Origin: Kofleriaceae bacterium
GTDB lineage: Bacteria > Myxococcota_A > Polyangia > Haliangiales > Haliangiaceae
Assembly: GCA_036490935.1 (NCBI GenBank)
Contig: DASXCY010000002.1
Coordinates: 2,716 to 66,715 of the forward strand
DNA: 64,000 nt
Direction: 5' to 3'
A program made the position numbers and the translations under genes. Of this stretch, positions 1 through 64,000 are shown one piece after another; position 1 is the stretch's first letter; every line of letters starts with the position of its first letter. Under the pieces are notes generated by a model. That model saw only the letters and a program-made list of their open reading frames with translations. It did not search any database and had not been told where the DNA came from.

Positions 1-3116
<3,116 letters not shown>

Positions 3117-3120
<4 letters not shown>

Positions 3121-4712
3121 GCGAACCCAGCGATCCGATTCCGATCCTGCTCGTCGACGACGAGCCGCGTAACCTCGACGCGCTCGAGGCGGTCCTCGAG
3201 GGCCCGGAGTATCGGCTGCTGCGCGCCGACAGCGCGGATCAGGCGCTGCGGCTGCTGCTCGATCACGAGGTCGCCGCGATCGTGCTCGACATCAAGATGC
3301 AGGGCATGAGCGGCTTCGAGCTCGCGCAGGTGATCAAGAGCACGAAGAAGTTCCGCCAGGTGCCGATCCTGTTCCTGACCGCCTATCTCGTCGACGACAA
3401 GGACGTGATCGCGGGTTACGGCGCGGGCGCGGTCGACTACCTGACCAAGCCGATCAACTCGCAGATCCTTCGCCACAAGGTCGCGGTGTTCGCGGATCTG
3501 TTTCGCAAGTCGCGCGCGCTCGCCGAGCTCAACGACAAGCTCGAGGAGCGCGTACGCGAGCGCACCGCGGATCTACAGAAGTCGGAGATCGCGCTGCGCC
3601 TCGCGGGCGCGCAAAAGGACGAGTTCCTCGCGATCCTGTCGCACGAGCTGCGCAACCCGCTGGCGCCGCTGCGCACCGGGCTCGACCTGGTGATGGCCGC
3701 GCACGAGCGTGGCTCGCCGCCGAATCCTCGCACGCTCGACGCGATGAACCGCCAGCTCGATCACATGGTGCGCCTGATCGACGACTTGCTCGATGTCTCG
3801 CGCATCAGCCGCGGCGTGCTCGACCTCAAGAGGGAGCGCGTCGATCTCGCCCAGCTCGTGCACTCGGCCGTCGACAACACGCGGCCGTTCTTCGACCGCA
3901 AGACGCAGACGGTCGACGTCGACGCGCCGCAGTCGGTGCATGCCGACGCCGATCCGACGCGAGTCGTGCAGATCCTGGGAAACCTCTTGCACAACGCGTC
4001 GAAGTTCACGCCCGACGGCGGGCACATCGCGGTGTCGCTGGTGCGCGAAGCCGGCAACGCGTACGTGCGTGTCGTCGACTCGGGTGTCGGGATCCCGCCC
4101 GGCCAGCTCGAGCGCGTGTTCGAGATGTTCGCGCAGGTCGAACGCTACGGCCCCAAGCCGATGCAGGGCCTCGGCATCGGGCTCTCGCTCGCGCGCCGGC
4201 TCGCCGACCTGCACGGTGGCACGCTCGTCGCGGAGAGCGGGGGCAAGGAGCGCGGTTCGACGTTCACGCTCGTGATCCCGGCGCCGGCACGCGCCGGCGA
4301 GGCCGACTCCGAGGCCGAGGCCGAGGCCGCGCGCGCGCCCGCGAGCAAGCTGAAGATCCTCGTGGTCGAGGACAACGACGACATCGCCGACACGCTCGCC
4401 GACCTGCTCGGCAACCTCGGGCATCGCGTCGCGGTCGCGCGCACCGGCCCGGAAGGCGTCGCGCTCGTGCAGGACGTGCAGCCCGACATCGTGCTGTGCG
4501 ACCTCGGCCTGCCCGGCATGGACGGCCTCGAGGTGTGCCGCGCCGTGCGCCGGCTCGAGCTGCGGGCACAGCCGATCATGATCGCCCTGACCGGCTGGGG
4601 GCGCGAAGACGACCGGCGGCGCACCAGCGACGCGGGCTTCGACCACCATCTGGTAAAGCCGATAGCCGCCGACCAGCTGAACGACGTGTTGAGGCGCGCC
4701 GGATCGCTCTGA
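3117..4712 (+). CDS. Receiver - histidine kinase - receiver hybrid two-component protein (531 aa)
   Basis: ATG 3117 overlaps the TGA of the upstream gene (ATGA). N-terminal receiver (ILLVDDEPRNL..DIKMQGMSG..LTKP). H-box [11 protein letters not shown], HATPase boxes (NLLHNASKFT, DSGVGI, GLGIGL). C-terminal receiver (ILVVEDNDD..DLGLPGMDG..VKP). Confidence 0.9.
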
Positions 4713-4832
4713 CGCGTGACGAGCGCAAGTGCACGCGAGCGCTCGCGCTCGGTCGACGAATTTTGCGACCGGTCCGCGATCGCCGGTAGGCACACGTGGT
4801 CGCGAACGCTATCTTGCCCGGACAGTGCACGC

Positions 4833-6350
4833 ATGAGCCATCCCGCCATCCCATCCGAGCAGATCTTTCGACTTCTCGTCGAGAGTGTTCGCGACTACGC
4901 GATCTTCATGCTCGACCCGACGGGCCGCGTGACGACCTGGAACATCGGCGCCCAGCGCATCAAGGGCTACGACGCCGACGAGATCATCGGCTGCCACTTC
5001 TCGCGGTTCTATCGCGAGCACGAAGCCAAGAGCGGCAAGTGCGAGTACGAGCTCGAGGTCGCCGAGCGCGAGGGCCGGTTCGAGGACGAGGGCTGGCGCG
5101 TGCGCAAGGATGGGACGCAGTTCTGGGCGAACGTCGTCATCAGCGCCGTCCACGACGCGAGTGGCGAGCTCATCGGCTTCTCGAAGGTCACGCGCGATCT
5201 GACCGAGCGCATGCGCGCCGAGGAAGAGCGCGCGGCGCGCCACGCGGCCGAGCACGCGAACCGCGCGAAGGACGAGTTCCTCGCGATGCTTGGCCACGAG
5301 CTGCGCAATCCGCTCGCGCCGATCGCGACCGCGCTGCAGCTGATGAAGCTGCGCAACCACGGCGAAGCGACGCGCGAGCAGCAGGTGATCGAGCGCCAGG
5401 TCGGCCACGTGATGCGGCTCGTCGATGATCTGCTCGACGTCTCGCGCATCGTGCAGGGCAAGATCGAGCTGCGCAGGCAGCGGCTCGACCTGCGCGAGGT
5501 GCTCGCGAAGGCGATCGAGATCGCGAGCCCGATGCTGGAGCAAAGGCAACACCGTCTCGCGGTCGACCTGCTCCCCGGCCAGCTGCTCGTCGAAGGTGAC
5601 GAGGCACGGCTCACGCAGGTGTTCGCGAACCTGCTCGTCAACGCGGCCAAGTACACCGACCCCGAGGGCTGCATCGAGGTCATCGGCAAGCTCGACGGCA
5701 ACCAGGTGGCGATCGAGATTCGCGACGACGGCGTCGGCATCGATCCGAAGCTGCTACCGCGCGTGTTCGAGCTGTTCGTGCAGGGCTACCAGGGCGTCGA
5801 TCGGTCGCGCGGAGGGCTCGGCCTCGGGCTCACGCTCGTCCGGACGCTCGTCGAGAAACACCGCGGCACGGTGGACGCGTACAGCGAGGGGCTCGGCCGC
5901 GGCAGCTCGTTCACCGTGCGGTTGCCGCGCTGCGAGACCACGTCGGCGGCCGCGCCGAAGCCGCGCAAGCACCGGGTCGTCGCCGATGGCGATGCGCGCC
6001 GCGTGCTGGTCGTCGACGACAACGAGGACGCCGCGCTGATGCTGGCGGATGCGCTGTCCGCAGCCGGCCACGACGTGCGCACCGCACTCGATCCGCCGCA
6101 GGCGCTCGAGGTCGCGCGCGCGTTCCATCCCGAGGTCGCGGTGCTCGACATCGGTTTGCCGGTGATGGACGGCTACGAGCTCGCCGAGCGCTTGCGCAGC
6201 GAGCTCGGCGACCAGACGCCGCGCATGATCGCGCTCACCGGCTACGGCCAGGACTCCGATCGCGAGCGCAGCGCCCGCGCCGGGTTCTCCGCGCATTTCG
6301 TGAAGCCGATCGACGTGCAGCGATTGAGCGACACGATCGCGCGGCCGTAG
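4833..6350 (+). CDS. PAS sensor hybrid histidine kinase with C-terminal receiver (505 aa)
   Basis: ATG 4833 chosen because the track ORF upstream of it is Arg/Ser-rich. PAS-like DYAIFMLDPTGRVTTWNIGAQRIKGY. H-box [11 protein letters not shown], HATPase (NLLVNAAKYT, DDGVGI, GLGLGL). Receiver VLVVDDNEDA..DIGLPVMDG..VKP. Confidence 0.9.
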   Translation: MSHPAIPSEQIFRLLVESVRDYAIFMLDPTGRVTTWNIGAQRIKGYDADEIIGCHFSRFYREHEAKSGKCEYELEVAEREGRFEDEGWRVRKDGTQFWANVVISAVHDASGELIGFSKVTRDLTERMRAEEERAARHAAEHANRAKDEFLAMLGHELRNPLAPIATALQLMKLRNHGEATREQQVIERQVGHVMRLVDDLLDVSRIVQGKIELRRQRLDLREVLAKAIEIASPMLEQRQHRLAVDLLPGQLLVEGDEARLTQVFANLLVNAAKYTDPEGCIEVIGKLDGNQVAIEIRDDGVGIDPKLLPRVFELFVQGYQGVDRSRGGLGLGLTLVRTLVEKHRGTVDAYSEGLGRGSSFTVRLPRCETTSAAAPKPRKHRVVADGDARRVLVVDDNEDAALMLADALSAAGHDVRTALDPPQALEVARAFHPEVAVLDIGLPVMDGYELAERLRSELGDQTPRMIALTGYGQDSDRERSARAGFSAHFVKPIDVQRLSDTIARP

Positions 6351-6411
6351 CGAGCAGAATTACCGCCACGGCGCCGCACACGCCAAGGAGAGACCGGTTT
6401 CACCTGGCGCG

Positions 6412-9400
6412 CTACTTCTTGCCGCCGAGGTCGAGCCGGTAGCGCGTCGCCGATGCGAGGGCAGGGGCGAGCGCGGACAGGTCGCGCGCGACGGCGTCGC
6501 TCGCGATGATCGCGCCGTCGTCGTGGCCGACGAGCCAGCGGTTGCCCGCGATCGCGAGGGCGGTCGTGGCACCGTGATCGATCTCGATCGTGTGCCCGCG
6601 ATCGCCGTTGTCGACGCGCTCGACCGCGCCGGTGCGCGTCACCGCGTGGATCGTGCCGTCGCTCGACACCGCGAGCGCGAGCGCGGCCGACGACAGCGGC
6701 AGCTCGGCGGCGCCGGCCGTCGCGCCCGGCGCGAGCGAGGCGCGCGCGACGATCGCATCGCGCCCGGCGGTCGCGAGCCACGTCCCGGTCGTGTCGAGGG
6801 CGAACGCCGCGACCGCGCCGCGATGATGTGCGAGCTCGCGAGCCGGGCCGGCGCGGCCGTCGGCGATCGGCCACGCGGTGACCGCGCCATCGTTGCTCGC
6901 CGCGATCGCGAGGTCGCCGCGCGCGGGCAGAGCGACGAAATGCACGTCGGCGCGCAGGCCGTCGATCGCGAGCCACGCCGCGAACGGCCCGGTGCCGCCA
7001 TTGCCGCGCCGCCACAGCCGCACGGAGCGGTCTTGCCCGCCCGAGACGAGGCGCTGGCCGGCCGCGTCGAACGCGAGCGCCTCGGTGCCGGCGGTGTTGC
7101 CGGGCAAGACCTCGAGCACGTCACCGGTCGCCGAGAACATCGCGATCGGCCCGAGCGACGTGCCGACCGCGACGCGATCGCCCGCCGCTGCGAGTGCGGT
7201 CACCACGCCTTTGACCTTGCGATGCACCGGCTGCGCGAGCCACCACGCGACGTCGCCGTCGGCGCTGCCGGTGACAACGGTGCCGGCGACCAGCGCGAGC
7301 TTCGTCGCGCGGCCGTCGACGTGGCCGACACGGCCGCCGCGGCCATCGGCGAGGCTCCACGTCCACACGTCGCCGTTGGCGTCGATCGCCGCGAGCTTCG
7401 TGTAATCGCTCGCGAGCAGCTGCGGCGCGGCGCCGGCGGCGAACAGCGCGGGCGGCCCGGCCGGCAGCTCCCAGCGCCGCACGACGCCGTCGCTGTCGCT
7501 CGACCACAACGCGCCCGCCGCGAACGCGACGTGGCGGATGCGCCCGCGGTGGCCGTGCAGCGCCAGATCGCGGCCGCTCGCGCGATCGCGCAGCACGAGC
7601 GAGCCGTCCTCGCCGCCGTCGGCGATCCACCGGCCGTCATCGGAGATCGCCAGGCTGCGCACCTGCGTGTGGTGCATGCCGAGCGTCTCGATCGATCCTT
7701 CGCGATGCTCGGCATCGCTGCGCGCCCCGGCGGAGCCGGAGCTTGCAGGTACCGCGCCCGCGATGCGCGTGATCGCGCCGCTCACCGAGCCGAGCGCGGC
7801 CCACGAGCCGTCCCTCGCGAACGCCGCGCGCTTGGTCTGTAGCTCGGTCGCGACCTCGCGCTCGACGGTGAGCTGGTCGCCGTCGACGCGCCACACGTGC
7901 AGCGTGCCGTCGGCGTCGGCGATCTGGACGTGCGTGCCGTCGGTCCACGAGTCGGCGGCATCGGCGCCGATCTTCGCGGTGCGCGCGGTCCAGTCCGGCG
8001 CGCTCCACAACCAGACGTGCCCTTCGTGATCGGCCGCGACGATCGCGCGGCCGTCGGGCGAGAACTCGACGGTGCCCACCGGCGAGGTCGTCGCCACCAG
8101 CTCGCGCCCCGGCCGCGCGCCGTGCGGCCATAGCCGCACGTGGCCGTGATCGTCGGCGGTGACGAGCCACGCGCTGTCCTTCGACCACGCCATGTGCTGG
8201 ACGTCGCCGGCGTGGCCGTCGAGCTCGGCGAGCACGCGGCCGTCGCGCGCGAGCACGTACGCCTCGCCAGCGTCGCCGCCGATCGCGAGCAGCTGGCCGT
8301 CGGGCGACGGCCGGACCGTGTGCACGCGGCCGCGCTTCGCGACGAGCAGCACGCGCGGCTCGTACAGCGGCGGCTCCCACGCGATCGCGCGCCCGTCGTA
8401 GCCGCCGGTGACGACGCCGCCGCCGGGCAGGCCTTCGACCCAGTGCACCTCGTCGGTGTGAGCGCGCAGCACGTCGCTCGCGACCCCGCGCGCGCGCGCG
8501 TCGTCGAGCACGCTCCACGCCGTGCTCGCCTCGACACCTTTCGGCGTGAGCTCGGCGAGCCACGCGAGCGCCTCGGTCGGATCGCGATCGAGCGCGGTGC
8601 GTGCCTGCCGCAGCAAGAGCTGGTTCTTCTGCGCCTCGATCTCGCCGCGCGCGGTCTCCGCGATCGCGCGCGCATCTTCCGCGGTCGCGCGCGCCGCTCG
8701 CGCGTCGAGCCACAGCCACGTGACCGTGATCGCGAATGCCGCGGTCACCGCGATCGCCGCGCCGGCCGCCGCCGCGACGAACGGCCGCCGCCTCACCCAT
8801 CGGCGCAGCCGCTCGAGCGCGCCGGGCACGCGCACCGACACCGGCAAACCATCGAGGTAGCGCCGCACGTCCTCGGCGAACGCCGCGACCGATTGATAGC
8901 GATCGCGCGGCTCCTTGGCGAGCGCCTTGCCCGCGATCGCCTCGAGGTCGCCCTTGAGCGACGCGTCGCGCGAGCCGAGCGGCGCCGGCGGATCCTCGCA
9001 GATCACCGCGGTCATCGCCGGCAGCGGCATGTCGCGGATGTCGTACGGCAACTGACCGCAGCCGAGCTCGTACAGCATCACGCCGAGCGTGTAGACGTCG
9101 GAGCGCGCGTCGACCTCGTCGGCGCGCAGCCGCGCCTGCTCCGGGCTCATGTACAGCGGGGTGCCGACGAGCTCGCCGGCGCGCGTGTCGCCGGGCGTCG
9201 AGCCGTCGGCGGCGGCCAGCCGCGCGACGCCGAAGTCGAGGATCACGACGCGCCCGTCGGGACGCACCATCACGTTCGACGGCTTCAGATCGCGGTGGAT
9301 CACGCCCTTCAGGTGCGCGTGATAGACCGCCTCGCACATCGCGACGAACAACTCGAATCGGCGGGCGCGCGGCAGCCCCTTCACGTGGCGGTCGAGCGTC

Positions 9401-9906
9401 TCGCCGTCGACGTGCTCCATCACCAGGAATGGTTGGCCGTCGGCTTCGCCGGCCTCGAGCACGCGCGCGATGCCCGGATGATCGAGGCGCGCCATGATCT
9501 GCGCCTCGGCCTTGAACCGCGCGAGCGAGCTCGACGAGCGCGCGAACAGCACCTTGATCGCGACGCGCCGCAGCGGCTCGTCCTGCTCGGCGAGATAGAC
9601 CGTGCCCATGCCGCCCTCGCCGATCTCGTCGAGCAAGCGGTAGCCCGGGATGCGGAACGCCGGCGCCTTCAGGCTCGGCGGCGTGCGGCGCTCGAGGGCC
9701 GGCGCGAACGCCGCGGTCGCGAGGTGCGCGGCGGCATCGGCGGCGAGCAGCCCCGCGACTTCTTCGGCGAGGTCGACATCCGCTTCGCGCACGCGGGCAA
9801 GCAGCTGCTCGCGCTCCGCCGTGCCGAGCGAGACCGCCTCGGTGAACAGCTCGGTGACGCGCGCGTGACGCTCGGGCGTGCCGATCGGCCCTTGCTTCGT
9901 CTTCAC
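6412..9906 (-). CDS. Ser/Thr protein kinase with one TM segment and a C-terminal WD40-like beta-propeller region (1164 aa)
   Basis: GTG 9906 overlaps the TGA of the sigma gene (GTGA). Kinase motifs GEGGMGTVYLA, VAIKVL, HRDLKPSNVMV, DFGVARL, GTPLYMSPEQ. Hydrophobic segment FVAAAAGAAIAVTAAFAITVTWLW. About 700 aa of WD40-like blades follow (LRAHTDEVHWV, LDGHAGDVQHMAWS, LHGHRGRIRHVAF). The Arg-rich first 250 aa of the 1414-aa track ORF were discarded. Confidence 0.9.
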   Translation of the reverse strand: MKTKQGPIGTPERHARVTELFTEAVSLGTAEREQLLARVREADVDLAEEVAGLLAADAAAHLATAAFAPALERRTPPSLKAPAFRIPGYRLLDEIGEGGMGTVYLAEQDEPLRRVAIKVLFARSSSSLARFKAEAQIMARLDHPGIARVLEAGEADGQPFLVMEHVDGETLDRHVKGLPRARRFELFVAMCEAVYHAHLKGVIHRDLKPSNVMVRPDGRVVILDFGVARLAAADGSTPGDTRAGELVGTPLYMSPEQARLRADEVDARSDVYTLGVMLYELGCGQLPYDIRDMPLPAMTAVICEDPPAPLGSRDASLKGDLEAIAGKALAKEPRDRYQSVAAFAEDVRRYLDGLPVSVRVPGALERLRRWVRRRPFVAAAAGAAIAVTAAFAITVTWLWLDARAARATAEDARAIAETARGEIEAQKNQLLLRQARTALDRDPTEALAWLAELTPKGVEASTAWSVLDDARARGVASDVLRAHTDEVHWVEGLPGGGVVTGGYDGRAIAWEPPLYEPRVLLVAKRGRVHTVRPSPDGQLLAIGGDAGEAYVLARDGRVLAELDGHAGDVQHMAWSKDSAWLVTADDHGHVRLWPHGARPGRELVATTSPVGTVEFSPDGRAIVAADHEGHVWLWSAPDWTARTAKIGADAADSWTDGTHVQIADADGTLHVWRVDGDQLTVEREVATELQTKRAAFARDGSWAALGSVSGAITRIAGAVPASSGSAGARSDAEHREGSIETLGMHHTQVRSLAISDDGRWIADGGEDGSLVLRDRASGRDLALHGHRGRIRHVAFAAGALWSSDSDGVVRRWELPAGPPALFAAGAAPQLLASDYTKLAAIDANGDVWTWSLADGRGGRVGHVDGRATKLALVAGTVVTGSADGDVAWWLAQPVHRKVKGVVTALAAAGDRVAVGTSLGPIAMFSATGDVLEVLPGNTAGTEALAFDAAGQRLVSGGQDRSVRLWRRGNGGTGPFAAWLAIDGLRADVHFVALPARGDLAIAASNDGAVTAWPIADGRAGPARELAHHRGAVAAFALDTTGTWLATAGRDAIVARASLAPGATAGAAELPLSSAALALAVSSDGTIHAVTRTGAVERVDNGDRGHTIEIDHGATTALAIAGNRWLVGHDDGAIIASDAVARDLSALAPALASATRYRLDLGGKK

Positions 9907-10457
9907 GTCGGTGCGCCCAGCTCGCGCGCCAGCCACGCGCGCGCCAGCCGCCATTCGGCGTGCACCGTGCGCTCCGAGATGTCGAGCGCGTCGGCGGTCT
10001 CGGCCGCGGTCAGGCCGACGAGGCAGCGCAGCTCGACGATGCGCGCCTGCCGCGCGGACAGCTGCTCGAGCTTGACCAGCGCGTCGTGCACGGCGAGCGC
10101 GTCGGACGGTGCATCGCCGCGGTCGGCGAGGCCGCTGAGCGTCACCTGCACGGCATCGCCGCCGCGCTTCTCCGCGCGCTTGCGGCGCGCCCGGTCGGCG
10201 AGGATCTGGCGCATCGCGAGCGCCGCGATCGCGAAGAAGTGCTTGCGGTCGCGCGCCTCGATCCGCGAATCGACGAGCTTCACGTACAGCTCGTGGACCA
10301 GGCCGCGCGGCTCGAGCGACATCGCCGGGTTCGCGTAGGCGCGCGCGATCCGTTCGAGCTCGCCGTAGACGAGCGGCAACAGCTCGTCGCGCGCGTGCGC
10401 GTCGCCGTCGCGCACGCGCCCGAGCAGCTGCGTGATCGCCGCAGCGGGTTCGCCCAT
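9903..10457 (-). CDS. ECF-type RNA polymerase sigma factor (184 aa)
   Basis: Region 2-like ELLPLVYGELERIARAY..LVHELYVKL. Region 4 HTH LRCLVGLTAAETADALDISERTVHAEWRLARAWL. AGGAGG lies immediately upstream of ATG 10457. The stop overlaps the kinase start. Confidence 0.9.
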   Translation of the reverse strand: MGEPAAAITQLLGRVRDGDAHARDELLPLVYGELERIARAYANPAMSLEPRGLVHELYVKLVDSRIEARDRKHFFAIAALAMRQILADRARRKRAEKRGGDAVQVTLSGLADRGDAPSDALAVHDALVKLEQLSARQARIVELRCLVGLTAAETADALDISERTVHAEWRLARAWLARELGAPT

Positions 10458-10463
10458 CGCCTC

Positions 10464-10640
10464 CTATCTTCGATCCGCATCGTCGGGCTGTCCACTGTCG
10501 GCGCGGTCGTGCGTCGGTTCCTCGACCTCGAAGTCGAGGGTATCGGCCATCTCGAGCTCGGCGTCGGGGATCCCGTCGGAGAGCGCGACTTCGTGGACTT
10601 CGCATGCACTGGTTTCGGTTTGCATCGTGGTCTCCTTCAT
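10464..10640 (-). CDS. Small acidic hypothetical protein (58 aa from ATG 10640, or 53 aa from ATG 10625)
   Basis: ATG 10640 overlaps the TGA of the upstream gene (ATGA). An internal ATG 10625 is preceded by AAGGAGA at 5 nt. Sequence (MKETT)MQTETSACEVHEVALSDGIPDAELEMADTLDFEVEEPTHDRADSGQPDDADRR. Its TAG lies inside the RBS of the sigma gene. GC3 is only moderate, so coding status is uncertain. Confidence 0.45.
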   Translation of the reverse strand: MKETTMQTETSACEVHEVALSDGIPDAELEMADTLDFEVEEPTHDRADSGQPDDADRR

Positions 10641-11143
10641 GCAGCCATTCCGGCAAAGCGCCTCACCACCGTGTCGGCCGCGCGGATCGAGTCCCCGCGC
10701 ACGACGATGGCGCCGAGCTGGACGAGCGGTGCGTCTGCGGACATCTCGCGTGCCACCGCCGCCTCGGCCGCGCGGTCGCCGCCGAGCAGCGCGACCGCGA
10801 GCCGGCGGTCGAGCACCGGGCCTTTCGCGCCGCACATGCGGTAGACGATGCCGATCGTGCTCCACAGCCGCGGCGCGACCGCGACCACGAGCAGCGTCGT
10901 CGCCGCGAGCGTCAGCCCGAGCTCGCGACGCAGCACCGCGTGCGGGCCCAGCGCCTCCCAGCGCGTCAGGCCCTGCCCGGGCCCGGCGCCGGCAAGCGCG
11001 TCGTCGAGCAGCACGCGCGCCGGCCGCGCGAACACCCCGCGCAGGATCGCGTCGCGGCAGCGCGTCGCCACCCAGGCGAACAGGTCGCCGAGGTAGCGGT
11101 CGCGGGTCGCGAGCGGCAGCGAGGGGGCCATGTCCGGACCCAC
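10637..11143 (-). CDS. Hypothetical protein homologous to the helical N-domain of the AAA+ ATPase at 29237-32569 (168 aa)
   Basis: High GC3 and non-Arg-rich composition. By eye, PHAVLRRELGLTLAATTLLVVAVAPRLW..APLVQLGAIVVRG..VVRRFAG aligns with PHVELAHELGLSSTATAVLLLVAAPQIW..SPLVRSGAIAVGRG..IARRLAG of the ATPase. Start is GTG 11143 or ATG 11131. Confidence 0.65.
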   Translation of the reverse strand: MGPDMAPSLPLATRDRYLGDLFAWVATRCRDAILRGVFARPARVLLDDALAGAGPGQGLTRWEALGPHAVLRRELGLTLAATTLLVVAVAPRLWSTIGIVYRMCGAKGPVLDRRLAVALLGGDRAAEAAVAREMSADAPLVQLGAIVVRGDSIRAADTVVRRFAGMAA

Positions 11144-11210
11144 GCAAACCGCGGCCAGATCGTGCAGGCGACCTGTAACTCACGAAAATCCGTAGTATGC
11201 CGTCGGAGCG

Positions 11211-11834
11211 ATGCCTCATACCTGGGACCCGTTTTCGATCGACCCGGAGGCTGGCCAGCACCGTCTCGCGCTCGGTAACCAGCGCTTTCTCGAAGGCACG
11301 AGCCAGTCGGCGAACCGCAGCTTCGATGCGGCGCGCGCCAGCACCTCGCAGCGGCCGTTCGCGATCGTGCTCGCCTGCTCCGACTCGCGGACGCCGGTCG
11401 AGATCGTGTTCGATCAAGGCTTCGGCGATCTGTTCGTCGTGCGCGTCGCCGGCAATATCGTCGCGCCGTCGATCGTCGGCTCGATCGAGTTCGCGGCGTC
11501 GCAGTTCGGCACGCGGCTCGTCGTCGTGATGGGCCACACCGGCTGCGGCGCGATCACCGCGAGCGTGCAGGCGATCGCGACCGGCACGGGGCCCGAGTCG
11601 AAGAACCTGCGCGCGATCACCGATCGCATCTCGCCGCACATCGAAGCGATCGCGCGGCGCGGCTCCGGCCCGGAGACGATGCGCGAGGCGATGCGCGCGA
11701 ACGTGCGCGCGTCGGTCGATCACCTGCGCCACGGCAGCGAGATCCTCGAAGAGCTGGTGCTGAAGAGCCGGGTGCGCGTCGTCGGATCGGAGTACGACCT
11801 CGAGACCGGGCGCGTGAGCTTCTTCGATCACTGA
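11211..11834 (+). CDS. Beta-class carbonic anhydrase (207 aa)
   Basis: Zinc-ligand and active-site motifs CSDSRTPVE, FVVRVAGN and GHTGCGAI. GGAG lies upstream of ATG 11211. Confidence 0.9.
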   Translation: MPHTWDPFSIDPEAGQHRLALGNQRFLEGTSQSANRSFDAARASTSQRPFAIVLACSDSRTPVEIVFDQGFGDLFVVRVAGNIVAPSIVGSIEFAASQFGTRLVVVMGHTGCGAITASVQAIATGTGPESKNLRAITDRISPHIEAIARRGSGPETMREAMRANVRASVDHLRHGSEILEELVLKSRVRVVGSEYDLETGRVSFFDH

Positions 11835-11836
11835 GC

Positions 11837-12289
11837 TCACTCGGGAACGTACGGATAGATCGCGGTCTCGTCGATCCCGAGATCGGTCGCGAGCATCGCC
11901 CAGTACGCACCGTCGGGGCCGAGCGACGCGCTGCCGACCGTCGCCGACAGCTCGACCTGCTCGCAGCCGCCGGGCTGGACCGTGCCGCGCACGAGCTCGC
12001 CGCCGCCGCCCGAGAAGTCGAGGTAGTACGTGATGCCGAAATCGGCCGGGCAATTGTAGGCGCCCGGTGCCAGCGCGGGCAGCGCGAGCGTGGCGGCATA
12101 GACGTCGCGCGCCGCATCGCCGGTGACGGTGACGTCGACCGCGGGCGGCGCGTTCTGCGCGATCGAGCTCGCCGTCGTGAAGTGGAGCGTGTCGATCGCG
12201 GGTTGTTCGGTCTGCAGCTGCTCGATGGCGGTGGGGGCGCTCGCGCAGGCGGCGAGCAGGACCGGGATGAGGATCGCGAGGCGATGCAT
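11837..12289 (-). CDS. Hypothetical lipoprotein (150 aa)
   Basis: ATG 12289 gives MHRLAILIPVLLAAC (signal peptide plus lipobox). The rest is non-repetitive with high GC3. Confidence 0.75.
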   Translation of the reverse strand: MHRLAILIPVLLAACASAPTAIEQLQTEQPAIDTLHFTTASSIAQNAPPAVDVTVTGDAARDVYAATLALPALAPGAYNCPADFGITYYLDFSGGGGELVRGTVQPGGCEQVELSATVGSASLGPDGAYWAMLATDLGIDETAIYPYVPE

Positions 12290-12423
12290 GGCCCGGCCAT
12301 CAGCAAGCGACATGCCCGGCGAGCTCCTACGTGATCCAACGGAGATGGCGGCGAGCGCGCCACGAAAACCTGAGGCGCGGCTCCGGCGTCCGAACGGATC
12401 TTCGGCATACTGCAAGGTGGCGC

Positions 12424-12831
12424 ATGCGCATCCTGCTCGTCGATGACGACCCCGATCTGGTGGGCGCGGTCTCCGCCATGCTGCGCCACCACGGCCACAC
12501 GGTCGAGACCGCGGCCGATGGCGCGGCCGCGCTGCGGCTCGCGGCGTCGCGTCCCGAGGCCGTGCTACTCGATCTGCATCTGCCCGACGTCGATGGCTTC
12601 GAGGTCGCGCAGGCCCTGCGGGCCGGCCTGCTCGCGCACGAGGCCAGCATCATCGTCATCACCGGCCACAAGGCGCAGCTCGAGGTCGCCGATCGCGCAG
12701 GCGTCGATCTGCTGCTCGAGAAGCCGGTCGATTCGCAGCACCTCGGCGGGCTCGTCGAGTACATCACGAAGCGGCGCCACGACATGCTGCACACCGCGGG
12801 CAGCGCCGCGATCCGCTGCATTCGCTGGTGA
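12424..12831 (+). CDS. Single-domain response regulator (135 aa)
   Basis: MRILLVDDDPDLV..VLLDLHLPDVDG..LEKP. ATG 12424 chosen within the track ORF 12331-12831. Confidence 0.9.
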   Translation: MRILLVDDDPDLVGAVSAMLRHHGHTVETAADGAAALRLAASRPEAVLLDLHLPDVDGFEVAQALRAGLLAHEASIIVITGHKAQLEVADRAGVDLLLEKPVDSQHLGGLVEYITKRRHDMLHTAGSAAIRCIRW

Positions 12832-12837
12832 GGCCGG

Positions 12838-13842
12838 TCAGCCGTCGCTCGTGCGCAGCGTGAACGTCACCGCGGTGCCCGCGCCGAGCACGCTCTCGAT
12901 CGACAGCGCGCCGCCGTGGCGCGCGACGATGCCCTGACAGATGTACAGGCCGAGCGACCGCGCCCGCGACGTGCCGGTCTGCAGGCGTGCGGCGCTCACC
13001 GGCGTCATGCCTTCGCCCTCGTCGCGCACGGTCAGCCGCACGCGATCGGCGGTACGCTCGGCGCGCACCAGGACGCGGCCGCCGGCGCGCGAGTGCCGGG
13101 TCGCGTTGTCGATCAGGTTGCCGAGCACCTGGAGGATGCGGTGGCGGTCGCATTCGACGTCGACCTCGGCGCCGGCGATGTCGCGGTCGAGGCGCACGCC
13201 GCGCTGGCCGGCGACCGGCGCCTGCAGCAACAGGGCCTCGCCGGTGAGCTCGTCGATCGAGACCCGGCCGAGCTCGAGCGAGAGCCCACCGCCGCGCAGG
13301 CTCGCATCGGAGACGAGATCCTCGACGAGCCGGCCCATGCGCGTGGTCGAGCGCCGGATCGCATCGAGCGACGCTTGCACGCCGGGCTCGTCGGCGAGGT
13401 GCTTGCGGAGCAGGTGCGCGCTCGCGGCGATCGCCTGGAGCGGGCTGCGCAGGTCGTGCGCGACGACGGCGAGCACTTCCTCGCGCAGGTCCATGCCCGC
13501 GCGCAGCTCGCGCTCGACGCGCGCGCGTGCGGTGATCTCGGCCACGATCACGCCGAGGCCGGCGAACGCACCGTCCTCGTCGTGGATCGCGAAGTAGCTC
13601 GCCTCGAAGCTGCGCGCGGAATCGCTCGCGAGCTCGTGCAACACCGGCACACCGCTCGCGATCACGTCGCGCAGCATCGGCTCGGCATCCGGCCACACGT
13701 CGCTCCACGCGCGGCCGACCAGGTCGCCGCCGATCGTGACGAGTGCAGCGTTCGCGTGCACGCAGCGCAGCTCGCGATCGAGCAACGCGATGCCGAGCGG
13801 ACACGCGGCCACGAGCCGCGCGTATCCCGCATGATCGGTCAT
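12838..13842 (-). CDS. PAS sensor histidine kinase (334 aa; alternative start at 13929)
   Basis: PAS-like LGIALLDRELRCVHANAAL. H-box VAHDLRSPLQAI. HATPase (NLIDNATRHS, DEGEGM, LGLYICQGIVARHGG). Convergent with the response regulator at 12424. Confidence 0.85.
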   Translation of the reverse strand: MTDHAGYARLVAACPLGIALLDRELRCVHANAALVTIGGDLVGRAWSDVWPDAEPMLRDVIASGVPVLHELASDSARSFEASYFAIHDEDGAFAGLGVIVAEITARARVERELRAGMDLREEVLAVVAHDLRSPLQAIAASAHLLRKHLADEPGVQASLDAIRRSTTRMGRLVEDLVSDASLRGGGLSLELGRVSIDELTGEALLLQAPVAGQRGVRLDRDIAGAEVDVECDRHRILQVLGNLIDNATRHSRAGGRVLVRAERTADRVRLTVRDEGEGMTPVSAARLQTGTSRARSLGLYICQGIVARHGGALSIESVLGAGTAVTFTLRTSDG

Positions 13843-13986
13843 ACCCACCGGTAGTTCATCGACCGTGCCGCACACGCTTACTGCTCGGTAATCGACTCGG
13901 CTCGCCGCGACGAGAACGGCCGGTAACACGCGCGTTCCCGGCGGGGAGCGCGCGGATTGTCAGAGGCGCACGCCGGTACGTGCGCG

Positions 13987-15225
13987 CTACGCGAGGTCCT
14001 GGTCGGAAATGCCGTGGGCCTTGAGCTTGCCCCACAGGCCTTTGCGCGTGATGCCGAGGATCTCGGCGGCGCGGCCGCGATTGCCGGCGACGCTGCGCAG
14101 CACGCGGAGCAGATAATCGCGCTCGAACCGCTTCGCGACCACGTCGAGCGCTTCGAGCTCGTTCTCCGCCGCGGGTGAATCCTGCGCGGCGCGCGTGTTC
14201 GCGCGAATGCTGAGCGGCAGGTGCTCGGGCTCGATCGCGCCGGTGCGCGCGAGGATGTAGGCGTGGGTCAGCGCGTGCGCGAGCTCGAGCAGGTTGCCCG
14301 GGAAGCTGTAGTGCGCGAGCAGCTCCATCGCGCGCGGCGACACCGAGGGTGCATCGCCGGCGGCCGCGAGCCGTGCGAGCATGCGCGCGACGATCACGTC
14401 GAGATCGCGGCCGCGGGTCGCGAGCGCCGGGATCTCGACTTCGAGCACCTTGAGCCCGTAGTACAGCTCGCGCGACACGAACGGCGGCGCCCCGTCGAGC
14501 GCGAGGTCGCGCTGGATGCCGAACACGAGCCGCGGGCTCGCGTCGTCGCGCGGCGCGGTCTCGAGGTAGTGCGCGAGCTCGCGCTGCGTGATCGGGCCCG
14601 CCGACCCGATGCGCTCGACGAACAGCGTGCCGGCTTGCGCCGCGCGCACCGCGGCGTCGGTGCCCGCGAACAGCCGCCGCGCGAGCTCGTCGTCGGGATA
14701 GGCGACCGTGCTGAACGCGACGAACGGGCATGCGCGCCGGCTACTGCGATCGTGGATCGCGCGCGCGACGACCGCGCGGCCGGAGCCGTCATCGCCGACG
14801 ATCCACACCGGTGCCTCGCTGCGCGCGACGATGCGCACGCGCCGCAGCAGGTCGCGGATCTGCGAGCTCGCGCCGCCGAACACGGTGTCGTAGGCGACGA
14901 GGTCGGTCGGCTGGCGCCGACGCTCGCCGTCGAGCACGTCCGCGAGCTCGTCGACCGCGCGCAGCAGGCGATCGAGATCGACCGGGCGACCGAGCTGCTC
15001 GATCACGTCGGGGTGCGCTTCGCCCCGCGCGGCGCCGAGCAAGATGAACTCGGTGCCGGGGGATTCGCCCGCGATCGTCGCGACCAGATCGTCGCGTGCG
15101 GCGAGCTCGGCATCCGCGATCACGAGATCGGCGGCGCGCGCCTCCGCGATCGCGTGGCCGCGCTGCATCAGGGCGCCGCGGATCCGTGGATCGGGCGCGT
15201 AGTCCGTGAGCAGCGCGATTCGCAC
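13987..15225 (-). CDS. NtrC-family-like regulator with degenerate AAA+ core and a Fis-type HTH (412 aa)
   Basis: GTG 15225 (VRIALLTDY..) has GGGGAG 6 nt upstream. Receiver-like N-terminus (DLVIAD). Enhancer-binding-protein-like core with GDDGSGR in place of GESGTGK, LFVERI in place of LFLDEI, and no GAFTGA. C-terminal HTH RGRAAEILGITRKGLWGKLKAHGI. Only the last 412 aa of the 889-aa track ORF look real. Confidence 0.8.
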   Translation of the reverse strand: MRIALLTDYAPDPRIRGALMQRGHAIAEARAADLVIADAELAARDDLVATIAGESPGTEFILLGAARGEAHPDVIEQLGRPVDLDRLLRAVDELADVLDGERRRQPTDLVAYDTVFGGASSQIRDLLRRVRIVARSEAPVWIVGDDGSGRAVVARAIHDRSSRRACPFVAFSTVAYPDDELARRLFAGTDAAVRAAQAGTLFVERIGSAGPITQRELAHYLETAPRDDASPRLVFGIQRDLALDGAPPFVSRELYYGLKVLEVEIPALATRGRDLDVIVARMLARLAAAGDAPSVSPRAMELLAHYSFPGNLLELAHALTHAYILARTGAIEPEHLPLSIRANTRAAQDSPAAENELEALDVVAKRFERDYLLRVLRSVAGNRGRAAEILGITRKGLWGKLKAHGISDQDLA

Positions 15226-15432
15226 TAGGCGCTCCCCGCACGGGCTCGCACGACACGACTGTGCTGCGCTGCCACGGCGGTCTCCACGCCCCGATGTTAC
15301 CGCAGCTTCCCATCGCTTCCAACCGTCTGAAGCCAATGTGGTTTTTCGCCCCTCCGAGTTTACCCGCGCGTAAAACGCCCGCGTGCGCCGGGTGACGCCG
15401 CGCGGCGCGACTTTTGAAAACGGGGCTCCGAC

Positions 15433-19455
<4,023 letters not shown>

Positions 19456-19464
19456 GCTGAGCTC

Positions 19465-19848
19465 GTGGCCGCGCCGCTCAAGATCCTCGTCGTCGAGGAC
19501 GATCGCGTCTACGCGGAGTTCGTGGTGGCGACGCTGCGCGGCGCCGGCCACGAGCTGGCGCATGTCGAGACCGGTGCGGCCGCGCGCGAACAGGTCGGCG
19601 CGATGCAGCCGGATGCGGTCGTGCTCGACCTCACGCTGCCCGACGAGTCCGGCTTCGACATCGCGCGCGCCCTACGCGGCGGCCTGCTGTCGGATGGTTC
19701 GGTGATCATCCTGCTCACCGCGAGCATGTTTCCCGACCGCGACACCGCGGAAGCGATCGGCATCGACATCGTGCTGTCCAAGCCGGTGACCGCCGAGCTC
19801 GTGATCGGCATCATCGATCTCGTCCACGCGCGCCGGCAGCGGCGCTAG
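19465..19848 (+). CDS. Single-domain response regulator (127 aa)
   Basis: GTG 19465. KILVVEDDRVY..VVLDLTLPDESG..LSKP. Confidence 0.9.
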   Translation: MAAPLKILVVEDDRVYAEFVVATLRGAGHELAHVETGAAAREQVGAMQPDAVVLDLTLPDESGFDIARALRGGLLSDGSVIILLTASMFPDRDTAEAIGIDIVLSKPVTAELVIGIIDLVHARRQRR

Positions 19849-19851
19849 CAG

Positions 19852-20196
19852 CTACGAGCGGCGGGCGCGCACGGCCTGCACGAGGTGCGTGCCGACGTGC
19901 TCGAGACGATCGACCTGCTGCAGCGCGAGCCTCGGCGCGTGCTCGCGGATCGCATTCTCGACGGAGCTCGCCGGCAGGCCAGGCGTCGGCGTGTAGAACA
20001 CGGTGTCGAAGCGATCGTGGATGAGCGCGACCCGCAGCGCGGCTTCGAAGTCGACGCGCACGATCTCGACGGCGATTCCGTCGCCGCCCAGCAGCTCGCG
20101 CAGTGGCGCGAGCGACACGACCCATGGGCAGATCAAAAGGATCTTCACGTCGGCGTGCCGTCTGTGACGATAGCGCACGCCCACCGCAGTCGTCAT
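19852..20196 (-). CDS. Hypothetical protein, receiver-like fold with degenerate acidic pocket (114 aa)
   Basis: VKILLICPWVVSLAPLRELL..RFDTVFYTP resembles a receiver domain but lacks the N-terminal DD pair. High GC3. Confidence 0.5.
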   Translation of the reverse strand: MTTAVGVRYRHRRHADVKILLICPWVVSLAPLRELLGGDGIAVEIVRVDFEAALRVALIHDRFDTVFYTPTPGLPASSVENAIREHAPRLALQQVDRLEHVGTHLVQAVRARRS

Positions 20197-20280
20197 CGCG
20201 GGAAACGCCCGAGGCCGGCGAGTCGATCTGACTACGTAGCTCGTGGTAGGAAAATCTCTGTGAGTAGCGACCGCCTGTAA

Positions 20281-21174
20281 CTACTGGCGGTGCGCGAGTA
20301 GATCGAGGCGGTGGTCGATCTTCGCCGCGAGCTTCGCGTCGGGGCCCTGGCTCTTGGCCTGCTTGCACGCCGTGGTCGCCTGGTCCCACGATGTCTGCGC
20401 TTCGAGCGCGAGGCACAGGTTGTAAGAATATTTCGCATCCGGGGCGATCGAGATCGCCTGCTGGAACGCTGCGATCGCGCCGGCGATGTCGGCCGCGCGT
20501 AGCTTGTCGCTGCCCTGGTGGTTCATGTCCTCGGCCTGCTGGCGCTGCGCGTCGCTGATGCCGGGGTTGGTCGGCGTGACCGGATTGGAGACCGGGGTGA
20601 TCGTCGGGTTCGTGGGATTTGTGGGGTTCGTCGGGTTGGTCGGGTTCGGCGGGGGCGGCGCCTCGACCCTCGCGACGCGCGGGCCGGTGCAGCCCGAGCT
20701 CGCGAGCAAGTCGCCGACCGTCTTCGCGACGACGTCGATCGCCTCGCGCTCGGGCAGCCCGCCGCTCATGTTGATGCCCGACGAGCTGCCGTGAATGCGC
20801 GCCGTCCCGAGCAGCTCGCCGCTCGCGCCGTCGGTCAGCACGAGCAGCGTGTCGATCGTGGCGACGTTCGCGTTCTGGATCCACTTGCTGTCGCCACCGC
20901 GCGCCATGCGCGTGATGTTGAGATCGAGGAGCACGTCGGCCGGGCCGCCGTTCGCGATCCCGACCTGCTCGAATCCGCACTGCTGCTGCAGGCGCTGCAA
21001 CACGACGCTCTGCAGATAGCTCGCGTTCTGTGCGTACGCCTGGGACTGCACGCGCAGCGCGACCGTCTTGTACGACTGCAGGTTGGCCACCGGCATCGTG
21101 TTCTCGATCGTGGCCGAAGGATGGCAGCCGGTGGCTAGCGCACCGATGATGATGACGACGAACGTTCCCCGCAC
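20281..21174 (-). CDS. Lipoprotein with (NPT)n linker and C-terminal TPR-like region (297 aa)
   Basis: Signal peptide and lipobox MRGTFVVIIIGALATGC. NPTNPTNPTNPTNPT linker. TPR-like AIAAFQQAISIAPDAKYSYNLCLALEAQTSWDQA. Confidence 0.8.
   Translation of the reverse strand: MRGTFVVIIIGALATGCHPSATIENTMPVANLQSYKTVALRVQSQAYAQNASYLQSVVLQRLQQQCGFEQVGIANGGPADVLLDLNITRMARGGDSKWIQNANVATIDTLLVLTDGASGELLGTARIHGSSSGINMSGGLPEREAIDVVAKTVGDLLASSGCTGPRVARVEAPPPPNPTNPTNPTNPTNPTITPVSNPVTPTNPGISDAQRQQAEDMNHQGSDKLRAADIAGAIAAFQQAISIAPDAKYSYNLCLALEAQTSWDQATTACKQAKSQGPDAKLAAKIDHRLDLLAHRQ
20613..20657. repeat. 5 x 9-nt tandem repeat (GTCGGGTTC-like) encoding the (NPT)n linker
   Basis: Read directly: gtcgggttc gtgggattt gtggggttc gtcgggttg gtcgggttc. 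Confidence 0.8.
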
Positions 21175-21193
21175 GCGCGAACAATACCAGGTG

Positions 21194-21931
21194 TCAGGGC
21201 TCGATGCGGATGAAGTACGTCGAGTCGGCGACGAGGGAGATCGAGGTGGCGCGCAGGGGGCCGGTCGGGCAGGTCGCCTGGAACGAGGCGGTGCCGGGTG
21301 CGATGCCGTAGGCGATGACGTAGCCGTTGGCTTCCGTCGACGTGGCGGTCAGGCTCGGCGTGCCGTCCTTGGTGTACTCCTGCAGCGACGGCGCGGGCGT
21401 GATCGCGATCGTGCAGCCGGCGAGCGCGGTTCCGAGGCAGTCGCCGAGGATGAGCTCGACGAGCGCGGTGCCCGCGGGATTGCCGACCTGCCCGAGCTCC
21501 ATCATCGTGAGCGTCGGCAGCGCGACCACGCTGTCGGCGTCGAACGGGTGTGCGGGATAGAAGTACGCCGGGACGTTGGCGCCGGCCTCGGTCACGACGT
21601 AGCCGGCCTGCGCGGCGCCGGTCGTGTCGACGACGGTCCCGAAGTTGCCGTTGCTGTCGGTGGTCGCGGTGAAGAACATGCCGCCGGCGTCGAGCATGCC
21701 GTCTACGGCGAGGCCCGACTGCGCCGTGCCGAGCCCGAGGTCCGACGCGTTGCCCTGGATCATGATCTCGGGCGGCGCGGTCGTGCCGAACGGCTGGCCC
21801 GTGCAGCCGAACGGGCTCGCGTCGGGGACGAGCCCGTCGCTGCCGCCGTCGCCGCCGCCGTCGCCGGTGGCGCCCGGATGCTTCGTCGGGAACGAGCAAG
21901 CCGCGAGCGCGAGCACGATGGTCAGGCGCAT
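21194..21931 (-). CDS. Hypothetical lipoprotein (245 aa)
   Basis: MRLTIVLALAAC lipobox. ATG 21931 directly abuts the TAG of the upstream gene (TAGATG). Confidence 0.75.
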   Translation of the reverse strand: MRLTIVLALAACSFPTKHPGATGDGGGDGGSDGLVPDASPFGCTGQPFGTTAPPEIMIQGNASDLGLGTAQSGLAVDGMLDAGGMFFTATTDSNGNFGTVVDTTGAAQAGYVVTEAGANVPAYFYPAHPFDADSVVALPTLTMMELGQVGNPAGTALVELILGDCLGTALAGCTIAITPAPSLQEYTKDGTPSLTATSTEANGYVIAYGIAPGTASFQATCPTGPLRATSISLVADSTYFIRIEP

Positions 21932-22915
21932 CTAGAAGCTCCTCGCGAAGGCGATGCCGACGCGATCGGGCGCGACGACGGGCTCGATCGAAGCCGGGCC
22001 GCCGACGAACCACAGCACGATCGAACCGGCGAGCACGGCGCCGCCGGCGACGAAGCCGAGGTTCGCGTCGAGCGCGGCGTGGCGCGCGTCGGAGTTGAGC
22101 GACAGCGCGCGCGGGTCGTTGCAGGTCGTGGTCGGGCACACCGCGTCGGATTCGTGCTCGAGGTGCTGGCCGTGCACGGCAAACGCGGTGCCGCCGGCGA
22201 TGCCGGCCGCGCCGGCGAGCGCGAGCACGAGCGCGAGCTTGCGCTTGCCGGTGAAGGTCGATGGTGGCGGAGGCGGCGGCCCGGCGGGCGGCGGCGCGGC
22301 TTCGCGGGTTGCGGCGACGGGTTTGTCGGGCGGCTGCGGCTCGGTCGGCGGCGGGCCTTTGGACTCGAGCACCGGCACGTGGACGTCGATCTTCTCGCCC
22401 TCGCTCGCGATCGCCACGTGCTTCAGCCACCGCACGCGCCCCGGTGCGGTCGCCGCGATGTCGTAGTCGCCGGCATCGATCGGGATGCTCTGATCCCACA
22501 GCTCGGGATCGACCGGCGAGCCGTTGCGCGTGATCGCGAGACCGTCGCTGCGTTCGCGCACGTGGATCGCGAGGTACGACAGCTTGGCATCGAGCAGCTT
22601 CTCGCGGCGGCGCGCTTCGGCCTCGCGCTTGGGCTCGCCCCCGCGCTTCGCGGCGGCGGCGGCCTTGCGGAACGTCGCCCATGCGGTCGCGAGCTGGTGG
22701 TTGCGCTCGCGGCAGTCGGCGAGGTTGAGCAGCGTGCCGACGCTGGATTCGAGCCGATCGCTGGCTTCGAGCTTGTCGCAGGCTTCCGAGAGGTGGCCGG
22801 ATTTGAGGAGCTTCTTGCCCTCGCGGAACAGGACCTCGGCTTCGACGGACTGCGCGCGCGCGGGGACCGCCAGCAGCACGGCGAACAGGAGCGAGACGAG
22901 CTTAGCGATCCTCAT
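21932..22915 (-). CDS. Secreted TPR-like / PEGA-like protein with C-terminal TM segment (327 aa); paralog of 53242-54030
   Basis: Signal peptide MRIAKLVSLLFAVLLAVPARA. N-terminal helical repeat (LFREGKKLLKSGHLSEACDKL..LLNLADC). PEGA-like GDYDIAATAPGRVRWLKHV. Pro-rich linker, TM segment, Cys pair, C-terminus ..GIAFARSF. Overlaps the kinase gene by 14 nt. Confidence 0.8.
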   Translation of the reverse strand: MRIAKLVSLLFAVLLAVPARAQSVEAEVLFREGKKLLKSGHLSEACDKLEASDRLESSVGTLLNLADCRERNHQLATAWATFRKAAAAAKRGGEPKREAEARRREKLLDAKLSYLAIHVRERSDGLAITRNGSPVDPELWDQSIPIDAGDYDIAATAPGRVRWLKHVAIASEGEKIDVHVPVLESKGPPPTEPQPPDKPVAATREAAPPPAGPPPPPPSTFTGKRKLALVLALAGAAGIAGGTAFAVHGQHLEHESDAVCPTTTCNDPRALSLNSDARHAALDANLGFVAGGAVLAGSIVLWFVGGPASIEPVVAPDRVGIAFARSF

Positions 22916-24143
22916 AGAGATCGTCGGGCCGAGGATGAAGATGAGGCGCGGGGTGCGGATGAGGCTTGGCGGCGTCCGGGGGTGGGGCGGCGTCGGGAAC
23001 GGGAACGGTAACGGTAACGGGAACGGGAACGGCAGCGGGAACGGCAGCGGCGGCGGGAACGGCGGCGGGCACGGCAGCGGGCACGGGTGAGGGCAAGGCC
23101 GGCGAAGCCGGTGAGCGTAGTGCGACGAAGGCCATCGCGGCGAGGGCGGTGGCCCCGATCGCGAGGCCGATCCAGATGCCGACGCGGCGCGGGCCAGGGA
23201 TGCTGACGCCGGCCGCGGAGCTGAGCGTGGTCGGTGGCTCGGCGTAAAACCCGGGCGCGGGGGCGAGCGCGGGCGTCGACGGCGGCGAGATCGCGCCGCT
23301 CGACGAGATCTGCGCGAGCAGCGCGTCGCACGAGGCCTGCAGCGCGAGCATCGTCTGGAAGCGATCGCCGGGCGATTTGGCGAGGCAGCGCAGCACGAGC
23401 GCGTCGAGGCCCTCGATCGCGGTGCCGGGCGCGCTCGGCGGATCGTTCATGTGCGCGCTGATCAGCTCGCCGATGCCGGCGCGATCGAACACGGGGCGAC
23501 CGGTGAGCATGTAGAACAGCACGCCGCCGAGCGAGTAGATGTCGGTGCGCGTATCGACGAGACCGGTGCCGCGGCACTGTTCCGGCGACATGTACGCGGG
23601 CGTGCCCAGCACCTGGCCGCTGAGCGTGCCGCTCTGCGGCTCGCCTTCGCCGCTGAGCTTCGCGATGCCGAAGTCGAGCACCTTCGCGCGCTCGCCGTTC
23701 GGCGCTTCGGGGTCGCGCACGATGAAGATGTTGTCGGGCTTGAGATCGCGATGGATGACACCGCGCGCGTGCGCCGCGGCGACCGAGCCGGCGACCTGGC
23801 GCGTGATGCGCAGCGCGTCGCCGGGGTCGAGCCGGTGCAGGCGGCGGCGGCGCTGCGAGAGCGTCTCGCCCTCGAGCAGCTCCATCACGATGTACGCGCT
23901 GCCGTCGGTGTGAAACCCGAAGTCGAACATCTGCACGATGCCGGGATCGGGGATCGAGGTCATCGCGCGCGCCTCGTTGAAGAACCGCGTCACGATCGCG
24001 CGCTTCACCGAGAGCTCGGGCAGGAGGATCTTGATCGCCGCGCGCCGCCCGACGAGCGTGTGCTCGGCCAGATAGACCGCGCCCATGCCGCCGGCTCCGA
24101 TCTTCTTGACGAGCCGGTACGGGCCGACGGTCGCGCCCTCCAT
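22902..24143 (-). CDS. Ser/Thr protein kinase with C-terminal TM segment and (V/A)P repeat tail (413 aa)
   Basis: GAGGMGAVYLA, AAIKIL, HRDLKPDNIFI, DFGIAKL, GTPAYMSPEQ. TM segment IWIGLAIGATALAAMAFVAL. Tail VPAAVPAAVPAAAAVPAAVPVPVTVTVPVP. Confidence 0.92.
   Translation of the reverse strand: MEGATVGPYRLVKKIGAGGMGAVYLAEHTLVGRRAAIKILLPELSVKRAIVTRFFNEARAMTSIPDPGIVQMFDFGFHTDGSAYIVMELLEGETLSQRRRRLHRLDPGDALRITRQVAGSVAAAHARGVIHRDLKPDNIFIVRDPEAPNGERAKVLDFGIAKLSGEGEPQSGTLSGQVLGTPAYMSPEQCRGTGLVDTRTDIYSLGGVLFYMLTGRPVFDRAGIGELISAHMNDPPSAPGTAIEGLDALVLRCLAKSPGDRFQTMLALQASCDALLAQISSSGAISPPSTPALAPAPGFYAEPPTTLSSAAGVSIPGPRRVGIWIGLAIGATALAAMAFVALRSPASPALPSPVPAAVPAAVPAAAAVPAAVPVPVTVTVPVPDAAPPPDAAKPHPHPAPHLHPRPDDLYEDR
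22995..23084. repeat. 15 x hexanucleotide repeat (GGGAAC/GGTAAC/GGCAGC/GGCGGC) in the kinase tail
   Basis: Read directly: gggaac gggaac ggtaac ggtaac gggaac gggaac ggcagc gggaac ggcagc ggcggc gggaac ggcggc gggcac ggcagc gggcac. Same repeat type as 31264-31617. Confidence 0.8.
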
Positions 24144-24157
24144 CTCGCAAGGATAGA

Positions 24158-25015
24158 CTAACGCACGAGCTCTGCGAGCGTGTCTTCGACCTTCGTCGAC
24201 GCGCTGACCATGCGATCGCCCTTGGGCGTCACTTTGCCGCTTCCGAACGCGCCGTACATCTCGGCAAAGGCCTCGGCGAACGGCCTGGGCAGCCCGGCCT
24301 TCATCATCGCATCGACGTGGCCGGCCGCCGGGATGTCGACGATCTGCAGCTGCTTGCCGAGCGTCGCGCCGAGCTTGTCGACGAGCTGCGCGATCGTGTA
24401 CATCGGGCCGATCAGGTCGACGTTCTCGCTCCTGGCCGGCGGCGCCACCAGCGTCTTCGCGACGAGCTCGCCGATGTCCTTGGTCGCGACCGTGGGCAGC
24501 GCCGCGTCGCGCGACGGCATGAAGTTGAAGAACATGCCCATCTGCTTCGCCGGCGCGAGCGACTGCTCGAGGTTCTCCTGGAAGTACGCGGCGCGAATCG
24601 AGACCACCTTGGTGCCGGTCTCGCGCAGTGCAGCCTCGAGGTAGTGCAGGCCCTTGATCGGCCCGGTGCCGCTCGGCAGATCAGCGCCGAGCGACGACAG
24701 CACGACGACGAGCGGCACGCCGCTTTGCTTGACCGCCGCGACGATCGCATCCGCCGTCGTCTTCTGCGACGCGAACACGTCGGTCGCCGCGTAGTCGGGC
24801 GGCAGCAGCGTGAAGAACCCGGTCGCGCCTTGCAGCGCGCCGGCGAGGAAGCTCGGATCGTCGAGCCGGCCGGTCGCGAGCTCGGCGCCGCGCGCGGCCC
24901 AGTCGCGGCCTTTCGCCGCGTCGCGGACAATCACCTTCACTTTGTGTTTACCAGCGAGCAACTCGTTCGCGGCGGTTCCGCCGACGTGACCGGTCGCTCC
25001 AGCAATGACGAACAT
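24158..25015 (-). CDS. NmrA-like / atypical SDR NAD(P)-binding protein (285 aa)
   Basis: ATG 25015 is preceded by AAGGAGG. MFVIAGATGHVGG Rossmann motif. The upstream part of the 349-aa track ORF was discarded. Confidence 0.85.
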   Translation of the reverse strand: MFVIAGATGHVGGTAANELLAGKHKVKVIVRDAAKGRDWAARGAELATGRLDDPSFLAGALQGATGFFTLLPPDYAATDVFASQKTTADAIVAAVKQSGVPLVVVLSSLGADLPSGTGPIKGLHYLEAALRETGTKVVSIRAAYFQENLEQSLAPAKQMGMFFNFMPSRDAALPTVATKDIGELVAKTLVAPPARSENVDLIGPMYTIAQLVDKLGATLGKQLQIVDIPAAGHVDAMMKAGLPRPFAEAFAEMYGAFGSGKVTPKGDRMVSASTKVEDTLAELVR

Positions 25016-25040
25016 CGTGGCCTCCTTGTAGGATGCCGAC

Positions 25041-27074
25041 GTGCGTACCACGGCAGTCGGCCTCGTTGCGGCTCTGTGCGCCGCGGGTTGCGGCGACGAC
25101 CAGCACGCGAACGTCGCGATCGTCTCCGCGCAGTGGGGCGAGGCGCTCGGCGAATACGCCGCGCAAGTCCCCGGCGGCGTCGTCACGTTCGCGACCGGCG
25201 ACGGCACGCTCGCGCGCGACGGCGACGCGTTCCAGATCGGTGTCGTCGACGATGCGGCGATGCCTGCCGAAGGCTATCGCGTCGATCCGGTCGCGGGCGC
25301 GGGCCGCGCGTGGATCGTGCACGCGCACGACGTGCTGGGCGCTCAGTACGGCGTGACCGACGCGCTCGAGAACCTCGGGTTTCGATTTCGCCATCCGTAC
25401 GAGCCGTACGTCCCGGCGCCGCCGGTTCCGCGCGGCGACGCGCTCGGCGTCGTTCACGCGCCGCAGGTGCGCGTGCGCGGCCTGCAGCTCCACACGCTGC
25501 ATCCGATCGAGGGCTACTTCGCGTTCTGGGAGAACGATCCCGACGACGCGCATCGCATCATCGACTGGGTCGTCAAGAACCGCGGCAACTTCCTGCAGTG
25601 GGTCGCGCTGAACGACATCGACGATCCGGCGCGGCGCGCCGAGTGGCAGGCGTACACGCGCGACGCGATCGACTACGCGCACATGCGCGGCATTCGCATC
25701 GGCATCGGCGTCGAGCTGTTCAGCCAGAGCAACTTGCAGGACGCGTTCACGCTCGTGCCGAACACCGCGCCGGCCGCCGATCAGATCGCCGCGAACCTGC
25801 CGCTCGTCGCCAACGACCTGCCGTGGGACGTGTTCGCGCTCAGCTTCGGCGAGTTCTTCGACGCCGATCCGCAGGCGTTCATCGATTCGGTGAACACGAC
25901 CGCCGCCACCGTGCACGCGATGGCGCCGGCTGCCGAGCTCCACGCGGACGTGCACGTCGGCGGCACGCAGCTCGTCACGTACATGGGCCAGACGATGATC
26001 TATTACTTCCTCGTCCGGTTCGCCGATCCGACGGTCATCCCCGACATCCACACGGTGATGTATTTCGATCTGTTCGAGAGCGCGGGCGGCGCGTATCAGA
26101 TGGCCGACTTCTCGCCGCACCGCGAGTACTTGCTCGAGAAGATGTGCGCGCACCAGCCGGCGGCTTACTTCCCCGAGAACGCGTACTGGATCGCGTTCGA
26201 CGACTCGGTGCCGCAGTACGATCCGCTGTACGTGCGCTCGCGGCTGTTCGATCTACAGCAGCTGCGCGCGGCCGCGCCGCCGCCGTGCGGGCCGCTCGAC
26301 GAGCACCTGCTGTTCTCGTCGGGCTGGGAGTGGGGCTACTGGCTGCACGACACCGCGGCGTTGCGCGCGAGCTACGAGCTGCCCGACTCGCAACAGGCGC
26401 TGTTCGAGCAGCAGCTCGCGCCCGATCTCGGCACCGGCGCCGCGGATCTGGTCTCCGAGCTCGCCGACGATCAGCACGACGCGCTGATCGGCGACGGCCT
26501 CGCCGCGTACCTCGCGAGCCGCGACGCGCTGATCGACGCCGGCCGCTCGATCGACGTGGTCTCGCAGCCCGATCGCGTCACGTTCGACGACCTCGCCGGC
26601 GACACGCCCGTGCAGCGTGCGCAGTTCGAGGAGGCCGTGATGGGCCCGCTCGCGCAGTACGTGCAGCGGCTCGACGCGCTCGCGTTTCGCGCGGCCGCCC
26701 TCGAGCTGCCCGATAGCCGGTGGGCGCGCGAGCTCGAGGACGGGTTCGCGATCGATCGCGCGCGCGGCCACTTCATCGACGCGGCGTACCGGGCGACGCT
26801 CGATCACCTCGCCGGCGACGACGCGGCGGCCGCGCGCGACCGCGCGAGCGCGGCGAGCTGGATGGCGACGGGGCAGGGTATCGTCACGCGCCGCCACGGC
26901 GATCGCCACGATCCCGATCCGGAGCTCGTCACGGCGGACGCGAACCATACCGTCTACGCGTTCGGCTACCTCTACATGGCCGACACGCTGTGCTACTGGC
27001 ACCGCGAGCTCGATCAGGTCGACGCCGTGCTCGGCAACTCGACGACGACGCCACCGTCGTGCGTGTACCCGTAG
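25041..27074 (+). CDS. Large lipoprotein, possibly glycoside-hydrolase-like (677 aa)
   Basis: GTG 25041. MRTTAVGLVAALCAAGC lipobox. EGYRVDPVAGAGRAWIVHAHDVLGAQYGVTDALENLGFRF resembles the N-terminal domain of GH20b/DUF4838-type proteins. The functional call is weak. Confidence 0.75.
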   Translation: MRTTAVGLVAALCAAGCGDDQHANVAIVSAQWGEALGEYAAQVPGGVVTFATGDGTLARDGDAFQIGVVDDAAMPAEGYRVDPVAGAGRAWIVHAHDVLGAQYGVTDALENLGFRFRHPYEPYVPAPPVPRGDALGVVHAPQVRVRGLQLHTLHPIEGYFAFWENDPDDAHRIIDWVVKNRGNFLQWVALNDIDDPARRAEWQAYTRDAIDYAHMRGIRIGIGVELFSQSNLQDAFTLVPNTAPAADQIAANLPLVANDLPWDVFALSFGEFFDADPQAFIDSVNTTAATVHAMAPAAELHADVHVGGTQLVTYMGQTMIYYFLVRFADPTVIPDIHTVMYFDLFESAGGAYQMADFSPHREYLLEKMCAHQPAAYFPENAYWIAFDDSVPQYDPLYVRSRLFDLQQLRAAAPPPCGPLDEHLLFSSGWEWGYWLHDTAALRASYELPDSQQALFEQQLAPDLGTGAADLVSELADDQHDALIGDGLAAYLASRDALIDAGRSIDVVSQPDRVTFDDLAGDTPVQRAQFEEAVMGPLAQYVQRLDALAFRAAALELPDSRWARELEDGFAIDRARGHFIDAAYRATLDHLAGDDAAAARDRASAASWMATGQGIVTRRHGDRHDPDPELVTADANHTVYAFGYLYMADTLCYWHRELDQVDAVLGNSTTTPPSCVYP

Positions 27075-27080
27075 CTTCGC

Positions 27081-27830
27081 TCACCGCGTGGCGATGCGCA
27101 GCGCGACCACGGCCGCGGTCCAGCACGCGTCGTCGGTGCCGGCGGGCAGCGCGGCCGCGAGATCGTAGCTGCCTGCGACCACGCCCGGCACGTCGTCGCC
27201 GACGAGCGCGTAGAACTGGGTGTCGACGCCGCGCTCGGTCAGGCCGGTGCCGGCCGTGATCGTGCCGACGCCGTCGAGATCGGCGTAGACGCCGACGATC
27301 ACGTCGGGCTGGGTCGTGACGAGCGGACCGGGATCGGCGATGCCCCCGGCGGCCGGCGCGACGACTCCGCCCGCGACATCGACCGGCGACTCGGTATCGA
27401 GCCCGGTGTACTCGAGCACGGCCATGCCGATCGCGGTGGCGTTCGCTTGCGTCACCGTCACGACGTCGGCATCGGTCGTGACCGCGGTCGTGTACCAGAA
27501 CTGCAGGCGCGGCGCGCAGCCGATCATCGCGACGGCAGGGACGCTCGTCCACGTCGCCAGATCGGAGTCGGTGACCGCCAGTGCATCCGACAGGTCACTC
27601 GTGTACGTCGCGACGACGAGCAGATCACCGGCGCGAATGCCGGCGGAGACCGCGAGCGACGTGCTGCTGTACGTCGGTTCCATGACCTGGATCAGCGCGG
27701 GGACCGCGAGTGCCGCATCGAGTCGCGCGTCGAGTCGCGCGGTGTCGGAAGCGGCCGCATCGGACGCGACGGCGCCGCCGGCCGAGAACCGGCAGCCCGC
27801 CACGACCAGCAACGCGATGACGCGCCCCAC
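27081..27830 (-). CDS. Hypothetical lipoprotein (249 aa)
   Basis: MGRVIALLVVAGC lipobox. High GC3 and ordinary composition. Confidence 0.7.
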   Translation of the reverse strand: MGRVIALLVVAGCRFSAGGAVASDAAASDTARLDARLDAALAVPALIQVMEPTYSSTSLAVSAGIRAGDLLVVATYTSDLSDALAVTDSDLATWTSVPAVAMIGCAPRLQFWYTTAVTTDADVVTVTQANATAIGMAVLEYTGLDTESPVDVAGGVVAPAAGGIADPGPLVTTQPDVIVGVYADLDGVGTITAGTGLTERGVDTQFYALVGDDVPGVVAGSYDLAAALPAGTDDACWTAAVVALRIATR

Positions 27831-27984
27831 CTCCGGATCATCTCACGGTGCGGGGTTGTGCTACACGGGCGACCTCGCACGGCAAACCGGCTGCACCGCG
27901 CCGAGGCGCCACGCACGGCGGGCGCGATTTCCCGCGCGTGCGACCGGCCGGGCGCTGGAACGCGGGCTGCAATCATCACGCGGG

Positions 27985-28164
27985 ATGAAGACCATCGGCG
28001 ATGTCGTCTCGGAGCTGTTCACGAAGTACGAACGCCGCTATCACGACGCCGAGCTCGCGGCGGTCGCGACCGAGGTCGAGCTCGACGACCTGCTTCGCGA
28101 GCAGGTCGCGACCAAGCGCGCGGCGCTCCAGCGGCTGCGCATGCTCGCGCGCAAGGCGGCCTGA
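27985..28164 (+). CDS. Small helical hypothetical protein (59 aa)
   Basis: ATG 27985. MKTIGDVVSELFTKYERRYHDAELAAVATEVELDDLLREQVATKRAALQRLRMLARKAA. Nearly every codon ends in G/C. Confidence 0.5.
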   Translation: MKTIGDVVSELFTKYERRYHDAELAAVATEVELDDLLREQVATKRAALQRLRMLARKAA

Positions 28165-28189
28165 GCTTACGGTCGGGGGGAAGCCGGCA

Positions 28190-29221
28190 CTACGAGTGAT
28201 GATCGTGATGCAGGTCGAGCGCGTGCGCGTGCACGTGCTCGACGCGATCATGGCGGTGAACGTGCGCGTGCTCGCCGGTGACCGGCGGTTCGTGGACGTG
28301 GTCGTGGTGGCCGTCGTCGTGGCGATGCGCGTGCTCGTGCTCGACGGGCGCGTGGACGTGCCCGTGCTCGTGATGCTCGGAGATGTGGAGATAGACGCCG
28401 ACGGCGAACGCGCCGAGGGCGGCGAGCGTGCCGTAGCCGGCGCCGCGATCGCCGGCGAGCCACGCGATCGCCGCGCCGATGAACGGCGCGAGCGCGAACA
28501 CCGACGCGGTGCGGCCGGCGCCGATCCGGCGCTGCGCGAGCAGGTACAGGCGCAGGCTCGCGCCGTAGCCGGTGGCGCCGCACGCGACGAGCGCCGCGGC
28601 GGCGGGCAGCGCGGGCAGCGCTTCGCCGCGCAGCCCGGCGAGCGACGCGGTGAGCGCGGCGCCGAGCGCGCCCTTGATGAAGATGACCTGCCACGGATCG
28701 CGCTCCGCGAGCGGCCGCGTCCACGTGTTGTCGAGCGCCCACGCGAGCGTCGCGCCGGCGATCGCGAGCGCGCCGGCCGCGCCCAGCGACATCGAGCCGG
28801 CGACGTCGAGCACGAGGGCGCAGCCGCCGGCGACCATGCACGCGACCGCAAGCGCGACGCGCCGGCCGAGCGGCTCGCGAAACACCGCGCGCGCGAGCAG
28901 CACGGTGAACACCGCCTCGAGGTTGAGCAGGAGCGCGCCGGCGGTGGCGCCCGCGCGTTGCAGTCCCCACGCGAGCAACGTCGGCGCCGCCGCGCCACCG
29001 GCGACGGCGATCGCGAGCAAGCGCGGCAGATCGGCGCGCCGAACGCGCGGCTGGTGCGCGCGCGAGGCGGCACGCAGCACGCCCGCGACGAGCGCGGCGC
29101 CGGCATACAGCAGCGCGGCGGTCGCGAGTGGCCCGACGCCGTGCCCGGCCCACGCGACGATCGGCGTCGTCGCGCCGAACGCGAGGGCGGCCGCGACCGC
29201 GAGCAGCACGCCGGACTTCAT
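28190..29221 (-). CDS. DMT/EamA-family permease with a histidine-rich C-terminal tail (343 aa)
   Basis: About ten hydrophobic segments in two EamA-like halves. The last 66 residues contain 25 His (..EHHEHGHVHAPVEHEHAHRHDDGHHDHVHE..HAHVHRHDRVEHVHAHALDLHHDHHS). Confidence 0.85.
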   Translation of the reverse strand: MKSGVLLAVAAALAFGATTPIVAWAGHGVGPLATAALLYAGAALVAGVLRAASRAHQPRVRRADLPRLLAIAVAGGAAAPTLLAWGLQRAGATAGALLLNLEAVFTVLLARAVFREPLGRRVALAVACMVAGGCALVLDVAGSMSLGAAGALAIAGATLAWALDNTWTRPLAERDPWQVIFIKGALGAALTASLAGLRGEALPALPAAAALVACGATGYGASLRLYLLAQRRIGAGRTASVFALAPFIGAAIAWLAGDRGAGYGTLAALGAFAVGVYLHISEHHEHGHVHAPVEHEHAHRHDDGHHDHVHEPPVTGEHAHVHRHDRVEHVHAHALDLHHDHHS

Positions 29222-29236
29222 GCGTCGAGCTTACCG

Positions 29237-32569
<3,333 letters not shown>

Positions 32570-32592
32570 CCCAGCACACGCAACTGCCCGTC

Positions 32593-32623
32593 AAACCCTG
32601 CAAAACACAAAACTGCAGGGTTT
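32593..32623. promoter_or_regulatory. Perfect 10-bp inverted repeat AAACCCTGCA-N11-TGCAGGGTTT in the 88-bp divergent intergenic region
   Basis: Arms at 32593-32602 and 32614-32623 are exact reverse complements. The spacer aaacacaaaac is unusually AT-rich for this window. It lies 35 nt upstream of ATG 32658 and 24 nt from the ATPase start. Confidence 0.5.
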
Positions 32624-32657
32624 TCGGGCCGACTACGTGAGTGCTGCTGGAGGACCC

Positions 32658-35351
32658 ATGCACGATCACGAGCCCAAGGACCAGCCGCCGGCGGCCGACC
32701 GCGAAGACCCGATCTCCGCCGCGCAGCGCGGCACGCAGGGCCCCGGCGGCCCGCTGCCGTTCCTCGATCAGATCCAGCGCGCGTTCGGCCGTCACGACAT
32801 CAGCAACATCCGCGCGCACCAGGGCGTGGAGGCGGCGCGCGCCGCCGCCGACGTCGGCGCGGAGGCGTTCGCGCTCGGCGATCACGTCGTGTTCGGCAAG
32901 GCGCCCGACCTGCACCTCGCCGCGCACGAAGCCACGCACGTCGTGCAGCAGCGCGCGGGCCACGGCCCCGGCGACGGGCTCGAGCAGCACGCGGACGAAG
33001 TGGCCGCGCGCGTGGTGCGCGGCGAATCGGCCGAGCCGATCCTCGATCGCGTCGCGCCGGGCCGCTCGGCCGGCTCGGCGCCACCGCGCGGCGTGCAGAT
33101 GGTGAAGGGGCTCGCGGTCGACGCCGAGGTCACCGTCAAGAACCGCAAGCCCGGTTGCAAGATCACCGCGATCATCGACGCCGACAACTACGAGATCCGC
33201 GAGCCCGGAGCCGCGCGCAACGTGAAGGTCCACGAGCGCGACGTGACGCTCGCCCCGCCCAAGCCCGAGGAGCCCAAGCCGTTCGTGCCGAAGCCGGGCA
33301 TGGAGATCAACGTGCAGTCGGAGAAAGGCATCTGGATCGTCGTCTCGCAGACCGGTCCGAGCTACAAGGTACGGCCGAAGCACGCGAAGCCCGGCGACAC
33401 GAGCCAGGATCTCGACGTCAAGAAGTGGGCGATCAGCGACGTCAGCGCGGCGACGCGCAAGCTCGTCGAGCAAGCCGAGAAGACCGCGCCGCTCGTCGTC
33501 GGTGACTCGTGCAAGTGCCCGATCGTCGATCCCGAGCGGGTGTTCGAGGTGATCGCCGTGCGCGACGACAAGCTCGTCATCAAGAACCAGTACGCGCACG
33601 AGGTCGAGCGCTGGATGACCGTCCACAAGTCGTGGAAGCCGGTCGCGAAGCAGGACAAGACGGTCGGCGGCGAGCACACGCTGCTCACCGACGAGCTGAT
33701 CGGCACGCCGGGCTTCGAGAACAAGTCCGCCGCCGAGCTCGGCACGCCGGCGTCGTTCAGCGACGCCGTCACGAGCTACGACGGCAAGGTGCCGGGCGCG
33801 CTCAAGTCCGAGGCCAAGGACTTCAAGGACACCGCGCGCATCGACGTGTCATCGCGCTTCACCGACGACAAGCTGACGATCGAGTACGTCGTCAGCTCGA
33901 ATCCCGAGTACATGTGCGCGCGCCAGTACCCGAAGGGCGACGCGAAGGCGGCGAAGCCCGATGTTCGCGACCTCGTGCCTCTGCAGCTCGAGACCGCGCC
34001 CGACGAGCACGCCGAGCTGATCGCGGTCGTCGAGCCGTCGGCGGAGAAGAACGTCGTGAGCGGATCGGTCTCGTACACGTGGAAGGCGCTCGCCGAGGCG
34101 ATCCGCCTGAAGGGCGCGGCCGAGATGTCGAATTCCGCCGCGCGCGACGCGGTGACGTCGAAGTACAAGATGCTCGGCGTCAAGGCGCAGTGGCTCGCGA
34201 CGGTCGCCGGCAAGAACAACCAGAACCACACGAGCGGCGGCATCAACCAGAAGGGCGGCTCGGGCGTGGTGCCGCTCGAGAAGATCGCGTCCACCGACTT
34301 CCTCGCGACCGAGAAGGACAAGCGGATCACGAGCTGGAACATGGGCGAGAAGCTCAAGGCCGACCGCGCGGTGCTCGAAAAGTTCCCCGGGATCATGGCC
34401 GAAGGTCGCGAGCTCGCGACCACGCTCGAGGCCGAGTCCGAGTTCCGCGTCGAGCCGGAGAAGTTCAAGGCGATCGTGACGAAGATGGATTCGATCGCCT
34501 CGACCAAGGAGTACTGGGACCACTTCGGCATCCAGAAGATGTCGAAGAGCGATCCGAAGCAGTACGTCGACACGTATTACGACATCGCCGGCAGCGCCGG
34601 GCACGACAACGCGCTGCTCGAAAACAGCATCGTGTTGCGCGAGCGCCACGTCGCGACCGATCCCGCCGACACGTTCCTGTTCGCGGTCAAGGGCCATTCG
34701 CACGGCAAGGAAGGCACGCCGGAGAGCATCCGGCTGGCCGCGCAGGTCAACCTCGATCGCAAGGGCGTGACCGCCGACGGCGGCGCCGCGAAGCTCGACG
34801 CGCTGGTCAAGGACACCAGCATCGACAACGCGTTCGGCCGCACGCTCGACCACGCGCTGAGCGGCGGCAAGACCACCGGGCCGGGCGGCACCGAGATGGC
34901 GAAGCTCATGGGCGACACCGGGCACGTCAAGCCGGCGCTGCAGATCAAATCGACGCGTCACAAGTTCCTGATGGAGCTCGCAGGCGGCACCGCGATCGAC
35001 TTCTCGGCCGACGAGGCGACTGGCTTCCAGATCGACGGCACGGGCAAGGTCGTCGAGGCGAAGACGCCGCCGATCGTGTACAGCTTCGAGTTCGGTGTCG
35101 GCCACCCGAGCCTCACCGCGTCGGCGACGCCGTCGCAGGCCAAGGGCGCGGCGAGCGTGCAGCGCCCGTATCACGCGCCGCAGGATCTCGACAACCCCGA
35201 GCTGTTCGACAAGGCCGACTACAAGCAGTTCCAGAAGCTGCGCGACGACGTGATCAAGGACGCGCTCGCCGAGAAGGGCGAGAAGTTCGACAAGGGCGGC
35301 AACAAGGCGCACCTGCTCGCCGGGATGCTCGGGATGATCGGGAAGCAGTAG
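32658..35351 (+). CDS. DUF4157 (HExxH) domain protein with a long Lys-rich uncharacterised C-terminal region (897 aa)
   Basis: ATG 32658 is preceded by GGAGGA. LPFLDQIQRAFGRHDISNIRAHQGVEAARAAADVGAEAFALGDHVVFG..LAAHEATHVVQQ matches the DUF4157 pattern. The rest has K much more frequent than R, unlike neighbouring genes. Confidence 0.9.
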   Translation: MHDHEPKDQPPAADREDPISAAQRGTQGPGGPLPFLDQIQRAFGRHDISNIRAHQGVEAARAAADVGAEAFALGDHVVFGKAPDLHLAAHEATHVVQQRAGHGPGDGLEQHADEVAARVVRGESAEPILDRVAPGRSAGSAPPRGVQMVKGLAVDAEVTVKNRKPGCKITAIIDADNYEIREPGAARNVKVHERDVTLAPPKPEEPKPFVPKPGMEINVQSEKGIWIVVSQTGPSYKVRPKHAKPGDTSQDLDVKKWAISDVSAATRKLVEQAEKTAPLVVGDSCKCPIVDPERVFEVIAVRDDKLVIKNQYAHEVERWMTVHKSWKPVAKQDKTVGGEHTLLTDELIGTPGFENKSAAELGTPASFSDAVTSYDGKVPGALKSEAKDFKDTARIDVSSRFTDDKLTIEYVVSSNPEYMCARQYPKGDAKAAKPDVRDLVPLQLETAPDEHAELIAVVEPSAEKNVVSGSVSYTWKALAEAIRLKGAAEMSNSAARDAVTSKYKMLGVKAQWLATVAGKNNQNHTSGGINQKGGSGVVPLEKIASTDFLATEKDKRITSWNMGEKLKADRAVLEKFPGIMAEGRELATTLEAESEFRVEPEKFKAIVTKMDSIASTKEYWDHFGIQKMSKSDPKQYVDTYYDIAGSAGHDNALLENSIVLRERHVATDPADTFLFAVKGHSHGKEGTPESIRLAAQVNLDRKGVTADGGAAKLDALVKDTSIDNAFGRTLDHALSGGKTTGPGGTEMAKLMGDTGHVKPALQIKSTRHKFLMELAGGTAIDFSADEATGFQIDGTGKVVEAKTPPIVYSFEFGVGHPSLTASATPSQAKGAASVQRPYHAPQDLDNPELFDKADYKQFQKLRDDVIKDALAEKGEKFDKGGNKAHLLAGMLGMIGKQ

Positions 35352-35355
35352 CGGG

Positions 35356-35919
35356 TCACGGCCCGGCGATCGCGATCGTGCCCGCGAGCGTCGCGGACAC
35401 GCGGTCGACGGTCGCGCCGCACGTGCGCGTCAGCGAGACCGTGCCTGCGGCGACGAGCGCGAAGCCGGCGTGCGCGGAGCCAGCGTCGCACAGGCCGGTC
35501 GCCGACACCGTGCCGGCCGGGGCGACCGAGGCGTCGATCGCGAACGAGCAGCCGGCCGCCGTGCCGTCGAGATCGACGAGCTGCGCCGCGCTGCCGAGCG
35601 CGAGCCCGCCGGGGAGCCGCTCGGGGTGCGGGATGCAGAGCGTGAGCAGCGGATCGGCGCCATCCGGCGATTCGATCGTCATCGACACGACACCCGGCGT
35701 GGCCGGATCGGGGCAGTCGTTGTTCGGGCTCGCCGACAGGTTCGCGAACGCGAGCGCCGTCGTGCCCGCCGTCGCGACGAGGCCCGTGGTCGACGCCGAG
35801 CCGATGCCGCAGTACGCGTCGGGCTGGGTCGGCCCGGGGCCACAGCTTGCCGTGACCGCGAGCACGCACACGGCGAGGCGCCGAGTCACGCGACGAGCAT
35901 ACTCACGCGGCCGCGGCAT
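35356..35919 (-). CDS. Hypothetical lipoprotein (187 aa; alternative GTG start 35889)
   Basis: ..VTRRLAVCVLAVTASCGPGP signal peptide and lipobox. Cys-containing mature part. Only the C-terminal portion of the 605-aa track ORF is credible. Confidence 0.7.
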   Translation of the reverse strand: MPRPREYARRVTRRLAVCVLAVTASCGPGPTQPDAYCGIGSASTTGLVATAGTTALAFANLSASPNNDCPDPATPGVVSMTIESPDGADPLLTLCIPHPERLPGGLALGSAAQLVDLDGTAAGCSFAIDASVAPAGTVSATGLCDAGSAHAGFALVAAGTVSLTRTCGATVDRVSATLAGTIAIAGP

Positions 35920-36041
35920 AGGAATCGGCGACCACCCAGCCGGCCGCGGCCGGCGCCGCCGAGATGGCGAGCTCGCTCCACTGGAACGCGTTCGCCGCGC
36001 CGACGAGCACGGCAACGCCGCGAAGGCCGCGCGGCTCGACC

Positions 36042-37052
36042 TCACGGCCTCACCGCCAGCGACCACCAGGCCTCGGTCGCCGGCAGCGTGACCTGTGCCC
36101 ACGTCACGCCGTCGGGCGAGAGCGCGGCGATGTTCGTCCCGCTGCCCACCGCGACGAACGCCGAGCCGTTCCAGACATCGACGATCCAGCTCTGCGCCGA
36201 CGGCATCGTCTGCATCGTCCAGGTGGCGCAATCGGGCGAGGTCGCGGCGAGGCTCGAGTCCTGCGCCACGGCGCTGAACGTCGAGCCGTTCCACGCCAGC
36301 GCTCCCCAGAACTGGACCGCCGGCATCGTGCCGGCGGTCCACGTGATGCCATCGGGCGACGACGCGAACGTCGCGCTCGGCGTCATGCCGTCGGCGAGGA
36401 ACCCCGACAGCACGCACAACACCGAGCCGTTCCACACCACGTTGCCGTCCCAGTATTCCGACGACGGCAGCGTTTGCGGTGTCCAGTCGATGCAATCGGG
36501 CGAGGTCGCGGCGACGTTCGAGATGAGCCCGATCGCGACGAACTGCGAGCCGGTCCACACGACGTGACCCCAGTAGTTCGACGACGGCATCGCCTGCTCG
36601 GTCCAGCTCACGCAGTCGGTCGAGGTCGCCGCGACGCTGCTGCCGCCCGATTGCACGGCGCAGAACTTCGCGCCGTCCCACGCCACCGAGTTCCAGCGCG
36701 CGCCCTCGGGCATGCTGCCGGTCGTCCACGCGACGCCGTCGCCGGAGACCGCCGTCGCCTGGCCGGCGAGGTCGGTGTTGCCCGCGATCGTGCAGTACGT
36801 CGAATCGCTCGCGCCGACTGCGTCCCACGCTTGCGTCGACGGCAGCAGCTGCTGCGTCCAGGTGAGGCCGTCGGGCGAGAGCAGCGCGAAGTCGATGCCG
36901 TCGCCGGTCAGGATCGACGCGTGAGGGCTCGCCGCCGCGCCGTCCGCGCCGCCGCCGCCCGGCCCGCCGTCGCCTGCCGCGGGCGCGAACCCGAAGCGGC
37001 CGCACGCGCACAGGACCAGCGCGGCGCCTGCGACCCTCATGATCGCGATCAT
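36042..37052 (-). CDS. Lipoprotein with repeated ~45-aa beta-propeller-like units (336 aa)
   Basis: MIAIMRVAGAALVLCAC. Repeats of the type SPDG.TWT....P....W..V.WNGS.F.AV (e.g. SPDGLTWTQQLLPS, SGDGVAWTTGSMPE, STDCVSWTEQAMPS, SPDCIDWTPQTLPS, SPDGITWTAGTMPA, SPDCATWTMQTMPS, SPDGVTWAQVTLPA). Confidence 0.8.
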   Translation of the reverse strand: MIAIMRVAGAALVLCACGRFGFAPAAGDGGPGGGGADGAAASPHASILTGDGIDFALLSPDGLTWTQQLLPSTQAWDAVGASDSTYCTIAGNTDLAGQATAVSGDGVAWTTGSMPEGARWNSVAWDGAKFCAVQSGGSSVAATSTDCVSWTEQAMPSSNYWGHVVWTGSQFVAIGLISNVAATSPDCIDWTPQTLPSSEYWDGNVVWNGSVLCVLSGFLADGMTPSATFASSPDGITWTAGTMPAVQFWGALAWNGSTFSAVAQDSSLAATSPDCATWTMQTMPSAQSWIVDVWNGSAFVAVGSGTNIAALSPDGVTWAQVTLPATEAWWSLAVRP

Positions 37053-37128
37053 AGCCTCGAAAATCCGAGGTGCGGCTGCCGGATGTAGCCGGGTTGCAGC
37101 TGGCGCGGCCGCTGCACGTTCGTGCCGC

Positions 37129-37540
37129 ATGCGCGCGATCGTGTCGGTGGGCCTCGCCCTCGATCACGGTCACGGGCTACACGTGCACGGCGTCGTCGGC
37201 CGGCGGCACGTTCGCGGCCGACGTCGAGGCCGCGCCCGTCACTGCCGGCGAGCGCGCGGCCGCGGTCGTCGGCTCGTACGTCGAGATCGAAGCGCGCGGC
37301 GTCGAGACGTTCGCGCTGCTCGTGCCCGCGACGCCCGGCGACTACAGCTGCGCGGATGCGACGAAGCTCGACTACGACGCCGGCAACGCCGCCGTCGCGG
37401 CGTCGGCCTCGACGTGCGCGGTCACGCCGGCGAGCATCGGCGACGTCGGTCAGCCGGTGACCGGCACGTTCTCCGCGACCGTCGGGGCGACCTCGATCGC
37501 GAACGGCACGTTCAGCGTCGGACGCGTCCCGTACCCGTGA
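37129..37540 (+). pseudogene. Possible frame-split secreted protein (signal-like start in one frame, coding-like body in the +1 frame)
   Basis: ATG 37129 gives MRAIVSVGLAL, then Arg-rich nonsense. The +1 frame from about 37163 gives ITVTGYTCTASSAGGTFAADVEAAPVTAGERAAAVVGSYVEIEARGVETFALLVPATPGDYSCADATKLDYDAG.. up to the stop at 37540. Confidence 0.3.
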
Positions 37541-37558
37541 CAGCTCCGCGGCGCGCGG

Positions 37559-38284
37559 CTACGGGCACGTCTTCGCGTTCGCGCTGTCGCTGATCGTCCA
37601 CGCGACGCAGTTCTGCGTGATCGTCGCGGTCAGCGTGTCGGCGCCGTCGAGCGTGAGCTGCGCCGTCAGCGAGGCGCTGACCGACGAGTCGACGATCGTG
37701 CCCGAGACGAGCGCGCCGCCTTGCCCGGTCAGCTCGATGCCGCTGGTCGACAGGCTGCACGACAGCTGCGACCCGCCCTCGGCCGTGCAGCGCAGGAACA
37801 GATCGGAGCGCACCTCGACGCCCGCGATGGTGGCGTCGAGGTCGGCGTCGTACGTCGACAGACTGTTCTGGAGACCCAGCAGACCGTCGAACGTTTGCGT
37901 CGAGGTCAACGACGTCAACGTCAGCTGCTCGAACGTGTACTGCGTCGGCTGCGACGGGTCGTACTCCACCTGCGGCCACGACTCCGGGTTGTCGATGCGC
38001 GCGGCGCCGGCGAGCATCACGCCGAAGGCGTCGGTGCAGCCGCCGGTGAGCGTGATCGTCTGACCGATCGCGCCGATGGCCGGGCAGACGTCGTTCGAGG
38101 TCGAGTACTGCTCGACCGCGTCTTGTGCGGCGAAGACGTCGTCGCCCGCGGCGGCGTCGACGAGGCGCTCGATCGTCGCGTTGTCGAGCGCCGAGAACGA
38201 CAGCGTCGGCTTCACGTCGGTCGTGTGCCCGCTCTGGCCGCCGCCGCACGCCGCGAGCGCCGCGAGCAAGCAGATGGTTCGCAT
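37559..38284 (-). CDS. Hypothetical lipoprotein (241 aa)
   Basis: MRTICLLAALAAC lipobox. Several conserved-looking Cys. High GC3. Confidence 0.8.
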   Translation of the reverse strand: MRTICLLAALAACGGGQSGHTTDVKPTLSFSALDNATIERLVDAAAGDDVFAAQDAVEQYSTSNDVCPAIGAIGQTITLTGGCTDAFGVMLAGAARIDNPESWPQVEYDPSQPTQYTFEQLTLTSLTSTQTFDGLLGLQNSLSTYDADLDATIAGVEVRSDLFLRCTAEGGSQLSCSLSTSGIELTGQGGALVSGTIVDSSVSASLTAQLTLDGADTLTATITQNCVAWTISDSANAKTCP

Positions 38285-38310
38285 GACGGAATCCTATCGG
38301 CGACCAGCTG

Positions 38311-39654
38311 CTAGTGCAGCTGATAGATGACGAGATCGTAGTCGCTGCCCTCGCGGACGACGACGTCGCTCGTACCGGCGCCGGCGTAGTCGATCGCGCG
38401 CAGGTTATAGATGCCGTTCGGGAACATGCCCGTCGATGCTTGCCAGTCCGCGCTGCGATCGCACGCCATGCCGAACGAGATCGGGTCGGGATAGTTGTCC
38501 GAGTAATCGTGGTAGCCGACCTCGATCAGATCGGTGTAGCCGTCGCCGTTGAAGTCGCCTACCGCGAAGCCGCGCAGGATGCCCCAGCCACCGTCGTCCT
38601 CGGTCAGCGACGCGATCGACGCACCGTTGGCGACGCCGTTCGAGGCGATCGCGTAGCGCTTCGCGGTGCTGCCGGTCTCCGTCGTCGACAGCGCGACGAG
38701 CCCGCGATCGGTGCGCGCCGCCACGTGATCGGTCGCGACGAACGCATACTCGTCGAGGCTCGCGGTCGCCGCCCCCTCGGTGAGCTGCGAGGCCGCGGTC
38801 GACAGGAACGACGTCGCGTGATCGCTGTACAGCCCGACGACATCGCGCTTACCGTCGCCGTCGAAGTCGCCGGTCGCGAAGCGTTCGGCGGTGACCATGT
38901 CGAGCGGATAGCCGGCATTCGGCGCCGACGCCGAGCGCGCGCACGTCGCGTAGCCGAGCCCGCTCGCGCTGCCCGCGAGGTACGACAGCCCGGCCGGTGC
39001 CGCGCCCAGCCCGTCGTAGCTGACGGTCGCGAGCACGTCGTCGTAGCCGTCCCGGTTCGCATCGATCACCGCGAGCGCGAACAGCCGCTCGTCGTCCGAG
39101 AACGAGCACGCGCTGACGTCGATGCCGGAGCCGAGCACGAACGTGTGATCGGGCTGCTGCAGCGCGACGTACACGTACGACGTGCGCGACTCGTCTCCCG
39201 AGTCGGTGTACGAGAGCAGGATGTCGGGCCGGTGATCGCCGTTGAAGTCGCCGAGCACGATCTGCTCGGGGCCGTAATACGGAAAGATCAGATCCGACTG
39301 CACGGGCGCCGCGAACCCGGTGGCCGTACGCACGAACGCGCGGATGCGGAGCAAGTAGCGCTGGTTCGCGCTGTCGCTCTGGCCTTCGACCGCGACGAGG
39401 TCGTCCTTGCCGTCGTGATCGACGTCGCCGACGAGCAGCTGCACGAGGTCGTACGGGTAGTCCGACAGCGCGCCGGTGATGCGCGCCACCTCGGTGACCT
39501 GGGTCGGGCACGCGTTGCCGAGCACCGCCGCATCGACGCCACCGTCCGAGCCCGGCATGGTGCTGCCGTCGGAGCCGACCGAGCCGTCGGGCGAGGTCGT
39601 GCCGGGATGAGAAGACGAGCAGCCGAAAGCGACGACGAGGACGAGCCAGCGCAT
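38311..39654 (-). CDS. FG-GAP/VCBS-repeat lipoprotein (447 aa)
   Basis: ATG 39654 gives MRWLVLVVAFGC. Calcium-binding-like repeats GDVDHDGKDDLV, GDFNGDHRPDIL, IDANRDGYDDVL, GDFDGDGKRDVV, GDFNGDGYTDLI. Confidence 0.85.
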   Translation of the reverse strand: MRWLVLVVAFGCSSSHPGTTSPDGSVGSDGSTMPGSDGGVDAAVLGNACPTQVTEVARITGALSDYPYDLVQLLVGDVDHDGKDDLVAVEGQSDSANQRYLLRIRAFVRTATGFAAPVQSDLIFPYYGPEQIVLGDFNGDHRPDILLSYTDSGDESRTSYVYVALQQPDHTFVLGSGIDVSACSFSDDERLFALAVIDANRDGYDDVLATVSYDGLGAAPAGLSYLAGSASGLGYATCARSASAPNAGYPLDMVTAERFATGDFDGDGKRDVVGLYSDHATSFLSTAASQLTEGAATASLDEYAFVATDHVAARTDRGLVALSTTETGSTAKRYAIASNGVANGASIASLTEDDGGWGILRGFAVGDFNGDGYTDLIEVGYHDYSDNYPDPISFGMACDRSADWQASTGMFPNGIYNLRAIDYAGAGTSDVVVREGSDYDLVIYQLH

Positions 39655-39752
39655 GGGCCGCGCCGGGTGCAACGCACGTACCCTCGTAACCATCCGCGAA
39701 TGCTCGGACGCCGGTGGCTCCCGGCGTTCACGTGGCCAGCGGAGTAGCCGGT

Positions 39753-40160
39753 TCAGCGCGACTTCGCGTGCTCGCGGGCGTGCTTTGCCAGCTCGAGGTA
39801 CCGTTGCCGCAGCTGGTGCATCTCGCCCTCGCCGCACTCCTCCAGATCGAGGAGCGTGTCGCGCGCGCCTTTCGTGGCGCGGATGAGCTCGTCGAGCTTC
39901 ATCTGGATCGCGACCCCGTCGCGGTTCTGCGTGTTCTGGATCAGGAACACCATCAAGAACGTCACGATCGTGGTGCCCGTGTTGATGCAGAGCTGCCACG
40001 TGTCCGAGTAATGAAACATCGGGCCGGTGACAGCCCACGCGACCACCACGAGCAGGGCGATCGTGAACGTGCTCGAGCGCCCGGCACCGCGCGCTACCGC
40101 CCCGGCAAATCGGCTGAACCCGCCGAGCGGTTTGACCTCGCCGGCGAGGTTCGGATTCAC
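39753..40160 (-). CDS. Low-affinity iron permease family protein (135 aa)
   Basis: Family signature DTWQLCINTGTTIVTFLMVFLIQNTQNRDGVAIQMKLDELIRA. Confidence 0.85.
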   Translation of the reverse strand: MNPNLAGEVKPLGGFSRFAGAVARGAGRSSTFTIALLVVVAWAVTGPMFHYSDTWQLCINTGTTIVTFLMVFLIQNTQNRDGVAIQMKLDELIRATKGARDTLLDLEECGEGEMHQLRQRYLELAKHAREHAKSR

Positions 40161-40307
40161 TTAGAACCGTCCGCTCAGCAGCACCACGATGAGAATCACG
40201 AAGATCACCGCCGCCGGCGACCAGCCGTAGTAGCCGAATCGCGAGTGCCCGTATCCACCGCCGAACAGAGCAACTACGAGAAGCAGTAATAGCAATAGCA
40301 TCAGCAT
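40161..40307 (-). CDS. DUF3309-like small membrane protein (48 aa)
   Basis: MLMLLLLLLLVVALFGGGYGHSRFGYYGWSPAAVIFVILIVVLLSGRF has two hydrophobic helices flanking a G/Y/W-rich loop. The stop abuts the start of the downstream permease gene. Confidence 0.6.
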   Translation of the reverse strand: MLMLLLLLLLVVALFGGGYGHSRFGYYGWSPAAVIFVILIVVLLSGRF

Positions 40308-40382
40308 GCCGAGGATTAGTTCAACTCGCGTGCCGAACGCTCCGCGCACGATCGGGCATACGCTCTGCATGGCGTCGGCGGC

Positions 40383-40592
40383 ATGAGTGCAACGACCAGG
40401 AAGATCAAAGGCAAGTTGAAGGAGCTCGAGGGCAAGGTCACCGGCGACAAGCTGCGCGAGGCGCAGGGCCGGACCGAGAAGACCGCCGGCAAGATCGGCA
40501 CGGCCGTCAAGTCGCGCGTGCGCAGGGCGAAGGCTCGCGCGCTGAAGACGAAAGCCGGGCGCAAGGCGGCGGCCGCAAAAGCGACGCCGTAA
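40383..40592 (+). CDS. CsbD-like stress-response protein (69 aa)
   Basis: KIKGKLKELEGKVTGDKLREAQGRTEKTAGKIG matches the CsbD-family pattern. Confidence 0.8.
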   Translation: MSATTRKIKGKLKELEGKVTGDKLREAQGRTEKTAGKIGTAVKSRVRRAKARALKTKAGRKAAAAKATP

Positions 40593-40604
40593 GCTGCCGG
40601 CCGG

Positions 40605-41087
40605 GTGGCGAAGCATCCGGTCACGATGGCGATCCGCGCGTTGCGCGCGGCGAACGTCGCGTTCGAGCCGCAGCTCTACGCGTGGGAGCCGCACGGCGGC
40701 ACGCGCGCGTCGAGTGAGGCGCTCGGCGTCGACGAGCACGCGGTCGTCAAGACGCTGATCTTCGAAGACGAGACGCGCGCGCCGCTGTGCATCCTCATGC
40801 ACGGCGATCGCGAGGTGTCGGCGAAACGGCTCGCGCGCACGGTCGGCCGCAAGGCGGTGGCGCCGTGCGCACCGGAGGTCGCCGACAAGCATTCCGGGTA
40901 TCAGGTCGGCGGCACGTCGCCGTTCGGGCTGCGCCGCGCGATGCCGATCTACATGGAGCGTTCGATCGCGGAGCTGCCGCGCATCTACATCAACGGCGGC
41001 GCGCGCGGCTTGCTCGTCGCGCTCGATCCGCGCGAGGCCGTGCGGGTGCTCGCGCCCGCGCTTGTCGACGTCGCGATCGAACGCTAG
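40605..41087 (+). CDS. ybaK: Cys-tRNA(Pro)/Cys-tRNA(Cys) deacylase YbaK (160 aa)
   Basis: GTG 40605. VVKTLIFEDE..LCILMHGDREVSAKRLAR..SGYQVGGTSPFGL..IYINGGARGLLV is the YbaK/EbsC pattern. Confidence 0.88.
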   Translation: MAKHPVTMAIRALRAANVAFEPQLYAWEPHGGTRASSEALGVDEHAVVKTLIFEDETRAPLCILMHGDREVSAKRLARTVGRKAVAPCAPEVADKHSGYQVGGTSPFGLRRAMPIYMERSIAELPRIYINGGARGLLVALDPREAVRVLAPALVDVAIER

Positions 41088-41101
41088 TGCTAGGCTCGGG
41101 T

Positions 41102-41707
41102 ATGGCCACCGCGATCCGGATCTGGTCCGACTACGTTTGACCGTGGTGCTATGTCGGCCTCGTCGAGGTCGAGAAGGTGCACGCGCGCTACGACGTCGAG
41201 CTCGAGTGGGAGCCGTTCGAGCTGCGGCCCGGCGCGCCGGAGACCGGCTGGGCCGTGCCCGAGCACGTGCGCGCGAAGCTGGGCCGGCCCGATAACCCGC
41301 TGACGCAGCGCGCGCGGTCGCTCGGGATCACGCTGGCCGAACGCGAGTGGGTGCCGTCGTCGCGGCGCGCGCACGAATGCACCGAGCACGCGCGCTCGGC
41401 GGGCAAGCTCGCACGATTTCACGCCGCCGTGCTCGCGTCCTACTGGAGCGAGGGCAAGGATCTGCACGACTGGGACGTGCTCGCCGCGGCCGCCGCCTCG
41501 GCCGGCCTCGATGCCGCCGCGATGCGCGCCGAGGTCGAAGCCGGCGCCTGGACCGCGCAGGTCGACGCCCGCATCGCCGCGGCCAACGAGATCGGCATTC
41601 ACGCCGTGCCGACGTTCGTGCTCGGCGATCGGTTCGTCGTGCAGGGCGCGCAGACTCTCGACGTGTTCGAGAGCGTGCTGGCCAAGCTCGGCGTCTCGCC
41701 CCGGTGA
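41102..41707 (+). CDS. DsbA/FrnE-like thiol oxidoreductase with in-frame TGA at the first active-site Cys position (candidate selenoprotein UPWC, or a nonsense pseudogene; 201 codons)
   Basis: ATG 41102 gives MATAIRIWSDYV-TGA(41138-41140)-PWCYVGLVEVEKVHARYDVELEWEPFEL.. The track ORF 41177-41707 is in the same frame, 25 codons downstream of the ATG. The family motif WSD..CPWCY.G fits exactly apart from the TGA. Confidence 0.7.
41154..41172 (+). promoter_or_regulatory. SECIS-like hairpin downstream of the in-frame TGA
   Basis: tcggcctc-gtc-gaggtcga forms 8 bp (one G.U pair) with a GUC apical loop. The stem starts 13 nt after the TGA and the loop 21 nt after it. Confidence 0.4.
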
Positions 41708-41796
41708 CGGACTGCACGAACGCTGCACACCTCGGAACGACGCATTGTGGGGAACGCACGTTGCACGGCGGGCGGACGGTGGACTACGTCTTGGGT

Positions 41797-42192
41797 GTGA
41801 TCACGAGATTTCGCGTGGCTCGCGCATCGCTCGCTTGCGTGACTGTGACCATCGCGCTCACCGCGTGCGGCACCGAGCCCGATTCGCGCCCCGCCACGAT
41901 CGACTACATCGTCGATGCCGTGCTCGCACCGCAGTGCGCGGTCGCGGGCTGCCACACGGCGGCTTCTCAGGCGCACGGTTACGCGTTCGATACCGTCGAT
42001 GACACGCTGGCCGCATTTCACTCGTCCCGGGACCAGCTGCTCGTCGATCCCGGCCAGCCCGACGAGTCCGAGCTCTACGTGGTCCTCATCAGCTCCGACA
42101 AACCGATGCCACCGGCGTGGACGTTGCCGCACGCGGACATCGAGCTCGTCAAGACGTGGATCGATGACGGCGCTCCCGGTTACACACCATGA
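41797..42192 (+). CDS. Small lipoprotein with planctomycete-cytochrome-c-like (PSCyt1-like) domain and a CX4CH motif (131 aa)
   Basis: GTG 41797 gives (M)ITRFRVARASLACVTVTIALTAC. IVDAVLAPQCAVAGCHT..LLVDPGQPDESELYVVL..MPP..IELVKTWIDDGAP. The stop overlaps the next start (ATGA). Start choice is uncertain. Confidence 0.6.
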   Translation: MITRFRVARASLACVTVTIALTACGTEPDSRPATIDYIVDAVLAPQCAVAGCHTAASQAHGYAFDTVDDTLAAFHSSRDQLLVDPGQPDESELYVVLISSDKPMPPAWTLPHADIELVKTWIDDGAPGYTP

Positions 42193-43286
42193 GGGCCGTC
42201 GTCGTCGCGGTCGTCGCGGTCGCTGCTTCGGGCGGCGTGGCGACCGCTTACCCGCAGTTCCAGCTCAGCAAGGATCAAGCGTGCACCGCGTGTCACGTCG
42301 ATCCGGCCGGCGGTTGGCTGCTGAACGAAAACGGTCTGTCCACGGCGCAGAGCCTCGGCACGTACGATGTCGCGCCCGAAGCCGCACACGGCGCGCTGGT
42401 CGGGCCGAGCTGGCTCGAGGTCGGAGCCGAGCTGCGCGGCGGCGCGGGGCTGGTCGCCGCACGCGGCCTGGGCGCGGCGGCGTATCCGATGCAAGCCGAT
42501 GGCGAGGCGCTCGTGCACGGCGATGGCTTCACGCTGTTCGGCACGCTCGGTCCGCAACAGGGCTCGACCGCCGCGAGCTACGTCGCGAGTCGCGAGCACT
42601 GGCTCATGTGGCAACCCGATCAGTCGGCGACGGATGGCTTGTACCTGCGCGTCGGGCGGTTCATGCCGGTGTTCGGGCTCCGCTTCGCGGAGCACACCGC
42701 GCCGACCGAGCAGTACGGCGGAGCGCAGCTGTACGGCGAAGCCTACGGCGCGGCGCTCGAGTACGTCAAACCCGGCTGGGAAGCGCACGTGACCGGGTTC
42801 GTCCACGATCCGATCCAGGACACCGTGGAACACGGCGACGGTGCCGCGCTCTATACCGAGCTGCGCGTCACCCAGGCCGCGTCGATCGGCGTCGAAGGCC
42901 GCTACGCGACGAGCAGCGTGGACACGCGCTGGGACGGCGGCGTCACCGCGAAGTACTGGGTCGCGCCGGCCGAGGTCTTGCTCGAGGCCGAGGGCCAGGT
43001 GATCCGGCAATCGTTTCCGGCCGGCAGCGCCCGCACGCAGCTCGTGAGCTACCTGATCGGATCGTGGTTCGTGCATCGCGGCTGGATGCTCGACGTGGGA
43101 GCCGGGCAGTACGACGAGGACACGAAGATCAAGGACGTCGACCTCGAATGCGTGGATGTCGATCTGCACTGGTTTGCCAGCTCGCACTGGGAGCTGCTCG
43201 TGACCGATCGCGTCCAGACGATCGCGCTCGGCGCCGGCGGCCCGACTTCAGGCTGGGCACTGCTGCAGTTTCATTACCGCTTGTGA
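42189..43286 (+). CDS. Secreted, probably outer-membrane beta-barrel-like protein with N-terminal CxxCH motif (365 aa)
   Basis: Signal peptide MRAVVVAVVAVAASGGVATA. CTACH at residues 32-36. The remainder has alternating-pattern beta-rich sequence with frequent Y/W/G. Confidence 0.75.
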   Translation: MRAVVVAVVAVAASGGVATAYPQFQLSKDQACTACHVDPAGGWLLNENGLSTAQSLGTYDVAPEAAHGALVGPSWLEVGAELRGGAGLVAARGLGAAAYPMQADGEALVHGDGFTLFGTLGPQQGSTAASYVASREHWLMWQPDQSATDGLYLRVGRFMPVFGLRFAEHTAPTEQYGGAQLYGEAYGAALEYVKPGWEAHVTGFVHDPIQDTVEHGDGAALYTELRVTQAASIGVEGRYATSSVDTRWDGGVTAKYWVAPAEVLLEAEGQVIRQSFPAGSARTQLVSYLIGSWFVHRGWMLDVGAGQYDEDTKIKDVDLECVDVDLHWFASSHWELLVTDRVQTIALGAGGPTSGWALLQFHYRL

Positions 43287-43534
43287 CTTGCGATAGAACA
43301 CGAAGCAGAGATAGAGCGAGAGCGCGACCGCGGCGAGACCGCGTGCACGAGCGGCGACGCGTCGATGCGGTAATGGATCGAGTGATGCGTCCAGGATCGG
43401 TAGTACCTGGCACAGGCCGGTGACCGCCCACCCGCGAGCAGCGCGGCCGACAGCGAGAAGCTGACCTGGTACGAGATCCACGAGCACGCAGCCTTGCACG
43501 GAGCGCACCGCCGACCCGCGTAGCGCCGGCGCAC
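43274..43534 (-). CDS. Possible small Cys/His-containing protein (86 aa)
   Basis: GTG 43534. ..RRCAPCKAACSWISYQVSFSLSAALLAGG..HHSIHY.. The frame has clearly higher GC3 than the alternative frame (43248-43508). Only 36 nt separate it from the annotated MFS start. Weak support. Confidence 0.25.
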   Translation of the reverse strand: MRRRYAGRRCAPCKAACSWISYQVSFSLSAALLAGGRSPACARYYRSWTHHSIHYRIDASPLVHAVSPRSRSRSISASCSIASHKR

Positions 43535-43570
43535 GGTCGAAGCGGCGCCGGCGCGCGGCTACACTCGGCG

Positions 43571-44998
43571 ATGACGCCCGACGTCGCGGTCGGCAGCTGG
43601 ATCGACTCCGACGTGCCGGTGCGGCTCGACATGTTGCGCTGGTCGGCGTGGCATCGCCGCGTCGTGCTCGCGCTCGGCATCACGTGGGTGCTCGACGGCC
43701 TCGAGGCCAGCTTGGTGGCCAACCTCGCACCGACGCTGCAGGACCCGCGCGCGCTCGGTTTGACCGCGACGCAGATCGGCTGGACGAACACGTGCTACCT
43801 CGTCGGCCAGGTGCTCGGCGCGCTCGGCTTCGCGCACCTGACCGATCGCTTCGGGCGCAAGCGGCTGTTCCTGATCACGCTCGGCCTCTACCTGTGCGCG
43901 ACCGCGGCGAGCGGGCTCGCGCCGACCCTCGGCGTGTTCCTCGTGCTGCGGTTTCTCACCGGCGCCGGCATCGGCGGCGAATACGCGGCGATCAACTCCG
44001 CGATCGACGAGCTCGTCCCGGCGCGCCTGCGCGGGCGGATCGATCTCGGGATCAACGGCAGCTACTGGGCCGGCGTCGCGGCCGGCGCGGTCCTGACGTT
44101 GATCGTGCTCGATCCGGCGCTGCTGCCGGTCGCGATCGGCTGGCGCCTGTCGTTCGGGCTCGGCGCCGTGCTCGGGCTCATCGTGATCGTCGTGCGCCGC
44201 CGCGTGCCGGAGAGCCCGCGCTGGCTGCTGCTCCACGGCTACACGCGCGCCGCGGCCGCGACGGTCGACGCGATCGAGCACGAGGTCGGGCGGCCCGACG
44301 CGCAGGTCGCGCCGGTGCGCGTGCACGTCACCGGACGCGTCGGGCTCGGCTACCTCGTGCGCACGCTCGTCGTCCGGTTTCGGCGGCGCACGATCCTCGG
44401 CTTCGTGCTGATGTTCGCGCAGGCCACGCTCTACAACGCGGTCTTCTTCAGCTACGCGCTCGTGCTGCGCGTGTTCGACGGCGTCGCCCCGGGCCGCGTC
44501 GGGCTGTACATCGTGCCCGTCGCGATCGGCAACTTCCTCGGTCCGCTCGTGCTCGGGCCGCTGTTCGATCGCATCGGCCGCCGCGTGATGATCCCGGCGA
44601 CCTACGCGATCACGGGCGTGCTGCTCGCGCTCACCGGCCTGCTGTTCGCGGCCGGCTGGCTCGACGCGCTCACGCAAACGCTCGCCTGGTCGCTCGTGTT
44701 CTTCGTCGCGTCGGCCGCGGCGAGCTCCGCGTACTTGACGGTGAGCGAGCTGTTTCCGGTCGAGCTCCGGGCTCGCGCGATCGCCGTGTTCTACGCGTTC
44801 GCGACGCTCGTCGGCGCCGGCGCTCCCGCCGTCTTCGGGGCGATGATCGACGCCCACGCTCCGCGCCAGCTGCTCGCCGGCTATCTCGCGACGGCCGCGC
44901 TGATGATCGGCGCCGCCGTGATCGCGCGGCTGCTCGGCGTCGCCGCAGAAGGCCGCTCGCTCGAGCAGCTCGCGGTCACGGCTTCGCCTCGAACGTGA
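43571..44998 (+). CDS. MFS transporter (475 aa; alternative start ATG 43631)
   Basis: Twelve hydrophobic segments. MFS signature GFAHLTDRFGRKRLFL between TM2 and TM3, and PLFDRIGRR in the second half. Confidence 0.9.
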   Translation: MTPDVAVGSWIDSDVPVRLDMLRWSAWHRRVVLALGITWVLDGLEASLVANLAPTLQDPRALGLTATQIGWTNTCYLVGQVLGALGFAHLTDRFGRKRLFLITLGLYLCATAASGLAPTLGVFLVLRFLTGAGIGGEYAAINSAIDELVPARLRGRIDLGINGSYWAGVAAGAVLTLIVLDPALLPVAIGWRLSFGLGAVLGLIVIVVRRRVPESPRWLLLHGYTRAAAATVDAIEHEVGRPDAQVAPVRVHVTGRVGLGYLVRTLVVRFRRRTILGFVLMFAQATLYNAVFFSYALVLRVFDGVAPGRVGLYIVPVAIGNFLGPLVLGPLFDRIGRRVMIPATYAITGVLLALTGLLFAAGWLDALTQTLAWSLVFFVASAAASSAYLTVSELFPVELRARAIAVFYAFATLVGAGAPAVFGAMIDAHAPRQLLAGYLATAALMIGAAVIARLLGVAAEGRSLEQLAVTASPRT

Positions 44999-45851
44999 AC
45001 GCGTGCGGTAGCAGCAGCTCGCCGCCGGGTGCGAAGATCACGAGCACGTCGACGGTCTCGCCGGCCGTGCCGCCGGGCGCCTGGACGACAAGCTCGTGGT
45101 CGTTCGCGAACCGCACGATCGACCCCTGTCGCGAGCCGAAGTACACCTTCGCCGCGCGCGGGCCGTCGGACGTGAAGCCGGAGCCGCGAAGCAGCACGAA
45201 CGTGGCGCCCGCCGCATCGCCGTGCGCCGGCTCGAGGCCCGTGATGGCGAGCTGTCCCGCGGCGGGTGAAGCCGAACCCGAACATTCCGCAGGCACGGAC
45301 TTGCCGGCCTCCTGCACGTCGCTGACGAAGTTCGTGATGATGTTGTCGCACGCGTCGGACCGAAACAGCGGGCCGAACTCGCCGGCCTCGCGGTTCTCGA
45401 TGCCGAGCACGGCGCTCGCCGCGCGATAGCAGAGGCGCGCGCGATCGCACTTCGCCTTCACCGCCGGGATGATGGCGTCGAGCTCCGCGGATCGCGCGGG
45501 CGAGGCGCGATGCGCGCCGAAGCCGCGGGTGAAGTCCAACCGATCGCCGACGAGCTCGGCCGCCTCGTCCTGGCCGATCCCGGTCACGGTCACGTGCGAG
45601 CCGACGATCGTCACCCGAGCCACCTCGTAGGCGGGGATCGTCGGCATCACGAGGTAGGCCGGCTCGCCGCCGAGCCGGAGCGCGGCCCCACCGAGGACAC
45701 CGGCGTCCTCGACCTCGTCGATCTCCCACCAGCTCGACGCCGGCGCCGCGGCAACTGCGGGCGCTGCGGGCGCTGGATGATCCACATCGTTCCGCGCGTG
45801 ACCGCAACCCGCGAGCCCTGCGATCGCGACGATGATCAAGTCACGCATCAC
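44976..45851 (-). CDS. Lipoprotein with C-terminal IPT/TIG-like domain (291 aa)
   Basis: MMRDLIIVAIAGLAGC. C-terminus ITGLEPAHGDAAGATFVLLRGSGFTS..KVYFGSRQGSIVRFANDHELVVQAPGG. The 3' end overlaps the convergent MFS gene by 23 nt. Confidence 0.8.
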   Translation of the reverse strand: MMRDLIIVAIAGLAGCGHARNDVDHPAPAAPAVAAAPASSWWEIDEVEDAGVLGGAALRLGGEPAYLVMPTIPAYEVARVTIVGSHVTVTGIGQDEAAELVGDRLDFTRGFGAHRASPARSAELDAIIPAVKAKCDRARLCYRAASAVLGIENREAGEFGPLFRSDACDNIITNFVSDVQEAGKSVPAECSGSASPAAGQLAITGLEPAHGDAAGATFVLLRGSGFTSDGPRAAKVYFGSRQGSIVRFANDHELVVQAPGGTAGETVDVLVIFAPGGELLLPHAFTFEAKP

Positions 45852-46270
45852 GCGCGCGAGCGTACACGAGATGCGCTAAGCGCGCGCAGCCGTTCGATCG
45901 ACCGCGCGGCAGGAGCTGGCCGCAGCTGCCACGCCTGGATCGTGACCTGGCGCTGGGCATCGCGGCGCGCCGCGGCCAGCGCGTTGGCGAACAGGCCGAT
46001 CACCACGATGATGAGCACGTTGGTGCCGACGAGCAGCGCGATGGTCGCGCCGCCGCCGACGTGCACGACGGACGAGGACGCGCTGACGACGCCGTCACGA
46101 ACGCTCCACGTCTCGGCGAGGATGCCGAGCCGCTCGGGCACGACGGGGACGAGCCAGCTCGCGGCCATCATGCCGAGCACGATCCACTTGCGGCCGATGC
46201 GCTGGGCAGCGGCTAGTGCGTATGCACGTGCGGTTCGGTCGGTGCCGGTGCTGGTGATCCATCCGACCAC
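45848..46270 (-). pseudogene. C-terminal fragment or paralog of the multi-TM membrane protein family seen at 63367-64000
   Basis: RIGRKWIVLGMMAASWLVPVVPERLG..ALLVGTNVLIIVVIGLFANALAAARRDAQRQVTIQAWQLR aligns by eye with HRRVAPAWMLVVACTAAVLIPWLLGDLG..ATLAVWIATRLARDRRDAQRTTQIQAWQLR. The upstream part of the track ORF is Arg-rich junk. Possible starts are GTG 46270 or ATG 46171. Confidence 0.35.
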
Positions 46271-46440
46271 CGCCGCACGGGAACGAACAGCACGGTCGAT
46301 TCGAGCCCGGTGCCTTCGCGGCCGATGATGGGCGAGCTCTCGAGACCGGCGGCCCAGGTCGCCGCCTGGCCGCGCGGCACGAAGAACATCACGCGCGGAA
46401 GCCACGGTCCGGCGGCGTCGTCGCGGCCGGCGAGTCCGAA

Positions 46441-46671
46441 GTGCAACATCATCAAGGCCGAACCGCGACCCGGGCGTTCGGCGTCGTGCTCGCCGCGGTC
46501 TCGCGCGTCGTGTCCCGGCGCCCCGCGCGTCCGTTCGAGATGCTCGCGCTCGCCGCGGCCAATGCATGCCTCGCGGCGCTGCTGTCTCGCGTGTTCGGCC
46601 CGCTGCTGCTCGTGCCCGCGGTCACCTGCGTGATGGCGGTCTCGCTCACCTCGTATCCGAGCCCGAGCTAG
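46441..46671 (+). pseudogene. Opposite-strand fragment resembling the central TM region of the same membrane protein family
   Basis: High-GC3 frame. ..FGPLLLVPAVTCVMAVSLTSYP resembles ..APPLIAPGLAVVVAMATATH of the 63367 protein. There is no credible N-terminus. Confidence 0.25.
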
Positions 46672-46708
46672 CCACTGCCGGTTCCGCGCCCACGCGGGTG
46701 AATGCGGG

Positions 46709-47485
46709 CTAGTCGGTAAGCGGGATGATCGTCGACGAGTCCTGGCTGGCGCCGATCAGATACACCTTCGTGCCGTCGCTGTCCGTGACCTCGGTTTGCG
46801 CGACGCGGACGATCGCCACACCGCCCATCGTGTCGGCGGCGGGGAGCAACGCGAAGGTCGAGGCCGGGATCGCGAACGTGCCCGTGTCGGGCACCATGCA
46901 GACGATGCCGGAGCTGTCGAACATGTCATCCACGCCGGCGATCAGCACCCACATGCCGGGCCCCGCGCCCGCGGTCCACGTCAGGGTGTAGCCAGCGCGC
47001 GACATCGTGGTCGGGCGCGTGAACCCCGCGACGTTCGCGGGTCCGGTGACCGTGCCGGTGAATCCGGCCACCCCGGCGCCGCCCGCGGCGGTCACCGTGA
47101 TCGTCGCGCCCGCGGTGAACAGCGGATACGGCGGCGTCGGGCTCGCTTCATACTTCGCGGGGCTGCCGCCGTAGTCGAGCGTGACCGGCGAAGCCGTGCC
47201 CGTGACGGTGATCGCACCCGCGTCGAGCACCATCGTCGATGCGGAGCCGTTGAGCCCGCAGGGGCCGTCCGTGGCGACGGGCGTTCCGAACACGTTGCCC
47301 ATCACGAATCCCGCGGTCGCCTGGCCGGTATTCTCGGCGCCGTCGTAGCCCTGCAACAGCGTCACGACACCCTGGTTTAGCGACGCCGCATCGATCGATC
47401 TGCTGTCCTGGGCCATCGCCGCATCCGGCTTCGCGTTACTGCTGCCACATGCTGCCAGGACGCACACGATGAAGAGCTCGCGCAT
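46709..47485 (-). CDS. Hypothetical lipoprotein (258 aa)
   Basis: MRELFIVCVLAAC lipobox. Gly/Thr/Ala-rich beta-type sequence. Confidence 0.8.
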   Translation of the reverse strand: MRELFIVCVLAACGSSNAKPDAAMAQDSRSIDAASLNQGVVTLLQGYDGAENTGQATAGFVMGNVFGTPVATDGPCGLNGSASTMVLDAGAITVTGTASPVTLDYGGSPAKYEASPTPPYPLFTAGATITVTAAGGAGVAGFTGTVTGPANVAGFTRPTTMSRAGYTLTWTAGAGPGMWVLIAGVDDMFDSSGIVCMVPDTGTFAIPASTFALLPAADTMGGVAIVRVAQTEVTDSDGTKVYLIGASQDSSTIIPLTD

Positions 47486-47516
47486 GCGGCCCTGTTCCCA
47501 CGCCTGGCCTACACGA

Positions 47517-48323
47517 TCAAGGGGCGAATTCGAGCTCGTAGCTGTCCCACGTGCGTTCGAGCTCGTCGAAATAGTCGACGGCGGCGTGCCGGATGGTGCG
47601 GAACGGCAACACCACGCCGTTCACGGTGCGAAAATCGGTGTATCCGACGCGGAACGTGAATGGGCTCGGCACCGAGGTGGCATCGTCGCGATGACGATCG
47701 GCGATCGTGACCTGCTCCTCGTAGCCGATCTCGAGGTGGCTGGTGACCGAGAAGAAGCGCGTGCGCACGCGGCCGCCGTGCGTGACCAGTCGCACCGCGT
47801 ACGCCGGTTGCCCGTCGAAGTCGGCCACGCCGAGCAAGCGCGCCTCGCGGAACGACTCGCGCCAGCGCAGATCGCGATCGAACCGCGCGTCGAGCGCGTC
47901 GTCCTCGAGCTCGCCGCCGCTCACCGGGTGCCAGTTGCCGTGTTCGTACTCGAGCTCGCTCGCGCCATGCGCGTCGACGTGAATGGAGATCGCGTAGCAG
48001 CCGTCCGAATAGTCGGCGTTGCCGGGCGCCGTCCTTTGCTCGCGCCAGTGCTCGACCGAGCCGTCCTGATGCCGCAACGAGCCTACGCCCCGGATCGCGA
48101 CCAGCCGTGCGAGCCGTGCGCGACCCCCACTGGCGGCGAGCGAGTCCTCGAACACCTGCTCGACGGTGTAATCGAGCACGCGGGCGGGCGCGCGCTCGGC
48201 ACTCCGGGCCGGCGGCGGGCTCGCGCTCGTCGCTCGTGCGCGCGGCACGGCCGCCGCGACGAGCAGCAAGCAGCCGGCGAGCAGAGGTCGGGCTACCGCA
48301 GGGCGTACGAGCTCCATGGCCAT
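47517..48323 (-). CDS. Hypothetical secreted protein (268 aa)
   Basis: ATG 48323 gives MAMELVRPAVARPLLAGCLLLVAAAVPRARA signal peptide. Ordinary composition afterwards. The upstream 103 codons of the track ORF were discarded. Confidence 0.75.
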   Translation of the reverse strand: MAMELVRPAVARPLLAGCLLLVAAAVPRARATSASPPPARSAERAPARVLDYTVEQVFEDSLAASGGRARLARLVAIRGVGSLRHQDGSVEHWREQRTAPGNADYSDGCYAISIHVDAHGASELEYEHGNWHPVSGGELEDDALDARFDRDLRWRESFREARLLGVADFDGQPAYAVRLVTHGGRVRTRFFSVTSHLEIGYEEQVTIADRHRDDATSVPSPFTFRVGYTDFRTVNGVVLPFRTIRHAAVDYFDELERTWDSYELEFAP

Positions 48324-48390
48324 GAGACACCGAACGCGCGGCCCGGGTTGCATTATTTCATCGGTCGCGAGGCGCGGTTCGCGCCACCGG

Positions 48391-49218
48391 TCAGCGCAGC
48401 AGCGACAAGAACAGATCGACGAGTGCCCCGCCGGTGCCGTGCGAAGCGACCAGCGGATCGAGCGAGACTTGCAGCTTGTCGGCGCGCAATTCGTCGCGTT
48501 CACGACGGATCTGCTCGTGCACCCGGTGGAGGTCCTTGCGATGGGCTTCTTCGAGCCCACCCTGCATGACGAACTCGATGATGACCGGCAGCTCGCCGGC
48601 GTCGAAGTACGTGCCGTGCGCGCGGCAGACATCGACGATCACGCCGGATCCGGCCGCGAACAGCGTGCGATTCATGATCTGCGCGCAGATCGGACACTTG
48701 ACGTACATCTTGTCGGCGGGCCGCATCGCGGACAGCTCGTGTTTGGGGAGCGCACCGAGCAGCGTGTCGGCGCGAGACTGCGCGCGGTCCAGGATCACGC
48801 GCTTGATCGCGGTTTGATCGAGGAACAGGCCGAGGCATTTGCTGCACTCGTCGATCACGATGTCGCCGACGAGGCGCGCGCGCATCGCGGTCGCGCAGCG
48901 CGGGCAGGGCCGATCCTTCAACGTCGCGCCGATCGCGGCGACATCGAGCTCGGTGCCGCACTCCGGGCAATGTTTGTGGCCCGCGAACACGCGCGACAGG
49001 CAGCGCGGGCATGCTTTGAGCAACAGCTCCTCGTTGCAGTACTGGCAACGCGATGCGGTCGGCGACACGCCGCCGCCGCAGTGCGGGCACATCAAGAGGC
49101 CGGCTTGCTTCGGCTCGTGCAGCGTCATCATCGTGCCGCACTGGCAGCGGAACTGCTGGCCGTCCTGGTGACCGGTCACGTCATACCGACTGTCGCAAGC
49201 AGGGCACGCCAGGATCAT
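48391..49218 (-). CDS. Zinc-ribbon protein with multiple CxxC pairs and two TFIIB-type zinc-finger-like units (275 aa)
   Basis: ATG 49218. MILACPACDSRY..FRCQCG..CPHCGG..CQYC..CPRC..CPECG. Then PCPRCATAM..IDECSKCLGLFLD and KCPICAQIM..VDVCRAHGTYFDAGEL. Confidence 0.8.
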   Translation of the reverse strand: MILACPACDSRYDVTGHQDGQQFRCQCGTMMTLHEPKQAGLLMCPHCGGGVSPTASRCQYCNEELLLKACPRCLSRVFAGHKHCPECGTELDVAAIGATLKDRPCPRCATAMRARLVGDIVIDECSKCLGLFLDQTAIKRVILDRAQSRADTLLGALPKHELSAMRPADKMYVKCPICAQIMNRTLFAAGSGVIVDVCRAHGTYFDAGELPVIIEFVMQGGLEEAHRKDLHRVHEQIRRERDELRADKLQVSLDPLVASHGTGGALVDLFLSLLR

Positions 49219-49257
49219 CGCGACGATGATAGCGCGATCGCGGCACGCTCGAATCCC

Positions 49258-49782
49258 ATGCCGCGCTCGCGTTACAATCCAGCCGTGCGGCTGGTATGGC
49301 TGTCGATGCTGATCGCCGCGCGGGCCGGCGCCGAGCCGGAGCGGGTCGTGATCGCCGATCTGGGCCTGCACGTGGTCGGCGCCGGCTATCAGCTCCCCGT
49401 CGCCTCGCACGTCGCGCTCCAGCTCGATCTCGAGTCGTACACGCCGTGGACGCAGGAAGCTCGATTCTTCGAGCTGCAAGGCATCGCGGTGCGCGGCCGC
49501 CCCGTGTTCTACGCGAACGCGGATGCCGTGACGCGCTGGTGGCTCTCGCCGTTCGCGCAGGTCGGCATCGGCTGGGCCAAGCGCGACGGCACGCGCCGCT
49601 CCGGCGTGGTGTCAGCCGCCGGCGTGTCGGTCGGCTACGCGTGGCTGCTCTGGGCTCACGTTCACGTCGCGCTCGGCGCCGGTGTCCAGTACGACGACGC
49701 GCGCATTCCCGGCGGTTCGTCCAAGCCGAGCTTCGCGTCGCTATGGCCACAGCTCGACGGCACGCTGGGCTACGCGTTCTGA
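49258..49782 (+). CDS. Small outer-membrane beta-barrel-like protein (174 aa; alternative GTG start 49285)
   Basis: VRLVWLSMLIAARAGA signal-like N-terminus. Alternating beta pattern. C-terminal aromatic ..LDGTLGYAF. Confidence 0.7.
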   Translation: MPRSRYNPAVRLVWLSMLIAARAGAEPERVVIADLGLHVVGAGYQLPVASHVALQLDLESYTPWTQEARFFELQGIAVRGRPVFYANADAVTRWWLSPFAQVGIGWAKRDGTRRSGVVSAAGVSVGYAWLLWAHVHVALGAGVQYDDARIPGGSSKPSFASLWPQLDGTLGYAF

Positions 49783-49824
49783 GGGTCGCGGAACCCAGCC
49801 TGCGTTCTCAGACCCCTGTGATAC

Positions 49825-51714
49825 GTGCTGGAGATGGACGCGCTCGCGATCCTGCACGAGGTTTTCGGCCACGACGAGTTTCGCGCCGGCCAGCGCGAAG
49901 CGATCGACGCGTTGCTCGCGGATCGCGACGCGCTCGTCTTGCTGCCGACCGGTGCGGGCAAGTCGCTGTGCTACCAGGTGCCGGCGATCGTGCGCGCGCG
50001 GCGCGGCGAGGGCGCGACGCTCGTGATCTCGCCGCTGATCGCGCTGATGAACGATCAAGCGAGCGCGCTCGCGGCACGTGGCGTCGCGGTGGCCGCGCTG
50101 CACAGCCAGTGCGACGAGGCCGCGCGCACCGAAGCGGTCGGCCGGCTGATGCGCGGCGAGCTCGCGCTGCTCTACGTCTCGCCCGAGCGCGCCGTGCTCG
50201 ACGGGTTCAAGCGCCTGCTCGGCCGCACGCGCATCGCGATGATCGCGATCGACGAAGCGCACTGCGTGAGTCAGTGGGGCCACGACTTCCGGCCCGAGTA
50301 CATGCGGCTCGCCGAGCTGCGCGCGATCGCGGGCCTCGCGGACGCGCCGTTGATCGCGCTCACCGCAACCGCCACGCCCCGCGTGCTCGCCGAGATCGGC
50401 GACGCGCTCGAGCTGCGCATGCCGGTCGCGATCCGCGGTGATTTTCGCCGGCCCAACCTCGCATTCGAGGTCGTGCAGATCGGCCCGCGCGGCGGCGGCG
50501 ACGAATCACGTCTCACCGCGACGATCGACGCGCTCGATCGCGCCGGCCTGCGCGGCCGCAGCGGTGCGGGCCGCGGCATCGTGTATTGCAGCACGCGCAA
50601 GAAGGCAGAGGAGGTCGCCGCCGCGTTGACAGCCGCGAGCTTTGCGGCCGGCCACTATCACGCCGGCCGCACCGCACTCGCGCGGCAGCGCGCGCAGTCG
50701 GGGTTCGCGCTCGGCCGCATGCGGGTACTGGTCGCCACCAATGCCTTCGGGATGGGCGTCGACTACCCCGACGTGCGCGTGATCGTACATTTCCAGGCAC
50801 CCGGCAGCCTCGAGGCGTACTACCAGGAAGCCGGGCGTGCCGGCCGCGACGGGGAGCCGGCGCACTGCCTGCTGCTCTACGGTGCGGGCGATCTGATGAT
50901 GCAGCGCCGGATCGCACAGCACGGCGCCACCGGCAAGCGGCTGGTGATTCTCGAGGACTCGCTGGCTGCCGTCGCGGTATACGCGACCACCTGGGCGTGC
51001 CGGCAGCGCGGCTTGTGCGCGCACTTCACCGGCACCGCCGATCAGCTCGCGTGCGGCTCGTGCGATGCGTGTCTGGCGCCCGCGGAGGGCGCGCGCCTCG
51101 CGCCGGCGCCCGCGGCCTCCGTGCTCGGCAGCGCGGAGCAGCAGATCATCGTCGCGGCGCTCGCGGCGCACGGCCGCGCGGTCGGCAAGGGCAACCTCGC
51201 GAAGGCGTTGCGGGGAAGCCAAGCCAAGGCGGTCTTGATTCACGGGCTCGATCGGCTCGCGCAACACGGGGCGCTCGCCGCGTGCTCAGAGCCGGACATC
51301 GCCGCGACGATCGAATCGCTGATCCGCGAGCGCCGGCTCGTGCGACGCGGCCGCAGCTATCCGACCGTGGCGTTGCCTGGCCTGGCGAAGGCCGGCGCGC
51401 CGCGCGATGCCCGGGCGCGGCGCGGCCGCGATGGCTCGCCCACGAGCAGCATCACGGTCGAGCTCGATCGGTTTCGCAAGCGCATGGCCCGCGAGCTGCG
51501 CTGGAAGGCGTTCATGGTGTTCCAGCGCAGCGTGATCATCGCGATCGATCGCCACCGCCCGGACTCGCTCGCCGCGCTCGCGCGCATCCCCGGCCTCGGG
51601 CCCAACCGCATCGCGCGCTTCGGCGACGAGCTCGTCGCGATCGTCCGGCGCTACGGTTCGACGGACCGGCCGACGCAGCCCGCTCCGCCGGCATCCACGC
51701 CCGCCGCGGGCTGA
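49825..51714 (+). CDS. recQ: ATP-dependent DNA helicase RecQ (629 aa)
   Basis: FGHDEFRAGQREAI, LLPTGAGKSLCYQ, IDEAHCVSQWGHDFRPEY, LTATAT, VATNAFGMGVDYPDVR, YYQEAGRAGRDG. Zn-binding Cys cluster. C-terminal HRDC-like region (RWKAFMVFQRSVIIAI..IPGLGPNRIARFG). Confidence 0.93.
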   Translation: MLEMDALAILHEVFGHDEFRAGQREAIDALLADRDALVLLPTGAGKSLCYQVPAIVRARRGEGATLVISPLIALMNDQASALAARGVAVAALHSQCDEAARTEAVGRLMRGELALLYVSPERAVLDGFKRLLGRTRIAMIAIDEAHCVSQWGHDFRPEYMRLAELRAIAGLADAPLIALTATATPRVLAEIGDALELRMPVAIRGDFRRPNLAFEVVQIGPRGGGDESRLTATIDALDRAGLRGRSGAGRGIVYCSTRKKAEEVAAALTAASFAAGHYHAGRTALARQRAQSGFALGRMRVLVATNAFGMGVDYPDVRVIVHFQAPGSLEAYYQEAGRAGRDGEPAHCLLLYGAGDLMMQRRIAQHGATGKRLVILEDSLAAVAVYATTWACRQRGLCAHFTGTADQLACGSCDACLAPAEGARLAPAPAASVLGSAEQQIIVAALAAHGRAVGKGNLAKALRGSQAKAVLIHGLDRLAQHGALAACSEPDIAATIESLIRERRLVRRGRSYPTVALPGLAKAGAPRDARARRGRDGSPTSSITVELDRFRKRMARELRWKAFMVFQRSVIIAIDRHRPDSLAALARIPGLGPNRIARFGDELVAIVRRYGSTDRPTQPAPPASTPAAG

Positions 51715-51717
51715 TCG

Positions 51718-52251
51718 TCAGAGCGGCTGCGAGTAGCCGAAGTCGCCGCGGAAACACAGCTGCACGTCGATGGTCCAGTCCTCGACCGGGAGCGTGCCGT
51801 CGACTTCGAGGTCGACGAGCACCGATCCGGACTCGATGTACGCGATCGCGCTCTGCTGGAGCACGGACGGGACGGCGAGCGTGCTGCCGTCGGGCACGCA
51901 GTCGCCGGTGCAATCATAGGCATCGACGGTGGGGAGCATCGCAGCCGGGTTGCCGCTCGCCACGCTGACGTGCGCGGCGTCGATGAAGTCGAGGCTGGAC
52001 ACGCCGCTCGCGGCACTCGCATCGATGCTCACGAACTGGAGATCCTGGACCGAGCTCGCGAGCGCCTGGAGCGCGGCGAGCTTGTCGAAGGTCCAGTCGT
52101 GGTCGACGGTCGTGGTGCCCTGCGCGACTCCATGGATCGTCACGCCGTCGTACGGCACGCACAGATCGGAGACGTCGACCTGCGCCGACACGACGGTGCA
52201 TGCGGATGCGAACGCCACAGGGGCAAACACGAGCAGATGATTCGCAGGCAT
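51718..52251 (-). CDS. Hypothetical lipoprotein (177 aa)
   Basis: MPANHLLVFAPVAFASAC. GGGAGG lies 8 nt upstream of ATG 52251, which is 4 nt after the upstream stop. Confidence 0.7.
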   Translation of the reverse strand: MPANHLLVFAPVAFASACTVVSAQVDVSDLCVPYDGVTIHGVAQGTTTVDHDWTFDKLAALQALASSVQDLQFVSIDASAASGVSSLDFIDAAHVSVASGNPAAMLPTVDAYDCTGDCVPDGSTLAVPSVLQQSAIAYIESGSVLVDLEVDGTLPVEDWTIDVQLCFRGDFGYSQPL

Positions 52252-52255
52252 TCAG

Positions 52256-53104
52256 TCACCTCCCGAAGTGCAGGACCATTCCGATCCGCGCTGACACAGC
52301 CGTGATCGTGACGTCCGGATCGCTGCCTCCAAACGGTGCCGGCATCGCGCCCGAGGTCATCGTCCCGACGACGTGGATCGTGCCGGCGACGCGGGTCACA
52401 CCCGCGCGGATGAAGAAGCGAAGCGCGCGCCGGCCGAGCTCGACCCCGGCGTGCGCATCGACATAGTCGTATCCGACGCGGTCGAGAACCGCGGACGAGA
52501 AGTTAGGATTCTCGGTCACGAGCCGGACGAGTGGGTTCGCGTCGCCGTCGAAGTAGTGGCCGACGTCGACCGAGAGCGTCGGAGTGAGCCAGCGCCGGAT
52601 CGGCTTCCACGCGACGCCGACGCGGACGCCCGGGCTGATGCCGTTGTAGGACATGCCGGCGCTCACCTCGACGGATGGCCGCAGCGGAACGATCACGGCG
52701 GTCGTCGCGCCGTCGGGCACGCCCACGTCAAACGCCAGCGACCAGCCGCGCCGGCGCACCGGCGCGACGAGGTCCGCGATCGCCAGATCGCTCGGCTCGG
52801 CCGCTGCGGCCGGTGCGGCCAGCTCGGCCGCCTCGGTGGGCCACGCCGCGGCGAGCTCCGCCGGCTCCTCGCGCGAGGCCAGTGCGCCGTCGTGGATCGC
52901 AGCGACCGCGACCTCGGGGTGCGCGTGGCTCGGGATCACGGCGCGAGATGCGACCGCCGGCATGGCGATCCGCTCGCCGTGGGGCGAACCGCCGACTTCA
53001 TGCACGGCGAGCTCCGGGACCGGTGGTACGAGCTCCGCCGGCCGCGAGCTACAGCTGATCGCGGCGGTCGCGCTCGCCCACACCGCTGCGAGACCCCGGC
53101 GCAT
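52256..53104 (-). CDS. Hypothetical lipoprotein or outer-membrane protein (282 aa)
   Basis: ATG 53104 gives MRRGLAAVWASATAAISC. The C-terminal half is beta-rich (GWSLAFDVGVPDG..GMSYNGISPGVRVGVAWKP..). Confidence 0.7.
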   Translation of the reverse strand: MRRGLAAVWASATAAISCSSRPAELVPPVPELAVHEVGGSPHGERIAMPAVASRAVIPSHAHPEVAVAAIHDGALASREEPAELAAAWPTEAAELAAPAAAAEPSDLAIADLVAPVRRRGWSLAFDVGVPDGATTAVIVPLRPSVEVSAGMSYNGISPGVRVGVAWKPIRRWLTPTLSVDVGHYFDGDANPLVRLVTENPNFSSAVLDRVGYDYVDAHAGVELGRRALRFFIRAGVTRVAGTIHVVGTMTSGAMPAPFGGSDPDVTITAVSARIGMVLHFGR

Positions 53105-53241
53105 GGTGCCCGACCGTCGAGCAAACGATGTACCGACACCGGCGCGACGGATCTCGCCTGCCACCGCGATCGCGGTGACCGAACGTCATTCTTCTGGATC
53201 CGCTGTCAGATTTCTGAGTGAACGACTGCGGTCGTCGCCGG

Positions 53242-54030
53242 CTAGAACCGGCCGCTCCATGACACGGCCGCGCCGTGTGGCGTTGGCGCGACGAACAGCG
53301 ACGAATGCTCGGTGCGCGAGGCGTGCCAGTACAGCGCGCCGCCCGTGATGACGGCGGCGGCACCGAGCCCGTAGAGCCACCACTGCGCGGTGGCATCGGT
53401 GCGCGCGTACGAGTCGATATCGGAGACGTCACTCCAGACGCAACCGGTCGCGCACGCACCCGAGACTTGATTCGAGAGCGACGCGCTCTTGTAGCCGAAG
53501 AATGCACCCGTGACGATCATCGCGACGCCGACGCCCGCCGTGCCGATGCCGGCATAGCGCTCGAAGTCATGCGAGTCCGCCGTCGCGGGAGCCGATGGCG
53601 TGACGGTCACGGTGGTCGTCGCGATCGGAGGCGATGTCAGCGGCGGCGCGACGGCTGACGCCGGAGTAAGGACGGGCGGCGGCGGAACCCCGGTGTCCCT
53701 GGGAGCGAGCTCGCCGAGTCGCAGGATCGCGAGCGGCGCGAGCTTGCCGCCGGGATCGAGCTTCAAGTACTGATTATAGCCGTCGCGGGCGTCGTCGGTG
53801 TTGCCGAGCAAGCGCGCGCACTCGGCCGCATTGAACAAGAAGGCGGGCTTGTGGCTGAGCTCGAAGCCGGCGAGGAACTCGGCACGCGCTTCGGCGAATT
53901 GACCGCCGGAGTAGAGGCTCTGGCCGCGCTGGTAGTGTGCCTTCGCGGCATCGGCGAGGTGATCGCCGTTGTCGGCAAACGCGACCGAGCTCAGGCACGC
54001 AACGACGAATATCAGGATTGCGGATCTCAT
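53242..54030 (-). CDS. Secreted TPR-like protein with TM segment (262 aa); paralog of 21932-22915
   Basis: ATG 54030 is preceded by GGGAGAG. MRSAILIFVVACLSSVAFA. YQRGQSLYSGGQFAEARAEFLAGFELSHKPAFLFNAAECARLLG. TM segment GIGTAGVGVAMIVTGAFFG. Cys pair. C-terminus ..AAVSWSGRF. Confidence 0.8.
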   Translation of the reverse strand: MRSAILIFVVACLSSVAFADNGDHLADAAKAHYQRGQSLYSGGQFAEARAEFLAGFELSHKPAFLFNAAECARLLGNTDDARDGYNQYLKLDPGGKLAPLAILRLGELAPRDTGVPPPPVLTPASAVAPPLTSPPIATTTVTVTPSAPATADSHDFERYAGIGTAGVGVAMIVTGAFFGYKSASLSNQVSGACATGCVWSDVSDIDSYARTDATAQWWLYGLGAAAVITGGALYWHASRTEHSSLFVAPTPHGAAVSWSGRF

Positions 54031-54041
54031 CGAGCTCTCCC

Positions 54042-55457
54042 TCAGTCTGAAAACGGATCGGCGATCACGGCGTCGTCCTTGTGCTTCGGTTTCTTGATCG
54101 GTGGAGGCGCAGGCGGCGTCGCGACGACGGATGGCTTCGCCGCAGGCGCCGGCGCCGGATCGGGCGCTGCCGGCGGTGGCGTCGGCGGTGCTGGCGGCGG
54201 GGGCGGCGGGGGCTCGTGCACGATCAGGTGCTCGGGCTCGCGCTTCGGTGATGCGGACGCGATCGGCGCGGGCGACGGCGTCAGCGCGTGCTCGGTCCGA
54301 TCGGCGGTGCTGGTGTGGCTCGCCGCGGCATACACGACGAGCGCGACCATTGTCGCCGCGGCCACTGCGATGCCCGCGATCCACCAGCCGCGGCGGCTCG
54401 GCCTGCGCCAGCTCGCCGATGGCTCGGCGTCGAGAAGCTCGTCGACCGGGGCTGGCTCGACGGCGGGGATCGCGACCGCGACCGGCTCGACGATAGCGAC
54501 CGGCGGCGGCGCGACCATCACCGGCGGCGGCGCGGCCATCACCGGCGGCGGCGGCGCGACCACCACCGGCGTCGGCGCGACCACGGGCGGCGCCGCGACG
54601 ATCGGCGGCGCGGCGAACGGCTGCGTGCCGACCGCGAGCAAGCGCTCCTCGAGCTCGGCCGCGCGAGGACGCGCCGAGACGCTCGGATCGAGGCACTGCG
54701 CGAGCACCCGATGTAACTCCGCCGGAATGCTCGTCGAGACCTTGTCGAGCATCGCCTGCGGCACGGCCGGCGCACGCCCGCGCAGCATCGCGACGGCGAG
54801 CCGGCCGAAGCCGAGCACGTCCGCTTCGCTGCCGCTTGCATCGTCGGCGCGGCCGAGCCCGTAGTCGCCGAGCTTCACGACGTCGCCGCGCCCGACCAGC
54901 ACGCTGCGCGCCGTGACCTCGCGATGGAGCACGCCGGCCATGTGCGCGTTGGCGAGCGAGCGCGCGACCTGCACGAGGATCGAGATCGTCCGCGCGACGG
55001 TCATCGCGCCCGACGTGCGCAACACGCGCTCGAGCGACTGCCCGGAGAACAGCTCCATCGCGATGAACGGCACGCCCAGCGCCTCGTCCTGACCGAACTC
55101 GTGGATCGCGATCGTGTTGTCGTGGACGAGCTGGCTCGCATTGCGTGCCTCGCGCAGGAACTTGCGCGTGGCCGCCGACGACGACGAGGTGTCGGCATCG
55201 CGGAGCAGCTTGATGGCGATCGGCTTGCCGGCACGATGACCTGCATAGACGAACGAGCGCTCGCCGGCACCGAGCAGCTCCTCGGCGACGTAGTGGGTCG
55301 CGACCACGAACCGGCCTTCGCGACCGATCGCGCCGTCGCGCGGACAGAACCCGAGCGACTCGAGCGGCGCCCGGCACGCCGGGCACGCGGTCGGATCGAA
55401 CGGCACGCCGAGCGTTGCGGGCGACCGATCGAGCAATGGTGTGGCGTATGGCGTCAT
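54042..55457 (-). CDS. Pseudokinase: Ser/Thr-kinase-like protein with degenerate catalytic motifs, N-terminal zinc-ribbon-like CxxC pairs, Pro-rich region and TM segment (471 aa)
   Basis: ATG 55457 shares a base with the upstream TAA (TAATG). CPACRAPLESLGFCPRDG. GAGERSFVY, IAIKLL and REARN are retained. HRDLKPxN is replaced by HREVTARS, DFG by DYG, and the activation loop/APE is missing. TM segment WWIAGIAVAAATMVALVVYAA. Tail PPPPPPPAPPTPPPAAP. Confidence 0.85.
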   Translation of the reverse strand: MTPYATPLLDRSPATLGVPFDPTACPACRAPLESLGFCPRDGAIGREGRFVVATHYVAEELLGAGERSFVYAGHRAGKPIAIKLLRDADTSSSSAATRKFLREARNASQLVHDNTIAIHEFGQDEALGVPFIAMELFSGQSLERVLRTSGAMTVARTISILVQVARSLANAHMAGVLHREVTARSVLVGRGDVVKLGDYGLGRADDASGSEADVLGFGRLAVAMLRGRAPAVPQAMLDKVSTSIPAELHRVLAQCLDPSVSARPRAAELEERLLAVGTQPFAAPPIVAAPPVVAPTPVVVAPPPPVMAAPPPVMVAPPPVAIVEPVAVAIPAVEPAPVDELLDAEPSASWRRPSRRGWWIAGIAVAAATMVALVVYAAASHTSTADRTEHALTPSPAPIASASPKREPEHLIVHEPPPPPPPAPPTPPPAAPDPAPAPAAKPSVVATPPAPPPIKKPKHKDDAVIADPFSD

Positions 55458-56374
55458 TAGGTGCCCCCGAAGATGCCGAAGCAGATGTTGTCGACGCACG
55501 GACCGCACGAGGCATCGCCGCAGTCGGCATCGCTGACACAGGAGGCCACCGAGCAGGTCGTACCGGAGCCCATCCCCACGCAGTCGCCGACGCCATCGTC
55601 GGTGTAGCCGGGGTCGCACGTGTACGTGCACTGATCGGTGCTGCAGAGCGCCGTGCCGTTTGCCGGCGCCTGACATGCGGTGTCGGTCGGCGGATACGAG
55701 CACGCGCCGCTACTGCACGTGCCGGCGCCGTACGTGCGGAGCGTCGTCGACGAGCTGCACGTGGGGTCCGGTGGCGCGTCGCACGCGATGGGCACCGACC
55801 AGTGCAGGCACGTGTCGGTCTGACTCGGCTGGCACGTGCGGACCGCGACGCCATCGCAGTCGGTCTCTCCGATCTGCGAGCAGTCGTTCGAGCATGCGGC
55901 CGCACAGGTGCCGTTCGAGCAGTACGGCTTCGCGGACGGACACGCCGCCGGCTGCGACCAGTCGTAGCAACCGTTCGACCGGAGCTCGCACGTGACCGTC
56001 GCTTCGCCGGAGCACACCGTCTCGCCTTGCGTGCACGAGGTCGCGCACGCGCTCGACGCCAGCGTGACGGTCACCTCGGTCGTCGCGTCCGACGTCGGCG
56101 TCACCATCGCGGCGCCGTACGCGACTTGCGTGCCGTGAGCCATCGCCGCGACGACGATCGTGGTCGGCTCGCCGATCGCGTCCGATGGCACCACGAGCTC
56201 GAACGACTTGCTCGGCGACAGCGAGTGCTCGAACTCGGCGAGCCGAACGTCGTAGTGGTCGGCGCCGAGCCCAGCTTGCGAGCTGACCTCGACGTGCACG
56301 GTCGTGTAGCTCGGATCGCTGCACGCGGAGAATAAAGCTAGAGCCAGCGCACCTGGCCACACACGGTTCATCAC
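55457..56374 (-). CDS. Cys-rich repeat lipoprotein (305 aa)
   Basis: MMNRVWPGALALALFSAC. The C-terminal 200 aa hold about 35 Cys in repeated units (CTQGETVCSGEATVTCELRSNGCYDWSQPAACPSAKPYCSNGTCAAAC; CSQIGETDCDGVAVRTCQPSQTDTCLHWSVPIAC..). Confidence 0.8.
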   Translation of the reverse strand: MMNRVWPGALALALFSACSDPSYTTVHVEVSSQAGLGADHYDVRLAEFEHSLSPSKSFELVVPSDAIGEPTTIVVAAMAHGTQVAYGAAMVTPTSDATTEVTVTLASSACATSCTQGETVCSGEATVTCELRSNGCYDWSQPAACPSAKPYCSNGTCAAACSNDCSQIGETDCDGVAVRTCQPSQTDTCLHWSVPIACDAPPDPTCSSSTTLRTYGAGTCSSGACSYPPTDTACQAPANGTALCSTDQCTYTCDPGYTDDGVGDCVGMGSGTTCSVASCVSDADCGDASCGPCVDNICFGIFGGT

Positions 56375-56417
56375 GTTCGTTGGAGCCAGACCGACATGAC
56401 CGGTCGCGTAATTTTCG

Positions 56418-57149
56418 ATGTTACACGGCGCGATCTGCGGAACCGCCCGAAGTCACGAGGTTTCGGGCTTGCCAATACGCGCGGCCGTCACCACGTTGGC
56501 GCGCGTGACGGCTCGTGCACCGCTCGCGCTCGCGGCCGTCCTGGGGATCGCGCTCGTGGTGTACTGGCTCACGCGCGGCGCGGGCGACACCAAGGCACCC
56601 CCTGCGGGGCGGCCCGAGCCGACCATGTCGCGTGGACGCTCCCCCTCCGGTGCCAGCTCGGCCCCGGCGACGCCGGACGCGCGGCCCCCGGCGCATCCGC
56701 TTCCGGCACGCGTCGCGGCCGAGCGAGCTGCCATGCTCGAGGCGATCGCGACGGCGCGGAGCCATCGCACCGCCGCACCGGCCCATGCGACCGCCGAGCC
56801 GGCCGGCAACCCCACCGCCACGACCCTCGACATCGTCGACAACACGGGCGACACCAGCGAGTGGGAGAAGCGAACGCTCGGCACGCTGAGCTCGCTGCTC
56901 GGCCAGTGCTACGACCTCGGTCGCGCCGACGATCCGACGCTCCAGGGCACCGTCATGCTTCGCTTCACGCTCGTGGGCGAGCCGAACGTCGGCGGCCTGC
57001 TCGAGCGCGCCGACATCATCGACGACAACACCTCGATCACGCAGCAGACGATCCGCGACTGCATCACCCAGCAGCTCTACGCGCTCGAGCTCGATCCGCC
57101 GCCAGACGGCGTCCGCGTCGAGCGCGAGCTCACTCTCAGGTTTCCGTGA
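56418..57149 (+). CDS. Membrane-anchored protein with AgmX/PglI-type (TonB-C-like) C-terminal domain (243 aa; start uncertain)
   Basis: TM segment APLALAAVLGIALVVYWL. Pro/Ala-rich linker. C-terminus CYDLGRADDPTLQGTVMLRFTLVGEPNVGGLLERADIIDDN..IRDCITQQLYALELDPPPDG. Confidence 0.7.
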   Translation: MLHGAICGTARSHEVSGLPIRAAVTTLARVTARAPLALAAVLGIALVVYWLTRGAGDTKAPPAGRPEPTMSRGRSPSGASSAPATPDARPPAHPLPARVAAERAAMLEAIATARSHRTAAPAHATAEPAGNPTATTLDIVDNTGDTSEWEKRTLGTLSSLLGQCYDLGRADDPTLQGTVMLRFTLVGEPNVGGLLERADIIDDNTSITQQTIRDCITQQLYALELDPPPDGVRVERELTLRFP

Positions 57150-57189
57150 TGCCGCGAGCATGCGGCGGATGTCGGCGTAAGATCCTGTC

Positions 57190-58053
57190 ATGGCCGGACT
57201 CGTGATCCTCGGATGCGGCTACGTCGGTTCGCGGCTTGCTCGTGCGGCGCTCGCGGCGGGACGTCAGGTCCGCGTCGGATCGCGCTCGACCGCGCGGTTG
57301 CAGCCGCTCGCCGCGCTCGGCGCGGAGGTGAAGTACTTCGATGCACGCGTGCCGAAGACATTCACCGGCGTGCTCGCGAGCATGCCCGGCGCGACGGTCG
57401 TGTATTCGATCCCGCCGGTGACATCGCTGCCGCCGCGGCACGCGATGCGCGCCGCGCTGCAAGCGGCGTATGGCGGCGGTGCGAGCTGCTTCATCTACTT
57501 CAGCTCGTGCGGGCTCTACGGTGACGCGCCCGACGACGACACGTGGATCGACGAGGACACGCCGGTCGCGCCCGATGCCGCGATGGAGGCCATCGCCGCC
57601 GACGAGGAAGAAATCCGCGCATGCGCGTTCGATCGCCTGCGCACGGTCACGCTCCGGCTGGCACCGATCTACGGTCCGGGCCGCGGGGTCCGAGAGCGCA
57701 TGCGCAAGGGCGACTACAAGATCCTCGACGACGGCCAGCACGTGACCTCGCGCATCCACGTCGATGACGTCGTGGGCGTCGTGGCCGCCGCCGAGGCGCA
57801 CGCGCAGCGCGGCGCGCTGTATCTGGTCGGCGACGACGAACCCACCACGCAAGGCGAGTACGCGCGCTGGCTCTCCGACCGGCTCGGCGTGGCGATGCTG
57901 CCATCGCGGCCGATCATCGAGCCCGGCCGCGCACGGGTCGCGCATCGCAACCGGCGCATTCGCAACGCGAAGCTCAAGCGCGAGCTGCAGCTCGCGCTGC
58001 GCTATCCGTCGTTTCGCGAAGGCGAGGCGGCGATCGAGGCCGAGATCGCGTAA
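57190..58053 (+). CDS. NAD-dependent epimerase/dehydratase-family (SDR) protein (287 aa)
   Basis: LVILGCGYVGSRLA Rossmann motif. SSCGLYG. LRLAPIYGPGRG. Confidence 0.85.
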   Translation: MAGLVILGCGYVGSRLARAALAAGRQVRVGSRSTARLQPLAALGAEVKYFDARVPKTFTGVLASMPGATVVYSIPPVTSLPPRHAMRAALQAAYGGGASCFIYFSSCGLYGDAPDDDTWIDEDTPVAPDAAMEAIAADEEEIRACAFDRLRTVTLRLAPIYGPGRGVRERMRKGDYKILDDGQHVTSRIHVDDVVGVVAAAEAHAQRGALYLVGDDEPTTQGEYARWLSDRLGVAMLPSRPIIEPGRARVAHRNRRIRNAKLKRELQLALRYPSFREGEAAIEAEIA

Positions 58054-58064
58054 GGTGCGCCGCC

Positions 58065-59450
58065 ATGGCCGACGACACCAACACCTCGCGCGCGGTCGTC
58101 GTCGCCGTGCAGACCCGCGGAGTTGATGACCGCGAGCTCGAATCGTCGATCGCCGAGCTCGAGCGACTCGCGAAGACGCTCGGGCTCTCGCCCATCGGCC
58201 GGATGACGCAGCGACGCGCGAAGCTGGCGCCGGGCGTGGTGCTCGGCGAAGGCAAATTGCGCGAGCTCGCCACCTGGACCGGCGGCCCGGGCGTGGTCGG
58301 TCCGTACCAGAAACCGGGGCAGGGCTCGGACGCTGATGATGACGACGACGCGGGCGACGCCGCCGCCGTGGCAACCACCGAGCTCGCGCCCGGCACGCCG
58401 AAGGCGACGGTCGTGCTCGTCGATCACGATCTGTCGCCGACGCAGCAGCGCAACCTGGAGAAGGCGACCGGGGTCGGCGTCCTCGATCGCACTTCGGTGA
58501 TCTTGGAGATCTTCCAGCGCCACGCGAAGACCCGCGAGGCAAGGCTGCAAGTCGAGATCGCGCGCCTGAAGTATCTCGCACCACGACTGCGCGAGGGCTC
58601 GGGTGGGGGCGATCGCGTGCGCGGCGGTGTCGGCGGCAAAGGTGCGGGCGAGACCTCGCTCGAGCTCGATCGCCGGCGGATCCGCGATCGGATCGCCGAG
58701 CTCAACCACGAGCTCGCACAGATCGAAGGCGACGCGGACATCCGGCGCAACCGGCGCAGCGATCTCCCGACGGTCGCGCTCGTCGGCTACACCAACGCGG
58801 GAAAGTCGTCGCTCATGCGAGCGCTGACGACGACGGACGTCTACATCGCCGACAAGCTGTTCGCCACACTCGACACCACCGTGCGACGGCTGCAGCCGCC
58901 GACCGAGCCGCCGATCCTCGTGACGGACACCGTCGGCTTCATCAAGAAGCTCCCCCACGATCTCGTCGCGTCGTTTCGCTCGACGCTCGACGAGGCGCGC
59001 GATGCCGATCTGCTACTCCACGTGATCGATGCGTCGGATCCGGCGCACGCCGACCAGCTCGCGGTCACCCACGAAGTGCTCGGCGAGCTGGGCGCTCGCG
59101 AGCTGCCAACCTGGCTCTTGCTCAACAAGATCGATCGCGTCGATGCGCCGGGGCGCGACGCGCTCGCGGAGCGCTATCCCGGTGCGCTGCAGCTCTCGGC
59201 CAAGGCTCCCGGCGATGTCGCGGCGCTGCGCGACAAGATGATCGAGCTGTTCGCCGGAGCGCTCGAAGAGGTCGAGCTCGACGTGCCGTGGGCCGCACAA
59301 CGCGTGATCCACTCGATGCACGAGCGCGCGACCGTGCTCGCCGAAGTGCACCACGACGCGGGCACCCGCGTTCGCCTGCGCGCGCCCGCCCGCATCGTCG
59401 CCGCGCTCCGCGTCTCGCTCGCGACGTTCGGCCAGACCGGGCAGCCTTGA
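58065..59450 (+). CDS. hflX: GTPase HflX (461 aa)
   Basis: HflX N-domain (DHDLSPTQQRNLEKATGVGVLDRTSVILEIFQRHAKTREARLQVEIARLKY). G1 GYTNAGKSSL, G2 TLDTT, G3 DTVGF, G4 NKID. Confidence 0.93.
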   Translation: MADDTNTSRAVVVAVQTRGVDDRELESSIAELERLAKTLGLSPIGRMTQRRAKLAPGVVLGEGKLRELATWTGGPGVVGPYQKPGQGSDADDDDDAGDAAAVATTELAPGTPKATVVLVDHDLSPTQQRNLEKATGVGVLDRTSVILEIFQRHAKTREARLQVEIARLKYLAPRLREGSGGGDRVRGGVGGKGAGETSLELDRRRIRDRIAELNHELAQIEGDADIRRNRRSDLPTVALVGYTNAGKSSLMRALTTTDVYIADKLFATLDTTVRRLQPPTEPPILVTDTVGFIKKLPHDLVASFRSTLDEARDADLLLHVIDASDPAHADQLAVTHEVLGELGARELPTWLLLNKIDRVDAPGRDALAERYPGALQLSAKAPGDVAALRDKMIELFAGALEEVELDVPWAAQRVIHSMHERATVLAEVHHDAGTRVRLRAPARIVAALRVSLATFGQTGQP

Positions 59451-59505
59451 GCGAGGCGAGTGATGCCGGCGAGCGTAGTCCCGCCCGCTGGCGTATGCTC
59501 TTCCG

Positions 59506-59958
59506 ATGCGGAAGCTCGTGGTCGTTGCGATTCTCGTCGGCGCGGCTCTGGCTGGTTGGCGTTACCAGCATCGAGCCGCGAGCCGTGCTCCGCGAAACCT
59601 CGCGCTGAATCGATTCTGGGTCGATCACCTTCCAACGACCGAACGCGACCCGTTCAACGTGTTCGTGGTCCACACACCCGAGGGTATCGGTGCGTTCGCA
59701 CAGGAGACGCAGTGGCGCGGCCAGATCGAGCGCTTCCGCTTCGACATCTCCGGCGACGTCATCCATGCCGTGTTTCCGTGGTCGAAGACCCGCGAGGACA
59801 TCACGGTGCACGCGCGACGCTGCGAAGAGCACGACATGGACTACTGCCTCGACGTCTCCGGTTCCACGCACGGCGTGACGCGCTACTACTCGCGCACGGG
59901 TTGGCAGCGCAAGGACGGCGAGGACATCGCCGAGTTTGTTTCGCGCATTGCAGAGTGA
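59506..59958 (+). CDS. Hypothetical membrane-anchored protein (150 aa)
   Basis: MRKLVVVAILVGAALAGW N-terminal anchor. Ordinary composition, high GC3. Confidence 0.7.
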   Translation: MRKLVVVAILVGAALAGWRYQHRAASRAPRNLALNRFWVDHLPTTERDPFNVFVVHTPEGIGAFAQETQWRGQIERFRFDISGDVIHAVFPWSKTREDITVHARRCEEHDMDYCLDVSGSTHGVTRYYSRTGWQRKDGEDIAEFVSRIAE

Positions 59959-60066
59959 CGACGAGGACGTGGAGCGCGCGGGGGGACGTCGACGAACCGC
60001 TGGCGCCTTCCGTAGCCACCCGCGCCGTGCGCGTCGCGAATTCAGGGGCCTGCGGCGGCATCTCGC

Positions 60067-62070
60067 GTGCAACAGGCGCGGCGCATGCGCCAGGGAGGCA
60101 ACACGAGTAGTCGGTGGCGGCGGGCCCGCAAGCTGGCGGTGATCGCCACGGTCCTTGCGGGCTGCACCGAAGCCGAGCCGACATCGGTCACGAACGTCGG
60201 TTCGCTCGATAACCCCGGCCTCATCCACGCCGCCGGCGGTCCGCTCGGACAGAAGGCCGACGGCACCGGGCAGGCCCGGCAACCGGCGCTGACCTACAAC
60301 GGCGGCCCGATGCTGCAAGCGCCGGAGCTCCACGCCGTGTTCTGGGGCACGGCGGTGGCGCCCGACACGCAGTCCGCGGTCACGTCGTGGTTCGGCGACC
60401 TCGCGCAGAGCACGGTCGTTCCGATGCTCGGGCAGTACGACACCGCGAGCCCGGCGCAGTTCATCACGCAAATGCACTTCGCGGGCGCGATCATGGATGT
60501 CGACGCGCCTGTTCAAACCACGATCAGCGACCAGGACATCCAGGTCGAGTTGACGCGGATGATCGATGCCGGCACCGCGCCGGCGAACGACGGCAACCAG
60601 CTCTACGTCATGTACATGCCGCCCGGCGCGACGGTCACGACTCCGTTCGGTAACTCGTGCGTCGCGTTCTGCGGCTATCACGGCTCGTTCTATCGCAACG
60701 GCACGAACGCGTTCTACGCGGTCATTCCGGACATGACGGTCGATCCATGCAAGTCGGCGTGCGCGTACGATCCGACCCCGCTCAACGACGTTTACATGGC
60801 GTCGTCTCACGAGGTCACCGAGGCGACGACCGACGCCGCGGTCGGCGCGATCAGCACGGGAGGACCCAGTTACGCGTGGATCGATCCGCTCACCGGCAAC
60901 GAGATCGGTGACATCTGCGCGGGCCTCTCGTTCACGACCGCCGCAGGCCTGATGGAGCAACAGGAGTGGTCGAACGCGGCGCAAGGCTGCGTCGGCGCGT
61001 CGCCGGCGTCGCAATCCGCGATCAGCGTGGCACCGGGCCAGGTGACGGCGCCCGCGTCGGGCACGGTCACGCTGCAGCTCACGGCGACCGGCACGGCCGC
61101 GCAATCGCTCGGGACGTTCTCGCTGCCAGCCGGCGTGACGGCCGCGATCGATCCGACGCAGATCAGCGGCGGCCAGACTGCGACGATCACGCTCACCTCG
61201 GCGTCGACCGTCGCGTCGCAGGGCGAGATCGGAGTCTATTCGGTCGATGCGAACAGCACGATCCATCTCTCGTACGTCCAGCTGACCGTGCAAGGCCCGG
61301 CGCCCACGCTGACTGGCGTCGCGGCTGCGAGCGGACCGGCGGCCGGAGCCCAGTCGGTCACGGTGACCGGAACGAACCTCGCCGCGATTCGTTCGGTCAC
61401 GTTCGGAGGAGTCGCGGCCTCTGCGATCGCCCCGAGCGCCGACGGCATGTCGGTGACGGTCACGACGCCGGGCCACGCGGCCGGCGTGGTCCTGGTGCAG
61501 GCCGTCTCGGCGGACGGTCAGACGGCGAGCCTCGGGAACGCGTACACGTACGAGGCGTCGCCGGCGCCGACTCTCGCCGCCGCGTCGGCCACGATCGGCC
61601 CGAGCCGCGGTGGCCGCACGATCGCGCTGACCGGCACCGGCTTCGGCTCGGCGACGGTCACGTTCGGCGGTGTCGCGGCGGCGATCACGGCCGCGACCGC
61701 GACCGAGCTCGACGTGATCGAGCCGGCGCATCCCGCAGGTGCCGCCGACATCGTCGTCACCAACGGCGACGGCCAGTCCGCGACGCTGGCGGCCGGGTAC
61801 ACGTTCGCCGATCTCGCGCCGCCCGTGCTCGAGCGCTTGACGACCGCGACCGGACCCGCGGCCGGAGGCCAGTACATCACGATCGAGCTCGGCGACGTCG
61901 TCGGCGTCACGCCGACCGTCCAGTTCGGCGGCGTGGCCGCGACCGTGGTCTCGACGGGCCCGACCTTCATCTCCGTGAAGACGCCCGCCCACGACGCAGG
62001 CGCCGTCGACGTCTCGGTCACCGACAGCGGCCAGACCGCGACGCTGCCGGGCGCGTTTACGTTCCAGTGA
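60067..62070 (+). CDS. Lipoprotein with a ~280-aa N-terminal domain and four IPT/TIG-like repeats (667 aa)
   Basis: ..RKLAVIATVLAGC lipobox. Repeats such as PTLTGVAAASGPAAGAQSVTVTGTNLAAIRSVTFGGVAA..VTVTTPGHAAGVV.. occur four times, ending ..VDVSVTDSGQTATLPGAFTFQ. Confidence 0.85.
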   Translation: MQQARRMRQGGNTSSRWRRARKLAVIATVLAGCTEAEPTSVTNVGSLDNPGLIHAAGGPLGQKADGTGQARQPALTYNGGPMLQAPELHAVFWGTAVAPDTQSAVTSWFGDLAQSTVVPMLGQYDTASPAQFITQMHFAGAIMDVDAPVQTTISDQDIQVELTRMIDAGTAPANDGNQLYVMYMPPGATVTTPFGNSCVAFCGYHGSFYRNGTNAFYAVIPDMTVDPCKSACAYDPTPLNDVYMASSHEVTEATTDAAVGAISTGGPSYAWIDPLTGNEIGDICAGLSFTTAAGLMEQQEWSNAAQGCVGASPASQSAISVAPGQVTAPASGTVTLQLTATGTAAQSLGTFSLPAGVTAAIDPTQISGGQTATITLTSASTVASQGEIGVYSVDANSTIHLSYVQLTVQGPAPTLTGVAAASGPAAGAQSVTVTGTNLAAIRSVTFGGVAASAIAPSADGMSVTVTTPGHAAGVVLVQAVSADGQTASLGNAYTYEASPAPTLAAASATIGPSRGGRTIALTGTGFGSATVTFGGVAAAITAATATELDVIEPAHPAGAADIVVTNGDGQSATLAAGYTFADLAPPVLERLTTATGPAAGGQYITIELGDVVGVTPTVQFGGVAATVVSTGPTFISVKTPAHDAGAVDVSVTDSGQTATLPGAFTFQ

Positions 62071-62121
62071 TCTTCCGGACGCCACGACGAAGTTGGCGCA
62101 CGTCGCGGTTCAGACGTATGT

Positions 62122-62445
62122 TTGATATTCGTGGACGATCTGGCGCTCGTACGTGTGCTCAAGGCACTTGCCGATCAGCGCCGGTTTTGCATGGTGCAGG
62201 AGATCGCCGCGGTCGGGGAGCTATCGTGTGGCCAGGTCGCGGAGCGCTTCGACGTCTCGCAACCCACGATCTCGCATCATCTGAAGATCCTCACCGAGGC
62301 GAAGATCCTGATCGTGCGCCGCGAGGGCCAGCGTGGATTCATCTCGGTCAACCGCGAGCTGGTGGACCAGGCGATCGCATTGCTGCCGCGACGCTTGAGC
62401 TCCAAGCGGCGTGCCGTCTCGAAACGACGACGTCGCGCGCGCTGA
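62122..62445 (+). CDS. ArsR/SmtB-family transcriptional regulator (107 aa; start TTG 62122 or GTG 62131)
   Basis: VLKALADQRRFCMVQEIAAVGELSCGQVAERFDVSQPTISHHLKILTEAKILIVRREGQ is the winged-helix signature. Confidence 0.85.
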   Translation: MIFVDDLALVRVLKALADQRRFCMVQEIAAVGELSCGQVAERFDVSQPTISHHLKILTEAKILIVRREGQRGFISVNRELVDQAIALLPRRLSSKRRAVSKRRRRAR

Positions 62446-63303
62446 TCACCGCTGAAGCGCGCGATGGATCCTGACCAGCCGTTGCAGCGCGGCCCAGTTG
62501 CCGATGCCGCCGACGATGCCGAGTGACACCAAGAACGCCGTCGTGGTGGGTAGCGCTGGCCACTTCGCATGGATCACCGGGCCGAGCACCGGCGTCAATC
62601 CGGCCCCCAGGACCAAGAAGGTCGCGCGCTCGTGCCGGCGCATCAGCCCACGCGGTGTCGAGACCTGCGCCGCTTCCGCCTTTGCACTCGCGTAGCTGAT
62701 CATGAAGCTGGCCAACAGCGCGCCGAGTGCAAGGGCAAGCTGCATGGCCGAACCCCGCGCGAACAAGATGAAGCCGGCGATGAACGCGAACTCGGTGTAT
62801 CGGTCGACCGCCGCGTCGAGCAACTCGCCCGCGTTCGACCCCGTGTTCGTGAGGCGCGCGACCTGTCCATCTAGGATGTCGCTGATCGTCGAACACGTCG
62901 CGAGCAGACAAGCGAGCCCGAACCGACCACACGCGAGCGCAGCTCCCGCACCGAGGCCCAACACCAGCGCCGCATACGTCACGCCGTCGGGCGTTGCGCC
63001 GAGTCTAACCAGCGCCTTCACGACCGGCTCGATGGCCCAGTACGTGGCCTGCATGATGTTCTCGCCGACCATCACCGTTCCCCCGACCCCCACCACACGC
63101 TCGCTGCGAAAGCCGCCGTACCTGGCGACGCGGATCGCGTACGCGCCGAGCAGCACGACCCAGAGGCCGCCGGTGAGCCACGAGAAATCGCGATCCGTCA
63201 TCAGTTGCGAGCTGGATGAAGAGGGTCGAGCACGCTGAGACACGCGGTTGACTTCATCGACACTTCGAAATACGTCTATCATATCGCTCGCGGCCAGCGC
63301 CAT
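62446..63303 (-). CDS. CDP-alcohol phosphatidyltransferase family protein (285 aa; alternative start ATG 63201)
   Basis: Signature D-x2-DG-x2-AR-x8-G-x3-D-x3-D present as SDILDGQVARLTNTGSNAGELLDAAVDR. Multiple TM segments. Confidence 0.85.
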   Translation of the reverse strand: MALAASDMIDVFRSVDEVNRVSQRARPSSSSSQLMTDRDFSWLTGGLWVVLLGAYAIRVARYGGFRSERVVGVGGTVMVGENIMQATYWAIEPVVKALVRLGATPDGVTYAALVLGLGAGAALACGRFGLACLLATCSTISDILDGQVARLTNTGSNAGELLDAAVDRYTEFAFIAGFILFARGSAMQLALALGALLASFMISYASAKAEAAQVSTPRGLMRRHERATFLVLGAGLTPVLGPVIHAKWPALPTTTAFLVSLGIVGGIGNWAALQRLVRIHRALQR

Positions 63304-63366
63304 GCTCGGTCAGCACGTGATCGACCCATTCGTGCGTCCGCCCGGCGACCGGATGGATCGACCGGG

Positions 63367-64000
63367 TTACTTCTCGGTCGGGCGCGGCACGAGCTGGCGC
63401 AGTTGCCACGCTTGGATCTGGGTCGTGCGCTGAGCGTCGCGCCGGTCGCGTGCGAGCCGAGTCGCGATCCACACCGCGAGCGTCGCCATCGCCGGCGTGT
63501 AGAGCATGAGGCCAACGCGCGTACCGGTTGGATCGAGATGCTCGGTCGGCGCGTCCATCACGAGCGTGTTGGCGATGACGTGAATGCGGTTGTCGATCGC
63601 GCCGAGGTCGCCGAGCAGCCAAGGGATGAGCACCGCAGCAGTGCATGCTACGACCAGCATCCAGGCCGGAGCGACGCGCCGGTGGGTCGCGGTCGCCATC
63701 GCCACCACGACGGCCAATCCGGGGGCGATCAACGGCGGTGCGACGAGCAACGCGAACACGGCGACGAGCCCGAACCAGCCGATGAACATGGCGCGACTCG
63801 CGGCGAACATGGCTTTGCGCGGGGGCAGGATCGCGATCATGGCGATCGCCGCGGCGAGCGCGGACCCGAGCCCGAGCAATGCCCACGCGTGAATCCCGGC
63901 CCACAAGAACACCGGCACGAACGCGATGAACGCCAACGCCGAGACCGCGAGCAACGGGCGCTCGTTGACGAGTGCATCGAGGTCGAGCGCGAGCAGCGCT
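63367..64000 (-). CDS. Multi-TM membrane protein, 5' end outside the window
   Basis: The frame stays open to the window edge. Five or more hydrophobic segments. C-terminal motif RLARDRRDAQRTTQIQAWQLRQL is shared with the fragment at 45848-46270. Confidence 0.7.
   Translation of the reverse strand, partial: ALLALDLDALVNERPLLAVSALAFIAFVPVFLWAGIHAWALLGLGSALAAAIAMIAILPPRKAMFAASRAMFIGWFGLVAVFALLVAPPLIAPGLAVVVAMATATHRRVAPAWMLVVACTAAVLIPWLLGDLGAIDNRIHVIANTLVMDAPTEHLDPTGTRVGLMLYTPAMATLAVWIATRLARDRRDAQRTTQIQAWQLRQLVPRPTEK

Follow-up and report, generated by a model that had tools for sequence, protein, structure and literature searches.

A DsbA/FrnE-like frame with an internal TGA

The locus described here lies on the forward strand of the window, by which we mean the whole stretch of DNA that was analysed (64,000 nucleotides), and comprises one DsbA/FrnE-like reading frame, an internal TGA near its 5' end and a hairpin shortly behind that codon. 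The frame opens at ATG 41102 (+) and reads MATAIRIWSDYV ahead of TGA 41138-41140. After the TGA it encodes PWCYVGLVEVEKVHARYDVELEWEPFELRPG or, over a longer stretch, PWCYVGLVEVEK..., and translation from 41102 meets a second in-frame stop only at TGA 41705-41707, which gives 201 codons including the putative Sec13. The program-made list of open reading frames shows just 41177..41707, a 176-aa product that starts at GTG in the same frame, 25 codons past ATG 41102. The same 176-aa product, called from GTG 41177 and missing the active site, has entered the protein database as P0001. The positions that the earlier note assigned to the ATG, the TGA, the end of the frame, the ORF-track call and the hairpin were all reproduced from the sequence. 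The features of the locus are as follows.

41102..41707, + strand: full coding sequence of the putative DsbA/FrnE-like selenoprotein (translation, Pfam DSBA, match to FrnE 5CNW, ATGs of orthologs)
41138..41140, + strand: predicted Sec-UGA codon, residue 13, first position of U-P-W-C (aligned with Cys of orthologs and of FrnE)
41147..41149, + strand: TGC for Cys16, the presumed resolving Cys of UxxC (Cys in 21/21 Sec forms and 10/10 Cys forms)
41154..41172, + strand: candidate bacterial SECIS hairpin (in 26/26 Sec forms; synonymous constraint; agreement with the bSECIS model)
41142..41183, + strand: possible weak lower SECIS stems flanking the core hairpin (RNAalifold consensus of 24 Sec forms; tentative)
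41177..41179, + strand: GTG taken in error as the start by gene callers (ORF list; database entry P0001)
41378..41380, + strand: TGC for Cys93 in PSSRRAHECTE (invariant in alignment A1)

The GC3 downstream of TGA 41138-41140 is 0.93, a value typical of live coding sequence. TGA also terminates most genes in the window, indicating that the genome is not globally recoded. An independent Logan assembly, made from run SRR11833745 (L042), agrees with window positions 41112-43697 at 100% identity, TGA 41138-41140 included; it and the window possibly share their reads. Three further TGAs that interrupt a frame with coding-like GC3 before and after them (1370 -, 55671 + and 55821 +) were considered and set aside, as none is accompanied by a redox motif and they probably lie in shadow frames of genes read on the other strand or in a different frame.

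With Cys put at the TGA, the translation matched the Pfam DSBA family (PF01323, E=4.9e-32) over residues 5-193 and profile positions 2-190 of 191, which places the TGA, as residue 13, inside a single domain. The best relative of solved structure was D. radiodurans FrnE (PDB 5CNW, 5CP1; E=5.9e-25, aligned residues 5-194), and in the 5CNW alignment TGA 41138-41140 falls on the first Cys of the FrnE CPWC. The segment IWSDYV-U-PWCYVG, at residues 6-18, is aligned to FrnE from residue 14 on, with no signal peptide ahead of it. FrnE and the window protein share the N-terminal signature WSD-x2-CPWCY-x-G, the lack of a signal peptide and the same helical insert. They differ at the active site, where FrnE has Cys at the position of the predicted Sec, and in length: the FrnE chain has 260 residues and is aligned up to 216, whereas the window protein ends at residue 201, without a C-terminal extension or a C-terminal Cys pair. 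The C-terminal tail of FrnE carries a second Cys pair, CX4C. Periplasmic DsbA of the E. coli type resembles the window protein in its thioredoxin fold, helical insert and CxxC-type active site, but the window protein has no signal peptide and reads U-P-W-C rather than C-P-H-C. The protein falls in the FrnE/COG2761 branch, and a role in periplasmic disulfide formation is unlikely. It is very probably a cytoplasmic thiol-disulfide oxidoreductase of the FrnE type, a location we infer because an active site at residue 13 leaves a signal peptide no room.

Besides residue 13, the only positions at which the protein could offer a thiol are C16 and C93, its sole Cys residues. Column 93 of the full-length alignment holds Cys in 21/21 Sec forms and in 7/10 Cys forms, and Gln in FrnE. 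This pattern suggests that Cys93 is a third conserved, redox-capable residue, which might act as an additional resolving residue or in regulation.

Sec and Cys forms among the orthologs

Ortholog DNA was sampled from GTDB genomes, JGI metagenomes and three contig look-ups (L039-L041) with the peptide anchors [IV]PSSRRAHE and [ED]G[KR]D[LI]H[DEA]WxV. Both anchors are far from the TGA site, so the sampling was without bias toward TGA. Counts refer to the 39 sequences, that of the window included, which reach the N-terminus. TGA occupies exactly the position of codon 13 in 26 of these 39 orthologous sequences, and a Cys codon, TGC or TGT, occupies it in 13. The search for Cys/Sec pairs proposed in the earlier note thus yielded both kinds at one codon. 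The context of the Sec form is WSDY[VI]-TGA-PWCY[VI]GLVE[VA]E. Orthologs that carry the TGA are ~60-75% identical in protein sequence and have an intact frame; the named genomes of the ortholog set are all Myxococcota MAGs (Polyangiaceae, Haliangiales, Archangiaceae and "Myxococcales").

Ahead of the TGA, 12 codons encode a conserved peptide with synonymous variation. The Arg of codon -7, for instance, never changes but is written as CGC, CGG, CGA or CGT, and Ser at -4 and Asp at -3 behave likewise. The PWCYVGL segment after the TGA shows the same combination of protein-level conservation and synonymous variation, and in every ortholog an ATG precedes the TGA by 9-12 codons. Conservation of the upstream peptide together with synonymous variation indicates that translation runs through this upstream segment, in the same frame as the downstream part.

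In a protein search, almost all of the closest relatives in the database (65-75% identity) proved to be truncated at the N-terminus. CPWC is missing from 63 of the best 120 clusters, whose starts are ATG, GTG or TTG and scattered, none before query residue 21. Such scattered late starts are the footprint of gene callers that stop at the TGA. The truncated clusters (within P0018-P0120) are DsbA-family entries of 142-184 aa without the active site, and one of them, P0045, bears the name '2-hydroxychromene-2-carboxylate isomerase/DsbA-like thioredoxin domain protein'. The mistake in annotation is systematic and extends over the whole Sec clade. NCBIfam has no model for the selenoprotein predicted at 41102-41707 (the sole match was weak: NF041057, 36 bits against a cutoff of 190), so automated annotation will repeat the truncation. 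The main value of the present findings is practical, namely the repair of the annotation of this gene and of most of its close relatives. With the correction, the selenoproteomes of soil Myxococcota, which are noted more for their aerobic life than for a rich use of selenium, would gain a selenoprotein; the understanding of Sec decoding and of DsbA-family enzymes stays as it was.

The hairpin downstream of the TGA

The hairpin begins 13 nt past TGA 41138-41140. Its stem pairs 41154-41160 with 41166-41172 (7 bp, one of them G.U) and its loop, 41161-41165, is CGUCG; the C and G of the loop are able to close an eighth pair, leaving GUC (tcggcctc/gtc/gaggtcga). All 26 Sec forms carry UCGGCCU-[C/G]GU[C/G]G-AGG[U/C][C/U]GA, with folding energies of -10.3 to -13.0 kcal/mol. 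The folds of the Cys forms, in contrast, are weaker and inconsistent (-4.4 to -8.2 kcal/mol), and none has the GU loop. The hairpin of the window is the intact consensus, with no decay. The earlier note had set against Sec insertion a pattern in which every ortholog carries TGC and no downstream structure is conserved; what we found is TGA in 26/39, with the hairpin in each of those 26.

Within the Sec-form alignment the stem is paired in 100% of cells and 5/7 pairs never vary. The only stem changes are G.U/G-C swaps in one ortholog (L002) plus one in another (L040), and pairing is kept in both. The alignment that the earlier note proposed therefore upheld conservation of the hairpin (26/26 Sec forms) and did not yield the covariation that was also to be looked for: there were 0 double changes in the Sec-form stem alignment, which follows from a stem that hardly varies. 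Synonymous-codon entropy was informative in its place. Over codons +5 to +11 it is 0.24 in the Sec forms, tied for the lowest of 167 windows of codons (gene mean 0.75); the Cys forms reach 1.06 over these codons, above their own gene mean of 0.80. Judged by these synonymous sites, the hairpin is under RNA-level constraint in Sec forms only.

The hairpin is partly favoured by the peptide V-G-L-x-E-x-E, as some Cys forms keep a weaker stem. The closest Cys form, L041, separates the two effects. It has the same GLVEAE peptide as the Sec forms L002 and L040, and its stem is broken by the changes GGC-to-GGG and GAG-to-GAA. The peptide alone thus does not fix the nucleotides of the hairpin. A search of the 64 kb window for the exact hairpin motif gave this one occurrence, compared with 0.09 expected by chance.

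Folding of 41138-41200 as a single sequence was no better than that of shuffled sequences (z=-0.93), a result that is uninformative in DNA of 70% GC; the hairpin is established by comparative data, not by the single sequence. Rfam at gathering thresholds gave no match in the window, and the hairpin has no significant similarity to the Rfam SECIS families. A permissive Rfam scan returned SECIS_3 at 41115-41155 (18.8 bits against a gathering threshold of 63, E=0.058), which we regard as a chance match whose coordinates miss the hairpin. The absence of single-fold and Rfam support is not surprising for a 19-nt element in 70% GC DNA. An RNAalifold consensus of 24 Sec forms tentatively added lower stems that pair alignment columns 5-8 with 43-46 and 11-13 with 38-40. 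Some sequences lack several of these pairs; in the window, columns 11/40 are occupied by G.G.

Like the SECIS element of the E. coli fdhF type, the hairpin lies inside the coding region and presents a G and then a U in its apical loop; it is shorter than the full fdhF-type element, and its stem is without a bulged U. Its loop GU occupies nt 25-26 counted from the U of UGA, close to the loop G23/U24 of the fdhF SECIS.

The published model of bacterial SECIS elements (PMC13188914, Fig. 2A legend) specifies an apical loop of 3-9 nt and an upper stem of 4-16 bp. It further gives a G in the first two loop positions, typically as N1-G-[G/U]-N-N2, a UGA-to-loop distance of 16-37 nt and an MFE of -7.5 kcal/mol or lower (PMC13188914). 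For hairpin 41154-41172 the corresponding values are a loop of 5 nt (3 nt if C-G closes), a stem of 7-8 bp, the loop pattern C-G-U-C-G, a UGA-to-loop distance of 20-21 nt and an MFE of -11.5 kcal/mol. The hairpin is within all the published bSECIS constraints. The SECIS assignment that the earlier note had offered tentatively is strengthened by these comparisons, since the hairpin it named is present in every Sec form and fits the published model.

Decoding of the UGA, alternative readings and genomic context

Sec/Cys pairing, conservation of both flanks and the SECIS-type hairpin together support what the earlier note had put forward as one of two readings, a Sec-containing UPWC oxidoreductase. 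On this comparative evidence, 41102-41707 is most probably (about 0.88) a genuine selenoprotein gene in which TGA encodes Sec in the active site. The ribosome would reach UGA 41138-41140 while SelB.GTP.Sec-tRNA(Sec) is bound to hairpin 41154-41172, and Sec would be delivered as residue 13 in place of termination. Sec would be the attacking nucleophile in the thiol/selenol-disulfide exchange that the enzyme would then catalyse via a U13-C16 selenenylsulfide. The genes selA, selB, selC and selD would lie elsewhere in the genome.

The predicted protein is of a known kind. A "DsbA-like protein, COG2761, UxxC" was reported in 2005 as a Sargasso Sea selenoprotein family (PMC1088965), and in 2006 a DsbA-like selenoprotein was described in Anaeromyxobacter dehalogenans, Desulfovibrio desulfuricans and Desulfotomaculum reducens (PMC1794560). 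The family had grown to 45 genes in 41 organisms by 2016 (PMC5029168), and a 2026 review lists a "DsbA-like protein form 1, PF01323, UxxC" (PMC13188914). The window gene resembles this family in its PF01323 domain, in Sec as the first residue of UxxC, in its pairs of Sec and Cys orthologs, in a SECIS element within the coding region shortly past the UGA and in its occurrence in Deltaproteobacteria/Myxococcota. Matched to the published members by their descriptions, 41102-41707 belongs to the known DsbA-like (COG2761/FrnE-type) UxxC kind.

The Sec machinery itself was sought in the window and in related loci. SelA, SelB and SelD domains were absent from the ~45 window proteins scanned, and the 64 kb window contains no tRNA genes. 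Likewise, neither tRNA-Sec nor selA, selB or selD was found in 41 related loci (~300 kb). As the window covers only a minor fraction of a large genome, the lack of Sec genes in it does not decide the matter. Table S2 of Peng et al. 2016 gives 10-12 selenoproteins for Anaeromyxobacter, 6 for Plesiocystis, 3 for Haliangium, 3 for Corallococcus and 2-3 for Myxococcus. With many Myxococcota listed as Sec users, Sec capacity is common in the phylum. A literature search on SelB and Myxococcales found no paper.

Among the alternatives, the one that survives best, though improbable, is that the UGA is not decoded as Sec in this genome: selABCD would have been lost, the codon would be read through at a low level by a near-cognate tRNA (as Trp or Cys) or would terminate translation, and TGA and hairpin would be recent relics. 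Two observations are compatible with this, namely that the Sec machinery was not observed for the window's genome and that Sec and Cys are switched frequently in the clade, with three Cys lineages nested among the Sec forms. A relic hairpin would be expected to erode, as it does quickly in the nested Cys forms, whereas that of the window is the intact consensus; the frame and its GC3 are intact as well, and many Myxococcota use Sec.

It is still less probable that the functional product is a shorter protein without CxxC, made from GTG 41177 or another internal start, with the upstream DNA as an untranslated leader. The annotation as called, P0001 and 62 other truncated clusters agree with such a product at face value, but the called starts scatter over residues 21 to 60 (ATG, GTG, TTG) with no conserved internal start among them. 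Both the 12 codons before the TGA and PWCYVGL are conserved as protein with synonymous variation, and a product begun at residue 26 would be without two parts of the DSBA domain, its first beta-strand and its active-site helix. Least probable of all is the second reading of the earlier note, a pseudogene derived from a Cys-type DsbA/FrnE gene by one inactivating change, TGC-to-TGA, in this organism: TGA is indeed one nucleotide from TGC, the Sec machinery was not seen in the window and the single-sequence fold is unremarkable, but the same TGA in 26/39 orthologs at ~60-75% identity, the intact frame with both flanks conserved, the strict co-occurrence of a SECIS-type hairpin with the TGA, its synonymous constraint and a GC3 of 0.93 past the TGA effectively exclude it.

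Returning to the selenoprotein reading, we placed the window gene among its orthologs with a neighbour-joining tree, a crude one without bootstrap, in which the Cys forms of Myxococcaceae/Archangium are the outgroup and the window gene lies within a large Sec clade. Cys lineages are nested in this clade at three places (L025, L041 and L003/L034). The nested Cys forms (L041 10037-10084, L003/L034 and L025/L035) keep remnants of the hairpin, or 'fossil SECIS'; L003, for example, keeps a 7-bp stem with changed pairs and the loop GAAGG. These remnants suggest recent reversions from Sec to Cys. Zhang et al. 2006 described Sec/Cys exchange as "dynamic", and the nested Cys lineages agree with this; our set of 26 Sec and 13 Cys sequences, in which the hairpin of the nested Cys lineages has decayed, is an illustration of that known exchange. 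We consider possible, but rather doubtful, a wider reading in which the Sec forms make up a clade specific to Myxococcota whose Sec arose independently of that in the marine and anaerobe DsbA-like selenoproteins described before, with an unusually minimal, near-invariant 19-nt SECIS, C93 as a possible extra resolving residue and at least three recent Sec-to-Cys reversions, hairpin decay following each. If it were true, the clade would serve as a compact natural series in which to study SelB-SECIS recognition and what it costs aerobic soil bacteria to exchange Sec and Cys.

Directly upstream of the gene, a YbaK/EbsC-type Cys-tRNA(Pro) deacylase is encoded at 40605-41087 (+; TIGR00011, E=9e-44). 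It ends 14 nt before ATG 41102, and the two genes are probably co-transcribed. We looked in the 41 other loci for six neighbours of the window gene: the YbaK deacylase, the cytochrome-c-like lipoprotein, a 365-aa protein, an MFS transporter, an iron permease and an FG-GAP protein. None was found beside the ortholog in any of these loci, and the positive control worked; the ortholog contexts in L039-L041 are unrelated to that of the window. A functional tie between the Cys-tRNA(Pro) deacylase and the selenoprotein was considered and dropped, as the adjacency is absent from all 41 other loci.

The next gene downstream, 41704-42192 (+), is called from GTG 41704, which overlaps the stop codon of the selenoprotein frame; its true start is probably further downstream. 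In its product, a lipoprotein-like signal (…VTIALTAC-G) is combined with a Planctomycete cytochrome C domain (PSCyt1, E=3e-6). Elsewhere in the window, a large AAA-ATPase protein (29237-32569, -) adjoins a 969-aa protein with an eCIS core domain (PF13699; 32442-35351, +), a pair reminiscent of the cargo or accessory genes of extracellular contractile injection systems. Positions 1-19848 hold a dense signalling cluster with three consecutive hybrid histidine kinases (55-6350), a 1414-aa Ser/Thr kinase with WD40 propellers (6412-10656, -) and a 1340-aa CheB-CheR-PAS-HK-receiver fusion (15433-19455). Such a cluster is typical of large Myxococcota genomes and is consistent with the taxonomic placement of the window.
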